This document shows, in pieces, positions 1-64,000 of a stretch of 64,000 bases of DNA (positions are counted from its first letter, which is position 1; the number at the start of each line of letters is the position of its first letter). This stretch comes from Armatimonadota bacterium. Its GTDB lineage: Bacteria; Armatimonadota; SYMT01. A model generated the notes under the pieces. That model was given only the letters and a program-made list of their open reading frames with translations, was not told where the DNA came from and did not search any database. The stretch lies in the NCBI GenBank assembly GCA_041690135.1, contig JAWLHY010000011.1, positions 256,668 to 320,667 on the forward strand. The letters are read 5' to 3'. The position numbers and the translations under genes are program-made.

Positions 1-84
1 CACCGGTTCGCGGCGGGAAGCCGGCTCGAGCGTACTCAGTTGTGCCAGGGGGACGGTCGTGGATGGGGAGAGCGTGCCTGACAT
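1..84 (-). CDS. Possible 5' end of a gene running off the window edge (MSGTLSPSTTVPLAQL...)
   Basis: ATG at 84 on the minus strand, open to position 1, with a weak AGAGG upstream. Too short to assign a product. Confidence 0.3.
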   Translation of the reverse strand, partial: MSGTLSPSTTVPLAQLSTLEPASRREPV

Positions 85-523
85 AAAGCGGATCAACGAC
101 CTCTAGGGGACACGGCCGTGAGCCGTGCCGCGGTACTGCCGTTCCGGACGGGAGACCCTATGAGCCGATCGAAAGGACTGCCAAACGATAACCGCTACGG
201 TTGGGCGAGTAAACTCGCGGCTGCAAACAGCGACTGCCCAGAGGGCGCCCGCCTGCGTCGGCTGGGAACGGTGTAGCGGATACTCCTTGACGGATCCTAA
301 GGTTTCCTGTGCGGATTGAGGCCTCGGTCTCCGTGCCGGGCCTACCGGTAAGGAGAGCACGCACGGCGGCAAATCACCCGGGTGCTTCTCCAGATTTTCA
401 TGAGTGTACGTCATGGCCGGTACCCTGTCCACCCTGGGGCTCTCGTCCCGCCCCCCGGCGTGGGGCAGCACCGGTTGCCAGGGAGGGAACCAGGACCTCT
501 CTAGCGAATCTTCCCTTCCCGTG

Positions 524-3391
524 ATGAAGTTTGAACGTGTCTTTCTGGGCTGGGAACGCCCTGGGCTCCCTTCCGCCGTCCGGTTCCTCCGCGAGCGCTA
601 CGCCAGCGGCCGGGACTGGGACCTGCGCCGGGTGCTTGTGGTCGTGCCGGGTGGCCGCGCGGCGCGGCGCCTGCTGGAGCTTCTGGCCGAGGAAGCCCCG
701 GCCCGCGAGGATCGTCCGGCGCTGGCCCTGGCGCCGCCGGTGATCGTCACCACCGGCAACCTGCCGGAACAGCTCTATCCCGCGCCGTTGCGGCCGGTGG
801 AGCCGCTGCGCGCGCTCCTGCTCCGGATCCAGGCGCTGCAGGCCCGGCCGGACCTCCTCGCCCGGATCGTGCCGGCGCCGCCCGAGGCTCGCGATCTCCC
901 GGGCTGGGTGTCGCTCGCCCAGGACCTGGAACGGCTCGTGGTGGAACTGGCGGGAGAGGCGCTCACCCCGGCGGATGTGGCGCGGCACTGCCGGACCGCC
1001 GAGACAGCCTACTGCGACGCGGAGCGCTGGGAGGCGTTGGAGGCGCTGCAGCAAGATTACCTGGCGCTGCTGGAAGCCGAGGAGCTCGCCGACCTCCACG
1101 CGGCGCGGTTCCGGGCGCTGGAGGCCGGCGCACCGGCCCCCTTCCGCGACGTGGTGCTGCTGGGGACCGTAGACCTGAACCGGATCAGCCGTCGGCTCCT
1201 GGAGCGGAGCGGGGCTCGGGTGACCGCCCTGGTCCCTGCCTCGGAAGAGGCGGCGGAGGGCTACGACGCCTTCGGCTGCTTGAAGATGGACTGGTGGGAA
1301 GCGCGGCGGATCGAGATTCCCGAGTCAGCCATCCGGATCGTGGACCGTCCCCGCAATCAACTCGAGGCGGTGGTGGAGCGGCTTGCCACCCTCGGCGCAA
1401 ACTGCCGGGCGGACCAGGTTACCCTGGGCGTGGGGGACGCCGTCTTCGCCCCGGCGTTGGAACGGGGCCTGGAGCTGGCCGGCATTCCCGCGCGCTCGGC
1501 CGTGGGCCGGGAGGTGGCTCACACTCGCCCGGTGGTGCTGCTCCGCGCCATTGCCGACTACCTGGAAGACCGGCGCACGGACCGTTTCGCCGCGCTCCTG
1601 CGCCACCCGGACATCGAGGCCTGGCTACTTCATATCCGGGTGATCGGCGAGGGCCATGCCACGCCTTTGCGTGGGGACTGGCTCAAGCTGCTCGATGAAT
1701 ACACCGGCGAACACCTGCCGGTCCACCTGGGCGATTACTGGGCGGAGGACGTTTCCCAGAGAGAAGGGGAGCCTGCTGCGGTACACCACCGGTGGCCGGT
1801 TCTCCAGACCGTGTACTCTGCCATTTCCCGCCTGCTCGCCCCCCTCTCGGGCCGGTCCCGCCCGCTGCGGGAATGGGCATCCCCGCTGGCCGCGCTGCTG
1901 GGGGAGGTGTACGGGGGTCGCGACCTGGACCGGAACCGGCCCGCCGACCTGGAGCTGATCCGCAGCCTGGAAACGGTGGCCCTCCGCCTGCGCGAGTTCG
2001 CGGAGTTGCCGCCGGAAGCCCCCGGCGTCCCGGTGACCGGCGCCTCCCAGGCGCTCGCACTGGTGCTGAACGGCCTGGCGGAAGTCACCCTTCCGGAAGA
2101 GGGAAAGCCCGGCGCGGTGGAGCTGCTGGGCTGGCTGGAGCTGGCGCTGGACGATGCGCCGGTCCTGCTGGTCACCGGCTTCAACGAAGGCTGCATTCCC
2201 GAAAGCGTGAGCGCCGACGCCTTCCTGCCGGACGGTCTGCGCCGGGAGCTGGGGCTGCTGGACAACCGCCGCCGGTACGCGCGCGACGCCGCGATCCTGG
2301 AGGGCCTCGTCCGCAGTCGCGAGCAGTTGCTCCTGGTCGCGGGACGCCGGACCGCCGCGGGAGAACCGCTCGCCCCCAGCCGTCTGTTCTTTGCCTGCGA
2401 CGAGGCGACCCTGATCCGCCGGGCGCTCACCTTCTACGGGGCGGAAGCGGAGGCCGCGGGCGGAGCCGCCGGAGTACCCGCTCCCCGCCTGCTCCTGCCC
2501 GCCGGAGAGAAGTCGCGCTTCCGGGTGCCGCGACCCCGCAAGCCGGAGCGCCCCGTGAACCGGCTGCCGGTGACGGCGTTCCGCTCCTACCTCGCCTGCC
2601 CCTACCGCTTCTACCTGCGCCACGTGCTCAAGCTGGCCGGGCTGGACGATGCCAGGTTGGAGATGGATGGCGGGCTCTTCGGCAACCTGCTGCACGACGT
2701 GGTTCGCGACTGGGGCCGCGGCCCGCTCGTGGACACCACCAATCCCGCCCTACTGGCGGAAGAGCTCGGCACGTGTCTCGACCACCTGGCCCGGGAGCGG
2801 TTCGGTCCGGAGCGGCTTCCCGCGGTCGAGATCCAGTTGTACCAGGCCCGCCGTCGCCTCCAATCGTTCGCCCGGTGGCAGGCCGCGCACGCGGCGGAGG
2901 GCTGGCGGATCGAATGGGTAGAGGCCGACCTGGAAGCCACCGTGGAGGTGGACGGCGAGCCGTTTACCCTCCATGGCCGGGTCGACCGGATCGACGTCCA
3001 CCCAGACCTGGGTTGTCTCGTGCTGGATTACAAAACGGGCGATATGGGCCGCGGTCCGGAAGAAGTCCACCGCACCGGCCGGAAGGGTGCACGCACCTGG
3101 GCCGATCTTCAGCTTCCCCTTTACCGCCGCCTCGCCGCCTCCCTCGACATCGAGCCCCAATCGGTGCGGCTGGGGTACCTCTGCCTCCCACGCGACCTGG
3201 GCGCCCCGACCCTGCTGGAGGCGGAATGGACGGAGGCGGAGTTGGCGGAGGCCGAAGCGGAGGCCCTCCGCGTGATCCGCGAGATCCGGATCGGAGAGTT
3301 CTGGCCCCCGAAGCCCGCGCCCCTCTACACGGATGACTTTAGCGGGATCTGCCTCGACCGCTGTCTCGACCGTGAGGCGCTGCTGCAATGA
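524..3391 (+). CDS. addB: AddB/RexB-like ATP-dependent helicase/nuclease subunit with C-terminal PD-(D/E)XK nuclease domain
   Basis: About 955 aa ORF, likely starting MKFERVFLGW. C-terminal 'FRSYLACPYRFYL...GRVDRID...LDYKTG...QLPLY' nuclease motifs. Overlaps the downstream UvrD-type gene (ATGA). Confidence 0.85.
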   Translation: MKFERVFLGWERPGLPSAVRFLRERYASGRDWDLRRVLVVVPGGRAARRLLELLAEEAPAREDRPALALAPPVIVTTGNLPEQLYPAPLRPVEPLRALLLRIQALQARPDLLARIVPAPPEARDLPGWVSLAQDLERLVVELAGEALTPADVARHCRTAETAYCDAERWEALEALQQDYLALLEAEELADLHAARFRALEAGAPAPFRDVVLLGTVDLNRISRRLLERSGARVTALVPASEEAAEGYDAFGCLKMDWWEARRIEIPESAIRIVDRPRNQLEAVVERLATLGANCRADQVTLGVGDAVFAPALERGLELAGIPARSAVGREVAHTRPVVLLRAIADYLEDRRTDRFAALLRHPDIEAWLLHIRVIGEGHATPLRGDWLKLLDEYTGEHLPVHLGDYWAEDVSQREGEPAAVHHRWPVLQTVYSAISRLLAPLSGRSRPLREWASPLAALLGEVYGGRDLDRNRPADLELIRSLETVALRLREFAELPPEAPGVPVTGASQALALVLNGLAEVTLPEEGKPGAVELLGWLELALDDAPVLLVTGFNEGCIPESVSADAFLPDGLRRELGLLDNRRRYARDAAILEGLVRSREQLLLVAGRRTAAGEPLAPSRLFFACDEATLIRRALTFYGAEAEAAGGAAGVPAPRLLLPAGEKSRFRVPRPRKPERPVNRLPVTAFRSYLACPYRFYLRHVLKLAGLDDARLEMDGGLFGNLLHDVVRDWGRGPLVDTTNPALLAEELGTCLDHLARERFGPERLPAVEIQLYQARRRLQSFARWQAAHAAEGWRIEWVEADLEATVEVDGEPFTLHGRVDRIDVHPDLGCLVLDYKTGDMGRGPEEVHRTGRKGARTWADLQLPLYRRLAASLDIEPQSVRLGYLCLPRDLGAPTLLEAEWTEAELAEAEAEALRVIREIRIGEFWPPKPAPLYTDDFSGICLDRCLDREALLQ

Positions 3392-6300
3392 CGCGGACCG
3401 CTCCCACCCTCGAAGCGATGCGGGCCTCGGCGGGGTCCGGTAAGACCTACAGTCTCACCACGCGCTACCTACGCATCCTCCAGCGCGGCGAGACCCCCGA
3501 CCGGGTGCTCGCGACCACCTTCACCCGCAAGGCAGCCGGTGAGATCCTGGGCCGGGTCCTCCAACGCCTGGCCGAGGCGGCGGACGCCGAAGAACCATCG
3601 ACCGCCCTGGCCCGCGACCTGGGCGATCCCCGCCTGCAGCGGGACGACTTCCGGCGACAGCTCGCCGACCTCTGCCGCACGCTCCACCGGGTTTCGATCT
3701 CCACGCTGGACAGCTTCTTCAGCCGCCTCTCCCAGAGCTTCCGGCACGAGCTGCAGTTCCCGTCCGGGGCGCTGCTGATGGAGGCCGAGAGCCCCACCGC
3801 GATGCAGCTCCGCTTGGAGGCGGTGCGCGCCGTGCTGGCCGAGGGCCCGCTGGAAGAGCTGATCCAACTGCTGGACCAGCTCCAGCAGGGGCGGGCGCAG
3901 TCTTCCGTGACCCACGCCCTGGACGGGATGATCTCCCAGCTCTACGAGGTGTTCCGGCAGGCCCCGCGAGAGGCGTGGTTTGCCCTGCGCGCCCCGGAGA
4001 CCCCGGACGACGAAGCGGTGGCGCGGATCCTCACCGGGCTGGAGCGAAGCGCCGCGACCGCCACCGACAAGCGGCTCGTGAAGGCGATCCAGGGAGACGC
4101 GCAGCGCGCCCGCGACGGGGACTGGGGCGGCTTCTTGAGTAAGGGCTTGGCGCCGAAGGTGATGGAAAACCTCACCTACTACAACAAGCCGATCCCGGAC
4201 GAAATCGCGATGTTGTACCACGGCCTCATCGACCGGGGTCGGGCGGAGTTGATTCAGCGCATCCGGAGCCAGACCGAGGCCACGTACCACCTGCTCCGGC
4301 GTTTCGACCAGCACTACCGGGAGCTGCGCCGCCGGAGACGGGCGCTGCTCTTCTCCGACGTGCCGTATGCCCTCTCGGCCTTCCTGGCGGACCGGCCGCT
4401 CGAGGAAGTGGCATACCGGCTGGACGGCCGGGTCGATCACCTGTTGCTGGACGAGTTCCAGGACACCAGCCCGGAACAGTGGGAGATCCTGCGCCCCTTC
4501 GCGCGCCGGATCGCCGAGCGCTCCGCGGGAGGCGGCACGGCGACCGGCTCGCTGTTCTGCGTGGGGGACGTAAAACAGGCGATCTATGGCTGGCGCGGCG
4601 GCTGCGCGGAGATCTTCAACCAACTCGATGCGGACCTGGGAGGGCTGGCGTGGGAGAGCACCGAGCGGAGCTATCGCTCCTCGCAGGTGGTGCTGGACGC
4701 CGTCAACCGCGTCTTCGGCACCCTGACCACCAACCCGATCCTCAACGAGTGTGCGGTGGACGCGGAAGCATGGCAGGCCGGCTTCCAGGAGCACGTCGCC
4801 GTCAAGACGCTGCCCGGGTTCGTCGAGCTGGTCACCTCCCCCGCCGCGCCGGGAGAGGAGGGAGAGGCGGAGGGCCCGGCGTCCGCCGGCGGTGAGGAAG
4901 TCGGCGGGGAGAGCCGGCCCGGCGGGCACGAGCAGTGCGTGGCGAAGCGGATCGCGCAACTGGCGAAGGACCACCCCACCGCCTCGATCGGCGTGCTGAT
5001 GCGGACCAACGACGCTGTCCGCCGGATGATCTTCCTCCTGCAAAAGCTGAACGTCAGTGCCAGCGGCGAAGGCGGCAGCTCCGTGGACGACGACCCGGCC
5101 GTAGAGGCGATCCTCGCCGCCCTCACGCTGGCCGACCATCCGGGAAATACCGCCGCCCTGTTCCACGTCCGGAACACTCCCCTGGCGCCGCTCCTCGGAT
5201 TGGAGAACGACCGCCCGGAGCACGCCGCCGAGGTGGCGCGCCGGGTCCGGACGCTGCTCCTGGTGGAAGGCTACCCGGCGGCGATCGGGGAGTGGGCCCG
5301 CCGCCTCGCCCCGGAATGCGACGTGCGGGGAGCCCAGCGCCTGGCGCAGCTCGTGGACCTGGCGGAGCTTTACGAGACCGGGGCGGGCCTGCGCCCCTCC
5401 GATTTCGTGCGGTTCGTCCGCGCCACCCCTGTGGAAGAGCCGGTCCCCGCCCGCGTCCGCGTGATGAGCATCCACAAGTCCAAGGGCCTGGAGTTCGACG
5501 TGGTGGTCCTGCCCGAACTGCACAAGAAGATCGCGGCCATCTCCCCGGTCCTCCTGGTGGATCGCCCGGCACCCACGGCGCCGATCTGCGCGGTCTACCG
5601 CTGTCCGGACAAGGAGATCCGCGCCGCCATCCCGGAGCTGCAGCAGGCGTACGCGGGCCACCGGAGCCGCGAGATCTGCGAGAGCCTTTGCCTGCTTTAC
5701 GTCGCCCTGACCCGGGCCCGCAGCGCGCTCCACCTGATCATTCCGCCCCTCCAACAGACTGAGAAGGGAGCCGTCCGCAAAGAGTCGCTCTCCCATGCCG
5801 CCCTCCTCCGGGCCGCCCTGCGCGCGCCAGACGTGGAAGAGGGCTTCGAGGGTGGGCAGGTGCTCTACCAGGCCGGAGACCCGCGCTGGGACCGGGGCAC
5901 GGATCGCCGGTCCGGGCCCACCGCGGCAGCCCCCGCTCCCCCCGTGGTGCCGCTGGCCCCCATCCGCCTCGCCCCGGCCGAGGGGACCGAGCAGCGCGGC
6001 TGGCGCACGATCCGCCCATCGGACCTGGAGAACGGCGGTCGGGTACGTGCGGCCCGGCTCCTGGAGTTGGAGGATACCGAGGCCCAGCGGTTCGGGACCC
6101 TGATCCACGCCTGGTTCGAGCAGGTGACCTGGACCGGCGAACCCCTGCCGCCGGACGAGGAGCTGCTCCGGATCGGCGCCCGCGTCGTGCCGGATCAGGA
6201 AGAGACCTGGTATGCCGCCTCCCTAGAGGCGTTCCGCGGGATGCTGGAGCTGCCTGGCGTCCGGGATGCCCTCCAGCGCCCGGAAACGGTAGTCCCTGAT

Positions 6301-6612
6301 GAGGAGCAAGAAGCGCCCGCCGTCGAACTCTGGCGCGAGCGCCCCTTCGTGGCCCGGGTCGACGGCGCCCTCATGCAAGGAATCTTCGACCGGGTGGTCC
6401 TCCACCGCCGCTCTGAGGAAGTGACCGCCGCGGAGATCCTGGACTTCAAAACCGACGAAGTCTCTTCCGACGATCTCTCCCCACTGGTCGAGACCTATCG
6501 TCCGCAACTCGAAGCCTACCGCCGCGCCCTTTCGGTTCTCCTGGACCTTCCCACCGAGAAGATCCAGGCCCGGCTGCTCCTCGTCCGCCCGGGATTAGTG
6601 GTGACGATATAG
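3388..6612 (+). CDS. addA: AddA/RecB-like UvrD helicase-nuclease
   Basis: Helicase motifs ASAGSGKT (Walker A), TFTRKAA, LLDEFQDT, VGDVKQAIYGWRG, MSIHKSKGLEF and LYVALTRA. C-terminal nuclease GIFDRV...DFKTD...QLEAY. Confidence 0.92.
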   Translation: MTRTAPTLEAMRASAGSGKTYSLTTRYLRILQRGETPDRVLATTFTRKAAGEILGRVLQRLAEAADAEEPSTALARDLGDPRLQRDDFRRQLADLCRTLHRVSISTLDSFFSRLSQSFRHELQFPSGALLMEAESPTAMQLRLEAVRAVLAEGPLEELIQLLDQLQQGRAQSSVTHALDGMISQLYEVFRQAPREAWFALRAPETPDDEAVARILTGLERSAATATDKRLVKAIQGDAQRARDGDWGGFLSKGLAPKVMENLTYYNKPIPDEIAMLYHGLIDRGRAELIQRIRSQTEATYHLLRRFDQHYRELRRRRRALLFSDVPYALSAFLADRPLEEVAYRLDGRVDHLLLDEFQDTSPEQWEILRPFARRIAERSAGGGTATGSLFCVGDVKQAIYGWRGGCAEIFNQLDADLGGLAWESTERSYRSSQVVLDAVNRVFGTLTTNPILNECAVDAEAWQAGFQEHVAVKTLPGFVELVTSPAAPGEEGEAEGPASAGGEEVGGESRPGGHEQCVAKRIAQLAKDHPTASIGVLMRTNDAVRRMIFLLQKLNVSASGEGGSSVDDDPAVEAILAALTLADHPGNTAALFHVRNTPLAPLLGLENDRPEHAAEVARRVRTLLLVEGYPAAIGEWARRLAPECDVRGAQRLAQLVDLAELYETGAGLRPSDFVRFVRATPVEEPVPARVRVMSIHKSKGLEFDVVVLPELHKKIAAISPVLLVDRPAPTAPICAVYRCPDKEIRAAIPELQQAYAGHRSREICESLCLLYVALTRARSALHLIIPPLQQTEKGAVRKESLSHAALLRAALRAPDVEEGFEGGQVLYQAGDPRWDRGTDRRSGPTAAAPAPPVVPLAPIRLAPAEGTEQRGWRTIRPSDLENGGRVRAARLLELEDTEAQRFGTLIHAWFEQVTWTGEPLPPDEELLRIGARVVPDQEETWYAASLEAFRGMLELPGVRDALQRPETVVPDEEQEAPAVELWRERPFVARVDGALMQGIFDRVVLHRRSEEVTAAEILDFKTDEVSSDDLSPLVETYRPQLEAYRRALSVLLDLPTEKIQARLLLVRPGLVVTI

Positions 6613-6703
6613 CCTTGTGGTACGTTGTCTTCCGTGGTGGTGAAGCAAGCCGTGACAAACGGACACGACTCCGTTCCATGCCCGGCGCATGCGTCCGTAG
6701 GGA

Positions 6704-7039
6704 AGTCCCCGAGGTATCTGGGCTCTGCAGAAAACTATTGGATTTCGCCCCACCCCAAACCGGTACCGGCGAAGGATCTGAGAGGGGGCTTCTTGCCGAG
6801 GTAGCCCTCGGACTCCGGGCAGGGTTCAGGCTGTTAGCTGAGTTACCGGAAAGGGGCTCTAACACGTACGCCGGGCACGTGCCCGGACGCAGTCGTGGTA
6901 ATCAAGACTCGATCATGAATCATGCCCGGAGTCCCCGAGATATCGGGGCACTGCAAAAGGCCTTTGGAATGCGCCCCACCCCAGAACGGTACCGGCAGAA
7001 GTCCGAGAAGAGGTTCGTTGCCGAGGTATCCCTCGGACT
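6704..7039. repeat. Degenerate direct repeat of about 110 bp (6704-6814 and 6930-7039)
   Basis: Both units read agtccccgagRtatc.gggc.ctgca...cgccccacccca.a.cggtaccggc...ttgccgaggta.ccctcggact. Confidence 0.8.
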
Positions 7040-7260
7040 TCCAACGTCCTGGGGGCACCCGACGCATGCGCCGGGAAAAGTACAAGATGCTGTCCTGTTT
7101 GCCAGGAAGGGGTTCTGGCGCGTGAGGCTCGTGTCGCCTCGCGAGCCGTTCTTAATCCCGGGCCGGGGTTTGGAGATGCGCCGAGGAGGGTACTACGCGC
7201 ATGACAACCACATATCTGCCGCAATGACAGCCACGGGCGGGTGAGGCTAGGCCCCCACCC

Positions 7261-7575
7261 GTGGCTGTTCTTCCATTCACCGAGTTGTTAGTGGTGGACA
7301 CGCAAAAGCCAAACCGACCGGCCATTCCCGACGATGAGCTTCAGATCCTGCTGGCCTTAAGCTTCCTGGCGGACGAGTGCGCCGAGGAGGGAGACGCCGA
7401 CGCCGGCTTCCGCAAGTTGCTGCACGGCCTCAACCGGGCCTGTGCCGCCCGCCGCGCGGGCGCGGAGTGGGGCGCCGAGCTCCTGAACCGCTACAGCGAA
7501 GAGCTGATCGCCTTCGCGGCCCGCTACTGTCCCCGGCGGGTGGACGACGATCTCAAACCGCCGTCCATCCACTAA
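7261..7575 (+). CDS. Small hypothetical protein, paralog of 10805..11029
   Basis: Coding-like codon usage and an ungapped match to the 10805 ORF. Start codon uncertain. Confidence 0.7.
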   Translation: MAVLPFTELLVVDTQKPNRPAIPDDELQILLALSFLADECAEEGDADAGFRKLLHGLNRACAARRAGAEWGAELLNRYSEELIAFAARYCPRRVDDDLKPPSIH

Positions 7576-7597
7576 GACCCGTAAGACCCGGGGTTAT

Positions 7598-9910
7598 CTA
7601 CATTTCCCCCACCACCATGGAGTGCACGTCGAGGCGGGGGACGATCACCGTGGTGCCGGCCGCAGACCGCTTCACGGGGAGCGTTTTCCCTTCCGGCTCC
7701 AGGCGGACGCGCTTGAAGCGGTACTCCGGCCGGAAGGTGACCTGGATGTCGTGGATCGGCACCACTTCTTCCCGGAGCGGAACGTCGTCCGTGGCGAGCG
7801 CGTGGTGGGCCGTGGTGTTCAGGTCGTTGAACAGGTGGACGATCACCCGCTCCGCCTTCCCCTTCTTCTGCCGCATCACGGTGGAATGGACGCACATCGG
7901 CGCGGTGATCTCCACCGGGCGCGGGGCGGAAGCGGCCCACTCCACGGCGTGGCGCAGGGCGAGTCGCTGGTAGGGATAGGCGTAGAGGTAGTAGCCGGAG
8001 TCGAGCCCCGCCGCGAAGTAGACTACCTTCCCTTTGCCGTGGGTCCGGCTGACTACGCCCGGCAGCTCCGCGGCGCCCGCCACGCCTTTCGCAACCAGGG
8101 TGCCGGCTACCCGCGCCTGCGGGTCCTTCCGGGCGACCCGGACGGCGGCTCCCTTGAAGGTGACCGGTTGGTCGCCCACGTAAGTCTTCATCCGGCCCTG
8201 GTTCAGGAACGAGGAGACGTCCTGCTTGAAATCGAAGACGTTCTTCCGCTTCTCCCAGTAGTCGGGCGGAATCGCCTGGGCAAAGTTGACGTCGAGCTCC
8301 GCCTTCGGCCCCGCCGCGGTGTCGGGAATCCCCTGGTAATCCACCCCCAGCACGGAGCCCAGCGCGAAGTTCTTGCGCGGGTTGCCGTACTCATCGAACA
8401 GCGAGGTGTCGAGGCTGGCGACCAGCCCGCCGCCGTTCCGGACGAACTGCTCCACCGCGGCCACCTGCGCGTCGTCGAGGCAGGCGGTGTTGGGGAGGAT
8501 CAGCACCTTATACCGGGCGAGGTCGGCGGCATTGAGGTTCCAATCGTTGATCACCGTGATGGGTAGGTGCTCCTCCACCGCGGCCCGGAAGGCGCCGAAG
8601 ACGTGCGACATGTAGCGCTCTTCTACGAGACCGGCGGACCGGCCGTAGAAGTTACGGGTGTTGTCGCTCATCACCAGGGCGGCCCAAGGCTCCGGGCTTT
8701 TGTGGGTGAGCCACGGCTTGCGGCGCTGCAGCTCATCCATGCAGCGGTACAGCTCCTCCTGCAGGTGAGGGGGCTGGATAACCGCGATGCTGGGAGAGGC
8801 GCCGTAGGTGAGCGCCAGCATCATCCGCCGCAGTATCTCCTGCGGCGGGAAGCTGTCCTTGCCGTAGGGATTGCCGTGGCTGAGGAGGTATGGCTCGCTG
8901 AACGCCACCCGGTGGTTGGTGACCGCCCACATGTAAGCATTGGCGAAAGCGGGAACAATGGTGGTGCCGCGGTTCGTTTCGTCCAGCCAAAACTCCTGGT
9001 CCGGCGCGTCGAGCAGCAGGTTCATCCGCGCCGGCATGTTCCGGGGGATGCTGAGGAAGTGCCCGAACCGGCCGGCGTTGGTGGTCCAGGACACCAGCGC
9101 CACGTCCGGCTTGATCCCCTTGAGGCGGGTCTGCATCCGCTGGATCAGGTTCTCCATCCGCCGGTCCGCCCAGTGCTGGTAGCGGCGGAAGGCCGGGTCG
9201 TTCAGATCGGGGTTGGGGATCTCCGCGCCCGTATCTTTCCGGTAGTTGTCCCGGCAGAATCCGCAGTAGCAGACACCCCCATAGTGGAGACCGTCGAAGC
9301 TGAAGGCGTCCACCTGTGGGTACTTCGTGAGGATTTCCGCCCCCACCTCGATGAAGAAGTCGCCGTAGGGGCCCAGCAGGCAGAGCATGCCGCCGTGCGG
9401 GTACTGCTTCAGGTCGATGGAGGGGATCTCGCGGGTGTTGGTCGCGATCCGCCGCCACTCCGGATGGTCCTCGTACACCTCTCCCTGGAGACACGGCGGG
9501 TAGGTAGCCAGGATACGCACTCCCAACCGCTGGTATTCCGCTATGTCCTTCTCCACCTTGCCCGGGGGCACGTGCGGGCTGCGGCGCTTGAACAGCTTGC
9601 TGTCGTAGTAGGCATAGAAGGGGTCCACAAACCCCAGCTCACTGAGCGTGACCCCATGCTTCGCCGCGGCCTCCCGTGCCTTCGTATTCATCACGGAAAG
9701 GGTGTAGCCGCAGCCGACCGTCTCCTGCAGCCAGTCCGGCACGCGCACCTGCCGGAACGGAGCGGTGTCGAACGGCTGCGCCATGATCGGGGCGTCCCAG
9801 ATTGCCCTCGGCGCGGCGGCCTTCTTTTCCGTGACCGTTTTCTCGGCGGAACCGGCAACCGCGGTGAGGACGGAGCAGAGGAGCAGCAGGCAGAAGGGTG
9901 TGTGTCGCAT
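7598..9910 (-). CDS. Secreted putative glycoside hydrolase (GHL6/GH42-like) with beta-galactosidase trimerization domain
   Basis: Signal peptide, TIM-barrel segment with VDAFSFDG, Zn-type motif CYCGFC, and a class I glutamine-amidotransferase-like 'YKVLILPNTACL...FVRNGGGLVAS' domain. Confidence 0.75.
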   Translation of the reverse strand: MRHTPFCLLLLCSVLTAVAGSAEKTVTEKKAAAPRAIWDAPIMAQPFDTAPFRQVRVPDWLQETVGCGYTLSVMNTKAREAAAKHGVTLSELGFVDPFYAYYDSKLFKRRSPHVPPGKVEKDIAEYQRLGVRILATYPPCLQGEVYEDHPEWRRIATNTREIPSIDLKQYPHGGMLCLLGPYGDFFIEVGAEILTKYPQVDAFSFDGLHYGGVCYCGFCRDNYRKDTGAEIPNPDLNDPAFRRYQHWADRRMENLIQRMQTRLKGIKPDVALVSWTTNAGRFGHFLSIPRNMPARMNLLLDAPDQEFWLDETNRGTTIVPAFANAYMWAVTNHRVAFSEPYLLSHGNPYGKDSFPPQEILRRMMLALTYGASPSIAVIQPPHLQEELYRCMDELQRRKPWLTHKSPEPWAALVMSDNTRNFYGRSAGLVEERYMSHVFGAFRAAVEEHLPITVINDWNLNAADLARYKVLILPNTACLDDAQVAAVEQFVRNGGGLVASLDTSLFDEYGNPRKNFALGSVLGVDYQGIPDTAAGPKAELDVNFAQAIPPDYWEKRKNVFDFKQDVSSFLNQGRMKTYVGDQPVTFKGAAVRVARKDPQARVAGTLVAKGVAGAAELPGVVSRTHGKGKVVYFAAGLDSGYYLYAYPYQRLALRHAVEWAASAPRPVEITAPMCVHSTVMRQKKGKAERVIVHLFNDLNTTAHHALATDDVPLREEVVPIHDIQVTFRPEYRFKRVRLEPEGKTLPVKRSAAGTTVIVPRLDVHSMVVGEM

Positions 9911-10192
9911 GAGATGAGCGTGGGATCGCGGCTGGACGGCCCCGGTGCCGCCGGGGGGTTGTGAAACCGCACTGCGGTGGAGGTTTCAGTAACAGCCGTC
10001 CCCTAGTCTCAATCCACACCCCACCAGGTAGGGGATCCCAGCAGACAACGAGAATCCTTTCCTGCGGATTCCGTGCCGGAGTCACGACCCACACCCTGCT
10101 ACGGGTGGGTTCGGAACCTTCATCTGCGGTCATCTGTGGACTTACCGGCTCCCAACCGCACTCCCCCAGCAGGGGAGAGATAGAAACCACGC

Positions 10193-10579
10193 ATGCGGCT
10201 CCAGCGGAAACAGTACTCCACCAAACCGGAAGATCTCAACGAGGTTACGGGGCGACAACTCGCAGCGGCGCGGGCCGCCGATGCGGCCTGGAGAGCGGAA
10301 CAGCACGGGATATGGGCACGCCGCGTGTGGCGGGCCAGGCGGGTGGAGGTGGGCATCCACCGCTATCTTGGCATTGCATATCCTGTCGCTATCTATGGAA
10401 TCTGGGCGGTGTTGGCCGTCACGGTGTATTACAAGCGGCCGATCTACTGGCTGTTCTACGCGTGGCTGGGGATCATCGCTTCTGTCTTGCTGGGGTTGGC
10501 CGCCATGTTCCTGGCAAGCGCGGCTCAGCGCAGGATCCGGCGGGCCGCGAAAGGCGAAGGGGTGGACCTTGGTGCGTGA
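10193..10579 (+). CDS. Hypothetical membrane protein (2 TM)
   Basis: 128 aa ORF with two hydrophobic segments. Confidence 0.55.
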   Translation: MRLQRKQYSTKPEDLNEVTGRQLAAARAADAAWRAEQHGIWARRVWRARRVEVGIHRYLGIAYPVAIYGIWAVLAVTVYYKRPIYWLFYAWLGIIASVLLGLAAMFLASAAQRRIRRAAKGEGVDLGA

Positions 10580-10804
10580 GGGCGTACCGACCCGCCCGGT
10601 GTGACCACGGTCTCTCTTCGATCTTACAAAAGGCCGGCTTTCGGATATACTCCTCGTAGATCATTCGGATTCTTCCCGATACTGTGTTTCAGGATTCTGT
10701 CCCGATAGTCGCCTCCCGACGGTGGTCACGGTACCTGCAAACCAGCCCCGAGCGCCTCCGGATGGCGAGCATCTCTCTTTGGACGAGCCGCGGGAGGTTT
10801 CTCC

Positions 10805-11029
10805 ATGTTTCCCAGACGGGAGTACGCCACCCTGCGGAGACTCGCCCGACTGGCGGTAGCAATGGCACGCAAGGGCCAACCGGCGGCGGGTTATGTTTCC
10901 CTCTGTTGCGGTCTCGGTCGCGCGATGGCACTCCGGGATGCGGGCGAACCCTGGGGCGAGACCCTGGTCGCCCAGTATCAGCGCACCCAGGATGAATACG
11001 CCCACCGTTACGAGGTAGCGCGGGAATGA
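10805..11029 (+). CDS. Small hypothetical protein, paralog of 7261..7575
   Basis: GGGAGG RBS upstream. Shares the G...AG[FY]..L..GL.RA.A.R.AG..WG..L...Y motif. Confidence 0.7.
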   Translation: MFPRREYATLRRLARLAVAMARKGQPAAGYVSLCCGLGRAMALRDAGEPWGETLVAQYQRTQDEYAHRYEVARE

Positions 11030-11127
11030 GGCGCACGCGCACGGCAGGCGGGAGGTAGGGAAAGCGGGGCCTTGGGGTAGCCCGAAACGCCGAGCGACGG
11101 GAAGTGTGAACGGAAGGAAAGAGCCTT

Positions 11128-11370
11128 ATGGACCGGATGGAGATGACGGGGACCTTGCATCGGCTGGTGGCGGAGTTGTACGACGGAGGACCGGTGCCCG
11201 CGGCGGAAGGCGGTCGCCTTTTTCACGAGATCTGTGAGGCGCGGCGGCGTGAGGACGACCTTTTCTGGACGGAGCGGCGCCTGGTAGACTTGGCCCGGGA
11301 ACTCGGATACTGGCCCTGGACCGTGGCGCAGATCGGCACGGCGGCGCACCCCGCGCTTCGCGATTTCTGA
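11128..11370 (+). CDS. Hypothetical protein (80 aa)
   Basis: AAGGA RBS and GC3-rich codons. Confidence 0.55.
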   Translation: MDRMEMTGTLHRLVAELYDGGPVPAAEGGRLFHEICEARRREDDLFWTERRLVDLARELGYWPWTVAQIGTAAHPALRDF

Positions 11371-11409
11371 CGACGACACGCGGCCGGCGCCATCCGATTC
11401 GCCGCGACA

Positions 11410-11438
11410 TTGCTATTACGGCGTCGATCTGTTATACT
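11410..11438 (+). promoter_or_regulatory. Sigma70-type promoter of the RRM gene
   Basis: TTGCTA-N17-TATACT with TG extended -10. Confidence 0.6.
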
Positions 11439-11664
11439 CCGTATGTCAAGTTCAGATCGAGTTCGTACAGCATTACCGTTCCGGAAGACGAGGCCCGTCT
11501 CGCTAGTGCTTTGCAAGCCTGGCGTACGGCCTTTTTTGTTTGCCTTCTGCAGCCAGTTCGCGGCGGACCCTCTCTGTTTGGACCCCATGTGGCTCGGGAT
11601 GAGCCGCCTTTTTCCCGTTGAGCCGTCACTTCTTGAAGGGGTCGAACAACGGAGAGGAAACAAA

Positions 11665-11973
11665 ATGAGCAAGCGACTTTTCGTCGGCAACCTGTCCTGG
11701 AACATGTCCGAAACGGATCTGCAGACCGCCTTCGCCCCTTATGGCGCGACGACCGCCACCATCCCGACCGATTACGATGGCCGGGGTAAGGGCTTTGGGT
11801 TCGTGGATGTGGGTGAGGACCAGATGAACGCCGCCATCTCCGCGATGAACGGCAAGGAGATCGACGGCCGCGCCATCAACGTTAACGAAGCCCGCCCGCG
11901 CCCCGAGCGCAGCGCCGGCGGCTCCGGTAGCTACGGTGGCGGCAACTCCGGCCGCGGCGGCCGGCGCTGGTAA
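11665..11973 (+). CDS. RRM-domain RNA-binding protein with Gly-rich tail
   Basis: RNP2 LFVGNL, RNP1 RGKGFGFV, 'INVNEARPR' and a Gly-rich C-terminus. GAGGA RBS. Confidence 0.95.
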   Translation: MSKRLFVGNLSWNMSETDLQTAFAPYGATTATIPTDYDGRGKGFGFVDVGEDQMNAAISAMNGKEIDGRAINVNEARPRPERSAGGSGSYGGGNSGRGGRRW

Positions 11974-11998
11974 GCCCTACCGTTTCCAACGGTTCAAA

Positions 11999-12033
11999 GG
12001 AAGACCCGTCTCCTATAAGGGGACGGGTCTTCC
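11999..12033 (+). terminator. Stem-loop after the RRM gene
   Basis: ggaagacccgtc...gacgggtcttcc inverted repeat. Confidence 0.65.
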
Positions 12034-12175
12034 TGGCTTTAGTCTCCGGCTCGCGCCGCAATCCTCTTACCGGAAAGCTCCGGGCATAGGGATTTCCTAT
12101 CGTTTTCTTTTCTTCCCCATCGCCTGTATGAACCGGCCTTAGCCGGAAGACGACCGGGTCGGGAGCACCCTACAG

Positions 12176-13039
12176 ATGACACAGAATAGTCCGTGCCTGG
12201 CCCGGGTCGAGGAGCACGTTTCCGCCTACCTCGCCGCCAACGACCACACCGGTTACAACCGGTTTGAGGACTTCCCTTGGGACACGCTGAAGGACAGCGT
12301 GCAGCAGTCGAACCTCACCGAACTCCACATCGGCGCGGTCGAAACCGCCATGCTGGTGGAAGACCATATACCCGGCTACGCGTCCGAATACGTCCGCCTC
12401 TTCATGACCCACGCGGACCGCGCGGATGACGAGGCGTGGACCTGTCGCCAGATGCTGCACTTCGTCTTTCGCTGGGTCGCGGAGGAGGACCGGCACGCGC
12501 ACTGCCTGGAGTTGTGGCTGCGCCATTCGGGACGACGCGACGCGCAGGCCCTCACCCAACTGATGGTGACCGAGGGCAAGAAGCCGTACACCGTTCCCCA
12601 CGATGACCCCACCCAGTTGTTCACGTATACGGCCATCCAGGAAAAGGCCACGCAGCTCTATTACTCGTGCCTGCGCGGAGCCACGGACGAACCCGTGCTG
12701 CGGGCCGTACTGGCCCGGCTGGCACAAGACGAGGCGCGGCACTGTCATTTCTTCAGCCAGTTCGTGCTGGACGCCCTGGGAAGTGCGACCTCCACGCAGG
12801 TCGCCCAGATGAAGGAAGTGCTGGAAGGCTTCAGCATGCCCCTGGCGATGATGCTGGAGAACTACAAGCGCAAGGCGATCCAGATGCGCCGCGCGGCCGG
12901 TGGTTACGACTACCGCGACGCGCTCGAGCACTTCAGCCGGCTGGTGAAACGTTCTCTGGAAGTGCGGACGAGCGAGGGCGGAGCAGCCCTCGAGGAACTG
13001 TTGCTGTTCACCCGGTCCATGCAGCCCCAGAAGCGTTGA
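12176..13039 (+). CDS. Acyl-ACP desaturase-like diiron (ferritin-like) protein
   Basis: Two ExxH motifs (WVAEEDRH, AQDEARH) plus QEKAT and FSMP, typical of the soluble DesA-type family. Confidence 0.85.
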   Translation: MTQNSPCLARVEEHVSAYLAANDHTGYNRFEDFPWDTLKDSVQQSNLTELHIGAVETAMLVEDHIPGYASEYVRLFMTHADRADDEAWTCRQMLHFVFRWVAEEDRHAHCLELWLRHSGRRDAQALTQLMVTEGKKPYTVPHDDPTQLFTYTAIQEKATQLYYSCLRGATDEPVLRAVLARLAQDEARHCHFFSQFVLDALGSATSTQVAQMKEVLEGFSMPLAMMLENYKRKAIQMRRAAGGYDYRDALEHFSRLVKRSLEVRTSEGGAALEELLLFTRSMQPQKR

Positions 13040-13290
13040 TTTCCGACGCCCAGGACGGGTGTGGTGCCGTATGCTTGCCGGTGGTGAGCGACCGGGGGCG
13101 CGATTTCCGCGAGCATTACGGGCGCGGTCCATGACCAATGACGTGGACCGATAGCCCCTCATGCGCGTACCGGGACCCACGGGGACAAGCCCCTCTGCTA
13201 CCTTCCGTGATCAGATGGGTAGTCGAGAAGACTCCAACGAATTGCCGGCGCAGGTCGGGGCGGGGGGCCTGCCCACAACTCCCCAACCCG

Positions 13291-13480
13291 CCCCAGACCT
13301 CACGTTTCACGTTTCACGCACTGGTCCGAAGTTGCCCCCCTGCCACCGGCGCTATCCCGCACGTGGCACTCACGCAATACGCAATACGCATCACGTCCTC
13401 GCCCGAGGCTACAGCCCTAGGCCACGCACGCACCCCGGCACGCACGCACCCCGGCACGTACCCCTACGCATCACGCATTA
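13291..13480. repeat. Heptamer-repeat element (CCCAGACYTY followed by ACGCATC/ACGTTTC/ACGCAAT units), copy 1
   Basis: cacgtttcacgtttcacgca; cacgcaatacgcaatacgcatcacg; similar tracts at 53657 and 57343. Confidence 0.65.
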
Positions 13481-13543
13481 TGCCAGCCCATGCCCGAGGC
13501 CGCCGTGCTGTAACCGACTGGTTCACTGCACGAACACTGCGCT

Positions 13544-15361
13544 CTAAGGTGCGTAGTAATGCCACTTGTAGCCCAATTCCTGGCTCTTGCCGGGGTCCAG
13601 CTTCACGTCCCAGGTGATCCGGGCCACGCCGTTGCGGGCGTGCCACCAGTAAGGCCAGTTGTACCAGGACCACCAGTACGGGCGGTGCTCGCCGGGCGCG
13701 TAAGAGTCGTCCTCGAACACGTTGACCTTCTCCACCTTGCCGTCGTGGCTCGCGCTGTCCACGTTCCCCAGCACGTGGCGGGTCACTTCGACTTCTACCG
13801 GCTGTCCCCGGCGGTTCGTGAGCGTGATGGATCCCTCCAGTTCCACCTTCGTCAGATGCGTGCCGTTGTGGTTGACGGCGTTCGGAGTGCGCGCGGTCTC
13901 GCGGTCGCGTTTCCGGACGGAAATATCCAGCGCCGGGTTCACGGTCACGTCCACGTCGCCGCCTGGGGAGGTATAGGTCATCGTGCCCTGCGCGAGCACC
14001 TGATCTCCCTTGAGGATCAGCGCGGGCGCCGTGGTGAACGGCTGCTGAGTGCTGTTGGAGAGGCGGATCTTGTGCATCACCTTCGGAGCACTCAGCATGC
14101 GGGCCAGCTCGTTCTGCTGCTCGCTGTTGAGACTGCCGCGGACTTCCGGCGGGGGCGCAAACGGCAGGTCCAGGGTGAACACGTCGCGGTACTTCACCCG
14201 GTATTCGTTCACCGGCAGCACCATCCGCTGGCCCTTTTTGAGGGTAATGTTCCGGACGGTGAACACGAAGAGGTTCTCCGCTTTGCTTGAGCCGGCAACT
14301 TCCGGGCCCAGGTCTCCCGGCGGCTGGTCGGACGGAAGCGTACCGCGGTCTTCGCCAAAACGGCCGGCACCCATACCACCGGCCACCTGCGACATCATGG
14401 CGTTCGAGAGAGCGAATTGGGTCCGCACGCCCTGCTGGAAGTGCTGGCCGAGCTGCGCCACGGACTGCTGCAGGCCGATCGGGTCCGGCATGTCCTGGAA
14501 AGCGAAGGAGGGCACGCCCACTACCAGGTTGGCGGTGGCGTCGCGGAGGTCGGTCAACTCGTTGATCAGGGTCGCCTGGAGTTGCACCACGGCATTCCCG
14601 GCGCCGTCGATCGTTACCTTGTAGTGCGGAATCCAGCGGAGACCCTTCTGGAGGTAGAGCATCCCCACGGAAGCCTGGGGCTGCCGCGCCTTCCCCTGCC
14701 AATCGAGCCGCAGCGTGAGCAGGTGGCGGAACTCCTCGTTCGTCACCTTCAGGCCGTGTTCGTTCTTGAAGGTCACGTCCTGGATGCGCTCCACGGGTAC
14801 CGCCTTGACGCCGCGACTGGTCCGCAGCAGCAGGAGGTTACCCTTCACCGGGAGCGCCTCGCCCATGTTCGGCGGGTTCGTCGCTTCCAGCTCTGCGGAG
14901 GTCCGCTCCGTGAAGCCGAGGATCACCGCGTCGTACTTCTCCCCGCCCAGTTCCGTTACCGAGACGGAGGCGCCCTCGTTCGCCTCGATTAACTCCCGGA
15001 GATTGAGGGCCGTCCGCTCCACCGCCAGCCGGCGGGGACTGGCCACCACTGCGGAGAGCTTCACCCCCGGCTCGCTCGCGTACGGCCAGAAGGTCCCCAG
15101 GACGGGCGCGGGGAGGTAGTCCATCACCACGTTTCCGGCATCGTCCACCGGCATGCGTCCCTCGTGGAGCACGAAGGCGTGGCCATCCTTGAAGACCGTC
15201 ACTTCCTTCACCGGCAGCTTCGCGAGAGCGCTGGCTTTCGGCACGGCCTCCGCCGGGGCCGCGACTGCCGGGCGAGGCATGGGGCGCGCACCCTGGGCGT
15301 GCACGGCGCCGGCGGCCAGGACCAGGACCAAGCCGAGCGAAAGATAGCGGGGCGAATGCAT
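13544..15361 (-). CDS. Secreted DUF4139/DUF4140-like protein
   Basis: Signal peptide MHSPRYLSLGLVLVLAAGAVHA, 'VKEVTVFKDGHAFV', 'YLQKGLRWIPHY' and C-terminal 'WDVKLDPGKSQELGY'. AAGGAG RBS. Confidence 0.75.
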   Translation of the reverse strand: MHSPRYLSLGLVLVLAAGAVHAQGARPMPRPAVAAPAEAVPKASALAKLPVKEVTVFKDGHAFVLHEGRMPVDDAGNVVMDYLPAPVLGTFWPYASEPGVKLSAVVASPRRLAVERTALNLRELIEANEGASVSVTELGGEKYDAVILGFTERTSAELEATNPPNMGEALPVKGNLLLLRTSRGVKAVPVERIQDVTFKNEHGLKVTNEEFRHLLTLRLDWQGKARQPQASVGMLYLQKGLRWIPHYKVTIDGAGNAVVQLQATLINELTDLRDATANLVVGVPSFAFQDMPDPIGLQQSVAQLGQHFQQGVRTQFALSNAMMSQVAGGMGAGRFGEDRGTLPSDQPPGDLGPEVAGSSKAENLFVFTVRNITLKKGQRMVLPVNEYRVKYRDVFTLDLPFAPPPEVRGSLNSEQQNELARMLSAPKVMHKIRLSNSTQQPFTTAPALILKGDQVLAQGTMTYTSPGGDVDVTVNPALDISVRKRDRETARTPNAVNHNGTHLTKVELEGSITLTNRRGQPVEVEVTRHVLGNVDSASHDGKVEKVNVFEDDSYAPGEHRPYWWSWYNWPYWWHARNGVARITWDVKLDPGKSQELGYKWHYYAP

Positions 15362-15398
15362 GGCGGGGCTCCTTCCAACTCCAGCGGTGACACCGGTT

Positions 15399-15427
15399 GG
15401 ACGCTGGAGGGTGGGGGTGGGGTTACA
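15399..15427 (-). promoter_or_regulatory. ECF-sigma-type promoter upstream of the DUF4139 gene
   Basis: TGTAACC-N16-GCGTCC on the minus strand about 40 bp before the ATG, matching the common ECF AAC/CGT consensus. Confidence 0.55.
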
Positions 15428-15449
15428 CCCGGAAAGGGGTGTTTGTGGG

Positions 15450-15590
15450 CATTCGGCGTTCAGGCGTTGGGCGTTCAGGCATTGGGCGTTGGGCGTGGTG
15501 CAGGAGCGCGGACGTCCCGTCCGCCCGTGTTCGGGTGTTCGGGCACCCCTGTGGGGCGTAAATGTTCGGGTGTTCGGGTGTTCAGGCGGT
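15450..15590. repeat. Short tandem repeats (TTCAGGCG/TTGGGCG and GTTCGGGT)
   Basis: Visible 7-8 bp iterations in the intergenic region. Confidence 0.6.
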
Positions 15591-15913
15591 GAAGTCAGGG
15601 CCTGTTCCAGGCTCACCGATCTTGTGGGGGGCGCAGACCCACCAGCCTGAACTTCCGTCGTCCTATGGGCACAAGTTCCAGGTCCGGCTGGGCCTCCTCA
15701 GCCGCTGACGCGAGGAGTTGCCGGACCCACCGGTCGATCTCGGGGCCAAGCAAGAAGGGGCTGGTCTTCCAGAAGTCCCTTGAGAGCTCACATCGATAGG
15801 CAACGCCGCCGCCCGCCTATGCGGGGTGGAGCCGATAGCCACATTTCAACTACCACCCCCCGCCGCGAGCAGACTTACTCACTCAGGTTCCGTCCAGCCC
15901 GCGTTACTCCACC

Positions 15914-16414
15914 TCAATCATTGCCAGCGACCGCATGGTATTGCCCTAGCTGTGGCAGGTACTCGACTGTCCGCAAGCCACTGCGGACGGAACTCTGTTT
16001 CGAGTTGCCTGACGGAAGCGAGCCCGATGGCAGGGTGGAGTCGTGGCTCGCACGGTACCGGAAGGCGCCGTCATTGGCTCCGGGTGCGGAACCATTTTCC
16101 TTCCAGATTTGTTTCACCCAGGTCGAGGGCGGCGTTGTATCCGGAAGCGTGAACCGGATCGTGTATAAGGATGAACCATACATATCCTTCTCCTCACTCA
16201 CATAGATCAGGCGGCTCTCCGGAGGAAGCCAGGCGTAGTGACGGACCTCCTTCTGATAGAAGGCCTGGGCATCTCTCTTGTGATACCGGGGCATCCCTTG
16301 GAACGAGAGGTAAACTGCTGCTACAACAAAGGGCATCAAGAGGAAGGTGGCGGCGATAGACAGGATGGCGCCCCCTACAAGAGCCATGTCGCGCCTGGCG
16401 TGTTCGCTTATCAT
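15914..16414 (-). CDS. Hypothetical membrane-anchored protein
   Basis: 166 aa ORF with an N-terminal TM segment and atypical, lower-GC codons. Confidence 0.55.
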   Translation of the reverse strand: MISEHARRDMALVGGAILSIAATFLLMPFVVAAVYLSFQGMPRYHKRDAQAFYQKEVRHYAWLPPESRLIYVSEEKDMYGSSLYTIRFTLPDTTPPSTWVKQIWKENGSAPGANDGAFRYRASHDSTLPSGSLPSGNSKQSSVRSGLRTVEYLPQLGQYHAVAGND

Positions 16415-16577
16415 TGGAGAGTTGCGCCTTTCCCGTGGAAGCCTCTTTCGGAGTCAGAGTCGCTTCTCGTTCCCCTCTGCGCTTAACCCCGGAGAGTGGT
16501 GCGGTTTCGGGGCCCCTCTGTGTCGAAGCCGAACCCCTCCTGCACCAACGGGGATCAGGCTTCTACCTTACGTCTCT

Positions 16578-16680
16578 CTGTAGCCCTCCGGAGCTGTTTT
16601 TTTACAGGCACCAGTTCCGGGCGCTCGCCCCCCCGGCTCACGAGCGGACTGCTGTTTTCTCCCTCCCCTCCGGGGCTACG
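16578..16680 (-). repeat. Palindromic dispersed element (AGCCCCGGAGGGG family), copy 1
   Basis: Minus strand gtagccccggagggg...ccgggggg.gagcgcccgg...agctccggagggctacag matches the copies at 51575 and 53763. Confidence 0.65.
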
Positions 16681-16803
16681 AATCGCCTCGTACCACCAGG
16701 TGGGCCGCACTGTGCAGTCTCCCGTGCAGAGCCATCGGTTTTGCTCCTATGTAAAACACAAGAGTCGTTCGATTCAGGTACTGGCGATTCACAGGAAAGC
16801 AGT

Positions 16804-17382
16804 TCAGTTGCGCATGACGGCGACTTGCACTCTGGACCCACTGGTGGAGGGGATCGCAACTCCCGATGCGGAGGCGTTGGGCTCAATTTCCAAGAGGAAG
16901 TCACGGCGATGGGTATGTTCCTCATAGGGACACTTGTATGAGAAGGTCAACACCGCCGTCCGCCAGCGCTGCGATCTCCTGTGCGGGCGATAGAAGAACT
17001 TCGGGACCTGCCCGGCGTGATGTACGAAACGAACAGCACCCTTTGCGGAAGCGCTGCGGGGCACCGTCCATACACGAATGCGTATTCGGCTGGATTCATG
17101 CATGAGGCTCTGGCTTTGCCCGTTGGAATCAATCTCATAAACGTGAAAGTCGGCTGATGGACTCGTGCTGTGGAGCGTGCCAGATCGTGTGTCTGTGGCG
17201 TCGGCATTATCATTCAGATAATCGACACCAATCCGATCAATCTGGCTGCAGGTAAATGGCACGCCGTGGGGACCGGTGGTCTTCCCACGCGCCTGTCCGG
17301 GTCGTTGATCGAACGACAAGGAAAGTGCTCCCAGCAGGCAAGATCCTACCCATAGCGCGGGCGTTGAGCGTGGCCTGAACAC
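16804..17382 (-). CDS. Putative exported hypothetical protein (about 192 aa, GTG start)
   Basis: GGAGG RBS 5 nt before GTG and a signal-like 'ALWVGSCLLGALSLSF'. It is the 3' part of the 16804..18153 ORF. Confidence 0.4.
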   Translation of the reverse strand: MFRPRSTPALWVGSCLLGALSLSFDQRPGQARGKTTGPHGVPFTCSQIDRIGVDYLNDNADATDTRSGTLHSTSPSADFHVYEIDSNGQSQSLMHESSRIRIRVWTVPRSASAKGAVRFVHHAGQVPKFFYRPHRRSQRWRTAVLTFSYKCPYEEHTHRRDFLLEIEPNASASGVAIPSTSGSRVQVAVMRN

Positions 17383-17648
17383 TTGGACCTCCGCATCCCT
17401 TTCAAGAGATTTCCTTCGTCTCAACCCGGAGTTGAACGAGAACGGCTGTGCGTCTCCCATCGGCGGGACGGTCGGGGGACGCATGCCTCCCGACCGTGTC
17501 CCCGGAACAGTCCCCGTCGAAAGAGCAAGCCGGTTCGTGAAGGGCTGTTCCGTCCAGTCGGTATCGAAACCTTCGTCTGTGTCGCTTTCCGTTCCCCTCT
17601 GCGTCCCTCTGTGTCGAAGCTTGAACCCCACTCTGGCCATTCCGGAGG

Positions 17649-18278
17649 CTACCTTCTCACCAGAAACCGCAGCACCCACAACACCCCCAGCGAACCCGCT
17701 AACAGCAGATTCACCCGCATAAGGGGATCGTGAAGCTGGAGCGCCACCCCCGTCAGGGAAGCGTGGAGGGAAGGCGCAACCCCTGCAGCAAGGGCAAGAC
17801 CAGTCATGAGGACCAGAAGGCCCGGTAGGCCGGCGCGGAGGTCGGACCAGCTGGGCACCAGGGCGGCGCCGATGCTGGCCATAAGCCAGGCCGCGGCCAC
17901 CATTGGGAGCGGAGTTTCGGGACGGACGAACGGGGCCAGGGCGAGCAGTGCCGCACAGCCGGCCAGGAGCGGCATGAACGAGATGAGCGGCTGGGTTACC
18001 AGTCGCCAGCGGGGCGGGTCGTGCGCCACCCAGCCCTGCCCCGCGCGCCAGAGGACCACTTCCCGCACGCGCGCCCCCACGAGCAGGCAGCCGAACACGT
18101 GCGCCAGCTCGTGAAGCGCCACACCGGGGGCGAAGAAGAGCGCGTACAGCCAACGTTGCCGCCCGGCCAGGTGCGCGGCCGCCTGTCCCAGGAGACGGGC
18201 GAGCAGCAGGACGAGGAGGGTGGCCACAACCACGGTTGTCAGCGGCGCGCGTGCGGGATCAACAGGTAACTCGGGCAC
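17649..18278 (-). CDS. M50-like membrane metallopeptidase
   Basis: 'FFAPGVALHELAH' HExxH within a TM segment, multiple TM helices and a PSWSD motif. Confidence 0.7.
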   Translation of the reverse strand: MPELPVDPARAPLTTVVVATLLVLLLARLLGQAAAHLAGRQRWLYALFFAPGVALHELAHVFGCLLVGARVREVVLWRAGQGWVAHDPPRWRLVTQPLISFMPLLAGCAALLALAPFVRPETPLPMVAAAWLMASIGAALVPSWSDLRAGLPGLLVLMTGLALAAGVAPSLHASLTGVALQLHDPLMRVNLLLAGSLGVLWVLRFLVRR

Positions 18279-18342
18279 GAGAATGCCCTTGGCCGCTCAC
18301 GCCGGCTCTCCCTCCTGTCCCATTCGTTCACTTACCTGTTGC

Positions 18343-18987
18343 TTAACGCGTTCCTCGACTACGACGGTTCCGGAACGCCGCCAGCCCCATCAGGGCCGGC
18401 AGAAAGAGAAGGACCGACGAAGGCTCCGGCACGGCCGATCCTTCCGTTTGGGTGAAGTTGTAGGCCTCTCGCACCGTGTCGTCGGGCATCTGCATCGACA
18501 GGACGCGGTTATCCGAGAACCGGACGAAGATCGTGCTGTTGGGAGCCGCGCCGTTGTTGAAGAAGATGGTACGGAAGTCTACCTGCGCATCCACGGAATC
18601 GGGGTCCATGTCGGTGCGGAAGGCGAACTCCTTTCCCGCCCCCAACCCGGTGAACGTGTAGCGGAACTCATCGCTCCGCACGGTGGCGCCGTCTCCGGAA
18701 CTGTCCGGCGCATGGAGCACGAACCCGACACCGGGGCTGTGTGTCTCGTTCTGTCCCGAGTCGAAGTTGAAGGCGGGATTGCCGATGCCTACCTTGAGCT
18801 CCACGATCTCGAAGCCGGGAGAGGAGATGTTGGTGAGCTTCCAGGCGGGCGCGTCGGCCGCGGACACCGTATCGATCCCGGGCGGCAGGAACAGGTCAAG
18901 GGAGTAGCCGATGGTCTGCGCCTGGGCCGGAGCGGAGGAGAGCGCCAGAGCCAGGAAGGCAAGACAGATTACTGGACTTCGTTTCAT
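18343..18987 (-). CDS. PEP-CTERM sorting domain protein
   Basis: Signal peptide. C-terminal VPEPSSVLLFLPALMGLAAF followed by RNRRSR. Confidence 0.9.
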   Translation of the reverse strand: MKRSPVICLAFLALALSSAPAQAQTIGYSLDLFLPPGIDTVSAADAPAWKLTNISSPGFEIVELKVGIGNPAFNFDSGQNETHSPGVGFVLHAPDSSGDGATVRSDEFRYTFTGLGAGKEFAFRTDMDPDSVDAQVDFRTIFFNNGAAPNSTIFVRFSDNRVLSMQMPDDTVREAYNFTQTEGSAVPEPSSVLLFLPALMGLAAFRNRRSRGTR

Positions 18988-19012
18988 GAACGGTCTTCCT
19001 ATTCCTTGGAAA

Positions 19013-19795
19013 TTAGCGGGGACGCCGATGGAGGTACCGGGACCCTACCAATCCCACGAGAACCGGTAGGAAGAGAAGGACGGCCGAAGGCTCCGGCACG
19101 GCCGGGGTTTCGGAGCCGGCGCCCTGAATGGAAAAGGACGCGGTCATGGTTCCCAGGTTGTCATCGTAGTAACCGGGCGGACCGTTGAAGGCAAAACCAT
19201 CGGCAAACCCCAGGAAGAGACGGGTGGCGCCGTCGGGTACGTGGAAGGCCTGGATAGCTCCCGCGCCGGTGCCGCTACGGCCGTCACCGATGAAGAACGT
19301 CTGGCCGATTACCGGCGCCAGTTGGGTGAACCCGCTATTTCCGGTGAAGTCCAGGCGGGCGGGAGCCGGAGCAACGGGAGCATCATCCGTCAGAAAGACG
19401 CCGGTCAGAAAGCCGACTCGGTCCAGGGCGGTGATGCCGGAAATGCCACCCACCGAATCGAGGTCGGTGAACTCGCGACTTGCGGTCCCGGGGCGCCCAT
19501 CCGGACCGTTTGCGGGCGTCAGTGGATCATCTTTACAGCAGTCGAAAGTGCCGCTGACGCTGGTGAATTGGAGAATCCGCCCCGTTCCCGGGTTGAGGGA
19601 ATAGGAGGGTGGTAGGGTCCCTCCTCCGCCGCCGGCGGGAGCCGGGGGAAGCGTGAGACCGGCGCCAAAAATGTTGGAGGTGGCCTGAATGGCCTGACCC
19701 GAATAGGTCTGCGCCGCAGCGGGGCTCGCCGCCATCAACGCGCAGCAGGCCAGTGAGAAGAAGGTCCGGACCAGAGAGCCGTGAGGATGTGTCAT
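19013..19795 (-). CDS. PEP-CTERM sorting domain protein
   Basis: Signal peptide ending SPAAA|Q. C-terminal VPEPSAVLLFLPVLVGLVG followed by RYLHRRPR. AAGGA RBS. Confidence 0.9.
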   Translation of the reverse strand: MTHPHGSLVRTFFSLACCALMAASPAAAQTYSGQAIQATSNIFGAGLTLPPAPAGGGGGTLPPSYSLNPGTGRILQFTSVSGTFDCCKDDPLTPANGPDGRPGTASREFTDLDSVGGISGITALDRVGFLTGVFLTDDAPVAPAPARLDFTGNSGFTQLAPVIGQTFFIGDGRSGTGAGAIQAFHVPDGATRLFLGFADGFAFNGPPGYYDDNLGTMTASFSIQGAGSETPAVPEPSAVLLFLPVLVGLVGSRYLHRRPR

Positions 19796-19910
19796 TCGGA
19801 AGAGTTCCTTTCGCAGCCGACACCAACAGAGGATGCGAAAGGTTGCCGAATGTAGCCACGTCCAGGAACTGCTTTTTTTGCCCTGTCTCCACAGAAGAAG
19901 GGAAGGTCTG

Positions 19911-22900
19911 TTACGGGTTGGCCGGCCGCGCTCGCACAAAAGGGGAAGTCAGCGGGAAGCTGGCGTCGGAGATGCTCACCTGCTGTCGCGGACCATCCAA
20001 CTCGTGAACCCGCCGGGCAACATATTCCGCGAGCGTGTTGAAGCGGACGAAAGGAGTGGATGGGTCCGCGTGCCCCCGCAACCCTTCGAGCAAGGCGTAA
20101 GTGAACACACCGTGACCCAGACGAGCCCGCTCCTGGGCCAGTTGGTCCGGAGTGGCGCTTGCCAGGAGCACCACCCCCGATGCCGGGCTCATCATCCGCT
20201 CGGCCCGGACCGCCGGAACCGGGATCTTGCCGGAGTGGCAGGTATCGGCGAACACGATCACCTGCCGCGCGCTCAGCTTCGGTCCGAGCCATTCTGCGAG
20301 TTGGGCGCCCGTGAGAGTGGTTTCCAGGAGCCGTCGGTTAGAGGAAACATCCAGCTCATAAGTGCCGAAGCAGTAGTTCCCGGCCTCGTCCCGGAGACCA
20401 TGCCCGGCCAGGTAAAGGACCACCGTGTCTTCGGGTCGTGAGCGAGCCTTGATCGCTTTCAGCCGCGCACGCAGGGCATTCCCGGTAGCCTGCGCATCCG
20501 TGAGGCAGTCCACTTCCACCCGCGTGTACAGTTCCTTCTGCCCCGCAAACACTGAAGCGACGGCGCGAGCATCGCCGGCAGGGAACGCCAGCGAATAGGC
20601 CGGATCCCGGTAACGAGAGACCCCGGCGCACAGGACGAAGAGCCGTCCCCGTACGGCGGGCGCTCCCGGCCGGCGGATGAGGATCTCGACGGGATCGGCA
20701 TTGTAGCCCTGGTCGTCGAACACGGTGGCTCGCACCAGGATCAACTCTTCACCGGGCGGCAAGGGCACCGCCAGGCGCGAAATCTGATAGGCTCGATGCC
20801 GCGGGGGGAATGCCCCAGCATCCACGCCGCGGGGCAACGACGCCGGCCGCCGCTCCGCCAGGTCGGCAATAGCGCCGGAGAGCGCTTCCGGGGCCGAGCG
20901 GTCATCCAACAACACAGGACGCCCGTTCACAAAGACCTCGGCGGATCTCACACTCCTATCGTCACTGGCAAGAAGGGTCAGTTTCACCTCCCTTGCATCG
21001 GCCGCCACGGTCATCTCCGCATCCAGGAATCGACACGCGGGGGGGATATCGCCGGAGCCCAGAGGTGGGGCGGGTTCCCATACCCCCGCCAGCGCCTGGC
21101 GAACCGAGCGAGGGCGCCGGAAGCGGTTTTCGAAGCGCGCGGCCGGGTAGAGCTGGTCTTCCGCTCGCCAGGAAACCAGTTCGCCGCTTCCGGGGGACCC
21201 ATCATAGTGGCCGTTGGCGGTGACCGCCATCCACTCCGTACGCCGCTCCGTGCGCAGCGCGGTGAGCGCCACCCAGCGTTCACCGGCGGCATCGAGCTCG
21301 TTCCAGATGCGAACTGAACCGTCCGGAGCCGCCGCCGCCAACCGGAGGCTCGATAAGTCGCGAGTAAACTGTGGAAACTTCATTCCCAACCCACCCATGC
21401 GCAGCACCGGCTTTCCGGCGCCCGTGGCAATGTCCCACAACATCGGGGGAGCGCCGGGAAAGGTGGCGACGATGCTTTTTGCGTCACGCGATATGGCCAG
21501 GATGGGCGGCGAAATGGAGGTCGTGGTGAGGATGTGATTCCCGTCGGGCGTCCAGGCGAACTCGGCGAGCCGGGGATGGGGAATGGAGCGCCGGACCTCA
21601 CCAGTCCGCGCGTCCCATAGGCAAAGAGAGGTACGCAACATGCCGCGCTCGGGGGGTAGCATCAGGCTACCGGCCAGGGCCTTGCTATCGGGGCTCCACT
21701 GGATGGACCCACCGCCCGCAAGTGTGTGCGTCAACTTCCAGCCCTGTGCCGCTGCTCCGGTCGTCTCCCAGATCCATACCCGCCCGCCGCCGGTAGCGGC
21801 GAAGAAACGACCGTCGGGGCTCCAGGTGACCCGTCCCACTGTCTCTGAAAAGTTCCTCAGCCCGGAGAGACGCTGCCCGGTATCCGGATCCCAAAAGCTG
21901 ACGGGCGCATCCCGGCTGACGATCGCCAGGATCTTTCCGTCCGGGCTCCACGCGGCGATACTTGCCTCGGGGGCGCGGGTGGCCGCTGGAGGTGGGAGTG
22001 GCGGGCCGGCAGCCCCCTTCAAGGTTTGCACCGGCCGTAATGTTTGCACGTCCCAGAGCTCGATCATTCCGTCGTCCGTTACGGCCGCCAGAACCTTACC
22101 GTCGGGCCGCCAGGTCAACGCAAGCACCGTCCGCTCCAGGTGGCTGAGGCTGCCTCGCAATTCTCCTGTCCGGGTATCCCAGATCCGGGGGGGCGCACCG
22201 TTGCCGGCGGTCGCCAGTTCACGACCATCCGGAGACCAGGCCACGGCCGTTAGTTCCAGGCTATGCCCCCCCAGGATCTCGGCCTTCTGACCCTTGAGTG
22301 TCTCCCATAAGCGGATGCGCGCGTCCGTGGTCGCGACGGCAAGCTGCCGGCCATCCGGACTCCAGTCGAGGGCGTAGAACGAGTCAGGTGTTCCCCCCTG
22401 AAAGCGCTCTTGTTCTTCCGCACCGGTTTCCGAGTTCCAGAGCCGGACGGTTCCGGCATGGGTTACCGTCGCGACCCAGGGTCGAGAGGGATGCCAGACC
22501 ACCCTGGCGACAAAGCAGTCCTCCTGCGTCAGGACCCGCACCCGTTTGCCGGCAACCGCCTCCCACTGTTCGACCCCCCCGCGATAGGTGGGCGCCCGCT
22601 CCCCGGCGAACTGTCCGAACAGGCCCGTGCCCACGGCCAGGGACCGGCCATCCGGGCTCCACGCGATTCCCCGGATCGTCTGCGTGCATTCTCCCGTCCA
22701 GCGCAGCTCCCACGTCGCGGTGTCCCAGACACAAAGTTTGTTCCCACCGCCGTCGGTCGCGAGTTGGCCTCCATCCGGGCTCCACGCAACTGCTCCGCCG
22801 CCCCCGCGGGTAGAATCCAGAACTCGCTGCTGCTCGCCGGTCTTCGCGTTCCAGATGTGGGTAGCTCCACCCCCCGAAGAGGCCAGCAAGGTGCCGCGAG

Positions 22901-23354
22901 GGTGCCAGGCGACCCCATTCACCGCGCTGGCGCGCCCCATCATTACCCGCAGTTGCCGCTGCTGCCGCGGATCCCAGATGCGGATGGTGCCTTCATAGCC
23001 GCCGGATGCCAGGAGCGCCCCGTCCGGGCTCCAGCTTACCGACCGCACCCCCATTTCGTGACCGCGCAGCACCGCGTAGGTCCGTCGCTTCCGCACGTCC
23101 CAGAGCCGGAGGGTGCGGTCCCGGCTCGCCGAGGCCAGGCGATCTCCCTGGGGGTGCCAGGCGAGATCGAGGATCGCCGAGCCGTGACCGGATTGGAGCA
23201 ACAGCTCCGGTTGACCGGAGGCTTCCCGCACCGGGGTACCGGCAACTCCGGTACGGGCGGCTCCCGTGGTGAGGAGAAGCAGCAGAAGCAGCCAGAAGCC
23301 GGGACGGAAGGGGGCCAGCCGGTCCTGGATTGACGGTGATTCGCAGACAGGCAT
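19911..23354 (-). CDS. Exported WD40-repeat protein with C-terminal caspase (peptidase C14) domain
   Basis: Hydrophobic N-terminus and many WD40 repeats (GH...W[SH]PDG...WD). Caspase motifs GVSRY, LYLAGHG (His), FADTCHSG (Cys) and HGVFTYALLEGL. AGGAG RBS before ATG 23354; the ORF track starts at 23375. Confidence 0.9.
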   Translation of the reverse strand: MPVCESPSIQDRLAPFRPGFWLLLLLLLTTGAARTGVAGTPVREASGQPELLLQSGHGSAILDLAWHPQGDRLASASRDRTLRLWDVRKRRTYAVLRGHEMGVRSVSWSPDGALLASGGYEGTIRIWDPRQQRQLRVMMGRASAVNGVAWHPRGTLLASSGGGATHIWNAKTGEQQRVLDSTRGGGGAVAWSPDGGQLATDGGGNKLCVWDTATWELRWTGECTQTIRGIAWSPDGRSLAVGTGLFGQFAGERAPTYRGGVEQWEAVAGKRVRVLTQEDCFVARVVWHPSRPWVATVTHAGTVRLWNSETGAEEQERFQGGTPDSFYALDWSPDGRQLAVATTDARIRLWETLKGQKAEILGGHSLELTAVAWSPDGRELATAGNGAPPRIWDTRTGELRGSLSHLERTVLALTWRPDGKVLAAVTDDGMIELWDVQTLRPVQTLKGAAGPPLPPPAATRAPEASIAAWSPDGKILAIVSRDAPVSFWDPDTGQRLSGLRNFSETVGRVTWSPDGRFFAATGGGRVWIWETTGAAAQGWKLTHTLAGGGSIQWSPDSKALAGSLMLPPERGMLRTSLCLWDARTGEVRRSIPHPRLAEFAWTPDGNHILTTTSISPPILAISRDAKSIVATFPGAPPMLWDIATGAGKPVLRMGGLGMKFPQFTRDLSSLRLAAAAPDGSVRIWNELDAAGERWVALTALRTERRTEWMAVTANGHYDGSPGSGELVSWRAEDQLYPAARFENRFRRPRSVRQALAGVWEPAPPLGSGDIPPACRFLDAEMTVAADAREVKLTLLASDDRSVRSAEVFVNGRPVLLDDRSAPEALSGAIADLAERRPASLPRGVDAGAFPPRHRAYQISRLAVPLPPGEELILVRATVFDDQGYNADPVEILIRRPGAPAVRGRLFVLCAGVSRYRDPAYSLAFPAGDARAVASVFAGQKELYTRVEVDCLTDAQATGNALRARLKAIKARSRPEDTVVLYLAGHGLRDEAGNYCFGTYELDVSSNRRLLETTLTGAQLAEWLGPKLSARQVIVFADTCHSGKIPVPAVRAERMMSPASGVVLLASATPDQLAQERARLGHGVFTYALLEGLRGHADPSTPFVRFNTLAEYVARRVHELDGPRQQVSISDASFPLTSPFVRARPANP

Positions 23355-23382
23355 GCCGGGTCTCCTGACATTCACGAAGAGG

Positions 23383-24822
23383 CTATTCGGATTTCAGCAC
23401 CTGACGGCGCAGCTGCCGCAGGCCATGCAAGAGTGCAGTCGCCTCACGGGAGCCGGGGTTCTCCCGGACCAGGGACTGGAAGGCCTCCTCGGCTTCGTCC
23501 AGCAACCCGGCCCGCCACGCCAGCACGCCGCGCGTCACCAGTGAGCCGTCTCCGGCGGTCACCGCCCGCTCCAATTCCGCCGCCCGGTTCGCTTCCAGAA
23601 TGACAAAACGGGCTTCCGGCTGGCCCGTACGCGGCGTCACCCGGAGGCGGGTCTCGCCGGCGTAGGCGGCGACTTCCCACTGGTAGGTCCGGCCGCGGGG
23701 CAGCGAATTTGCTGGCTGCCACCGGGTAGCTTTGAGCCTTGGACTGGTTTCGAGTGCGAACCCCTCCAGGTCGAAGATGGTGACGATGTAGCCCTCCGCC
23801 CCCACCAGGGGAACCCACGCAAGTTCCGGCCGGTCGTCCCGGACGGCGGTTCCCACCGGGCTCTTGAGGGCGAATGCCGGTGAGCCGGGCGGAGGCACGA
23901 AACGCGCCGTGCCTTCCTCCGCATCACGGCGCGGCGCTCCCGTCAATTGCGCCAGCAGGACCGGCGGTTCCAGGCGGCGGGTCTTCCAGGCGCGCTCAAC
24001 CTCCGGCAGGACCGCCTGCGGGACGAGGCGCACGAGGCGCCCCTCCGCGTCTCGGACCAACTCTCCGTTGCCGTCCCGGACGACCGTGGCGGGGCGAGTT
24101 TCGCCGGCGCCCGGCACCGACCTGGGAATCGGTGACCGCGCGAGGCTGATCTCTAGATCCTCGAGGCGCTCCCGCAGCCGGTCCATTTCCTGCGACTGGC
24201 GCTCCCGGCTCGCCACTTCCCCCACGCGTCGGCGATCGACCGCCGCCAGCTCCTTTTTCACCTGCGCCAGCTCGCGCGAGAGACGCTCGGCTTCTTCCCG
24301 GGCGGCAGTGCCCTCCTTGCGGGCCTGTGCCAGCTCACGACCCGTGGGGGTGCCGATCTCGGCGGGGAGAGGAATGCGGAGGAGAGTCACCACCAGCACG
24401 GCGGCCGCGGCGGCCGGTAGTGCCAGGCGGCACCAGGACCAAACGGAGGTCCGGCTGGGCCGCGATGAGGATCCGGGGAGCGGAGCTCCCTCCAACTCTT
24501 CCCGGAAGGCGGCGAGGTCCCGCACTTCCGCCACGCATGCAGGGCAGACTTCTAGATGACTCCGGACCGTCTCCAGGTCCGCGGCAACGAGGGCGCCATC
24601 GACGTAATCCGCCAGTTGCTCGAAATCCAGGTGTTCCGGAGGCAGCCCGTCTTCCCGAAAGACTGACGGCAAGGCGGTCACGGCCGTTTCGTGCGGCACC
24701 CGAACCTGCTCCCGGCAAGCGGTGCAAACGGCCAGGTGATCATCCATCGCCAGCAAGTCCACGGGCGATGCCTGTCGGCGCCGGTAGCTTTCGAGTTGTT
24801 CGGGAGTCAGGTGGGCCTGCAC
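23383..24822 (-). CDS. Membrane-anchored anti-sigma factor with two zf-HC2 fingers, coiled coil and Ig-like/DUF928-like plus TPR extracytoplasmic region
   Basis: HLAVCTAC and HLEVCPAC (HxxxCxxC twice), TM LALPAAAAAVLVVTLL, 'SPVGTAVRDDRPELAW...YQWEV' and a C-terminal TPR-like helix pair. AGGAG RBS before GTG. Confidence 0.8.
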   Translation of the reverse strand: MQAHLTPEQLESYRRRQASPVDLLAMDDHLAVCTACREQVRVPHETAVTALPSVFREDGLPPEHLDFEQLADYVDGALVAADLETVRSHLEVCPACVAEVRDLAAFREELEGAPLPGSSSRPSRTSVWSWCRLALPAAAAAVLVVTLLRIPLPAEIGTPTGRELAQARKEGTAAREEAERLSRELAQVKKELAAVDRRRVGEVASRERQSQEMDRLRERLEDLEISLARSPIPRSVPGAGETRPATVVRDGNGELVRDAEGRLVRLVPQAVLPEVERAWKTRRLEPPVLLAQLTGAPRRDAEEGTARFVPPPGSPAFALKSPVGTAVRDDRPELAWVPLVGAEGYIVTIFDLEGFALETSPRLKATRWQPANSLPRGRTYQWEVAAYAGETRLRVTPRTGQPEARFVILEANRAAELERAVTAGDGSLVTRGVLAWRAGLLDEAEEAFQSLVRENPGSREATALLHGLRQLRRQVLKSE

Positions 24823-24866
24823 GGATCACTCCTGGCGGCTCTCGGGGATTGGACGGGAAAAGAAGT

Positions 24867-26030
24867 CTATTTGAGCCACGGGTAGTCCCACCCGAGCTTG
24901 AGGAGGCGCCGCCGCAGCCGGTCGCGGGCATTCTGCCGCAGAACGATCACCTGGCGCGGCTGCAGATGCAGCCGTTCCGCGACGCGGCGATCGTCCAGGG
25001 GCAGGTCGGGCCAGAGCCCGGCCAACTCCTCCGCCGGCATCTCCAGCAAGGCCGCGATCTCGCGCAGAGAGGCCAGACCCTCCGCGGGCAGGAGGCGGAT
25101 GACTCCCTCCGAGAGAGTCAACACGAGCGCGGTCCGCTGGCGAAGGGGGAGTAGGCCGAGCTCGAACCAGAGATCACGGAGAAATTCCCGCACTTCCAAC
25201 TGCCGGACAAACTCGCCGCGGGCATCCGATACCCGTTCGAGAGGATGCACCTCGTGCGGGGATTCCGGCTCGATGCGGGTGGCTTCGCGGACCTGCCGAA
25301 TCTCGGCGGATACCTTGATCAGTCGCGGTAGCAGCAGCGGAGTATCCAGCCACCGGAACAGCCGCTCCATAAAAGGGAGCAGGGCGAGGCCGACCGGGTC
25401 CTCGTCGGGAAAGATCCAGCCAGAGCACTGCTGAGAGTTCGCTTCCAGTTGAGTACGGCGTTTCAGTGCGTCGCTTTCGGGCCGGGGGCTCTTCCCTTCT
25501 GTCCGCCACCATCGCCAACCCGTCCATCGATCGGCGCCGTCCCCGCGCCACAGCGTCAAGGCGGTCCGGTCCCCGCACCGGGTGAGCAGATAGCGGATGC
25601 GATTGGAGAGGTAAGTCCACGCGGGTCGCTCTCGCCGGAGCCTGGCGGTGACCGTCTGCCCCGCAAGCAGCGCCGCCACGGCTTCCACGTCCCGGATCGC
25701 TTCACCCGTCCCGCTCCGCGCCTCTCCGAGCCGCCGGATGAGCCGCAACAGCGTCTCGCTCCGCAGGTCGTCCAGGTCATCGGCGTGATTTCCGCTCCGA
25801 TCGCGGCCGGTACATCCCCACTCCTTGCGGAGGATGCCTTCGATCCGGGGCGTGAGCGCCTTCAGGAGTGCCTCCAAACAGGCGGGTGCGTCGCCATCCG
25901 AGGCCCGCAGGTAGGACGCCAAAAGCTCACCTGGAAGGGGTGAAGCGCGAGCATTCTCGACTCCGGATTTGCGCCGCAGGAGGTCTAACATTCGCCGGGT
26001 AGCCAGGCACGAGGGTAGTGGAGGAAGCAA
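24867..26030 (-). CDS. Atypical ECF-like sigma-70 factor with a large insertion between regions 2 and 4
   Basis: Region-2-like 'DDLDDLRSETLLRL'; region-4-like 'LPLRQRTALVL...LREIAALLEM...VAERLHL...RQNARDRLRRRL'; adjacent to a zf-HC2 gene. Start uncertain (ATG 25991 is an alternative). Confidence 0.75.
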   Translation of the reverse strand: MLPPLPSCLATRRMLDLLRRKSGVENARASPLPGELLASYLRASDGDAPACLEALLKALTPRIEGILRKEWGCTGRDRSGNHADDLDDLRSETLLRLIRRLGEARSGTGEAIRDVEAVAALLAGQTVTARLRRERPAWTYLSNRIRYLLTRCGDRTALTLWRGDGADRWTGWRWWRTEGKSPRPESDALKRRTQLEANSQQCSGWIFPDEDPVGLALLPFMERLFRWLDTPLLLPRLIKVSAEIRQVREATRIEPESPHEVHPLERVSDARGEFVRQLEVREFLRDLWFELGLLPLRQRTALVLTLSEGVIRLLPAEGLASLREIAALLEMPAEELAGLWPDLPLDDRRVAERLHLQPRQVIVLRQNARDRLRRRLLKLGWDYPWLK

Positions 26031-26093
26031 TGGATGGGGCGGTTCCTGGTAGGAGTATTTCTTTCATGCCTGGGCTGCAATCCTCCCAGAGCA

Positions 26094-26579
26094 TCATGAC
26101 GCTCCCGATACCCGGCAAGAAGTACGCAGAGTCACCACACCCTCCAGCGCATGGCCGAGCTCCTGGAGTAAAGGACCGGCACAGGCCTCCTCCACGGCCG
26201 GAAACAGCTCCCGCTCCTCGAAGCGGATGTGGTCGTGGAGCCGGCTTGCGGTCTCGGCGACGAGCTCGGCTAGCCGCGGATCGTCCGCCGTCTCCGCGGC
26301 GGCCAACTCCCGGGCAAGGCGGCGGAGGGTGACGTGCTCCACCAGGGTCCGCACGAGGAGCGGATGGTCATCCGCCAGCGCCCGGGCGCACTCGGGGAGC
26401 AGGACCTCCTCCTCGGCCCGGAAGTGCGGGAGGATCTCTCCTTCCCACTCTCGCAGGAACTCCCGCACGGTTTCCCGCAGCGGCCGCCGGCTCTCCGACG
26501 CCAGGCGCAGGTTCCGTGCCGCGACCAGGCCGTAATGATGTTGTTCGGAGAGGTCCCTCAACTCCGGGCTCCGCTTCAT
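26094..26579 (-). CDS. Hemerythrin/HHE cation-binding domain protein
   Basis: LSEQHH, HFRAEE, EH and HIRFEERELFP motifs. Confidence 0.88.
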   Translation of the reverse strand: MKRSPELRDLSEQHHYGLVAARNLRLASESRRPLRETVREFLREWEGEILPHFRAEEEVLLPECARALADDHPLLVRTLVEHVTLRRLARELAAAETADDPRLAELVAETASRLHDHIRFEERELFPAVEEACAGPLLQELGHALEGVVTLRTSCRVSGAS

Positions 26580-26968
26580 CCGCTCTTCTTCCCTTCCGGG
26601 GCAATGGTCAACAGGAACACGGCATCCTGGAGAGCCAGCACCGCATGCCGCCGACGGGCGGCCAGGGTCAGCAACTCTCCGGGGTGAAGGTCCACGCTTT
26701 CCTCACCGACCTGGAACCGCACCGCTCCTTCCAGCACGTGGACGGTGATGGGTCCCGGCGCCTGGTGCTCCAGCAGCTCCGCTCCGGCCCGCATGGCCTG
26801 CAAGACCACGCGCAGCTCCGCGTTCTTCACCAGCAGCACGCCGTTGCGGCCGTTCTCCCCGTACTCCGGCTCCTCGCGCAGGGTCTCCAGGGTCGCGTTC
26901 AGGTCCACCACGTGGGGCGCCTCTTCCTCCGGGTGCAGTTGCTGCATGCGGGCTTCCGCCGTTGCCAT
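26576..26968 (-). CDS. Cupin domain protein
   Basis: 'EHQAPGPITVHVLEG...HAVLA'. AAGGAG RBS. Overlaps the hemerythrin start. Confidence 0.88.
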   Translation of the reverse strand: MATAEARMQQLHPEEEAPHVVDLNATLETLREEPEYGENGRNGVLLVKNAELRVVLQAMRAGAELLEHQAPGPITVHVLEGAVRFQVGEESVDLHPGELLTLAARRRHAVLALQDAVFLLTIAPEGKKSG

Positions 26969-27025
26969 CTCGATCTCCTTTCCAGAGTACCAACGGCGAT
27001 AACATACCCACCTGACGCGATGGAG

Positions 27026-27193
27026 TTACATCGGGACGAACTGGGCCACACCGCCAAGACGCCAAGAACGCCAAGAGGAAATAGGAAAGGGGGAGTCGGT
27101 TTCTCCCGGCCTCTCGAGCTCGTCCGCTCCGGCCAGCCCGGCGAGAAGACCCAGGAGCCCGAGCACCACCAGGGAAGAGCGATAGACTTGCAT
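27026..27193 (-). pseudogene. Truncated secreted-protein remnant or small peptide (55 aa)
   Basis: GGAGG RBS and ATG. Reads MQVYRSSLVVLGLLGLLAGLAGA (signal peptide), then runs into a CGCCAAGA repeat and stops. Confidence 0.4.
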
Positions 27194-27297
27194 GGCAACA
27201 CCTCCACGCGAAACGTGGCCGTATACTCACCTTCCACACCTGCGGTTCTTCAGCCGTCGACGTGGAACCTTGTAGGTTCGAGCAAACGAGGTAGCAG

Positions 27298-28278
27298 ATG
27301 CCGCTGGGACATATTGAGCAGGTCCTCTTTCAGAAGAACAAGCGCGTGCCGACAGCCGTGGGCGCGGAGATCGTGCCGATCACCCAGGGGGAGTTCCGGC
27401 GGGAGTACGGCTTTCCAGCGGACGGCGCGAACCTCTACTATGGGGTAAACCCGTGGCAGGTGGAGCAGTTCCGGCGCGAGGGAACGGCGCTGCGGGCGAA
27501 GCACCGCAACCAGCTCCGCGACCTGTGCGACACGCTCCTGGCGAGTGACGTCCCCGCCATGAGCCTCAACCTCGGCCTAGAGCCCCGCGACCTGATGGCC
27601 CCGTATCCCTTTCTGGAGCAGCAGCCGGATCTCCTGGAGGCGTTGGCCGGAGAGATCCACGCCTTCCAGGAAGAGGCCCGCAAGCGGGACAAGACCCTGC
27701 AGATCTTCATCCGCTACGCCTCTGAAATGAACGAGGCGACCCTCAATCCGCACGACCAGCCGTGGGGCCGCAAAGGGTCCCTGCTGGACGACACGGAGCA
27801 GCAGGAGCATTACCGGCGGACCTTCCGCTCTACCCGCGCCCTGTTCCGGAAGGCGGCGCCCCGGGTGGAGTTCGCCTTCTCGCCGGTCCTGCACCGGGGC
27901 ATCCAGGGGCCGCGCTTCGACATCATTGAGAAGTACTGGCCCGGCGACGAGCATGTGGACGTGATCTCCTGCACCTGGTACGCCCGCCGGAAAACGGAAA
28001 CGGACGCGGAGAGCCTGGAACTGTCGGCAGCGCCGCTGCGGAAGTACTTCACGGAGCGGATGGGGCGCCAACGGCCCTTCGCCCTGGATGAGATCGGCGG
28101 CGTGACCGGCCAGGGAAAAGAGGCCCGCGGCAATGACGCCGTGCTGCTGCGGATGCTGGAGGTCCTCACGGCGCCGCCGCTCCACACGTTGAAGTACCGG
28201 TACGTCACCTTCTTCCTCGACGCGGACTGGGGGCGGGATGCCCGGCTGGAGTTCCTGCGGGCCGGCATGGGAGAGTAA
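27298..28278 (+). CDS. GH26-like glycoside hydrolase
   Basis: IFIRYASEMN (acid/base), 'YWPGDEHVDVI' and ALDEIG (nucleophile). Confidence 0.75.
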   Translation: MPLGHIEQVLFQKNKRVPTAVGAEIVPITQGEFRREYGFPADGANLYYGVNPWQVEQFRREGTALRAKHRNQLRDLCDTLLASDVPAMSLNLGLEPRDLMAPYPFLEQQPDLLEALAGEIHAFQEEARKRDKTLQIFIRYASEMNEATLNPHDQPWGRKGSLLDDTEQQEHYRRTFRSTRALFRKAAPRVEFAFSPVLHRGIQGPRFDIIEKYWPGDEHVDVISCTWYARRKTETDAESLELSAAPLRKYFTERMGRQRPFALDEIGGVTGQGKEARGNDAVLLRMLEVLTAPPLHTLKYRYVTFFLDADWGRDARLEFLRAGMGE

Positions 28279-28286
28279 GGGGATCC

Positions 28287-28820
28287 ATGGCACGTAAGAA
28301 GCGCGACCCGCAGCGAGAAGCGCCGGTGGAGAAGCTGGTCCTCACCTACGAGGTTCGGGATGAAGACATCCGCCGTTTCCACGACTACCACCTCTGGCGC
28401 CACACCCGCCGCGCGCCGGCCGCCCTGTTCGTCATCGCGATCGCCGGGACCGCCAGCGCGCTGATGTTCGCCGGCGAGGCGCCGCCCCTCTCCACCGCCC
28501 TCTATAGCGGGGTCTTTCCGATCCTGGCCTTCCTCTGGGTCTTCTGGTACTCGAAGCGGAAGATGGTCCGCATCGCCCGGGAGACGGGCGCCCTGGGCCC
28601 GCAGACCCTGGAGTTCACGAAGCGTGGCCTCTTCCAGCGCCGGGCGAACGGGGCCGAATCCCGCCGGCCGTGGGAGCATCCGGTCCGCATCATCGAACGG
28701 GGCGAGCAGGTCTTCGTTTACCTGAACCCGGTCCAGGCGCTGATTATCCCCCGGAGCGCTTTCGCCTCGCCCGAAGAACTGGAGCGGTTCCGCGCGGCGT
28801 TGGAACATTGGTCTGCTTGA
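28287..28820 (+). CDS. YcxB-family membrane protein
   Basis: Two TM helices followed by 'SRRPW...ALIIPRSAF'. Confidence 0.75.
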   Translation: MARKKRDPQREAPVEKLVLTYEVRDEDIRRFHDYHLWRHTRRAPAALFVIAIAGTASALMFAGEAPPLSTALYSGVFPILAFLWVFWYSKRKMVRIARETGALGPQTLEFTKRGLFQRRANGAESRRPWEHPVRIIERGEQVFVYLNPVQALIIPRSAFASPEELERFRAALEHWSA

Positions 28821-28833
28821 GGAGTTTTCAGGT

Positions 28834-28862
28834 TTGGGCAGACCCCGGAATCCCGGTATACT
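28834..28862 (+). promoter_or_regulatory. Sigma70-type promoter for the riboswitch leader
   Basis: TTGGGC-N17-TATACT. Confidence 0.5.
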
Positions 28863-28903
28863 CCAGGTGGAGAGCGGACCGCACCCGCTTTCCGATAGAA
28901 CCA

Positions 28904-29035
28904 GACGCCTAATCCTGCGAAGGAACGGGGGAACCACTCTGTTGGGGCGAAGGAGGGTTCAGGCAGCGACAACGCCGCCGGGACCGTCCCGGGTAGCTCT
29001 TCTCACCCGAGCCCGTCAGCTAACCTCGTCGGCGT
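28904..29035 (+). ncRNA. c-di-AMP (ydaO/yuaA) riboswitch
   Basis: Conserved blocks AAUCC...GGAACGGGGGAACCA...UGGGGCGAA...CCCGAGCCCGUCAGCUAACCUCGUCGGCGU, with 5'/3' ACGCC:GGCGU pairing. Confidence 0.9.
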
Positions 29036-29105
29036 GGCGCGAAGAGTCCAGCAAAGCGCCCCTTCCGGACAGCGCCGTCCGGGTAGCGCCTGCCGCATTC
29101 GACCC

Positions 29106-29136
29106 GCCACGCAGCCGCGTGGCCTTTTTGTTGTTT
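29106..29136 (+). terminator. Intrinsic terminator (riboswitch expression platform)
   Basis: gccacgc-agcc-gcgtggc followed by ctttttgttgttt. Confidence 0.75.
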
Positions 29137-29180
29137 GCGGTGGAAGTGGGGTCGCCTGCGTTTCCCACGGAGATGTAAGG

Positions 29181-29411
29181 ATGCTGTTCGGCACCAAGGA
29201 GCGGTCCGCGACCGCTCGGGTCGTTAGCGAAGATGCCGTCCTGTTGGGTCAGGATTTCCTGTTCGTCAACCATTCCGTCCCGCTTCCCGATGCGGAGCTG
29301 CGGTCGGCGGTCCCTCCCACCGATGCGGGGGACTGGCTCCTGGAATTACATAAGGAAGGCGGCGGCGTGGTGCGCGTGCTGTTCGCCGAAGAAGACGAGG
29401 AGGAAGAGTGA
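29181..29411 (+). CDS. Small acidic hypothetical protein (76 aa)
   Basis: GGAG RBS, ATG after the riboswitch, EEDEEEE tail. Overlaps the STAS gene start. Confidence 0.6.
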   Translation: MLFGTKERSATARVVSEDAVLLGQDFLFVNHSVPLPDAELRSAVPPTDAGDWLLELHKEGGGVVRVLFAEEDEEEE

Positions 29412-29827
29412 TGGCCCTCCCGGGCACGGGACCTTCTCCCGCCTCTTCGCCCCGGGGTGAGTTTCCACCGGAACCGTTCCGGTTGGAGATCACCGGCGAC
29501 GGCCCGCGGATCACCGCCTCCGTAACCGGCCCTCTGGACGTGGAACATACCCCGACCTTCCTGGCGCGAGTGCGACTCCGGTGCCATCCCGAGTGCCGGG
29601 TAGCGGTCGATCTCAGCGGCGTGCCGTACCTGGACAGCACGGGCGTGAGGGGACTCCTCGCCCTGAAACGGGAACTGGAAGAGCGCCACGGGGAGCTCTG
29701 CCTGATCGTCTCGAGGGGGAGCCGGGTGGAGTGGATCCTCCGCCTGCTGCAGATGGAACAGCAACTGGGGACCCGCCCGGAGCCCGAGGCCCCGGTAGAT
29801 GAGCCGGACCTGCTGCGCGCGAATTGA
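29408..29827 (+). CDS. STAS domain anti-sigma factor antagonist
   Basis: 'GPLDV...VDLSGVPYLDSTGV' containing the phospho-acceptor Ser motif. Confidence 0.9.
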   Translation: MMALPGTGPSPASSPRGEFPPEPFRLEITGDGPRITASVTGPLDVEHTPTFLARVRLRCHPECRVAVDLSGVPYLDSTGVRGLLALKRELEERHGELCLIVSRGSRVEWILRLLQMEQQLGTRPEPEAPVDEPDLLRAN

Positions 29828-29842
29828 ATCCCGCGAGTGTGA

Positions 29843-29880
29843 GCCGCTCGGCATCCGGGGCATACTGGATGCCGAGCGGC
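29843..29880. terminator. Strong hairpin after the STAS gene
   Basis: gccgctcggcatcc...ggatgccgagcggc. Confidence 0.6.
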
Positions 29881-30361
29881 CCCAACGCCAGGGGTGAACT
29901 GTGCCCCGTACTGCACGCGGGCCTCACCTCTACCACAGCGCACGAGGGAATCCCGCGTGTGTTGACCCACGCCAACCCAGCCCTGAAGACGGTATCCTGA
30001 GCGGCGAAAAGCACCCCGTGATGGGCACGAGTTCCCCCTTCTTCCGTTCGGACCGGGTACCCGCAAGTGGGTGATGGGCTGCGTCGGAGAAGGCCGGGTA
30101 CCCACGAAGTGGGTGGCGGGGGATGAGGTCACCCGGTCACCGCACACGCCAGAGACAACCCACACGGGGTGAGGACCCTCCGGAGACCGGACCCATCAGA
30201 GTTAACCCACATGGGGTCGTGGCGGTTCGGAAGAGGTGCCAGCCGGCGGGACGGGGGAGTGGTCCATTGCCCGGCCGGGACAGAGATCCGGCCCTACTCC
30301 CCCGCGTGTTCGCAAAGGGGTGATGTGGGAGGCAATGCAAGTGCCCCGTAGCTAGGACAGA

Positions 30362-30458
30362 ACGGCTACCGCCGCGGGCGGGACGCCCTGCGCCACGGGA
30401 GCCTGGTAGCTGAGACCCAAGACGGCTACCGTCGCGGGCGAGACGCCCCGCGCCACGG
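30362..30458. repeat. Two REP-like palindromic direct repeats
   Basis: acggctaccgYcgcgggcgRgacgcccYgcgccacgg at 30362 and 30422. Confidence 0.75.
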
Positions 30459-30584
30459 TACGGGCAGCTACCCCACGCGCATCAAGCCAAAGCGTCAACC
30501 ACTCTTCCCGCCAACTTCTCCCCCTTCCATCCCCACTCCCTCTTTCGTTCCTTCTTTGCGTCTTTGCGTCTTGGCGCGAGATTA

Positions 30585-31769
30585 TTACCCCGTGCGGATG
30601 TAGAAGAGGAACTCCTGGACTTCGTCGCCTTTGTAGACGCGGTTCGCGCTGTCTACGTCGGCGCGGAAGCGGGGGTAGGTGAACTTGCTGTACTCGCGGA
30701 TGCCGGAGGGGGACTTCCGGTCGAGCATCGCGATCAGCTCCTCCTCTTCGATCAGGCCCTCGTTGTTGTAGGAGACGAGGATGTGGCGAAAACGGGCCTT
30801 CTCCAGCAGGTCCGCCATGGCGGTGCGGGCGCGGGTGCGCATGGCGAAGGCGGAGCGCTTGCCCTCGTCCGGGCGGAGGCCGGTCTTGCCGACCGGGGTG
30901 AACGCCTCCAGGTCCCAGCAGGCGATGGTCTCCAGCAGGTGGTAGTTGGCGTGGTACTGGCGCCGGTTGTAAGGGGGATCGATGTAGAGGATCTCCTGCT
31001 CCGCTTCGGCGGCGAGTTCGCCCACCAGGGCGTTGGCGTCCCGGCGGTAGACCCGGTGCGGCTTGTGGCCGTTGAGGAGCAGCGGCACCCGTAGCTGCAG
31101 CGGTTGGGCGGCGGACGGCTTCAGGTGTTTCAGGTAGGCGCCGTAGATGCTGGCCGTGTTGGCGACCATGTCCATCGACTCCACCAGCGAAGCCAGCAGC
31201 ACGTGGAACTCGGCCTCGTCCACCCAGCCCTGCCGGCGCCACTCTTCCAGGGTGTCGCGGATCGCCTGGCATGCCATGCCGTTGCGTCGGCTGTAGTAGT
31301 TCCGGCCCGCGGAGCCCCCTTCGCAGTAGGTGTCGACGAAGGCCCCTTCACGGGGAGCCAGGTGGTTGAGGTAGGCGAGCACCTGCAGCAGGGGGCGTCC
31401 CGCCGGGAGGAGGCCTTCCGGGTCCCCGACCACCCCGAAGGAGAGCAGGGGGCGGACCTCGCCGCGGACGGTCCACCGCTTCCGCTCCGGCTGGCATTCC
31501 ACGGGGACGGCGTCGATCTCGGGAATTTCGGCACGCAGACGGGCGAACTGCGGGTAGCCGTTGCACCCGATGAAGGCGGACTGCAGCGCGTAGGAGTAAG
31601 CCTGGATGTCGTTCGAGTAGACGGTGAACCCCAGGCGCTTCGCCATCTGCCCGACCACGCTTGTGCCGGAAAAGATGTCGCAAAACACCCCTTCCGGGTT
31701 CACGTCGTGCTCCTCCAGCATCTTCCGGATCCGGCCCAGAAGCTTGTACTTACTCCCGATGTAGTTCAT
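30585..31769 (-). CDS. N6-adenine DNA methyltransferase, D12 class (M.NlaIII/M.HpyI-like)
   Basis: MNYIGSKYKL, CDIFSGT...SND and YIDPPYNRRQYHANYHLLETI. Confidence 0.9.
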   Translation of the reverse strand: MNYIGSKYKLLGRIRKMLEEHDVNPEGVFCDIFSGTSVVGQMAKRLGFTVYSNDIQAYSYALQSAFIGCNGYPQFARLRAEIPEIDAVPVECQPERKRWTVRGEVRPLLSFGVVGDPEGLLPAGRPLLQVLAYLNHLAPREGAFVDTYCEGGSAGRNYYSRRNGMACQAIRDTLEEWRRQGWVDEAEFHVLLASLVESMDMVANTASIYGAYLKHLKPSAAQPLQLRVPLLLNGHKPHRVYRRDANALVGELAAEAEQEILYIDPPYNRRQYHANYHLLETIACWDLEAFTPVGKTGLRPDEGKRSAFAMRTRARTAMADLLEKARFRHILVSYNNEGLIEEEELIAMLDRKSPSGIREYSKFTYPRFRADVDSANRVYKGDEVQEFLFYIRTG

Positions 31770-31775
31770 GCTGCG

Positions 31776-32597
31776 TTAATGGGTTTCTTGCTGCTGCAGG
31801 CGCTGCCAGTGCGCATCGAAGTGCTGGAGCTTCAGCTCGCGGATGAGCGCGTACAGCTCATTCTTGCTGAACGTGTGGCCGTCGAGCCGGGCCAGTTGCT
31901 GAATCAGGAGCTCGATGCTGGCGTTCAGCACGTGGCGCTCGCTCTGCTGCAGCTCCGCGACGGCGATGCGGATGAGCTGCTTCGTGTTCTCCGGCTCGTG
32001 GTAGGGACAACCGAGGCAGTCCAGTACCGGGTCGTACCGCTCGTTTCCCATGGAGAAGACCTTGAGGTCGTAGAACGTGCCGCGGCGCATCTCCTCCAGG
32101 GGCAAGCCGCTCTGCTTGCAGCGCTTGGTGCAATGCTCCCGCTTCTTGGCATTGCAGCTCCGGCAGAGATACTGGAGATCGCGCGTGGCCCGCCCGGTCC
32201 GGAGATCCTCCACGGAATACTTATGGTCGATATTGGCGGGATTGCGGTGGTCGATTTCGATCGAAGAGGTCGAAAGGCAGATGGCGCACACCTGCTCCGG
32301 GTGCAACTGACGGTATTCCCGGAGGAAGGCCGCGTCGAAATCGACCCGGGTGCGGGCCGGGTCCAGCTCCAGCGACACCAGGCGGTCCAGGTACTTGTTC
32401 GTGTACTCAGTGCAGAGCGTACAGTGACCGGTAGCCGAGCTTTCGACCTGGTAGCCGCTGTCGCGCAGGTCGCGCACGGTGGAGGCGTACTGGGTGGAGC
32501 CCACCGTCGCCGTGGCGCAGGTCCGGCAGGCCCAGTTGCCCACCCCCACCCGATCCCGGTAGAAAGCGAGGGCCTTGTCCTTGAGCGATAGACGCAT
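31776..32597 (-). CDS. HNH restriction endonuclease, NlaIII/IceA1-like
   Basis: CAIC...IEIDH...DLQYLCRSCNAKKREHC...YD...CLGCPYHEP. Lies 6 nt upstream of the methyltransferase. Confidence 0.8.
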   Translation of the reverse strand: MRLSLKDKALAFYRDRVGVGNWACRTCATATVGSTQYASTVRDLRDSGYQVESSATGHCTLCTEYTNKYLDRLVSLELDPARTRVDFDAAFLREYRQLHPEQVCAICLSTSSIEIDHRNPANIDHKYSVEDLRTGRATRDLQYLCRSCNAKKREHCTKRCKQSGLPLEEMRRGTFYDLKVFSMGNERYDPVLDCLGCPYHEPENTKQLIRIAVAELQQSERHVLNASIELLIQQLARLDGHTFSKNELYALIRELKLQHFDAHWQRLQQQETH

Positions 32598-32898
32598 AGG
32601 TGGTTAGCGAGGAGTGGTTAACGAGGAGAGGGCAGCGAGGAGGGGTTAGCCATTCGCGAGGCGGAGGGAGCCTCACGGCCGCGTGGCCCGGCGCCTTACC
32701 GCACCCCAGTTTCGCCGGGGCGGGCCACGGAGTCCTCCGAAGCCCGATCTCTTCCTGGGCGAGCAGATATCCCCGTTATCATATCCAACCAGCCTGGTCA
32801 GCAGATTTAAGCTTCGTTTGTCCACCCGTTAAGCTAGATTTAGCCTATATGCCGGGGAAACACTGGTCGACGGTGGGGGCAACCGGTGAACCGCTCCG

Positions 32899-33507
32899 GT
32901 GAAGAGCGGGGAGGGCCAGATCGTGAGCTTGCTGGATACGTCGTTGACCTGGGAACAACCCCACTCGCTGCAGGTACGGAGCTGGGCCCGCGCGGGAGCC
33001 GTTGCCGCCGTTTTGTTGACCCTGGCCGGTGGCGTCGATACCGCGCTGCGAGGCCATTCCCTACGCTACGCCGTGGCCCGTTCCGCCGGACGCCCCGGCG
33101 CGAACCTGGCCGGGTTGCACCAGCCCGGGGTACGCCTGCCCGGCGCGAACCTGGCGGGGGCGCAATTGGCGCGGACGGACCTCTCCGGCGCCGACCTCCG
33201 GCGAGCCACGTTTGCCAGCGCGGCGCTGGAAGAGGCGAACCTGCGCGGTGCCGATCTCTCTGAAGCCGGGTTTCCCATGGCCGACTTGAGCCGGGCGGAT
33301 CTCGCCGGGGCCAACCTGCGGAACGCCACGCTCCGCGGCGCGATCCTCTTCGGCGCGGATCTCACCGGCGCGGATCTTTCCGGCGCCGACCTTTCGTCGG
33401 CCTGTTTCGATGAAAAGACCCGGTGGCCGGACGGGGTGGATCCGCGCAAGCGGGGGGCCTACTTCCTGCGGGATCCCGGTCCGCTCCCTCCGCCGATTTC
33501 GGAGTAA
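32899..33507 (+). CDS. Pentapeptide repeat protein
   Basis: A[DN]LxG repeats, N-terminal TM segment and a 'FDEKTRWPDG' tail. Confidence 0.9.
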   Translation: MKSGEGQIVSLLDTSLTWEQPHSLQVRSWARAGAVAAVLLTLAGGVDTALRGHSLRYAVARSAGRPGANLAGLHQPGVRLPGANLAGAQLARTDLSGADLRRATFASAALEEANLRGADLSEAGFPMADLSRADLAGANLRNATLRGAILFGADLTGADLSGADLSSACFDEKTRWPDGVDPRKRGAYFLRDPGPLPPPISE

Positions 33508-33641
33508 AGGAAGTACGGCCTGTGTGTGCCTGGAAAGAGGGAAAAGAACAGGACCCTACGAGCTTCCGGCTTCGCACGTCTTTTTCCGTGTCTTTCCGTG
33601 TGCTCCGCGGGCAAATGCGGTTCCTCTATTCCGCGGTCTTA

Positions 33642-34250
33642 TTAGACTTCGAGTTCCAGGGGCCGGAGGCGCTTCCGCAGGTGGTTGAGGCCGTGCCGGA
33701 GTAGGGAGCGGGCCGTGGAGGTCTGCACGCCGAGCAACTCGCCGATCTCCTCGAAGGAGCGCCCGTCGTAATACCGCCAGATGATCACCATCCGCTGGCG
33801 CTGGGGAAGACGCTCGATCTCCGCCGGCAGCGCCTCGTACACCTGCTCGAGCACCAGCCGCTGGATCCACAGCTCGTCCGCGGGTTCCGGCTCCCCCAGC
33901 AGTTCCTGGCCGCTAGGAAGGTCGATACGCACCTCGCGCCGCTGGCGCCGCCAGTTGCTCCGCACGTAGGCATAGATGGCCAGGCTCAAGCCGCGTACCA
34001 GGTAGGCGCGGACGGGAATTCCCTTGTCGGGATCGAACTCATCCAGCAGTACGCAAAACCGGCAGAAGATCTCTCCGATCAGCTCTTGCCGCATCTCCGG
34101 GTCGCTGCCGTAGAGCCGCTGCAGGCGGCGGACCAGCGGGTCGAAGCTGGCGAACAACTCGTCCCGCTCGGCCAGGCTGTAGGAGCCAGTCGCGGCGAAA
34201 GGCCCGTTGGAAAAGGTGACCGCTTCTGTAGCTTCGCGAGTAGTGCCCAT
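33642..34250 (-). CDS. Sigma-70 family (ECF-like) sigma factor
   Basis: FDPDKG region 2 and LPQRQRMVI...SFEEIGELLG region 4. Confidence 0.88.
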   Translation of the reverse strand: MGTTREATEAVTFSNGPFAATGSYSLAERDELFASFDPLVRRLQRLYGSDPEMRQELIGEIFCRFCVLLDEFDPDKGIPVRAYLVRGLSLAIYAYVRSNWRRQRREVRIDLPSGQELLGEPEPADELWIQRLVLEQVYEALPAEIERLPQRQRMVIIWRYYDGRSFEEIGELLGVQTSTARSLLRHGLNHLRKRLRPLELEV

Positions 34251-34563
34251 GGGTTAAGGCGTCGAGGAGAGCGTCCGGCTAAAGAAATCTTGCTGCCGCC
34301 TGGAGCGAGGCCGGCGAACGGAGGATTCGCGAATGCTAGATATTCTGCTGTCCCGGGGGCGGACAGCTTGATTACCCGGCCGGGATCGGAGGCGTTACCC
34401 GGAACGGACTTTGGGGAGGAAACGTGCGTCACCGCTTACGCCGGGATTCCCCAGATGGCCTGCGTCAGGCTGTTGCGATGTTGGCCGCGTCCCAGTAGAG
34501 AGATACAGTCTTTACGGACGCGTGCAAGAGTGGCGACCGGGAAATCAGCGACGAAGTGACAGA

Positions 34564-35469
34564 TTACGCCCGCCGCGGCCACAGGTGGGGAATGATAAGG
34601 TCTTCGGGCAACTCCGGTACCGCCTGCCGGACCTGCTCCGCCAGGTCGGGCGGCAGGGCGCCCCGCCGGGCATAGCCCGCGTTGGCCCGCACCTGCTCCA
34701 CGGACTCGGCCCCAACCACCACGGCGGCCACCCCTGTCTCGGCCAGCACGAACCGGAGTGCCAACTCGGCCAGAGAAAGGTCCGCTTCCCCTGCCAGTTT
34801 CTCCAGGCTGCGTCGCACGGGGAGGACCTCCGCAAGGTGCGCGGGGACCTCAGCCTCGGACATCAGCAGGAGACCCTGCAGATACACACTCCGCGCGAAA
34901 ACGGTGATCCCGCGGCTTTCCGCCGCTTTCAGCAATCCCGTCCGGCTGAACCTTCGGTCCAGCGCACTCGCCGCTATCTGTACGGCCTCCACGCTTCCGT
35001 CCGGAAGCAAACTCGTGAAGGCCTCCGGTGTCATCAAGGAAACGCCTACCTGTTCCACCAGGCCGCGTTCTTGCAGAGACAGGAGACTTTCGAAGTAGCG
35101 CGCCGCATCCGCCTCCCGGTGGAAGAGCACGACGGGCAGGTGGTCGATGCCGAGCCGGCGCAGCGACTGCGTCAGGACCTCCTCCATCCGGGCGGGAACC
35201 GTTTCCGGGGGGACTGCGGCCAGGTCGGGAACCTTCGTCACCACCTTTACGCAGCCGGTAAGTCCCAATTCCCGCAGCGCCCGGCCCAGGACGATCTCGC
35301 TCTCCCCGTAGGCCGCCGCCGTGTCCAGCCAGGTGATCCCGCTTTCGTAGGCGGCCGCCAGGATCGCCCGCGCCTCCGCGTAGTCCGGCTGCCCGCGCCG
35401 GTTCGCGATGCCGTAAGGCATGCCCAGTTGTACGGTGCCGAGAGCCAGCGGTAAATCAAGAGTCGCCAT
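34564..35469 (-). CDS. Aldo/keto reductase
   Basis: LGTVQLG, LDTAAAYGESE, VVTK and ARSVYLQGLL. Confidence 0.92.
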   Translation of the reverse strand: MATLDLPLALGTVQLGMPYGIANRRGQPDYAEARAILAAAYESGITWLDTAAAYGESEIVLGRALRELGLTGCVKVVTKVPDLAAVPPETVPARMEEVLTQSLRRLGIDHLPVVLFHREADAARYFESLLSLQERGLVEQVGVSLMTPEAFTSLLPDGSVEAVQIAASALDRRFSRTGLLKAAESRGITVFARSVYLQGLLLMSEAEVPAHLAEVLPVRRSLEKLAGEADLSLAELALRFVLAETGVAAVVVGAESVEQVRANAGYARRGALPPDLAEQVRQAVPELPEDLIIPHLWPRRA

Positions 35470-35702
35470 GATTCAGAATCCAGGGAGGTTTCCCTTCGCC
35501 AGGGATCAGCGCAATCTAATTCTTGCGGAGCAACCGGGGTAATGGGTGCCCGCGGATTCACTTTGCCGGGTCGCCCATTCCTGCGGTAAAGAAGGAATGG
35601 GCGCCATCAAATGGCAACATATCCGGGGCTGCCCAGAAGGCAGCCCTCCACCTGGAAAGTGGTTGGGCGAAGAAGCCCCTATCAACCAACGAAGGAAGCA
35701 CC

Positions 35703-36464
35703 ATGAACCGCAGAGCGTTTACGCTAATCGAGCTTCTCGTAGTGATTGCCATTATCGCCATCCTGGCGGCAATCCTCTTCCCGGTCTTTGCACAGGCCCG
35801 TGAGAAGGCGCGGGCCATCACATGCCTCTCGAACAGCAAACAGATCGGCACGGGTATCGCCATGTACACCCAGGATTATGATGAAACCTTCCCGTTCGGC
35901 GGCGGAGCGGGCGGGCGCTGGCACGGGATCATCATGCCCTATGTTAAGAACGGCGCCAACAACGCGGGCAGCCGAGCGATCGGGGGTATGTTCACCTGTC
36001 CCAGCCGCACCAACTACCCCAGCAACAACGGTGACAAGCTGGGCTACGGCTGCAACGTGAACATCATGATGTGGAACAACGCGCGGGCCCTGGCGGAGGT
36101 CGCCACGCCGGCCGGCACCTTCATCGTGGCGGAGGGAAGTTCTCTCACCTCGGCCGCTGCTACCCCTGGTTCGCCCCAGAACCTGGACCCGGAAACGTGG
36201 CCGCAGCACGAGAATACCCGCACCGACTGGCAGGTCACCCCTCCCGGCGGGTGGGCGAACAACAACACCACCAATTACAGCACCCAGGACGGCTCCTGCA
36301 ACCAGTGCCGGCGTCCCATCCCCCGCCATAACAAGGGGATGAACGTCGTCTACTGCGATGGCCACGCCAAGTGGTCGCACTGGAGCCAGTTCCTGGGGAT
36401 CAGTGCCTCGAACCCGAAGGGCTGGCCTTACGGGCATCCCAACAATAGCTGGGACAACCAGTAA
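35703..36464 (+). CDS. Prepilin-type N-terminal cleavage/methylation protein (DUF1559, H-X9-DG)
   Basis: [33 protein letters not shown] and [16 protein letters not shown]. Confidence 0.93.
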
Positions 36465-36656
36465 TCTCGATCGGTAGGGAGGGCGTCGATCTCTTGACCC
36501 CGGCTCTCCCTACCGGCATCGGACCACTCCTGAAGCGCCCGTCCGTGTCTTTTGGTTTCTCCAGCCGAGAGCGTGCCTTCCGTTAGGGCCGCACTTCTCG
36601 CCACTCGACCGGTTCCACGTTGCCGCGGATAGCATGTCCCAGGAGAAACTTTCGAC

Positions 36657-37097
36657 ATGCTGCCCATTGGCGAGATCGCACCCGATTTCACCCTGGCGGA
36701 TGACCAGGGCTGCACCGTGACCCTTTCCGACTTCCGCGGCCGGAAGGCCGTGGTGCTGGTATTCTACCCGGCGGACCAGACACCCGGTTGCACCGCGCAG
36801 CTCTGCGAGATGCGCGACTCCTACGCGGAGCTCACCGCCGCGGGGGTGGAGGTGTTCGGCGTCAATCCCGGCAACGAGACAAGTCACCAGCGCTTCATCG
36901 AGCGCCGGCGCCTGCCGTTCCGGCTGCTGGTCGACCGGGATCGCCAGGTCGCGAAGCTCTACCGGACGCAGCTCGGGTGGGGTCCGCTGGGCATCACGCT
37001 GCGCTCGGTTTACGGAATCGACCGGGACGGGCGGATCGCCTTCGCCCGTCCCGGCAAACCGACCCCGCGGAAAGTGCTGGAGGCTCTCACCGGCTGA
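36657..37097 (+). CDS. bcp: Peroxiredoxin (BCP/PrxQ family)
   Basis: FYPADQTPGCTAQLC. Confidence 0.88.
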   Translation: MLPIGEIAPDFTLADDQGCTVTLSDFRGRKAVVLVFYPADQTPGCTAQLCEMRDSYAELTAAGVEVFGVNPGNETSHQRFIERRRLPFRLLVDRDRQVAKLYRTQLGWGPLGITLRSVYGIDRDGRIAFARPGKPTPRKVLEALTG

Positions 37098-39822
37098 AGG
37101 GTGCGCTGAACCGATACTCTCCGGACGCCACGTCGAACACGGCGTAGCCGTCCTCGTTGCGCAGGTGTTTCACGCCCCGGGCCTTGGTCGCCGGTTTTCC
37201 GCCTTCAGTGACGGCGGCTGCTTCGGAGGTGGGGACGTAGACGGTGGCGGTGGTGTTAGCGGGAATCGTGACGGCCAGGTGCAGCCTGCCGTTCTCCCGC
37301 TTCCAGTCGCTGGCGATGCGCCCGTGGATCGAATCATAGGCCCCGCGTGCCCAGGTGAGATCACCCACGACGTGCGGCTGAATGCGGATCCGCTTGAAGC
37401 CGGGCGTCTCTGGACGGATACCTGCCAGGGCGCGATAGAACCAGGCGCTCACGTCGCCGAACATGATGTGATTGCGGGAGTCGGAGCCGTTCCAGGCCTC
37501 CCACAGCGTGGTGGCGCCCTGCTCGATCCAGTGGCCCCAGCTCGGATAGGTCTTCTGGGCGGCGACCCGGTACGCCACGTCGGCGCGACCGTTATCCAGC
37601 AGCACGTTCAGCAGGTACTTGGTCCCCAGGATCCCGGTGTCCAGGTGCCCGCCCTTCTTCTCCACGTCCGCCACCAGGTGATCCACCACCCGCTTCCGGT
37701 GTTCCGGGGCTACCAGGTCCCAGTTCAACGGGGTGGCCAGCGCCGTTTGCGTGCCGTTCGAGTAGCTGCCGGTCTCCGGGTTGAAGAACTTGCGATTGAA
37801 AACCGTTCGGATGCTGTCGGCGAGGGCCGCGTACTTGCGGGCGTCTTCCGACTTCCCGAGCAGTTCCGCCGCCCGCGCCACGATGCGCGCGTCGGCATAG
37901 TAGTAACCGGTAGAGGTCACGTCCACGGGGGCCGTCTTCCCCGGCGGGACCCAGTCTCCCAGGCCGATGTTGACGATCCCGTCCTGCGCGCGACTGGTCA
38001 GGTAATCGACGTACCGGCGCATCCGTGGGTAGTGGCGGGCCAGGATCTCCGTGTCGCCGTAATACTCGTACAGGTACCACGGGATCAGCAGGAAGGCGCT
38101 GTCCCAGGCGGGCCCGTTGCCCCACTCGTAACCCCAGCCGCTCGTGGGAACGATGCCGGGCAGCTCGCCGGTGGGACGCATCTCGTCCTCGAGGTCCTGG
38201 ATCCACTTCCCATAGACCGCCGCCGGGTGGAAGTTGTAGATCGCCTGTTCGGCAGCCAGGTGCGCGTCGCCGGTCCAGCCGTTCTTCTCCCGGTGCGGGC
38301 AGTCGGTGGGGATGCTCGCCAGGTTGCTGAGGTAGGCCCAGCGTGTCGCCTCCTGGATCTTGTTCAACAGCGGGTTGGAGCAGGCGAACTCCCCGGCATC
38401 CCGGACGGCCGTGTGGGTGAACCGGGCGCGGACGGTCTCTGGTGTGGGCTTGGAGGGGAGGCCGGTGACCTCCACGTACTGGAAACCGTGGTAGGTGAAG
38501 CGGGGCGCCCAGGTCTCCGTTCCCTCTCCCTTCAGCGTGTAGGTGTCCGTCTGGAAACGGGGGATCGGCGCGCCGACGGGTCGGGACGGGGTGTTGAACG
38601 GGCGGAGGTGGATGGCGATGTCGTGCTGGTCGAGGGTGCCGTCCTTGTGCAGCCGCTCGCCGTATTTCATCTTGACTTCGGTACCCGCGGGCCCGGATAC
38701 GGTCAGCAGCGCGTGGCCGGAGAGGTTCTGCCCCATGTCGAACACGTAGACGCCCGGCTTCGGCTCGGTGATCTTCACCGGCGTCAGCGTGCGGGTGATC
38801 TTGATCGGCTCGTTTTGCTGCGCGGAAATCACCCCACCGGGCGCCTCGACCGCTTTCGCCGCCTCCCAGCCATGCTCGTCGTAGCCGGGGCGGTCCCAGC
38901 CCGGCATCTCCTTCCGGGCATCGTAGGACTCGCCCGTGTAAATGCTGTCGAACACCACCGGCCCGGGCGCGGCCTTCCAGCTCTCGTCGGTGACCACTCG
39001 CTGGGTGCGGCCGTCCGCGTACTCGATCTCGAGCTGGGCCAGCAATTTCGGTGCCTGGCGCCAGGGGGCCTTCTCGAAGTACCACACGGCTACCGTATGC
39101 ACGTTTAGCCATCCGGTGCCCAGCATGGCGCCCACGGCGTTCTTGCCGGGGCGGAGCTGGTTCGTGATGTCGTGCGTCACGTAGAGCGCCCGGCGGTCGT
39201 ACCGGGTGTAGCCGGGGTCGAGGACGTGGTCGCCCACCTTCTCCCCGTTCAGCCGCAACTCGTGATAGCCGAGGCCGCACACGTAGGCCCGCGCCCGCTT
39301 CACCTTGCCGCGGACCTCGAACTCCTTCCGCAGCAGGGGGGCGGGCTGGTAGGCCGTGTCGGCGGTGCGGGCGATCCATTTCCCGCGCCAGTCCGCCTCC
39401 GAGAGCAGGCCCATCTCCCACCGGGCGGGGCGGCTCCAGCCGGTCGGGCGTCCGGACCGGTCCCACACGCGGACCTTCCACCAGCAGGGCTGACCGGAGG
39501 GGAGCGGCTTTCCGCCGTACATCACGTGCGCGGAGCGGTCCGTCTCGACCTTGCCGCTGTCCCACAGGTCGCCCCGGTCCCGCTGGAGGCTGGCTTCGCT
39601 CGCCGCCACCAGTACCTGGTAGGCGGACTGGCGCTGGCCGCGCTCCTCCGCCTGGAGGGTCCAGCGGAGCCGCGGGCGCGGGGTGTCGATCCCGAGCGGA
39701 TCGGTGAGGTATTCGCACTGCAGGCCCTCCACCTGGAGGGACGGGCGGTCCGCCCCCCCAGCGGAGGCGCCGGTAACCATCACAGCGGCCAGGGCAAGCA
39801 GGCCGGCAATCTCTACGCGCAT
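37087..39822 (-). CDS. Alpha-L-rhamnosidase (GH78)
   Basis: CEYLTDPLGID, LWDSGKV, DMGQN, FTYHGFQY, PTDCPHREKNGWTGD and GATTLWEAW...SRNHIMFG. Confidence 0.92.
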   Translation of the reverse strand: MRVEIAGLLALAAVMVTGASAGGADRPSLQVEGLQCEYLTDPLGIDTPRPRLRWTLQAEERGQRQSAYQVLVAASEASLQRDRGDLWDSGKVETDRSAHVMYGGKPLPSGQPCWWKVRVWDRSGRPTGWSRPARWEMGLLSEADWRGKWIARTADTAYQPAPLLRKEFEVRGKVKRARAYVCGLGYHELRLNGEKVGDHVLDPGYTRYDRRALYVTHDITNQLRPGKNAVGAMLGTGWLNVHTVAVWYFEKAPWRQAPKLLAQLEIEYADGRTQRVVTDESWKAAPGPVVFDSIYTGESYDARKEMPGWDRPGYDEHGWEAAKAVEAPGGVISAQQNEPIKITRTLTPVKITEPKPGVYVFDMGQNLSGHALLTVSGPAGTEVKMKYGERLHKDGTLDQHDIAIHLRPFNTPSRPVGAPIPRFQTDTYTLKGEGTETWAPRFTYHGFQYVEVTGLPSKPTPETVRARFTHTAVRDAGEFACSNPLLNKIQEATRWAYLSNLASIPTDCPHREKNGWTGDAHLAAEQAIYNFHPAAVYGKWIQDLEDEMRPTGELPGIVPTSGWGYEWGNGPAWDSAFLLIPWYLYEYYGDTEILARHYPRMRRYVDYLTSRAQDGIVNIGLGDWVPPGKTAPVDVTSTGYYYADARIVARAAELLGKSEDARKYAALADSIRTVFNRKFFNPETGSYSNGTQTALATPLNWDLVAPEHRKRVVDHLVADVEKKGGHLDTGILGTKYLLNVLLDNGRADVAYRVAAQKTYPSWGHWIEQGATTLWEAWNGSDSRNHIMFGDVSAWFYRALAGIRPETPGFKRIRIQPHVVGDLTWARGAYDSIHGRIASDWKRENGRLHLAVTIPANTTATVYVPTSEAAAVTEGGKPATKARGVKHLRNEDGYAVFDVASGEYRFSAPFSR

Positions 39823-39996
39823 CGTTGCACTACTCCAGGACACCAGATACTGCCGATGACCTTCGGCGCTTCGGGGGAGTTTCCCTTCCAGAGTTCGGTA
39901 GCTCTGGTGACGCCGAAAGTCTGGCGAGCGGCTCTTGCAGGCGATCTACCATTCCCGGAAAGATGGGGCCCGGCAACTCACCGAAGGACCCGGTCT

Positions 39997-40956
39997 TCAG
40001 GGTAGGCGGTCGAATGCCAGGAAGGCCTCACCGATGGCGCGGTCGAAGTGGGAGCCCAGCCCTTCGCGGACAATGTTCCGCGCCTGCTCCGGGGTCCACG
40101 CCCGCCGGTAGGAGCGATCCGCTGTCAGCGCCTCGTAAACATCGGCCACGGCAATGATCCGGGATAGGTAGGGAATGGTCTCGCCGGCCAGCCCGTCCGG
40201 GTAGCCGGCTCCGTCCACTCGCTCGTGATGGTGGCGCACGACGGCGGCAATCTCGGTCCGCGTGCCCATTTGGCTCACGATCTCCGCGCTGCGTACCGGG
40301 TGCTCCCGGATGACCTGCCACTCCGCATTGTCCAAACGGCCGGGTTTGCGCAGGATCTGGTCCGGCACCCCGATCTTTCCCACGTCGTGGACCAGCGCCG
40401 CCAGCTCCAGCAACTGCAGGCGCTCGGGAGATAGCCCCAGCCGGGTGCCCAACAGCAGCGACAGCTCCGTTACTCGTTGCGAGTGAAGCGCGGTGTAAGG
40501 GTCCTTCGCGTCGACCGCCGCCACCAGGGCGCGGACGGCGCCGGCCAGGAGCTCCCGGTCGCGGGCGCCGGCCAGGGTCCGCTCTCGCTCCACGCGGATC
40601 CAGGTTTGCTGCAGCGTGCGGGCCAGCAGGGTGAACGACACCGGCTTGGGCAGGAACTCCACGGCGCCCTGGGCGAGCGAACGGCCGGGGAGATCTAGGT
40701 CCAGGCTGCCGCTGAGGAGGATGACGGGCGGCGCCGGATGCAGGTGCTGCACGGCATCCAGAAGGTCCAGTCCTGTTCCGTCGGGTAACTGCTGATCCGT
40801 GATAACCAGGGCACAGTCGCTCTGGGCGAGAAAGGCCAGCGCGTCGGCCCGTCCGGCTACGGATCGGACCCCGTAGCCCAGCTCGGCCAGCATGTACTCC
40901 AGCATGCCGCGGACCAGCGGATCGTCCTCGACAAGTAGGATCGGCCGGGGAGACAT
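39997..40956 (-). CDS. Response regulator with HD-GYP phosphodiesterase domain
   Basis: REC domain (LLVEDD, TDQQLP, KP), HDVGKIG and HHERVDGAGYPDGL. Start may extend to 41022. Confidence 0.92.
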   Translation of the reverse strand: MSPRPILLVEDDPLVRGMLEYMLAELGYGVRSVAGRADALAFLAQSDCALVITDQQLPDGTGLDLLDAVQHLHPAPPVILLSGSLDLDLPGRSLAQGAVEFLPKPVSFTLLARTLQQTWIRVERERTLAGARDRELLAGAVRALVAAVDAKDPYTALHSQRVTELSLLLGTRLGLSPERLQLLELAALVHDVGKIGVPDQILRKPGRLDNAEWQVIREHPVRSAEIVSQMGTRTEIAAVVRHHHERVDGAGYPDGLAGETIPYLSRIIAVADVYEALTADRSYRRAWTPEQARNIVREGLGSHFDRAIGEAFLAFDRLP

Positions 40957-41308
40957 CCCGATTTCCGGTGCGGGTCGCCCAGAGGAGGCGGGATCGGGTG
41001 AAAGGGTGAGATACTGCTTCACGTAAACCTATGTCGGCCTCTTGCGAGGGCAGCCCGAATCCTCCAAAGTGTTAAACTTCTTTTGATCGAAATTGTACAG
41101 AGTCTCGAGGTGACCGGCAAAACTCCGCTTCGTTGTGAGGCGAGCTCATGGAGACTGCGAGTTATTTCTCTTGCGTTTACCGCACTGCCAACACTCCGCG
41201 GCCAACGTAATCGGCAGTACCTTTGGCAACCGCCGCGTAGCACGGGTAAACTAGCCAAGACGATAATTGGGGAGACTCGCGGACATTTCGCCGCCTGGAG
41301 AAGGTGTG

Positions 41309-41848
41309 ATGGCAACAAAAACCCCCGCGCGACCCAACTCGGTTGTGCATCTTGATGTTCCATTGGAGCGGGATGTTTTCTTACGGACGCTCATCCGCGA
41401 GTTGGCGGGAACGCTGCAGGACGTGGTGGGCCTGGAGGAAGCCTCCGGGTTTGTGAGCGTCGTCGGCCAACGAGTCGGGGACCAGATCGACCGGGCTTAC
41501 CGGGCGGCGCTGGCGGTGGATAAATTGACGCGCGAGCAGGTGGCAGACGTGCTGGTCGATCTCAAGGCCCGCATCCAGGGCGATTTCTACGTCATAGCAG
41601 AAGACGATGAGAAGATCGTTTTCGGCAACCGCAAGTGCCCCTTCGAGGACAAGGTCATCGGGCGTCCGGCCCTTTGTATGATGACCTCCAACGTCTTCGG
41701 GGTCATTGCCGCGGAGAACCTGGGATACGGCAAGGTCGTCCTGGAAGAAGCCATCGCCCGGGGAGACGCCGGCTGCCGGGTGGTTCTCTATCTCCAGCCG
41801 ACGGAAGAAGCGGAGGAAGCCGAAGGCCGCGAATACTTTGGGCAGTAG
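41309..41848 (+). CDS. Methanogen output domain 1 (MetOD1, V4R-like) protein
   Basis: [18 protein letters not shown]...[22 protein letters not shown]...IARGDAGC. Confidence 0.8.
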
Positions 41849-41857
41849 GGGATACCT

Positions 41858-43834
41858 GTGACCCCCGAAACCTTTCACGCTTTCGCGGATCTCTTACCCG
41901 AGCCGATGCTGCTGGTGAGCGGGGACGGCTGCATGCTGGCCGCTAACCGGAGCGCGGCGCGCCGCCTGGGTGTGTCGCGCCGGCTACTGATCGGGCAGCC
42001 CCTCGCTTCCCTGGCGACGGACCCCTTACCCAGGCTGCGGGAGTTTCTCAACTCCTGCACCCGCACGCGGGGAATGGTACCCGGTTCGTTGATCTTGGGC
42101 GCTGCGCAGGAGGTCCGGGTGGAATACCGCGTCGAAGGAACGCTCGTTCAACCCCGCACGGACACGAGCCCCGCCCAGATCCTGCTGCGGCTGCAGCCTA
42201 AGCCGGAAGCCCCCAGCCAGTTCTCGGTCTTGAACGAGCGGATCACCGCGTTGAACCGCGAAATCATGCAGCGAAAGCGCGTGGAGCAGGAGTTGCGGGA
42301 GCAGCGGGAGTGGTTTCGGGTTACCCTCTCCAGTATCGGGGATGGAGTCATCGCCACCGACGCGCAGGGATGCGTGCTCTTTCTGAACGGCATGGCCGAG
42401 CTTCTTACGGGTTGGAGAGTGGAGGAAGCCGCCGGGAAGCCCCTGGAAGAGGTCTTCCGGATCATCAACGAGCAGACCCGCCAACCGGTAGAGAACCCCG
42501 TCCATCGCGTCTTGGAACGGGGGATCGTCGTTGGCCTCGCCAATGATACGCTGCTCATCTGCCGGAAGGGCCGCGAATGGCCCATCGCGGACAGCGCAGC
42601 CCCGATCCGGGGCGCCGACGGCAAAATTCTGGGGGTGGTGCTGGTCTTCCTGGAGATCACCGAGCGCAAACGGGTCGAGATGCAGCTTCGCGAGCAGGCC
42701 CGCGAGCTTGCCGAGGCGGACCGGCGCAAAGACCAGTATCTCGCTATGCTGGCCCACGAGTTGCGCAATCCCCTGGGAGCGGTCAGCAACGCCCTCTCCC
42801 TGCTGGAACTCTCACCTCCGGGGGGCGGCTCCTTTCAGCGCGCCCTGGAGATCGCCCGTCGCCATGTGCACCAACAAACCCGGATGGTCGATGACCTGCT
42901 CGACGTATCGCGTCTCACACGCGGCACGTTCGAGCTACACCCCGAGCGGCTCGATCTGACCGCCCTGTGTCGCCAGGTGATCGAGGACCAGCAGCCGGCG
43001 TTTACTGCGGCGCAAGTGGTTCTCTTCGCGTCGGTTCCCGATACGCCGTGCTGGGTAATGGGCGATCCGGTACGCCTCACCCAGGTGCTCGTGAACCTGC
43101 TGGATAACGCCCGCAAGTTCACCCCGGTGGGGAAAACGGTACGGGTGGAACTCCGGAACGATCCCGGCTCGTCGCGAGGGGTATTGACGATCACCGACAC
43201 CGGGGTAGGCATCGACCCGCAACTGCTGCCGCACGTCTTCGAGCCGTTCCGCCAGGCGGAACAATCCCTGGCGCGGACGCGTGGGGGTCTGGGTTTGGGG
43301 CTCGCCCTGGTGAAAGGGATTGTCGATCTCCACCGCGGTCAGGTACAGGTGGAGAGCCGCGGCTCCGGGTGGGGGACGACGTTTACCGTTTCCCTGCCCC
43401 TGGTGGATGCCCCCGCCCCCGCGATTTCGTCTGCCGAGGAGCCGTTAGGGCCAGTAGCCGCCTTGCGCGTGCTGGTGATCGAAGATAACGCGGATGCGGC
43501 GGAAACGCTTCAGGACCTCCTCACCCTGTGGGGCCACCAGTCGGAAGTGGCGCACTCCGGACCCGAGGGCATCCGCCGGGCCGCGGAGTTCCGGCCGCAG
43601 GTCGTGCTCTGCGACATCGGCTTGCCCAACATGAGCGGCTACGAAGTGGCCGCGCAACTGCGACAGAACCCCAGCACGGAGTTCGCTTACCTCGTCGCCG
43701 TGACGGGTTACGGACAGGACCAGGATCGCGCTCAGTCCGCGGCGGCCGGCTTCCACACGCACCTCGTCAAGCCCCTGGACCTCAATGCGCTGGAACAACT
43801 CCTCGCTCGCCTCTCCCGAACGACTTCTCAATGA
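41858..43834 (+). CDS. Hybrid PAS histidine kinase with receiver domain
   Basis: PAS (SIGDGVIATD), H-box LAHELRNPL, N-box NLLDNARKFT, DTGVGI, GGLGLGL and REC (CDIGLP). Confidence 0.95.
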   Translation: MTPETFHAFADLLPEPMLLVSGDGCMLAANRSAARRLGVSRRLLIGQPLASLATDPLPRLREFLNSCTRTRGMVPGSLILGAAQEVRVEYRVEGTLVQPRTDTSPAQILLRLQPKPEAPSQFSVLNERITALNREIMQRKRVEQELREQREWFRVTLSSIGDGVIATDAQGCVLFLNGMAELLTGWRVEEAAGKPLEEVFRIINEQTRQPVENPVHRVLERGIVVGLANDTLLICRKGREWPIADSAAPIRGADGKILGVVLVFLEITERKRVEMQLREQARELAEADRRKDQYLAMLAHELRNPLGAVSNALSLLELSPPGGGSFQRALEIARRHVHQQTRMVDDLLDVSRLTRGTFELHPERLDLTALCRQVIEDQQPAFTAAQVVLFASVPDTPCWVMGDPVRLTQVLVNLLDNARKFTPVGKTVRVELRNDPGSSRGVLTITDTGVGIDPQLLPHVFEPFRQAEQSLARTRGGLGLGLALVKGIVDLHRGQVQVESRGSGWGTTFTVSLPLVDAPAPAISSAEEPLGPVAALRVLVIEDNADAAETLQDLLTLWGHQSEVAHSGPEGIRRAAEFRPQVVLCDIGLPNMSGYEVAAQLRQNPSTEFAYLVAVTGYGQDQDRAQSAAAGFHTHLVKPLDLNALEQLLARLSRTTSQ

Positions 43835-43863
43835 CCCCCGGCCTTCCGAGTAACGGTTAAACT

Positions 43864-44625
43864 TCAGGGGGGTAGGGGGGCGGGTGGCGGGGATCCGGGG
43901 ATGCGGAAATTGCTGTCGCGGAAGGTGGCGGGCCGCTTCCAGGCGACGTGGCCGTCGTAGTAGAGCACGTTCAACCCGTCGAAGTGGCGCAGGGGGTAGT
44001 GCGGTTCCGCCGTCGGGCCGGTGGTGGGAGTGAACGGCGGGTGCTGCGGCAGGCCGCTTCCGGCGGCCCCGGCGCACCCGGGGCCGCCCCGATGTTCCCA
44101 CAGGAACATGGCCTGGCTCACATCCGGAAACCCGTTCACCACCAGGGCGTCCGGCGCTCCCATCGGGCTGCCGTACACGAACGACATCGCGTACCCCACC
44201 TGCCCGGCAAAACTGGGGCAGCGGAAGATGCCGTAGTTCTTCACATAGGGCTGCAGCAGGCCGGGGTGGTCGATGTTCCGCGGCGCCGCCTCCCAGTTGA
44301 CGGTCCCTCCCGCTGCCGCTCCCTGGCTATCGAATGGCGCCCACCAGGCCTCGTTCGGACCGGAGTACTCGCTCTGCTGCGATAGGGCCAGGCAGTACGG
44401 ATCGCCCGGGCGGTCCGGGCAGAGGCGGTAGGGAGCGTTCACCTCGTCGTAGTCGTCGCGATACATGGCGAGGGCGGTGCCGATCTGCTTCAGGTTCGAC
44501 CGGCACTGGGTCGCCCGCGCCGCTTCTCGCACCCGCGCGAACACGGGGAAGAGGATGGCGGCGAGGATGGCGATGATCGCTATCACTACGAGCAGTTCAA
44601 TGAGGGTAAACCCAGGGCGTCGCAC
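43864..44625 (-). CDS. Prepilin-type N-terminal cleavage/methylation protein (DUF1559, H-X9-DG)
   Basis: [26 protein letters not shown] and [15 protein letters not shown]. Confidence 0.92.
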
Positions 44626-44698
44626 GGTGGGAAGTCTCCTACCCGTTTGACGCCCCTTCCACCTGGAAGGGTGCGGGGATTCTCTCCGTCTCCTTCAG

Positions 44699-46144
44699 CT
44701 AATGATCGTGACTCTCTCCGGGGCCATGTTCGTGAGCGTGGTCGTGATTGTGGCCGCCCTCGCCGAACAGTTCCTCGCCAGGCCCCGGGGGCGGCGTGCG
44801 TGCCGGAGGGGGCTGTGGGAGCACTTCCTTGCGGAAGGCGACCATTTCCTCCACTGTCTTCTCATCCTCGGGACGCTCGGTGAGGTAGAGGCGGTAGGCG
44901 CGCATTGCTGCTGGATGGTTGTGGTGTTCCCGGTAAAGGCGGGCCAGTTCGAGCAACACCTTGGCATCCTTCGGAGTCTTGCGGACCGCGGCTTCCAGCG
45001 CCTGGAGCCGGCGCCGCTTGGTGGCCGCCTGCCGCGCGCGTTGTAGCAGCGCTTCTCCTTCCGCCTTCCGGCCGGTTCGCACGAGCAGGCGGCCAAGTTC
45101 TTCCTGGGCGGGTTCGAGATCCGGCTGGTGACGCAGGGCCTCTCGGAGATACGACTCGGCGTGTGCCAGGCGGTCCTGGCGGACGAGGAAACGCCCCAAT
45201 TCCAGTTGGGCTTCCGGAAGCGGTCGCGGGCCGGCGCTCGCCGCCGCGCGCAGGGTCTCCTCCGCCCGCCGCCGGTTTTCGAGCGTCTCCGGCAGCCGGA
45301 GATAGATCTGAGCCAGCCAGAGCAGGGTGCGCGCATCTCCGGGGCGCAGCGCCAGGGCCCGCTTCAAGGTGCTCTCTGCTTCGGCCAAGCGGCCCTGATG
45401 CCAGTGCACGCGTCCCAGTGCCCGCCATCCGTCCGGCCGTTGGGGAGCGAGCCGGGTGACGTGCTGGAAGGCTTCCGCGGACCGGTCGACCTGCAGGAGG
45501 TCCCCATAGAGGTGGCCGAGAGTGAACCAGCCCCCGGCGTCCTTTGGACGGACCTTCAACGCCGCCTCCATTTCGCGCGCCGCGGACGCGGTTTCGCCGT
45601 TCACGTAGTAGAGATTGGCCAGCGCCGAGCGCGCCTCGTGGTTGCGCGGGTCGAGTTCCTGCACCTTCTTGTAGGCTGTCTCCGCCTCCGCAAGGTTGCC
45701 GATGGCCCCCTGGCTCCGGGCCAGCCCGAGGTAGGCCGGTAGGTGGCGGGAGTCGAGTTGGACCACCCGCGCGAACACCCCGACCGCGTCGTTGTGTCCG
45801 TCGGATTGCTGCAGTGCCGTGGCGTAGCGGAAGAGCACCTCGGCATCGTTGGGATAGCGCAGGGCCAGCTTCTCCAGTTCCGGGACAGGAAGCTGCGCCA
45901 GTCGCCGGGTTTCCAGGTCAGTCTGCCCCCGGTAAATTGCATAGCCGCCCCCGAGGAGAAGACTCGCACCGACCAGCACGGCCACGAGCCTCCGTTGCGT
46001 CCAGCGCCAACGCGGTTTCTTGCTCCGGTTAGCCGTGCCGGCCGCGTGCTCGCGTGCCGGCCGCGCACCTGGGGCGGCATCGGGCAGCGATACGGGCCGA
46101 GTCGCCAGCGATCCGGATTTTGCTTTTCTCTTCGCGCTCTTCAT
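44699..46144 (-). CDS. Membrane-anchored TPR protein with His-rich C-terminal tail
   Basis: N-terminal TM segment, many TPR repeats and the tail HNHDHAHEHGPGESHDH. Confidence 0.88.
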   Translation of the reverse strand: MKSAKRKAKSGSLATRPVSLPDAAPGARPAREHAAGTANRSKKPRWRWTQRRLVAVLVGASLLLGGGYAIYRGQTDLETRRLAQLPVPELEKLALRYPNDAEVLFRYATALQQSDGHNDAVGVFARVVQLDSRHLPAYLGLARSQGAIGNLAEAETAYKKVQELDPRNHEARSALANLYYVNGETASAAREMEAALKVRPKDAGGWFTLGHLYGDLLQVDRSAEAFQHVTRLAPQRPDGWRALGRVHWHQGRLAEAESTLKRALALRPGDARTLLWLAQIYLRLPETLENRRRAEETLRAAASAGPRPLPEAQLELGRFLVRQDRLAHAESYLREALRHQPDLEPAQEELGRLLVRTGRKAEGEALLQRARQAATKRRRLQALEAAVRKTPKDAKVLLELARLYREHHNHPAAMRAYRLYLTERPEDEKTVEEMVAFRKEVLPQPPPARTPPPGPGEELFGEGGHNHDHAHEHGPGESHDH

Positions 46145-46478
46145 CCATTCCTCACACGGCGGCCGGGCCGTAACCGATCCGAATAGTTACCACAACGCAC
46201 CAGGCCCGCCAGAAGGCAATGCGGGGAGAGCCGAGTACCTGGGCTCGAAAGGCAAGAGCCGACGGAGGGTGCTGGTTCGACCACCCTAAGCCATACGCAT
46301 TGCGGAGAAGAAAGAACGTCCGGCTATCCGCCCAACGTCTTCAGGTGGTGGCGGGCATCGCCCGTAAGGTGGGGGGTTTTTCCAGCATTCCTCATCCAGC
46401 CAGGCCGTCACGTCGGCCGGTAGGCTCACGTGGAAACGCTCGATCGGCTTTTCGGACCATGAGCTGGCCATTGGGGGC

Positions 46479-47417
46479 TTACCCCAACCCCAACTGCCGC
46501 AGCAGCGGTTGACAGGCCGGGGGAACGCTGCCCCACTCGACCCGGGCCAGGAGTCGGGCGGCGAAGTCACGGGCGGCTTCGGACTGGCCCAGGTGCTCCG
46601 CGATGGCGGCGCCGAAAAGCTCCGGCCAGTGCAGTTGCCAGTAGGCCGCATCTCCGCCCGGCACGCCTTCCCCGGACCGGAGCGCCTTCAGCCAGACCTC
46701 CGGGTCCTGCCACTTCCGTCCGTACCGGTCGAACACGGCCAGACCATCGCGCGCATTTTGCTCCAGGAGGCCCGCCAGCCGCTCCCGGTCCTGCCCATAT
46801 TCGAACCATACGTCCTGACCCTCGGGGCCGAACCGGCCTATCCGGGCATAGACGGCGCAGTCGAGCAGGCCGAACTCCGCGGAGCCGTTCCCGGCACGCT
46901 GGGAGAAGGGAGGCACGAACGCGTAGTGGAAGCCGAGGTTAACGGTGTAATCGCCGCCCCAGCGGCCGGCCTGAAAGTCGAGCAGGTGGATCTGATCGTC
47001 CCGCCGGCGCACCCACGTGCTTCCGGAAACCTTGACGAACCCTTCCGGCTCCAGGCAACGGCGCATCACCTGGAGCCGCACGGCCCGTACCTGGCTTCCG
47101 GTCAACTCCTCGCGGGGTGGTTCGCGCGGGTGGTCCTCCGGCTTCGGAACAGAGTATTGCTTCTGCAGCCAGGCAGGAGGGTCTTCGGCCTGGGCGCCCT
47201 CGGCATTCAAGCGATCGCAGAGTTCCTGTGCCTTTGTGTAAACCCGGAGCGGCTCCGCCGTGTAGCCCAAGACCCGGATGCTCTTCGACTTTTTCAGACC
47301 CTTCCCGCCGGCTTTCGGCAGCCATTGGAACACACCCACCGAGAACGTGGTGGCTCCCCCCGCACTGTCCCAGGGGTTGCGTTCATAATCCCAGCGGTAG
47401 GCTTCCGGTTCCTGCAT
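46479..47417 (-). CDS. DUF4304-like domain protein
   Basis: 'LEPEGFVK...IHLLDFQAGRWGGDYTVNLG...ARIG'. AGAGG RBS. Confidence 0.65.
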   Translation of the reverse strand: MQEPEAYRWDYERNPWDSAGGATTFSVGVFQWLPKAGGKGLKKSKSIRVLGYTAEPLRVYTKAQELCDRLNAEGAQAEDPPAWLQKQYSVPKPEDHPREPPREELTGSQVRAVRLQVMRRCLEPEGFVKVSGSTWVRRRDDQIHLLDFQAGRWGGDYTVNLGFHYAFVPPFSQRAGNGSAEFGLLDCAVYARIGRFGPEGQDVWFEYGQDRERLAGLLEQNARDGLAVFDRYGRKWQDPEVWLKALRSGEGVPGGDAAYWQLHWPELFGAAIAEHLGQSEAARDFAARLLARVEWGSVPPACQPLLRQLGLG

Positions 47418-47611
47418 GGACCCTCTCCCCCGACGGGCCGCCCTCGGCCTGTCGTCGTTCCCTCGTAGAGAATCCGTTCAAAAGCCCGGCCGGTCGTTCC
47501 TCCACAAGACTCAGAACTTAGAGTGCCGCCGGTTAACCGGGGAGGGGTCGGACGGAGGTGGAGCGCTGGGGCGCCGGAGGAAGTTGAGGTTCCTACCGGC
47601 GCCCGTCGTCA

Positions 47612-48115
47612 TCAGGCGCAGCAGGGCTTCGGGCCCGCTTTCGCCTCCCCCGCCTCGATTCCGGTTACCGGAAGGCAACAGGCTTCCGGCTCCAGCGAGT
47701 GGTGATCCTCATCCTGCATATCGTCCAGCAGCACGTACACTTCCCAGCCGTTTCCATCCGGATCGTGGACCCACACCTTGTCCTGCCGGGCGTAGCAGCA
47801 AAGCGTATCCCGCTCGTCGAACGTGGCGAGGCCGGCCGCGATCAACCGCTCTCGCGCCGCCTGCACCGCCTCACGGGAGTGAACCACCATTCCCAGGTGG
47901 CTCAGCGCCCCGACTCCCTGGGTTTCCGGCGCGTGCTCCTGCAGCGCCAGCTTCAAGGGCGGGTTCGCCAGGTCGAAGTTCGCGTACCCCGGCCGGCGCT
48001 TGTGCGCCAGCACCCCGAGGAATGCCTCGTAGAAGGTGGTGGAACGCTCCACATCACTCACGTTCAACGATACGTGCACCTTGGCGATCGTCGCCTCTTC
48101 ACTCGCAACAGCCAT
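47612..48115 (-). CDS. ArsI/CadI family glyoxalase-like (VOC) metalloenzyme
   Basis: HVSLNV, RPGYANF and CCYARQDKVWVHDPDG. Confidence 0.9.
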   Translation of the reverse strand: MAVASEEATIAKVHVSLNVSDVERSTTFYEAFLGVLAHKRRPGYANFDLANPPLKLALQEHAPETQGVGALSHLGMVVHSREAVQAARERLIAAGLATFDERDTLCCYARQDKVWVHDPDGNGWEVYVLLDDMQDEDHHSLEPEACCLPVTGIEAGEAKAGPKPCCA

Positions 48116-48470
48116 CTGTCGTTTCCTCCTGTTCCGGAGCCGTCGCCCGCGCCTGCAGGTACTGCCCCAGCGATGCCAGCGTTTCGCGGTTAACGCGGAA
48201 GATCATGTGCCGCCCCTGTCGTTCCCCCTCGATAAGCCCCACCAGGCGTAACTCCTTCAGATGCGCCGAGATGGTGGAGTTGATCTGCTTCGCTCCGGTC
48301 ACGTAACAGCACACCTCGCCAGCGGTGGCACCCGTCATTGGCCGCACTCCCCCCTCTTCGTCCACCGCGGTCGGGCCGCAGCAGCAGAGGTACTCCAGGA
48401 TGCGCAGCCGGGTCGGATCTCCCAGCGCCCGGAACATGGCCGCTCGTTGTTCTTCGTTGGAGACAGGCAT
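48099..48470 (-). CDS. arsR: ArsR/SmtB family metalloregulator
   Basis: FRALGDPTRLRIL...STISAHLKELRLVGLI, with multiple Cys pairs. Confidence 0.9.
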   Translation of the reverse strand: MPVSNEEQRAAMFRALGDPTRLRILEYLCCCGPTAVDEEGGVRPMTGATAGEVCCYVTGAKQINSTISAHLKELRLVGLIEGERQGRHMIFRVNRETLASLGQYLQARATAPEQEETTDGCCE

Positions 48471-48484
48471 CTCGATCCTTCGTC

Positions 48485-48504
48485 ATTTCGCGAATACACG
48501 AAAT
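48485..48504. promoter_or_regulatory. Candidate ArsR operator
   Basis: Imperfect inverted repeat ATTTCGCG-AATA-CACGAAAT just upstream of arsR. Confidence 0.55.
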
Positions 48505-48559
48505 ATATAGCTATGAGAAACGGAAGTGACAACTCTCGGATCAAAAAAGATTTCCCACT

Positions 48560-49402
48560 TCAGTCGGTGGCGTCTTCGTTCTCGTCGAAACTGGGGTTCC
48601 GCCGCCGCAGGTAGATCTTGTTCTGGGAGGCCAGCTTATGGCTCAGGACATCCCAGCCCCGCTTCTCGAGGAACGTGCGGAGGTCGATGCGCGTCACGCC
48701 CGGCGGGTCCTCCCGCGGGTTGCAGTCCTGGAGCGCATTCACCTCCGGTAGGGGCACGATCCGCAGTGCCTCGCACAGCGCGCGGAAGTTCACCCGGGTG
48801 ACGCCATCCTCAATCCGGGCGCCGCAGTCGATCAAGACGGGCGCAAGATCGCCGCTCAGCAGGACGAGCTTCGGAGGCTCCTTCAACTCCGTGACCATCG
48901 AACGGAAACGCTTCCAATCCCAGAGCGGTCCGGGGTCGATCTTGCGACCGGGAGAGATATCCTGATGGCCCACGAACCGGCTGAGGGTGATCCGTGGGTG
49001 ACGCTCCATGATCTCCCGAGCGAGCTGGGCCACGGCTTCATACTGGAAATCGGTGAACTCCTCCGGCGGTCCCATGTTCGAGATCTCGATCCCGATAGAG
49101 AAGGCGTTCACGTCGGACCGGTGCACGCCTTCGTGATCGGTCCACCGACTCTTGCCCGCGTGGAACGCGACCCGGTTCTCGGGGACAATCGCCTTGATCC
49201 CGAACTTCTCGGTCCGTCCCACCAGGTAATGGACGGACACCACGCGGTCCGTACCTCCGCGCAGCACCCGGAGATCGCCCGCCTCTCGCCCGGCCGTGTA
49301 GTGAATCACCACCAGGCTGATGGGGAGAGCCCCCCGCGCCCGGGTGAAGTCGCGAATCATGGGTTCTTCTTCGATTTCGATTCGCATCTCCGCAGCCTCC
49401 AT
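48560..49402 (-). CDS. N-acetylmuramoyl-L-alanine amidase (Amidase_2, AmpD-like)
   Basis: VVIHYTA, SVHY, AFHAG, SIGIE and GHQDISPGRKIDPG. Confidence 0.92.
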   Translation of the reverse strand: MEAAEMRIEIEEEPMIRDFTRARGALPISLVVIHYTAGREAGDLRVLRGGTDRVVSVHYLVGRTEKFGIKAIVPENRVAFHAGKSRWTDHEGVHRSDVNAFSIGIEISNMGPPEEFTDFQYEAVAQLAREIMERHPRITLSRFVGHQDISPGRKIDPGPLWDWKRFRSMVTELKEPPKLVLLSGDLAPVLIDCGARIEDGVTRVNFRALCEALRIVPLPEVNALQDCNPREDPPGVTRIDLRTFLEKRGWDVLSHKLASQNKIYLRRRNPSFDENEDATD

Positions 49403-49626
49403 GGAAACGGTAAGATAAGCGGAGCCGCACGGAACGGCTCCGGAGGGGAATGGGGCGGCTCCCTTTGCGGTATGCCGTGCCGCAGGTCGCTCGCGGGTCG
49501 GAACACCTACCGGTGCCCCACCCGATGCATAGATTGCACAGTGTGGCGTTCCGCTCCTTCATGCGGGGCAGGTAGAACTATCATCTGCGCGTGGCCGCTC
49601 CGCTGGTACCGTCCCGGGGAAACCGA

Positions 49627-50994
49627 ATGCCCGAGTTCCCGAACCACCCAACCGAAGACGGGGTCCGGCTCACCGCCCCCAGCGGGCGGAGTTGGGTCGT
49701 GTTCCTCTCGCTGGGGCTGGCGACTCTGCTGGGGGCCGGGCTGTGGGTGCTGATCGCCCGGCCATTTCTCCAGCGGCAGGCGATGCCGGACGGGTCCCTC
49801 ATGACCCTGGAGAGCGTCACCGAGGGCAAGACCCACACCTTCCTCAAGGTCCACGGATGGGGAGCGGCCCTGGGCGCCGTGCTGCCTTCCGCCGCGCAGC
49901 AGCGCCTGGGTGGACAGTTGATCCGGCACGAGGGAGAGCGGGAAGCGGTGGTGTTCTGGATCACTCGCCGCCTGAAGGAGCCGGGACGCTATTTCCAGAT
50001 CCGGCGCGTCACGCTGGTCGACGCGGCCGGCAGGGAAGCGGAAGGACCGGTGCGCTCGGTGCACAACGACGTACGCCCCGATCAGACCTCCATGGCCTGG
50101 GAAGTGCCGGTCTTCCCCGCCGAGAGGGACACCTTTCGCCTGCGCCTGTACCTGCGGGATATGCGGACCAACCAGCCGCACCAGGTGGAGTTCAGCGCCG
50201 CGGCTCCCGTCCTCTCCAGGCCCAAGCCGGCAGGCGTCGCTCCCCATCCGTTGCCGGAAACCGTTTCCCGTGGAGACGTGGCCTTCACCCTGACCGGCCT
50301 GCGGACGGGCGTGCAAGAGAAGGATTGGGACCGCCCGGCGGCGGCCGACGAGCCCCATTACACGGTAGCCACCTACCGAATCACCCGCGGCGGGCGGCCC
50401 GTACGAGGATGGAGGCCGATCTCCGTCCGGCTGGAAGATGGAGCGGGAAACCGCCACACTCCCGATAAGGTGCTCCACGACCCCGAGGACGAAGTGCTCC
50501 GGCTCGCCTTCCGGGGTCACCTCTGGCCCGAGAGCGGCGCCTGGCGCCTGCGGGTCGAGCTTCGCCAGGACCCATCCCGTCATCCCGAAGCCCGGTGGGC
50601 TCTCCGGGGCCTCCCCCTACCCGGATCAGGAGAGACCGCCCCGGCTTCCCAGGTCACCGAACGTTGGGGCCTGCAACTTCGGGCCCTGGGGATCGGCGCT
50701 CCGGGGACCATGCTGCCGGAGGGCGGCCCTTCCTTCGCGGAGCACCCCACCCTGCACGTGCGGATCTCGCCCCCCGAGGCGCCGCTCCTGCTCTCCCTGG
50801 CTGGCGCCGTAGATGACCGGGGCTGGTCCGCGCTGCCCCCTGGGCGTCAGCCGTATACGGACCCGGTTGCGGCGGAGGAAGGATTCGCCGCACTGCCGCT
50901 GGCACCGCTGCCCGGAGCGCGGCGCGTTACCGTCACCCTGGGACTGCACCGCACCGAGACCGTTGAGTTTACGGTCCCGGCCCCGCGACTCTGA
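49627..50994 (+). CDS. Hypothetical membrane-anchored protein
   Basis: Long GC3-rich ORF with a single N-terminal TM segment. Confidence 0.7.
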   Translation: MPEFPNHPTEDGVRLTAPSGRSWVVFLSLGLATLLGAGLWVLIARPFLQRQAMPDGSLMTLESVTEGKTHTFLKVHGWGAALGAVLPSAAQQRLGGQLIRHEGEREAVVFWITRRLKEPGRYFQIRRVTLVDAAGREAEGPVRSVHNDVRPDQTSMAWEVPVFPAERDTFRLRLYLRDMRTNQPHQVEFSAAAPVLSRPKPAGVAPHPLPETVSRGDVAFTLTGLRTGVQEKDWDRPAAADEPHYTVATYRITRGGRPVRGWRPISVRLEDGAGNRHTPDKVLHDPEDEVLRLAFRGHLWPESGAWRLRVELRQDPSRHPEARWALRGLPLPGSGETAPASQVTERWGLQLRALGIGAPGTMLPEGGPSFAEHPTLHVRISPPEAPLLLSLAGAVDDRGWSALPPGRQPYTDPVAAEEGFAALPLAPLPGARRVTVTLGLHRTETVEFTVPAPRL

Positions 50995-51055
50995 TCGCTG
51001 CAAATCCAACGGACGGGAAGAAGGGATCTCCGGAGCACACTCCGAACGCGCAAGT

Positions 51056-52195
51056 ATGCGCCATCCCCACCCCAGCATTCCTTTCCCTTCCGGACGCTTG
51101 ACCCGCCGGAGTCTCCTCCAGGCAGGTGGTCTCGGCTGCCTCAAACTTTCCCTTTCCGGAGCCCTCGCCGCCGCGGCGAACGGCGAGTCCCGCAGCCGCG
51201 TGCGGTCCGTCATCCTGCTCTGGATGGACGGCGGTCCCGCTCCCCAGGAAACGTTCGCTCCCCCCACCGGCGCGACGCCGGAAGTCAGCCCTTTCGGAAC
51301 TCTTGCCACGCCGGTGGACGGCCTCCGCATCAGCGAGTTGATGCCCCGGATGGCGCGGCGCATGGACCGCGTAACCCTCATCCGGACGCTTCACCATCCG
51401 GAGGGCTCCCACGATCGGGCGCGACGTTACGTGCTGTCCGGTCGAGAACCGGATCCGGAGTACCTCCATCCCCTCCTGGATGAGGTCGTCGCCGGTCGTC
51501 CGGGCGTCAGCCCGAGCGAGCCGCGCCGGGAGTTGCAGTCCCGAGGGGATTCGGCTTTCCGCGCGAGCGGATCTGTAGCCCCGGAGGGGCGACTAGAAAA
51601 TAGCCGGGGGTGTGAACCCCCGGACCTCGCGCCTGCACAGAAGAGCCCTGGAAGGGCGACAGAGCAACGCCCGTTCACGAGAACGGAATCGGCCCGGCCT
51701 CACTCCCTTCCGGAGACACGACGGTTGCTTGCGGCTTATGGTGACTCCGACTTCGGCCGGGCATGCCGCGATGCCTGCCGACAGGTGGAAGCCGGAGCCC
51801 CCTTTGTGACCGTGACCCTCTCGGGGTGGGACAGCCATGCGGACCACTTCGAAAGGAGCCGTCGCCTGGTGCCGGTGGCCGACCAGGGCCTTGCGGCCTT
51901 GCTGGACGATCTGGGGGACCGGGGTCTGCTGGAGCAAACGCTGGTCGTCTGGATGGGGGAGTTCGGACGCAGCCCGCGGCTCAACAGTCTCGGAGGCCGT
52001 GACCACTGGCCCTACGCGGGGTGTGCGGTCCTGGCGGGCGGCGGCATGCCCGGCGGCGAGGTGATCGGCACCACGGACCCCGAAACAGGGATGCCCCAGG
52101 ACCGCGCCGTCTCCCCCGCGGAGTTGCACACCATGATCTTCCGCCAACTGGGTCTGCCGATGCCGTCACCGGCTTCAACGCCGTTTCGCATCTGA
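51056..52195 (+). CDS. DUF1501 domain protein with an altered central region
   Basis: Tat-like TRRSLL, SVILLWMDGGP, GWDSH and GEFGRSP...GRDHWP. The middle segment is encoded by a repeat element. Confidence 0.85.
   Translation: MRHPHPSIPFPSGRLTRRSLLQAGGLGCLKLSLSGALAAAANGESRSRVRSVILLWMDGGPAPQETFAPPTGATPEVSPFGTLATPVDGLRISELMPRMARRMDRVTLIRTLHHPEGSHDRARRYVLSGREPDPEYLHPLLDEVVAGRPGVSPSEPRRELQSRGDSAFRASGSVAPEGRLENSRGCEPPDLAPAQKSPGRATEQRPFTRTESARPHSLPETRRLLAAYGDSDFGRACRDACRQVEAGAPFVTVTLSGWDSHADHFERSRRLVPVADQGLAALLDDLGDRGLLEQTLVVWMGEFGRSPRLNSLGGRDHWPYAGCAVLAGGGMPGGEVIGTTDPETGMPQDRAVSPAELHTMIFRQLGLPMPSPASTPFRI
51575..51663 (+). repeat. Palindromic dispersed element, copy 2 (inside the DUF1501 CDS)
   Basis: gtagccccggaggggcgac...ccgggggtgtgaacccccgg...gagccctggaagggcgacag. 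Confidence 0.75.
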
Positions 52196-52282
52196 TTCTT
52201 TTTTCATGGAAGGTTTGACCCTTTGCCCGGCCGGGGAGAACGCGAGTGGAACGAAGCAAAGACGAAAAACGAAAGACCGGTT

Positions 52283-52353
52283 CGGGTAGTTAGGAACAAC
52301 AGCGGGAGTTAAGGAAACAAAAGCGGGAGTTAGGCAAGCAGACGGGAGTTCGG
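52283..52353 (+). repeat. Four CGGG(T)AGTT repeats at about 20 bp spacing
   Basis: Units at 52283, 52303, 52324 and 52343 in a purine-rich tract. Confidence 0.7.
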
Positions 52354-52406
52354 GAACGCGGAACACGAGTCAAAGAGAAACAGACCTCGACGTGAGGTTA
52401 ATATAG

Positions 52407-52444
52407 AAAAGGGCTGGGTGGTTAGCCACCCAGCCCTTTTTGTT
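52407..52444. terminator. Bidirectional intrinsic terminator
   Basis: aaaagggctgggtgg-ttag-ccacccagccctttttg. Confidence 0.8.
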
Positions 52445-52472
52445 CTGCAGCTCCAGTCCGAAAGGATGCGGA

Positions 52473-53030
52473 ATGTCCCGGAACCCTCTGGAACCGATGG
52501 AAGAGGCTCTCACCCCCATCGCGGTCATCCGGACCACGCTCGAGACGCTCCAGGTGTTCCCCGATGATCGAGAACTGTGCGAGGAACTGGAGAGGGTGAT
52601 CGCCGACGCGCGGGTGGGCCTTTTCAATGCGATAGCCGAGGCAGCGGCCCTATGCCCGGAAGGGCCCGCTCCTGAACTTCGAGATCCGCTCCACCACCTC
52701 CTGACCTGCGGGGTTCCCCGGAGAGTTCTCGACCACCTGATGAAGGTAGACCTGTTCGTGCGAGTTGGGGCGGCTGCCGCGAACAGCGACACGGCCGTCT
52801 ACCGTTATCCGCTCCCTTCCGGAACTACGCCGGACCAACTGGAGAGCCTCCCCACCCTCGCCCTCTGGCGCCGGCTCCTGCAAGACCTGGAACATGCCGC
52901 CAGCGAGAATGGGAGCTATACCGACAGCGTCACCTTCGACCGGGAAGTGTTCCAACGCTATGTGGCCCTGCTGTACGCCGCCTACGCTTCCGCGGACCCG
53001 ATTTTCTATGGATGCGGTGGCGCGCTGTAG
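52473..53030 (+). CDS. Hypothetical protein
   Basis: AAGGA RBS and a helical 185 aa ORF. Confidence 0.65.
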   Translation: MSRNPLEPMEEALTPIAVIRTTLETLQVFPDDRELCEELERVIADARVGLFNAIAEAAALCPEGPAPELRDPLHHLLTCGVPRRVLDHLMKVDLFVRVGAAAANSDTAVYRYPLPSGTTPDQLESLPTLALWRRLLQDLEHAASENGSYTDSVTFDREVFQRYVALLYAAYASADPIFYGCGGAL

Positions 53031-53116
53031 CCCGCGGGCTGCATCCGGTATCGAACCTCCGGCACGTCGACGCGGCGCCGGAGCGCACCACCGGTCGAGT
53101 GAGGAGGACGATTCCG

Positions 53117-53557
53117 ATGAGAAGCACACGCAGAGTATGGGGACTGGCCGTCGTGGCCATGGTGCTTTCGGCTTCACCCCTCCTGGCGAAGGCCGCGTAC
53201 ATTCCGCTGCCCGAGAAGGTGAAGCAGTGCGATCTGATCGCCCGTGTCACCGTACTCTCCACGCAGAAGCTAGCGGAGAAGCCGGCCGGCAAGTATGCGA
53301 GCGTGGCGAATGTGCGGCTTCTGGAAGTGCTGAAGGGGCCCGCCCAGCCGCGCGAGATCCAGCTCGCCTTCGATAACGGCTATGCCTGTCCGAACGTCCA
53401 CTACAAGGCGGGCGAAGAGGTGCTCGTGTTCCTTACTCGCGAGCGGAACGGCCGGTACGCCACCTTCAACACGTACTTCGGCAAGGTCGAGCCGATCCCG
53501 AAGGCCCTCGCCGAGGTGCGGCAACTACTGGATGGCGGGAAATTGAAGACGCCCTAG
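53117..53557 (+). CDS. Secreted hypothetical protein (beta-rich)
   Basis: GAGGAGG RBS, signal peptide and 'CPNVHYKAGEEVLVFL'. Confidence 0.75.
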   Translation: MRSTRRVWGLAVVAMVLSASPLLAKAAYIPLPEKVKQCDLIARVTVLSTQKLAEKPAGKYASVANVRLLEVLKGPAQPREIQLAFDNGYACPNVHYKAGEEVLVFLTRERNGRYATFNTYFGKVEPIPKALAEVRQLLDGGKLKTP

Positions 53558-53656
53558 CGGTGTTGGATGGTAAGCTCCGGCTCTTGGCCACAGCGGTGGG
53601 CTCAGGATCGTGAATATCACTGCCACTACGCCTGGCCACTACGCCCAGGTCCCGGT

Positions 53657-53691
53657 CCCAGACTTTACGCATCACGCATGACGCAGCACGC
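53657..53691. repeat. Heptamer-repeat element, copy 2
   Basis: cccagactttacgcatcacgcatgacgcagcacgc. Confidence 0.6.
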
Positions 53692-53762
53692 CGGTCCTAC
53701 CCGAAAGCCGACCTGACGCACCTCGCCGTTCAGGGCGGTTCAGTTTTCATGGAAGCTGGTCC

Positions 53763-53870
53763 CTGCCGCCCCTCCAGGGCTCGTTCTCTGGGCGCACTGC
53801 ATCCGGGGGTTCGCACCCCCCCCCCGCCCGCTCGCGGGCACCCGTTTCCGGTCGCCCCTCCGGGGCTGCG
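53763..53870 (-). repeat. Palindromic dispersed element, copy 3
   Basis: Reverse complement reads gcagccccggaggggcgac...ggggtgcgaacccccgg...gagccctggaggggcggcag. Confidence 0.75.
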
Positions 53871-53932
53871 AAGTGGCTCTTGCCGAAAACTGAACCACTC
53901 TGCCTCGCCGCCGCCTTCACGAGAGCCCCGAA

Positions 53933-55210
53933 TTACGAGAACTCCGAGAATAGATCATGCCGCGGCCAGGTCGTTACGGCGCCGGCGGCCTCGTGTAGAA
54001 TGCCGTCCAGCTCGCCGCCGGGAGCCCGGGTGTTGAACACGGCGGCCCAACTGAGGCCGGTGGCCAGTCGGACCAGGATGGAGGTGGTTCCATCCATCCC
54101 ACCGACGTGCCAATAGTTGATGCCGCGGGCGGCCCGGCGCACCTGCCAGCCGCAGCCGTAGTAAACGTCCTCGAGACGTCCATCCGAAGCGCGCGCCAGC
54201 GGGGCGGGAGGCGGTCCGAAGAGTTGCTGGAGACTGCTTGCTTTTAGCACGGGCCGGTCACCGGGGTAGTCGAGCTTCGTCACCACGCGCGCCAGGTCCA
54301 CCGCGGAGGCGACCCACCCGCCGTGGGCGTCCATCAGGGCCGGAGAGAGGGTGTAGGGAAGCGGGACCTCCCGCTCCGGATCGCCGGAGTGGATGTTGCG
54401 CCCCTTCCGATCTTCCGCGTCGTAGTAGCTGACTTCCGCCGGCAATTTCTCCTGACGACGCGCCCTTCCGATCCGCATCTTTGGAGCGCCCATGGGGATG
54501 AGAAGCCGGCTGCGCACGTACTCCTCATAGCCTTTGCCGGTCGCCTTCTCCAGCACCCGGCCCAACACGCAGTAGCCGAAGTTGGAGTAGGCGTACCGGG
54601 ATCCGGGATCGAAGTCGAGGGGTCGCCCCATCGCCCAGCGGATCAGGGAGCGATGGTCCGGCGGCGAAGGGATCCCCAGGTCCCGCGCGGCGTGGAAGTG
54701 CTGGAACATCAGGTCGCCCGAGCGGCTACGGTCCCAACCGCCGGAGTGATGGAGCAATTGCTCGACGGTGATCCGCATTAGCCGGGGATCGAGGATGTCC
54801 CCGTTCTTCAGGAACGGTTCCAGGCCCAGGTAAGGAAACGCCACCGTATCCAGCGAGAGTTGCCCCACCCCATCTTCAATGGCGGCCAGCACGGCCATGC
54901 CCGTCAGCGGCTTGGAAACGCTCGCCACGCGGAAAAGCGAGGTCGGCTGCACGGGCGTCCGCGCTTCCCGGTCGGCATGCCCGTACCCCCGCGCCAGGAG
55001 AAGCCGCCCCTCTCGGACTACAGCCACGGCCCCACCCACGATGCGATGCTTGCGCATGTAGCCCAGCACCTGGTCGTCGAACGGGCTCAACTCGCGCACC
55101 GAGGGGCCGGTCCGGGGCAGCGGCTCCGCTGCAGCCGCGGTCCGCAGGGCGCTGCCCGCGACCACCGCCGCGCCGAGGCTCCCTACCAGGAAATGCCGTC
55201 GTGAATTCAT
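53933..55210 (-). CDS. Tat-exported serine hydrolase (beta-lactamase/AmpC-like family)
   Basis: MNSRRHFL Tat signal, SVSK (SxxK), YSN and HVGG. Confidence 0.9.
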   Translation of the reverse strand: MNSRRHFLVGSLGAAVVAGSALRTAAAAEPLPRTGPSVRELSPFDDQVLGYMRKHRIVGGAVAVVREGRLLLARGYGHADREARTPVQPTSLFRVASVSKPLTGMAVLAAIEDGVGQLSLDTVAFPYLGLEPFLKNGDILDPRLMRITVEQLLHHSGGWDRSRSGDLMFQHFHAARDLGIPSPPDHRSLIRWAMGRPLDFDPGSRYAYSNFGYCVLGRVLEKATGKGYEEYVRSRLLIPMGAPKMRIGRARRQEKLPAEVSYYDAEDRKGRNIHSGDPEREVPLPYTLSPALMDAHGGWVASAVDLARVVTKLDYPGDRPVLKASSLQQLFGPPPAPLARASDGRLEDVYYGCGWQVRRAARGINYWHVGGMDGTTSILVRLATGLSWAAVFNTRAPGGELDGILHEAAGAVTTWPRHDLFSEFS

Positions 55211-55360
55211 GCCGAATCTCCGCTCTGCATCGGGCGCACGGTGCCGGAAGTCCCTTAAGATTGCGTGGTGAAGGGTGCGCCGCAGGAAACGGTTGGGTCT
55301 GGAAGAACCTGAGGAAGATCGGCTCTCACCACTCCTCACTCGACCTTCGGGGATCACCCT

Positions 55361-56212
55361 ATGCGCACGCGCTCATCCGTCTCTTGCTTACTCTTTCTTT
55401 GTATTGCGTTCGTTTCCCTCGGCTTCACGAGAGGGAAAGCGGCGGAGACCGCAACCGCCGGCCCGCGGATCGTGGCGCACCGGGGTCTCCTGCGGCACGC
55501 GCCGGAGAATACCCTGGCCAACTACGCCGCCTGCCTGGCCCTGGGACTGGGCTTCGAAACGGACCTCCAGCGCACCCGCGACGGGCACCTGGTCTGCATT
55601 CACGATACCACGGTCGACCGCACCACCGACGGTCGCGGCCGGGTGAGCGACCTGACCCTGGCGGAACTGCGAAAGCTGGACGCCGGAAGCTGGTTCGATC
55701 CCGCGTTTGCGGGCCAGAAGGTTCCCACCCTGGCGGAAGTGCTGGAGTTGGTCCGCCGCCAGCGGAAGCCGGACACCCTGATCGCGATGGACTTTAAGGG
55801 GGACGACCCGCAGATCGAGCGGGACATGGTCCGGATGGCGAAGCGGCACGGCGTGCTGGAGAACATCTTCTCTATCGGGCGGGCCATTACCGAGCCGGAG
55901 GTCCGCCGCCGCTTGCGGGCCACCGACCCTCGCGCCCACGTCGCTCGCCTCGCCCCGGATCCCGCGGCACTCGCCGAGGTGATCGCCGACCCGGGTGCCG
56001 ATTGGGTGTACCTCCGGTTCATCCCCACCCGCGAGCAGGTGGAACAGGTTCATCGCGCCGGGAAGCGGGTCTTCATCGCGGGTCCGACCGTCGCGGCGGA
56101 CCAGCCGGAAAACTGGCAGGCTGCCCGCGAGCGCGGCGTGGACGGGATCCTCACGGACGAACCGCTCGAAGTACGCCAGCTCTGGCGTTCCGCAGCGGCA
56201 CCGGTTCGGTAG
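55361..56212 (+). CDS. Glycerophosphodiester phosphodiesterase family protein
   Basis: VAHRG, PENT, ETD, IHDTTVDRTT and DGILTD. Confidence 0.92.
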   Translation: MRTRSSVSCLLFLCIAFVSLGFTRGKAAETATAGPRIVAHRGLLRHAPENTLANYAACLALGLGFETDLQRTRDGHLVCIHDTTVDRTTDGRGRVSDLTLAELRKLDAGSWFDPAFAGQKVPTLAEVLELVRRQRKPDTLIAMDFKGDDPQIERDMVRMAKRHGVLENIFSIGRAITEPEVRRRLRATDPRAHVARLAPDPAALAEVIADPGADWVYLRFIPTREQVEQVHRAGKRVFIAGPTVAADQPENWQAARERGVDGILTDEPLEVRQLWRSAAAPVR

Positions 56213-56364
56213 AGCCGCTTCTCCTCAGGGCGGGCATCGAAAGGCATGCCCACTCCGGTAAGTTCATCGCTGCGCGAAATGGGTAAGCCCATGGGTGAGC
56301 TATGAACCGCCGTCCGTTTCGAGGCGACCACCCGATGGGTACAGCCGGGCGGGAGGACGCGTGG

Positions 56365-56700
56365 ATGGCGAAGCAAGACCGAGTGGATGAGATTCTACAC
56401 CCCGAACTGAACCGGGAAGGCCTGACCCCGGCGGCACGAGAGCCGGAGAGCGAGCATTCCAGCGCGGGGTTCGGCAGCTACTACCCGGGACCCCTCCAGG
56501 AGGACGACGACGCCCCCATCCTGGGCCAGGCGGAGCCGCAGATGGACGAGGAGGAGGAGCATTCCCTGCGAGTACCCCGCCAGGCGGTAGTCAGCGGCAC
56601 CGAGGACAACTGGCCCAGCGCGGAAGCCCGCGACTTCCGTCGCGAAACCACTGTCCCCCCGAAAGCGTACCGCACGGAGACGGACGAACAAGAGGGGTAG
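56365..56700 (+). CDS. Acidic hypothetical protein
   Basis: GGAGG RBS and GC3-rich codons. Confidence 0.6.
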   Translation: MAKQDRVDEILHPELNREGLTPAAREPESEHSSAGFGSYYPGPLQEDDDAPILGQAEPQMDEEEEHSLRVPRQAVVSGTEDNWPSAEARDFRRETTVPPKAYRTETDEQEG

Positions 56701-56814
56701 GAGAGTGTAACGGTTAGGATCACCTTCAGGAGACTTGTCAGGGTCGTCGGAACAGTGGACAGGCAACTCCGCCACCATCCACCATGTACAGGTGTTGAAG
56801 GAGGGGTTAGTCTG

Positions 56815-57174
56815 ATGAGCGTTGTGATCGATCTACCGCCGGACGTGGAAAGGCAGTTACGCCTGAAGGCCGAACGCGAGGGCACGGACCTCAGTACCAT
56901 GCTAGCCGACATCATTGTCCGGGAGTTGGGGCCGAGTTCGGCTGTGTTCGAAATGTCCTCACTGCCATCCGAGGAAACAGGCCTACTTCAGCAGGTCAAT
57001 CTCGGGATACCCCCGGAGACGTGGGAACGTTACCGCAGTCTACAACAGCGGAGGAGGGATGAAGCCCTAACGGATGATGAGCACGGGGAGTTGATCGAAG
57101 TGGTCAACCTCCGGCGCGTGCTAGCACAGACTGGCGATCACCCTCCATTCCGGTCAGTGGACAACTCGCTATGA
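56815..57174 (+). CDS. Putative antitoxin-like protein, possibly fused to the tail of a deleted HNH toxin
   Basis: RHH-like N-terminus 'VIDLPPDVERQLRLKA', 'LLQQVNLGIPPETWERY...LTDDEHGELI' and the tail VVNLRRVL...HPP. GGAGG RBS. Confidence 0.55.
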   Translation: MSVVIDLPPDVERQLRLKAEREGTDLSTMLADIIVRELGPSSAVFEMSSLPSEETGLLQQVNLGIPPETWERYRSLQQRRRDEALTDDEHGELIEVVNLRRVLAQTGDHPPFRSVDNSL

Positions 57175-57342
57175 CGCAATTCATTCGGGTTGGCTTCCGA
57201 CCCCCACCCGGAAACCCCGTGTAAATGTCGGGAGTGGGCCGGCTAATCCAAACCGGTTCACCCAACCCACTCCCGTTCCCATCCTCCACGCAGTACGCAT
57301 GGGGCACTCTCGGCCACTATCGGAACACCGATCAGGCTTCAG

Positions 57343-57397
57343 CCCCAGACCTCACGCATTACGCATCACGTTTCACGGATCACGCCGGCCACGCACG
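57343..57397. repeat. Heptamer-repeat element, copy 3
   Basis: ccccagacctcacgcattacgcatcacgtttcacggatcacg. Confidence 0.65.
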
Positions 57398-57443
57398 AGA
57401 ACGGCTCTCCGGCCACACCGCGTGGCAAAGGGTGGGAACGTGG

Positions 57444-58232
57444 CTACTTCGCCTTGGGGAGGGCCCGGACGGCGCCGGTGGAGATGCCGCCGTCGACGAG
57501 CAGGATCTGGCCCGTGACGTACTCGCTGGCATCGGAGGCCAGGAACACGACGGCGCCGTCCAGGTCGTTCGGCTTGCCGGGGCGCTTCAGCGGGATGCGG
57601 TCGCTGAGGTAGGAGACCCACTCGGCGTCTTCGTACATCACCTTGTTCTGCTCCGTGCGGAACCAGCCCGGCGCCAGGCAGTTGACGGTGATCCCGTGGG
57701 GGCCCCAGTCGTCGGCCAGGCTCATGGTGAGCTGCTTCACGCCGCCGCGGCTGGCGCAGTAGGGGGCCAGGCCGGCGTAGCCGCACACGGAGGTGACGGA
57801 GCCGATGTTGATGATGCGGCCGTACTGGCGGGGGATCATCCGCTTCGCCACGGCCTGGGCTACGAAGAAGGTCCCGCGGAGGTTGGTGTCCAGCACCAGG
57901 TTCCAGTCGTCCCAGGTGATCTCGGTGGAGGGCTTGCGGACATTGCAGCCCGCGTTGTTCACCAGGATGTCGATCTTCTCGTAGGCGCCGTAGGCGGTCT
58001 CGACGGCCTGCTGAATGCTGTCGTAGTCGCGGATGTCCAGCGCTACCGGCACCGCGCGGCGACCCAGGGCCTCGATCTCCTCCTGGAATGGCCGGAGCGA
58101 CTCGAGCGTCCGGCTGGTGATCACGAGGTCGGCGCCCGCCCTGGCGAGGGCACGGCCGAAATACTGCCCGAGGCCGCGGCTGGCCCCGGTCACGATGGCG
58201 ACCTTTCCGGTCAGGTCAAACAGGTTGCTCAT
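57444..58232 (-). CDS. SDR oxidoreductase (gluconate 5-dehydrogenase-like)
   Basis: TGASRGLG, NNAG, YCASRG and VNCLAPG. Confidence 0.92.
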   Translation of the reverse strand: MSNLFDLTGKVAIVTGASRGLGQYFGRALARAGADLVITSRTLESLRPFQEEIEALGRRAVPVALDIRDYDSIQQAVETAYGAYEKIDILVNNAGCNVRKPSTEITWDDWNLVLDTNLRGTFFVAQAVAKRMIPRQYGRIINIGSVTSVCGYAGLAPYCASRGGVKQLTMSLADDWGPHGITVNCLAPGWFRTEQNKVMYEDAEWVSYLSDRIPLKRPGKPNDLDGAVVFLASDASEYVTGQILLVDGGISTGAVRALPKAK

Positions 58233-59260
58233 GGCTGCAGAACGACTTTCATCACACCGGGTTCGTGGTTGTAGAGGCGGTCGAACCAGGAAGGCCCTTC
58301 CTCGAGGGGAGCCAGCACGCTGATCAGGGGCTGGACGTTGATGGTGCCGCGCGCCATCATCTCGATGCAGGCGGGGTACTCGCCCTGGGACGAGCAGGAG
58401 CCGAACAGCGAGATCTCCCGCGTGACGACGGCCTGCATCGGCATCTCGACCTTCGGCGACAGGTTGCCGACCAGGGTGACCGAACCCCCCTTGCGCACCG
58501 CGCTGATGGCGGTATTGAGGGATGCGGTGGCGCCCACCACCTCCATGGCGATATCGGCGCCGCGGCCCTCCGTGCGCTCCGCGATTGCGGCGGCCACGTC
58601 CACGCTCTTCGGGTTCAGTCCCTCGTCCGCGCCGAACTCGCGCGCCCGCTCCAGCTTGTAGTCATCGATGTCCACCGCGATGATCCGGCCGCAGCCCGCC
58701 GCCCGCAGCGACTGGATGCAGAGCAGGCCGATCATCCCGCTGCCCACCACCACGGCACTCGCGCCCAGTTGCACCGGGGTGCGCCGGACCGCGTGGAAGG
58801 CGATGGAGACCGACTCGATGAGGGCGGCCTGCTCGAACGGCAGGTTATCCGGCAGCTTGTAGACGATGTGCTGGGGAACCGCCACGAATTCGGCGAAGGC
58901 GCCGTGGCGGCGGTAGTCGCCGCAGGAGACGCCCAGCACGTTGCGGTTGTCGCACAGGTTGATCTCGCCGCGCCGGCAGAAGAAGCACTTGCCGCAGTAG
59001 ACGGTCGAATCGAAGGTGACCCGGTCGCCCTCTTCCAGGTGCTTCACGTTGCGGCCGACCTTCGCCACCACGCCGGAGGCCTCGTGCCCCATCACCAGCG
59101 GCGGAATGCGCCGGCCGCTACCGCCATCATAGCCGTGAATATCGCTGCCGCAGATGCCGCAGGCCCGGACGCGCACCAGGACGTCGTCCTCTCCGATCTC
59201 CGGCTCGGGGAAATCGGTCACCTGAAGCTGCTTGTAATCGGTGAGAAGTAAAGCTTTCAT
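58229..59260 (-). CDS. Zn-dependent sugar/polyol dehydrogenase (MDR family)
   Basis: GICGSD, GHE, CGKCFFC...C and GSGMIG. Overlaps the SDR start. Confidence 0.93.
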   Translation of the reverse strand: MKALLLTDYKQLQVTDFPEPEIGEDDVLVRVRACGICGSDIHGYDGGSGRRIPPLVMGHEASGVVAKVGRNVKHLEEGDRVTFDSTVYCGKCFFCRRGEINLCDNRNVLGVSCGDYRRHGAFAEFVAVPQHIVYKLPDNLPFEQAALIESVSIAFHAVRRTPVQLGASAVVVGSGMIGLLCIQSLRAAGCGRIIAVDIDDYKLERAREFGADEGLNPKSVDVAAAIAERTEGRGADIAMEVVGATASLNTAISAVRKGGSVTLVGNLSPKVEMPMQAVVTREISLFGSCSSQGEYPACIEMMARGTINVQPLISVLAPLEEGPSWFDRLYNHEPGVMKVVLQP

Positions 59261-59728
59261 GGCATCCCCTCTTTGGGTGTCCGTTTGGGTGACGCCATGA
59301 CGGCGCGCGCCCACCTATAACCTTCTCTCAGCGACGGGCACGGATCGTCAGAACTTACGGCTGCATCCGCGAAGTACCATAGCCATGGAAGTTGATCCCA
59401 TTGCGCCAAACGGAATAGACCGATGCCCGTGCTGTCACGATTTGGCAGAGCGGGATCACCTCCAGTACGGCGGAACGCTACGGCGAGACGTTCCCTACAG
59501 GTACGCTGTCCCAACGCGACCGGCCACCTCCGTGCGAAACCGTGCACCCTCTGTCCTCGTACTGTAGGGAATGAGAAGCCGCTCCATTCCGCGGTCATAG
59601 AAGCTGATCCCGTTGCGCCAAACCGTGAGGACTCCCTGACAACAACCGGACCGTCTTGTGCAAACGGCAGGCAGCCGATCATCGCGCTCCGCTGCGCGGC
59701 AGCTCACCCACTGAACGGCGATTAAGGG

Positions 59729-60256
59729 ATGATCCACATGCCTTCACCCCCGGACTCCCTTCTGGAACTCTACCGGGCCATCACGGAGAATGAGCTACAC
59801 ACGGTGGAGAACCTGCTCCATAACGGCGTGGACCCCCGGCTCCCTATCCACCGACAGGGCAGCGAGAGCCGACCGACGTCCGCGCTCGAGACCGCTATCT
59901 ACAACAACCGGCCGGAAATCGTTATTTTGCTGCTTCAGCACAGGGTTAGTCCGAACGCGAGCGGTCCTAACCTGGCCCCACTCACGATTGCATCGATGCT
60001 GGGCCATGCCGCAATCGTTCGCACCCTTCTGGAAGCAGGTGCTGATCCCAATGGGATCGATCCGGATGGAGCCGGCACGGCCCTGATGGCTGCGGTGGAG
60101 GACGGATATCTGGAAGTGGTCGACCTGCTTCTTAAGGCAGGGGCCGATCCGAACCTCCGCGACGAAGGCGAGACAGCCCTGACGATCGCTCTCGCGAAGG
60201 CCGGTCGCCGGAAGCGGATCATCCGGCGACTGCTGGAGGCGGGAGCCGTCGAGTGA
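59729..60256 (+). CDS. Ankyrin repeat protein
   Basis: TALMAA...LLKAGADPN repeats. Confidence 0.9.
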   Translation: MIHMPSPPDSLLELYRAITENELHTVENLLHNGVDPRLPIHRQGSESRPTSALETAIYNNRPEIVILLLQHRVSPNASGPNLAPLTIASMLGHAAIVRTLLEAGADPNGIDPDGAGTALMAAVEDGYLEVVDLLLKAGADPNLRDEGETALTIALAKAGRRKRIIRRLLEAGAVE

Positions 60257-60318
60257 TCCGGTCGGACGTGCTCGACAGGGCGTGATTTAGTCTGGGCTAA
60301 AAATTATTTCATGAGCGA

Positions 60319-60347
60319 TTGGATCCTTGGTTTTGGGGTGATAGAAT
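60319..60347 (+). promoter_or_regulatory. Sigma70-type promoter
   Basis: TTGGAT-N17-TAGAAT with TG extended -10. Confidence 0.5.
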
Positions 60348-60476
60348 AGGCGCAGAAACCCGACCGGGTGCCTGCCGGGACACCGGAACGGGAAGCCTTG
60401 CTACCGGTAGAGAGCGACCGCAAGTTGGTGCGGTGCACGCTCATACCGGCCCCTCGAACGTAAGGAGCCTGGAACC

Positions 60477-60815
60477 ATGGAATCGGAAACCCTGCTCGCC
60501 GGCGACGGCGTAATGCTTGCTTTCCTGCCGCAGAAGGGGATGGTGCGTACCTGCCGCCGCGGGTGTGTTCACCTGACTTACGGAGCGGTCACGCTGGATT
60601 TCCACCTGCCGGAGTTCTTCCAGGCCCTCGCGGAAGTGGTCGGTGAGAACGCCGAGGCGCCGACCGGGCGGATGCTGGTGCGGCATGGGCACGCGTTGCT
60701 CTCCTTCACGCCGGAGGAGTACACGGAGTTCGCGGGCCTGGTGCGCCGGGGCGCAGAGGAACTGCACCGGCTGAGCGTGGTCCAGCGGCTGCTGACCCAG
60801 GCCTGCCAGTCCTGA
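60477..60815 (+). CDS. Small hypothetical protein with a CxxGCxH motif
   Basis: AAGGAG RBS and strong codon bias. Followed by a hairpin at 60833-60860. Confidence 0.7.
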   Translation: MESETLLAGDGVMLAFLPQKGMVRTCRRGCVHLTYGAVTLDFHLPEFFQALAEVVGENAEAPTGRMLVRHGHALLSFTPEEYTEFAGLVRRGAEELHRLSVVQRLLTQACQS

Positions 60816-60968
60816 AGGCCCCTAAGGCAGAACGTTCCGGGCGACTGCCATCGCCCGGAACGCACAGCGGGAGGTGGTAGGACCACTCCCTGACCACTCC
60901 AATCGTAACACGATCTCGCTGCCCAAACAACCAGAGTCCGGTGGACCAACACGGGTCGTGCCCTGGTG

Positions 60969-62831
60969 TTAGAGGCGGCAGATCAGCAGCTCACGCTCGT
61001 AGACGGTTTCGGGAGGCAGGCGGCCGTGAAGCTCGATGAAGAGCTCCTCGTGCCCCAGCACCTCCGCCTTCCAGGCGTTCCGGTCTACTTCCTGGAGCTC
61101 CGCGAAGGTTTCCCGGGGGAAATCCAGACCGCGCCAGTCGATATCCTCGTACCGGGGTACCCAGCCGATAGGGGTCTCCCGGCCCTGGGCCCGTCCGCGG
61201 ACGCGGTCCACGATCCACTTCAGCACGCGCAGGTTCTCGCCGAAGCCGGGCCACAGGAACTCGCCCTTTTCGTTCTTGCGGAACCAGTTAACGTGGAAGA
61301 TGCGGGGAGTCTCCGCCAGGGTGCGCTGCATGCGGATCCAGTGGCGGAAGTAATCGCCCATGTGGTAGCCGCAGAACGGGAGCATCGCCATCGGGTCGCG
61401 CCGCACCTTGCCGAGGGTCCCCGCCGCGGCGGCCGTCATCTCCGAGCCCATGGTGGCGCCGGCGTACACGCCGGAGCTCCAGTTGAAGGCCTGGAACACC
61501 AGGGGCATCGTGCCGGCACGGCGCCCCCCAAAGACGATGGCGCTGATCGGCACGCCTTGCGGGTCCTCCCACGCCGGATCGATGGTCGGGCATTGGGAGG
61601 CGGGGGCGGTGAACCGGGAGTTCGGGTGCGCGGCCTTGGCCCCGGTCTTCGCAGCGATCTCCGGAGTCCAGAGGTTCCCCTGCCAGTCGATGCATTCCGC
61701 CGGCGGCGTGTCGGTCATGCCCTCCCACCACACGCCCCCCTCGGGAGTGAGGGCGACGTTCGTGAAAATCGTGTTCCGGGAGAGGGTGGCCATCGCGTTC
61801 GGGTTCGTTTTGGCCGAGGTGCCCGGCGCTACGCCGAAGAAGCCCGCTTCCGGGTTGATCGCGCGTAGCCGGCCGGTCTCATCGGGTTTGATCCAGGCGA
61901 TGTCGTCGCCGACGGTCCACACCTTCCAGCCCTCGAACGCGGGGGGCGGAATGAGCATCGCCAGGTTGGTCTTCCCGCAGGCGGAGGGGAAAGCGGCGGT
62001 GAGGTAGGTCTTTTCCCCCTGGGGGTCTTCCACGCCGAGGATGAGCATGTGCTCCGCCATCCAGCCTTCGTCCCGGGCGATGTTGGAGGCGATTCGCAGC
62101 GCGAAGCATTTCTTGCCTAGCAGCGCGTTGCCGCCGTAGCCGGAGCCGTAGGACCAGATCTCCCGGGTTTCCGGGAAGTGGACGATGTACTTCTCGGAGT
62201 TGCAGGGCCACGGCACGTCCTTCTGGCCCGGCGCCAGCGGCGCCCCCACGCTGTGCATGCACGGCACCACGCGCTTCTCGCCCTTGTCGATCTCGGCGAA
62301 GACCGGCAGGCCGATGCGGGTCATGATCCGCATGCTCACCACGACGTAGGGCGAGTCGGTGAGCTGCACCCCGATCTGCGACATGGGGGAGCCGACGGGC
62401 CCCATGCTGAACGGCAGCACGTACATGGTCCGGCCGCGCATGCAGCCCGCGAACAGCCCCTTCAGCTTCCGCCGCATGCTGTAGGGTTCTTCCCAGTTGT
62501 TGGTCGGCCCGGCGGCGTCTTTGGAGAGGGAGCAGATGAAGGTGCGGTCTTCCACCCGTGCCACGTCGTTCGGGTGCGAGCGCGCCAGGTAGCAGCCCGG
62601 CCACAGCTCCTCGTTGAGCTTGATAAAGGTGCCCGCCTCCACCATCTCCGCGCAGAGCCGGTCGTACTCTGCCTGGGAGCCATCGACCCAGTGGATCGCC
62701 GCGGGCTGGGTTAACCGGGCCATCTTCTCGACCCACCGGAGGAGGTGCGTGTTCTTGCTTAGCGGGGTTTCCGGGTTCCGGCCGTTCTTTCCCGTCACGG
62801 CTGCCACGCCGTCCTGGGTGTGGGTCGTCAT
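60969..62831 (-). CDS. pckG: Phosphoenolpyruvate carboxykinase (GTP)
   Basis: [39 protein letters not shown] and [10 protein letters not shown]. Start uncertain (62831-62873). Confidence 0.97.
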
Positions 62832-62956
62832 ACTCGCTCTGATCCTTTCCATGGCCGCGTTTGGGGGCTGCATTTCCTCCGCTATCTTATTGCGGAGTTC
62901 GGGGCGTACCTATAAATTACCCAATCGCCGGGAGCGACAGCCGTCCGGTAGCACTC

Positions 62957-63880
62957 CTATTTGTTCAGGCAGCACTTCTTGTACTTGCGACCGCTGCCGC
63001 AGGGGCAGGGATCGTTGCGGCCGGGCTTGGGCCCCACGTGCGCCGGCAGCGGGTATCGCGGGAGCGAATAAGGCGCGGCCAGGGCGCCACGAGCGGTGGG
63101 GGCGATGCTCGAAGACCGGGTGACAGCCTTCCAGGAAGATGGATTCTGATAGCTGGCCCACCATTCTGTCTCGCGGATGGTGTCCTCGATCAGCCGCAGC
63201 CTGGAATTCGCGGCCAACTCGGCCAGCACAGCATCTTTCCCTTGAGCCAGCGTTCTTTCGACCTCCTCGAAGGAGATGAAAGACTCATCCACAAGACCGC
63301 GGTCGAAGACCTGCTGGATCTCCTCCACCAACCCTTCGGGATAGAGGGCCATCGCGTTCACAAGCAAGCCCGACCAGAAGAACGAATCCGGAGGGGCCTG
63401 CGCCGTGTGGAAGAGGTGCCGGAAGTACTCGAGGGTCTCCTCGCGCGAGCGTCTTCCGGTGGTTACAAGGATCACCAGGGCGCCGATGGCCGCGTCGCGC
63501 ACGTACTCGTCCGCATCCGGTCGCTCCGCAAGTTGCTCGATCAGAGAAAAGTCTTCCCCGCAGACGGAGGCAAGGATCCGCTCCAGGTCCTCGGTGATGA
63601 AGTCTCCATGGAGGTGCTCGAGGACGTCACTGGGGAGGTCCATCAGGTCGATGATGAGGGGGCACGCGCGGGTCTCGCGGAACTGCGCCAGCAGATACAT
63701 CGCCCAGGTGTGGAGCATGTAATCTTCCGGGAGGTTCGCGCCCTGTTCACGGGCGTAGCGAAGCGCCTCCAGCAGGTGTGGAGTGATCGCCTCCTTCTGC
63801 TCCATCGCCTGGCGTAAGGCCCGGCGAGGGTGCTTTTCATCGTGCCGCTCCAGTGCGTCCAGAATCTCCTGGATGTCCAT
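62957..63880 (-). CDS. DUF1186 domain protein with SEC-C motif
   Basis: AMYLLAQFRE, GDFITED and C-terminal GRNDPCPCGSGRKYKKCC. GGAGG RBS. Confidence 0.9.
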   Translation of the reverse strand: MDIQEILDALERHDEKHPRRALRQAMEQKEAITPHLLEALRYAREQGANLPEDYMLHTWAMYLLAQFRETRACPLIIDLMDLPSDVLEHLHGDFITEDLERILASVCGEDFSLIEQLAERPDADEYVRDAAIGALVILVTTGRRSREETLEYFRHLFHTAQAPPDSFFWSGLLVNAMALYPEGLVEEIQQVFDRGLVDESFISFEEVERTLAQGKDAVLAELAANSRLRLIEDTIRETEWWASYQNPSSWKAVTRSSSIAPTARGALAAPYSLPRYPLPAHVGPKPGRNDPCPCGSGRKYKKCCLNK

Positions 63881-64000
63881 GAGGTTGCCTCCTGATCTCG
63901 ACCTAGTGCAGACCCAGAGCACCCCTGTTGAACAATAGTTCGAAGTCGTTGTAGCATGTTTGCATGCCAACTCCGTTGTTTGTGAGAACGCTCGCGCCGG

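What the first reader, a model, noticed from the sequence alone, without database searches (positions are those of the whole stretch)
17649..26030. Candidate caspase-gated sigma/anti-sigma system controlling PEP-CTERM surface proteins
Seen: co-oriented and closely spaced genes in the order atypical sigma factor, TM anti-sigma with two HxxxCxxC fingers and an extracytoplasmic Ig-like+TPR region, signal-peptide WD40-caspase with intact HG and DTC dyad, two PEP-CTERM proteins, HExxH membrane peptidase. Known: ECF anti-sigmas are released by sequential site-1/site-2 (M50) proteolysis, and in type III-E CRISPR the caspase-like Csx29 cleaves the anti-sigma Csx30. Inference: the WD40 propeller senses an extracytoplasmic ligand, the C14 caspase acts as the site-1 protease on the anti-sigma, and the freed sigma induces the PEP-CTERM genes. 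This would be a CRISPR-independent caspase signalling circuit in the cell envelope. Membership of the M50-like gene is less certain.
Basis: partly seen in the sequence, partly recalled or inferred. Interest (0 to 1): 0.85.

Follow-up and report, generated by a model that had tools for sequence, protein, structure and literature searches.

The report
Sigma switch with exported caspase protease
A soil-type bacterium (probably Acidobacteriota) carries a three-gene switch (an unusually long sigma factor, its membrane anti-sigma factor and an exported protease) in which the usual caspase-like CHAT protease is replaced by a true caspase-family enzyme, which supports the idea that such proteases control this kind of gene switch.

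Summary
The six co-oriented genes are real and sit at the stated coordinates. Three of them form a conserved module:
- a three-part sigma-70-like protein;
- a transmembrane anti-sigma factor with two HxxxCxxC zinc fingers and an FN3-like plus TPR-like outer domain;
- an exported protease of the caspase fold.

I examined 137 full-length relatives of the sigma gene, almost all from Acidobacteriota.
- 68 have a TPR-CHAT protease gene within 600 bp of the pair.
- 4 have a Pfam-confirmed C14 caspase gene there instead, this window among them.
- 48 have neither, and 17 lie at contig ends.

The window's genome holds a second copy of the pair, and that copy sits next to a TPR-CHAT gene.

The exact triad with a WD40-caspase does not recur. 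None of the 20 closest relatives of this caspase lies beside such a pair. The two PEP-CTERM genes and the HExxH membrane gene are not conserved parts of the module.

The best reading is a split relative of Myxococcus DdvS/DdvA. In it, the exported protease cuts the outer part of the anti-sigma factor and so starts release of the sigma factor. The linkage is shown. The cleavage is inferred.

This scan has already reported the CHAT form of the cassette on other DNA several times. The new point here is a caspase in the protease slot.

The parts
24867..25991 (-). Long sigma-70-like protein of 374 aa (a TTG at 26030 is an alternative start). It has an ECF-type sigma2 domain, an inserted middle domain of about 135 aa, and a sigma4 domain that carries an insert.
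   Evidence: TIGR02937 scores 24 bits, below its cut-off, and there is no Pfam hit. The AlphaFold model has pLDDT 88.4. All 50 Foldseek rows shown are sigma-70-family chains or sigma-holding complexes, with E 0.02 or weaker. VIA-align gives SigC sigma2 at Z 10.6 and SigL sigma4 at Z 8.8. The profile search found 2620 representative clusters at E<=1e-3.
23383..24822 (-). Transmembrane anti-sigma factor of 479 aa. In order: two tandem zf-HC2 (HxxxCxxC) three-helix bundles, a TM helix, a long coiled coil, an FN3-like sandwich and TPR-like helices.
   Evidence: Pfam zf-HC2 matches in two stretches. The zinc ligands are conserved. There is a TM-like segment. The model has pLDDT 82. The best Foldseek match is the MtxA C-terminal domain (E 1.3e-5), followed by FN3 domains. 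The complex model with the sigma scores 0.76 against a best control of 0.49.
19911..23375 (-). Exported WD40-caspase of 1154 aa. In order: a signal-like N-terminus, WD40 blades at about residues 55-720, an unassigned middle part, and a C14 caspase domain at about residues 905-1140 (nt about 19956-20663). H992 is encoded at 20400-20402 and C1046 at 20238-20240.
   Evidence: WD40 and beta-propeller families. Peptidase_C14 at E 2.2e-13. The dyad is conserved. Hydrophobic segment at residues 27-45. The gene starts 7 bp after the anti-sigma stop codon.
19013..19795 (-). PEP-CTERM protein 1 with a signal peptide. It is local cargo and not a conserved part of the module.
   Evidence: C-terminal VPEPS motif, hydrophobic stretch and basic tail. 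PEP-CTERM models score below their cut-offs. No relative was found in the 60 related loci and the paralogous locus searched with it.
18343..18987 (-). PEP-CTERM protein 2 with a signal peptide. It is local cargo and not a conserved part of the module.
   Evidence: TIGR02595 scores 20.5 bits, above its cut-off of 16. No relative was found in the 60 related loci and the paralogous locus searched with it.
17649..18278 (-). Polytopic membrane protein with an HELAH motif, possibly a zincin. There is no evidence that it belongs to the module.
   Evidence: DUF3267 at E 0.18 and M50B at E 0.39. The protein atlas gives leads only: the top cluster (0.92) has no family, and M50B/DUF3267 clusters score 0.84-0.89. 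It is not among the genome's Pfam M50 matches. No relative was found in the 60 related loci and the paralogous locus searched with it.

Best explanation
The core is a three-gene envelope signalling module.
1. The long sigma-70-like protein is held inactive at the membrane by the two zinc-finger bundles of the anti-sigma factor.
2. The FN3/TPR domain of the anti-sigma factor faces the periplasm, and the WD40-caspase is exported to the same compartment.
3. When the protease is activated, it cuts the outer part of the anti-sigma factor (site-1 cleavage). Activation may depend on a ligand or protein bound by its WD40 blades.
4. A general M50 site-2 protease encoded elsewhere in the genome, together with cytoplasmic proteases, then frees the sigma factor.

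Most relatives use a TPR-CHAT protease in this role. In this window a C14 caspase has taken the same slot.

Shown here: the gene linkage, the protein folds, the predicted topology and the intact catalytic dyad.
Supported by a model only: binding of the sigma to the anti-sigma factor.
Inferred: cleavage of the anti-sigma factor, the signal that is sensed, and the target genes.
For: Linkage
- Of 137 full-length relatives of the sigma gene, 68 have CHAT and 4 have C14 within 600 bp of the sigma/anti-sigma pair.
- CHAT stays adjacent in four different arrangements: 35 convergent, 23 upstream on the same strand, 9 downstream on the same strand and 1 divergent.
- As a control, CHAT occurs in 1 of 20 similar-sized loci centred on unrelated caspase genes, against 84 of 142 sigma loci.
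- The window's genome has only 5 CHAT and 2 C14 genes, yet each of its two sigma/anti-sigma pairs adjoins one of them.

The C14 slot
- L046 and L048 have the same order and orientation as the window. L040 has a divergently placed C14. All three were confirmed with Pfam.
- Their sigmas and their caspases are each other's nearest relatives, and their caspases are unrelated to the window's. That makes at least two separate recruitments (the tree needs 3 changes).

Topology
- 61 of 78 CHAT proteins of 700 aa or more have a hydrophobic N-terminus, against 8 of 134 sigma proteins used as a control. All 6 C14 proteins examined have one too.
- 108 of 118 anti-sigma factors have a TM-like segment.

Coupling to the outer domain
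- A protease gene is adjacent in 64 of 88 pairs whose anti-sigma factor has the FN3/TPR domain, and in 2 of 17 pairs with another type of C-terminus.

Other
- The dyad H992/C1046 is intact.
- The complex model scores 0.76 against a best control of 0.49. The three runs share at least 78% of their contacts, and the partner's pLDDT is at least 79. In the tool's calibration 116 of 157 solved complexes and 2 of 215 mismatched pairs reached this mark. Sigma/anti-sigma complexes have been solved, so the pass may rest on likeness to them.
- M50 site-2 protease genes exist in the genome.
- Precedent: DdvA carries the same kind of protease fused to the anti-sigma factor, and its authors propose that it acts as the site-1 protease (PMC11506125; abstract, Discussion part 1 of 2 and passages read).
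Against: - No cleavage was or can be shown here.
- 48 of the 120 relatives that could be judged have no adjacent protease.
- Half of the adjacent CHAT genes are convergent, so they are separate transcription units.
- The anti-sigma factor has its own conserved outer domain and could sense a signal without any protease.
- The window's sigma is divergent (at most 38% identity to any other) and sits on a long, unplaced branch of the tree.
- The 20 closest relatives of this WD40-caspase all stand alone.
- Related genomes are not independent samples, so the counts overstate the statistical support.
- In the second set of 80 loci, C14 genes were screened only with my own small profile. That count may therefore be too low.
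Confidence: 0.5

Rival explanations
1. The protease is an output, not the trigger. The sigma factor, released by some other signal sensed by the anti-sigma factor's own FN3/TPR domain, switches on the exported protease and neighbouring secreted proteins (here the PEP-CTERM proteins). The protease then works on envelope or surface substrates.
For: 35 of 68 adjacent CHAT genes are convergent and so have their own promoters. 48 of 120 relatives lack an adjacent protease. The anti-sigma factor has a conserved outer domain of its own. In the window, the exported PEP-CTERM proteins follow the caspase on the same strand.
Against: In DdvA the protease domain is part of the anti-sigma factor itself (PMC11506125), which argues for the input side. 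Protease adjacency follows the type of anti-sigma outer domain (64 of 88 against 2 of 17). No shared promoter motif was found upstream of the sigma genes (at most 9 of 135), so no regulon can be read from the DNA. Apart from the protease, no cargo family is conserved (the largest cluster covers 12 of 142 loci).
Confidence: 0.22
2. The two proteins interact without cleavage of the anti-sigma factor. Its FN3/TPR domain binds, inhibits or monitors the exported protease, for example by sensing the protease's activation or its products, and passes that state on to the sigma factor.
For: The linkage and shared compartment are the same as for the main reading. TPR and FN3 modules are typical protein-binding modules (my own knowledge). 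One relative's anti-sigma factor (L047) carries DUF4384, a domain also found on the L040 caspase.
Against: There is no direct evidence for it. The catalytic dyad is conserved, which points to proteolysis as the activity under selection. The precedents, Craspase-Csx30 (PMC10028731, passages read) and the model proposed for DdvA, both involve cleavage.
Confidence: 0.1
3. The adjacency in this window is an accident. A normally stand-alone WD40-caspase gene landed behind an ordinary sigma/anti-sigma pair and has no functional tie to it.
For: None of the 20 loci holding the closest relatives of the caspase's C-terminal half has a sigma-like gene, an anti-sigma gene or an HxxxCxxC ORF. This is the only WD40-C14 among the 137 sigma relatives.
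Against: The gap is 7 bp and the genes are co-oriented. The caspase sits in the same position as CHAT in 9 loci and as C14 in L046 and L048. The genome has only 2 Pfam C14 genes in 9.1 Mb. Its other sigma/anti-sigma pair adjoins a CHAT gene. My own rough estimate is well under 1% per pair for a chance neighbour among the 7 caspase-fold genes.
Confidence: 0.1

Closest known systems
DdvS/DdvA of Myxococcus xanthus (PMC11506125; PMC6061681 seen in search listing only)
   Same: A sigma factor is held by a zinc-binding (ZAS) single-pass transmembrane anti-sigma factor, with a caspase-fold protease on the periplasmic side. The authors propose that the protease does the site-1 cut before RseP acts.
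   Different: In DdvA the TPR-CHAT is fused to the anti-sigma factor and its active site is incomplete. Here the protease is a separate exported protein and is a C14 caspase with WD40 blades. The anti-sigma factor here has two ZAS bundles and its own FN3/TPR outer domain. The sigma is about 355-375 aa with an inserted middle domain, not a two-domain ECF sigma. No CBASS or CRISPR genes were seen among the 15 window proteins scanned.
Type III-E CRISPR 'Craspase': Cas7-11, Csx29 (TPR-CHAT), Csx30 and CASP-sigma/RpoE (PMC10028731, passages read)
   Same: A caspase-fold protease cuts a sigma-factor inhibitor to relieve inhibition. In that system the cleavage has been shown by experiment.
   Different: Craspase is cytoplasmic, RNA-guided and tied to CRISPR. 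Csx30 is neither a ZAS protein nor a membrane protein. Sequence searches of the PDB with the window's anti-sigma factor, and with the paralogous locus's CHAT protein, returned no Craspase chain.
Type III-B SAVED-CHAT/PCaspase cascade of Haliangium ochraceum (bioRxiv 10.1101/2023.06.23.546230, abstract read)
   Same: According to the abstract, a bacterial C14-type caspase cleaves a putative sigma factor among other proteins.
   Different: That system is cytoplasmic, is activated by cyclic oligoadenylate, and is an abortive-infection system. There is no membrane anti-sigma factor and no export.
Classical ECF sigma / anti-sigma regulated intramembrane proteolysis (RseA-DegS-RseP; RsiW-PrsW)
   Same: The logic is the same: a site-1 cut outside the membrane, a site-2 cut by an M50 protease, then release of the sigma factor. 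(My own knowledge, and as summarised in PMC10028731 and PMC11506125.)
   Different: The proposed site-1 enzyme here is a caspase-fold cysteine protease, not a serine protease or metalloprotease. The sigma factor has three parts.
Split sigma / anti-sigma / exported TPR-CHAT cassettes noted earlier in this scan (for example e1-4892742, e1-4388696; unchecked AI notes)
   Same: The same kind of three-gene module in Acidobacteriota, read the same way as a split DdvA. One note also mentions an unusually long sigma.
   Different: Those notes concern CHAT proteases. Here the slot holds a WD40-C14 caspase. A note on a Geobacter relative (e1-3800489) describes a similar swappable protease slot.

Membership tests
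Sigma-70 family, ECF type | Passes the curated sequence models (TIGR02937; Pfam Sigma70_r2 and r4) | tested here: not met
   TIGR02937 scores 24 bits against a cut-off of 42.9. There is no Pfam family even at E up to 10.
Sigma-70 family, ECF type | Sigma2 and sigma4 folds | tested here: met
   The model has pLDDT 88.4. VIA-align gives SigC sigma2 at Z 10.6 (rmsd 3.1, 87 residues), SigL sigma4 at Z 8.8 and E. coli sigmaE region 4 at Z 8.5. All 50 Foldseek rows shown are sigma-70-family chains or sigma-holding complexes, with E 0.02 or weaker. Z values under about 13 can arise in helical proteins by common arrangement alone.
Sigma-70 family, ECF type | Two-domain architecture with only a short linker | tested here: not met
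   A folded domain of about 135 residues lies between sigma2 and sigma4. Part of it weakly resembles the N-terminal domain of the RNA polymerase delta subunit (E 9e-4).
ZAS (zf-HC2) transmembrane anti-sigma factors | HxxxCxxC motif in an N-terminal helical bundle, one TM helix, and binding to the cognate sigma | tested here: met
   zf-HC2 scores 32.1 bits against a cut-off of 22.2, in two stretches. The ligands are conserved. A TM helix is modelled at 131-148. Binding is supported only by a model: 0.76 against a best control of 0.49.
DdvA-type anti-sigma factors | Periplasmic TPR-CHAT fused to the ZAS-TM part | tested here: not met
   The outer domain here is FN3-like plus TPR-like, without CHAT, and the protease is a separate gene. 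A search for longer fused forms found none with CHAT, which is weak evidence.
Peptidase C14 (caspase / metacaspase-like) | Pfam PF00656 above its cut-off, with the His-Cys dyad | tested here: met
   50.9 bits against a cut-off of 21.4. H992 (GHG) and C1046 (DTCHSG) are conserved in 25 of 27 aligned domains.
EACC1-associated caspases (NF047832) | Curated cut-off of 140 bits | tested here: not met
   80.6 bits.
Type III-E Craspase accessory module | Cas7-11 together with a cytoplasmic Csx29 and Csx30 | tested here: not met
   The PADLOC scan of 15 window proteins found no Cas protein. The protease has an export signal. No Csx30 chain appeared in the PDB sequence search.
PEP-CTERM / exosortase cargo | C-terminal PEP motif, TM stretch and basic tail; an exosortase in the genome | tested here: inconclusive
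   The motif is visible in both proteins. TIGR02595 passes for one (20.5 against 16) and fails for the other (14.4). The genome has three EpsH-like matches, the best at 102.5 bits, just under the cut-off of 105.55.
Peptidase M50 / M50B (site-2 protease) | Match to PF02163 or PF13398 at the curated cut-off | tested here: not met
   PF13398 scores 10.8 bits against a cut-off of 26. None of the genome's PF02163 matches lies on the window's contig. The HExxH motif is present.

The most novel reading that the evidence does not exclude
Exported caspase-fold proteases, whether TPR-CHAT or C14, would be interchangeable site-1 proteases for a family of three-part sigma factors and tandem-zinc-finger anti-sigma factors that is spread across the phylum. 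That would amount to a general caspase-based signalling route across the acidobacterial cell envelope. The repeat domain of each protease (TPR, WD40 or DUF4384) would set the signal that is sensed. DdvA would be a fused offshoot of such a module.
Probability: 0.4. Interest if true: 0.8.

Novelty: new variant of a known kind. Interest (0 to 1): 0.6.

Why it matters
In DdvA the protease is fused to the anti-sigma factor, and its role as the site-1 protease is still only a proposal, because the activating signal is unknown. Here the enzyme and its presumed substrate are separate proteins, so the idea can be tested directly by mixing them.

Two different branches of the caspase superfamily occupy the same slot next to the same kind of anti-sigma factor. 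This is comparative evidence that proteolysis by this fold is the function being kept.

The sigma family is large (2620 representative clusters). Nearly all the named records that hold it are from Acidobacteriota, a dominant but poorly studied soil phylum.

It would also give bacterial WD40-caspases, whose roles are mostly unknown, a concrete signalling job outside the cytoplasm.

Tried and rejected
- Promoter motif. Counts of two-part motifs in 330-bp stretches upstream of 135 sigma genes gave nothing shared (best 9 of 135). By eye I saw no convincing motif shared between the sigma upstream region and the PEP-CTERM upstream region. The simple promoter and terminator scan was at chance level.
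- Expression. No sequencing run, DNA or RNA, was listed for the stretch.
- Fused forms. The search for longer proteins with the anti-sigma profile returned only FN3-rich and MG2 proteins, none with CHAT or C14. This is weak evidence.
- Word-index search with the sigma protein found only 3 proteins. The full HMMER search was needed.
- A caspase profile I built in a script picked up WD40 proteins and one DUF4384 anti-sigma factor as false hits. I kept only hits confirmed with Pfam.
- PDB sequence searches with the paralogous locus's CHAT protein and with the window's anti-sigma factor found no DdvA or Craspase chain.
- PADLOC found no defence system around the locus.
- No other conserved neighbour family was found.
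- A defence-island reading was considered and dropped for lack of any signal.
The 4-row alignment worked.

Full report
WHAT IS THERE

Six co-oriented minus-strand ORFs occupy exactly the stated coordinates. In order of transcription they are:
- a sigma-like protein (24867-25991, or 26030 with the upstream TTG);
- an anti-sigma factor (23383-24822);
- a WD40-caspase (19911-23375);
- two PEP-CTERM proteins (19013-19795 and 18343-18987);
- a membrane protein with an HELAH motif (17649-18278).

The gaps inside the first three genes are 44 and 7 bp. Upstream on the same strand lie a hemerythrin gene and a cupin gene. The region has 59-69% G+C.

THE THREE CORE PROTEINS

The sigma-like protein matches no Pfam family. 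It reaches only 24 bits on TIGR02937, whose cut-off is 42.9, and that match stretches over residues 52-375. Folded with an alignment of 27 relatives, it gave a confident model (pLDDT 88.4).
- All 50 Foldseek rows shown are sigma-70-family chains or sigma-holding complexes, though with weak E-values of 0.02 and above.
- An exhaustive structural search matched residues 14-119 to ECF sigma2 domains (M. tuberculosis SigC: Z 10.6, rmsd 3.1 over 87 residues).
- The same search matched residues 256-370 to sigma4 domains (SigL: Z 8.8; E. coli sigmaE region 4: Z 8.5, rmsd 1.8).
- Between these two domains lies a folded insert of about 135 residues. Part of it weakly resembles the N-terminal domain of the RNA polymerase delta subunit (E 9e-4).

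So it is a sigma-70-family protein with ECF-type end domains and an unusual three-part build.

The anti-sigma factor has two zf-HC2 stretches. H29/C33/C36 and H89/C93/C96 are at least 90% conserved in 26 aligned relatives. Its model (pLDDT 82) shows, in order:
- two three-helix bundles;
- a TM helix (131-148);
- a 68-residue coiled coil;
- low-confidence linkers;
- a beta-sandwich (319-408) and four TPR-like helices.

The best structural match of the outer part is the MtxA C-terminal domain (E 1.3e-5), followed by many FN3 domains.

The caspase protein has a hydrophobic, signal-like N-terminus, about 660 residues of WD40 blades, an unassigned middle part and a C-terminal Peptidase_C14 domain (50.9 bits). 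Its GHG histidine (H992) and DTCHSG cysteine (C1046) are conserved in 25 of 27 aligned caspase domains.

A complex prediction of the sigma with anti-sigma residues 1-125 passed. The score was 0.76 against a best control of 0.49. The three runs shared at least 78% of their contacts, and the partner's pLDDT was at least 79. In the tool's calibration 116 of 157 solved complexes and 2 of 215 mismatched pairs reached this mark. Sigma/anti-sigma complexes have been solved, so this pass may rest on likeness to them.

IS THE TRIAD CONSERVED?

The window's own genome (9.1 Mb) has one more copy of the sigma/anti-sigma pair, on contig C1. A 1214-aa TPR-CHAT gene lies convergent to it, one small ORF away (CHAT E 1.9e-65). 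The genome holds only 5 CHAT and 2 C14 genes in all.

A profile of the sigma found 2620 representative clusters at E<=1e-3 and 1352 at E<=1e-30. It matched 72 of 401 sampled genomes of the window's phylum. In the species-level genome collection, 301 of 410 candidate stretches were confirmed. The 80 records kept are almost all labelled Acidobacteriota: Pyrinomonadaceae, Blastocatellia, Bryobacterales, Thermoanaerobaculia and Terriglobia. One is labelled Verrucomicrobiae and one carries no taxon. That the window itself belongs to Acidobacteriota is my inference from this.

I fetched 60 neighbourhoods from the phylum sample and used the 80 named ones. I called ORFs mechanically and searched them with profiles built in scripts.

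Of the 137 full-length sigma relatives in 142 loci:
- 68 have a CHAT gene within 600 bp of the sigma/anti-sigma pair;
- 4 have a Pfam-confirmed C14 gene there;
- 48 have neither;
- 17 are too close to a contig end to judge.

Five of five local CHAT hits that I checked with Pfam are TPR-CHAT.

The anti-sigma gene follows the sigma gene on the same strand in 116 cases. The CHAT gene is convergent in 35, upstream on the same strand in 23, downstream on the same strand in 9 and divergent in 1. Linkage that is kept through several arrangements argues for selection on neighbourhood, not only on co-transcription.

As a rough control, CHAT turned up in 1 of 20 similar-sized loci centred on other caspase genes, against 84 of 142 sigma loci.

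No other gene family is widely conserved beside the triad. The largest cluster covers 12 of 142 loci.

THE CASPASE VARIANT

In the 29 CHAT-less loci of the first set, I scanned 49 of their 141 unassigned neighbouring ORFs, the large ones, with Pfam, and some further ORFs later. Three more sigma pairs have a C14 caspase in the protease position.
- L046 and L048, from one genus, have the order sigma, anti-sigma, C14 on one strand, as in the window.
- L040, from a genome of the window's own family, has a divergent gene encoding C14 plus DUF4384.
- Two CHAT-bearing loci, L043 and L122, also have a C14 gene 2.8-3.6 kb away.

The L040, L046 and L048 sigmas are each other's nearest relatives, and so are their caspases. 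The window's caspase gives no BLAST match to them. The tree needs three changes for the C14 label, two of them forced by well-supported branches. The window's sigma sits on a long branch of uncertain placement. So a C14 caspase has entered this slot at least twice.

In the other direction, the 20 loci holding the closest relatives of the window caspase's C-terminal half (29-40% identity, mostly 850-1350-aa proteins) contain no sigma-like gene, no anti-sigma gene and no HxxxCxxC ORF. Likewise, only 4 of 30 matches to the L046-type caspase lie in sigma loci. WD40-caspases are therefore normally stand-alone, and the window's arrangement is a one-off recruitment among the loci examined.

C14 genes in the second set of 80 loci were screened only with my own profile. 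They may be under-counted.

TOPOLOGY AND COUPLING

- 61 of 78 CHAT proteins of 700 aa or more have a hydrophobic 12-mer within the first 70-odd residues, against 8 of 134 sigma proteins used as a control.
- All six C14 proteins in or near these loci start with a signal-like segment.
- 108 of 118 anti-sigma factors have a TM-like segment.

The protease and the outer domain of the anti-sigma factor therefore share a compartment.

Protease adjacency also follows the type of anti-sigma C-terminus. It is seen in 64 of 88 pairs with the FN3/TPR domain and in 2 of 17 pairs with other C-termini. The latter include 0 of 5 in which the zinc-finger part is fused to a complete sodium:dicarboxylate symporter domain (Pfam-confirmed for three of them). 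Related genomes are not independent samples, so these ratios are descriptive.

WHAT IS NOT PART OF IT

Neither PEP-CTERM protein and not the HExxH protein has a relative in the 60 related loci and the paralogous locus searched with them, and none joined a shared neighbour family across the 142 loci.

The HExxH protein gives only faint DUF3267 and M50B signals and atlas leads. The genome's Pfam M50 genes lie on other contigs.

I found no promoter motif shared among the sigma genes and no expression data. The PEP-CTERM genes may well be co-transcribed with the caspase gene or be local targets, but nothing here shows it.

MECHANISM

The most likely reading (about 0.5) has four steps.
1. The two zinc-finger bundles hold the sigma at the membrane.
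2. The exported caspase-fold protease, once activated through its repeat domain, cuts the outer part of the anti-sigma factor.
3. A general M50 protease and cytoplasmic proteases finish the job.
4. The sigma is released.

Linkage, folds, topology and the intact dyad are shown. Binding rests on a model. Cleavage, the signal and the regulon are inferred.

The rivals are:
- the protease as an output of the switch (0.22);
- a non-cleaving partnership (0.1);
- chance adjacency in this window (0.1).

COMPARISON WITH WHAT IS KNOWN

The nearest described system is DdvS/DdvA of Myxococcus xanthus. Its anti-sigma factor carries a periplasmic TPR-CHAT domain, and its authors propose CHAT autoproteolysis as the site-1 step. 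They found DdvA-like proteins only in Myxococcota and one Comamonas species (PMC11506125; abstract, Discussion part 1 of 2 and passages read).

Craspase (Csx29 cutting the sigma inhibitor Csx30; PMC10028731, passages read) and the SAVED-CHAT/PCaspase cascade (preprint abstract) are cytoplasmic and CRISPR-linked examples of the same logic.

The window is not a member of any of these. The protease is unfused, it is C14 rather than CHAT, it is exported, and no cas genes were seen.

Four full-text searches returned no paper describing a separate exported CHAT or C14 protease gene linked to a sigma/anti-sigma pair. Subscription journals are largely outside that library.

Earlier notes of this scan, which are unchecked AI notes, describe the CHAT form of the cassette in at least eight other Acidobacteriota genomes, and a swappable protease slot in a Geobacter relative. 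I had reached the DdvA comparison before reading them.

VERDICT

This is a new variant (a C14 WD40-caspase in the protease slot, with a three-part sigma and a tandem-ZAS anti-sigma factor) of a known kind of system. Interest 0.6.

Noticed in passing
L052:10071-11768, L056:9921-11660, L060:10083-11783 (also L055, L057): In one clade of the same sigma family, the tandem zinc-finger anti-sigma N-terminus is fused to a complete sodium:dicarboxylate symporter (SDF) domain. Pfam SDF scores run from E 1e-75 to 1e-95. No protease gene lies nearby. This may be a transporter-coupled anti-sigma factor.
   Followed up: partly
G000 contig C1, L004:5079-11896: A second copy of the sigma/anti-sigma pair in the same genome, followed by a 161-aa ORF with no family and a convergent 1214-aa TPR-CHAT gene with a signal-like N-terminus.
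   Followed up: partly
L047:7603-8979 and L040:3149-5329: DUF4384 occurs on the outer part of one anti-sigma relative (L047) and on the C14 caspase of another locus (L040). The shared domain could mediate contact between the two kinds of protein.
   Followed up: no
window 24867-25991, residues about 122-255 of the protein: The insert between sigma2 and sigma4 is a folded domain with two short strands. A profile of the family weakly matches the N-terminal domain of the RNA polymerase delta subunit (E 9e-4).
   Followed up: partly
window 26094-26968 (-): Hemerythrin (PF01814, E 5e-14) and cupin genes lie directly upstream of the sigma gene on the same strand, 64-103 bp away. They were not found beside the family elsewhere.
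   Followed up: no
window 30585-31769 (-): A D12-class type II DNA methyltransferase (PADLOC MTase_II, E 3e-83). I did not look for a partner restriction enzyme.
   Followed up: no
window 13544-15616 (-) and 16000-17600: A 690-aa ORF with no Pfam family. Beyond it lies a stretch of lower G+C (0.59) with no convincing gene downstream of the HExxH gene. No tRNA gene lies in 10000-32000.
   Followed up: no
L039:11071-13206: A DnaJ_C plus WD40 protein lies convergent to the anti-sigma gene of a close sigma relative. This is another propeller protein in the protease position, but without a recognisable protease domain.
   Followed up: no
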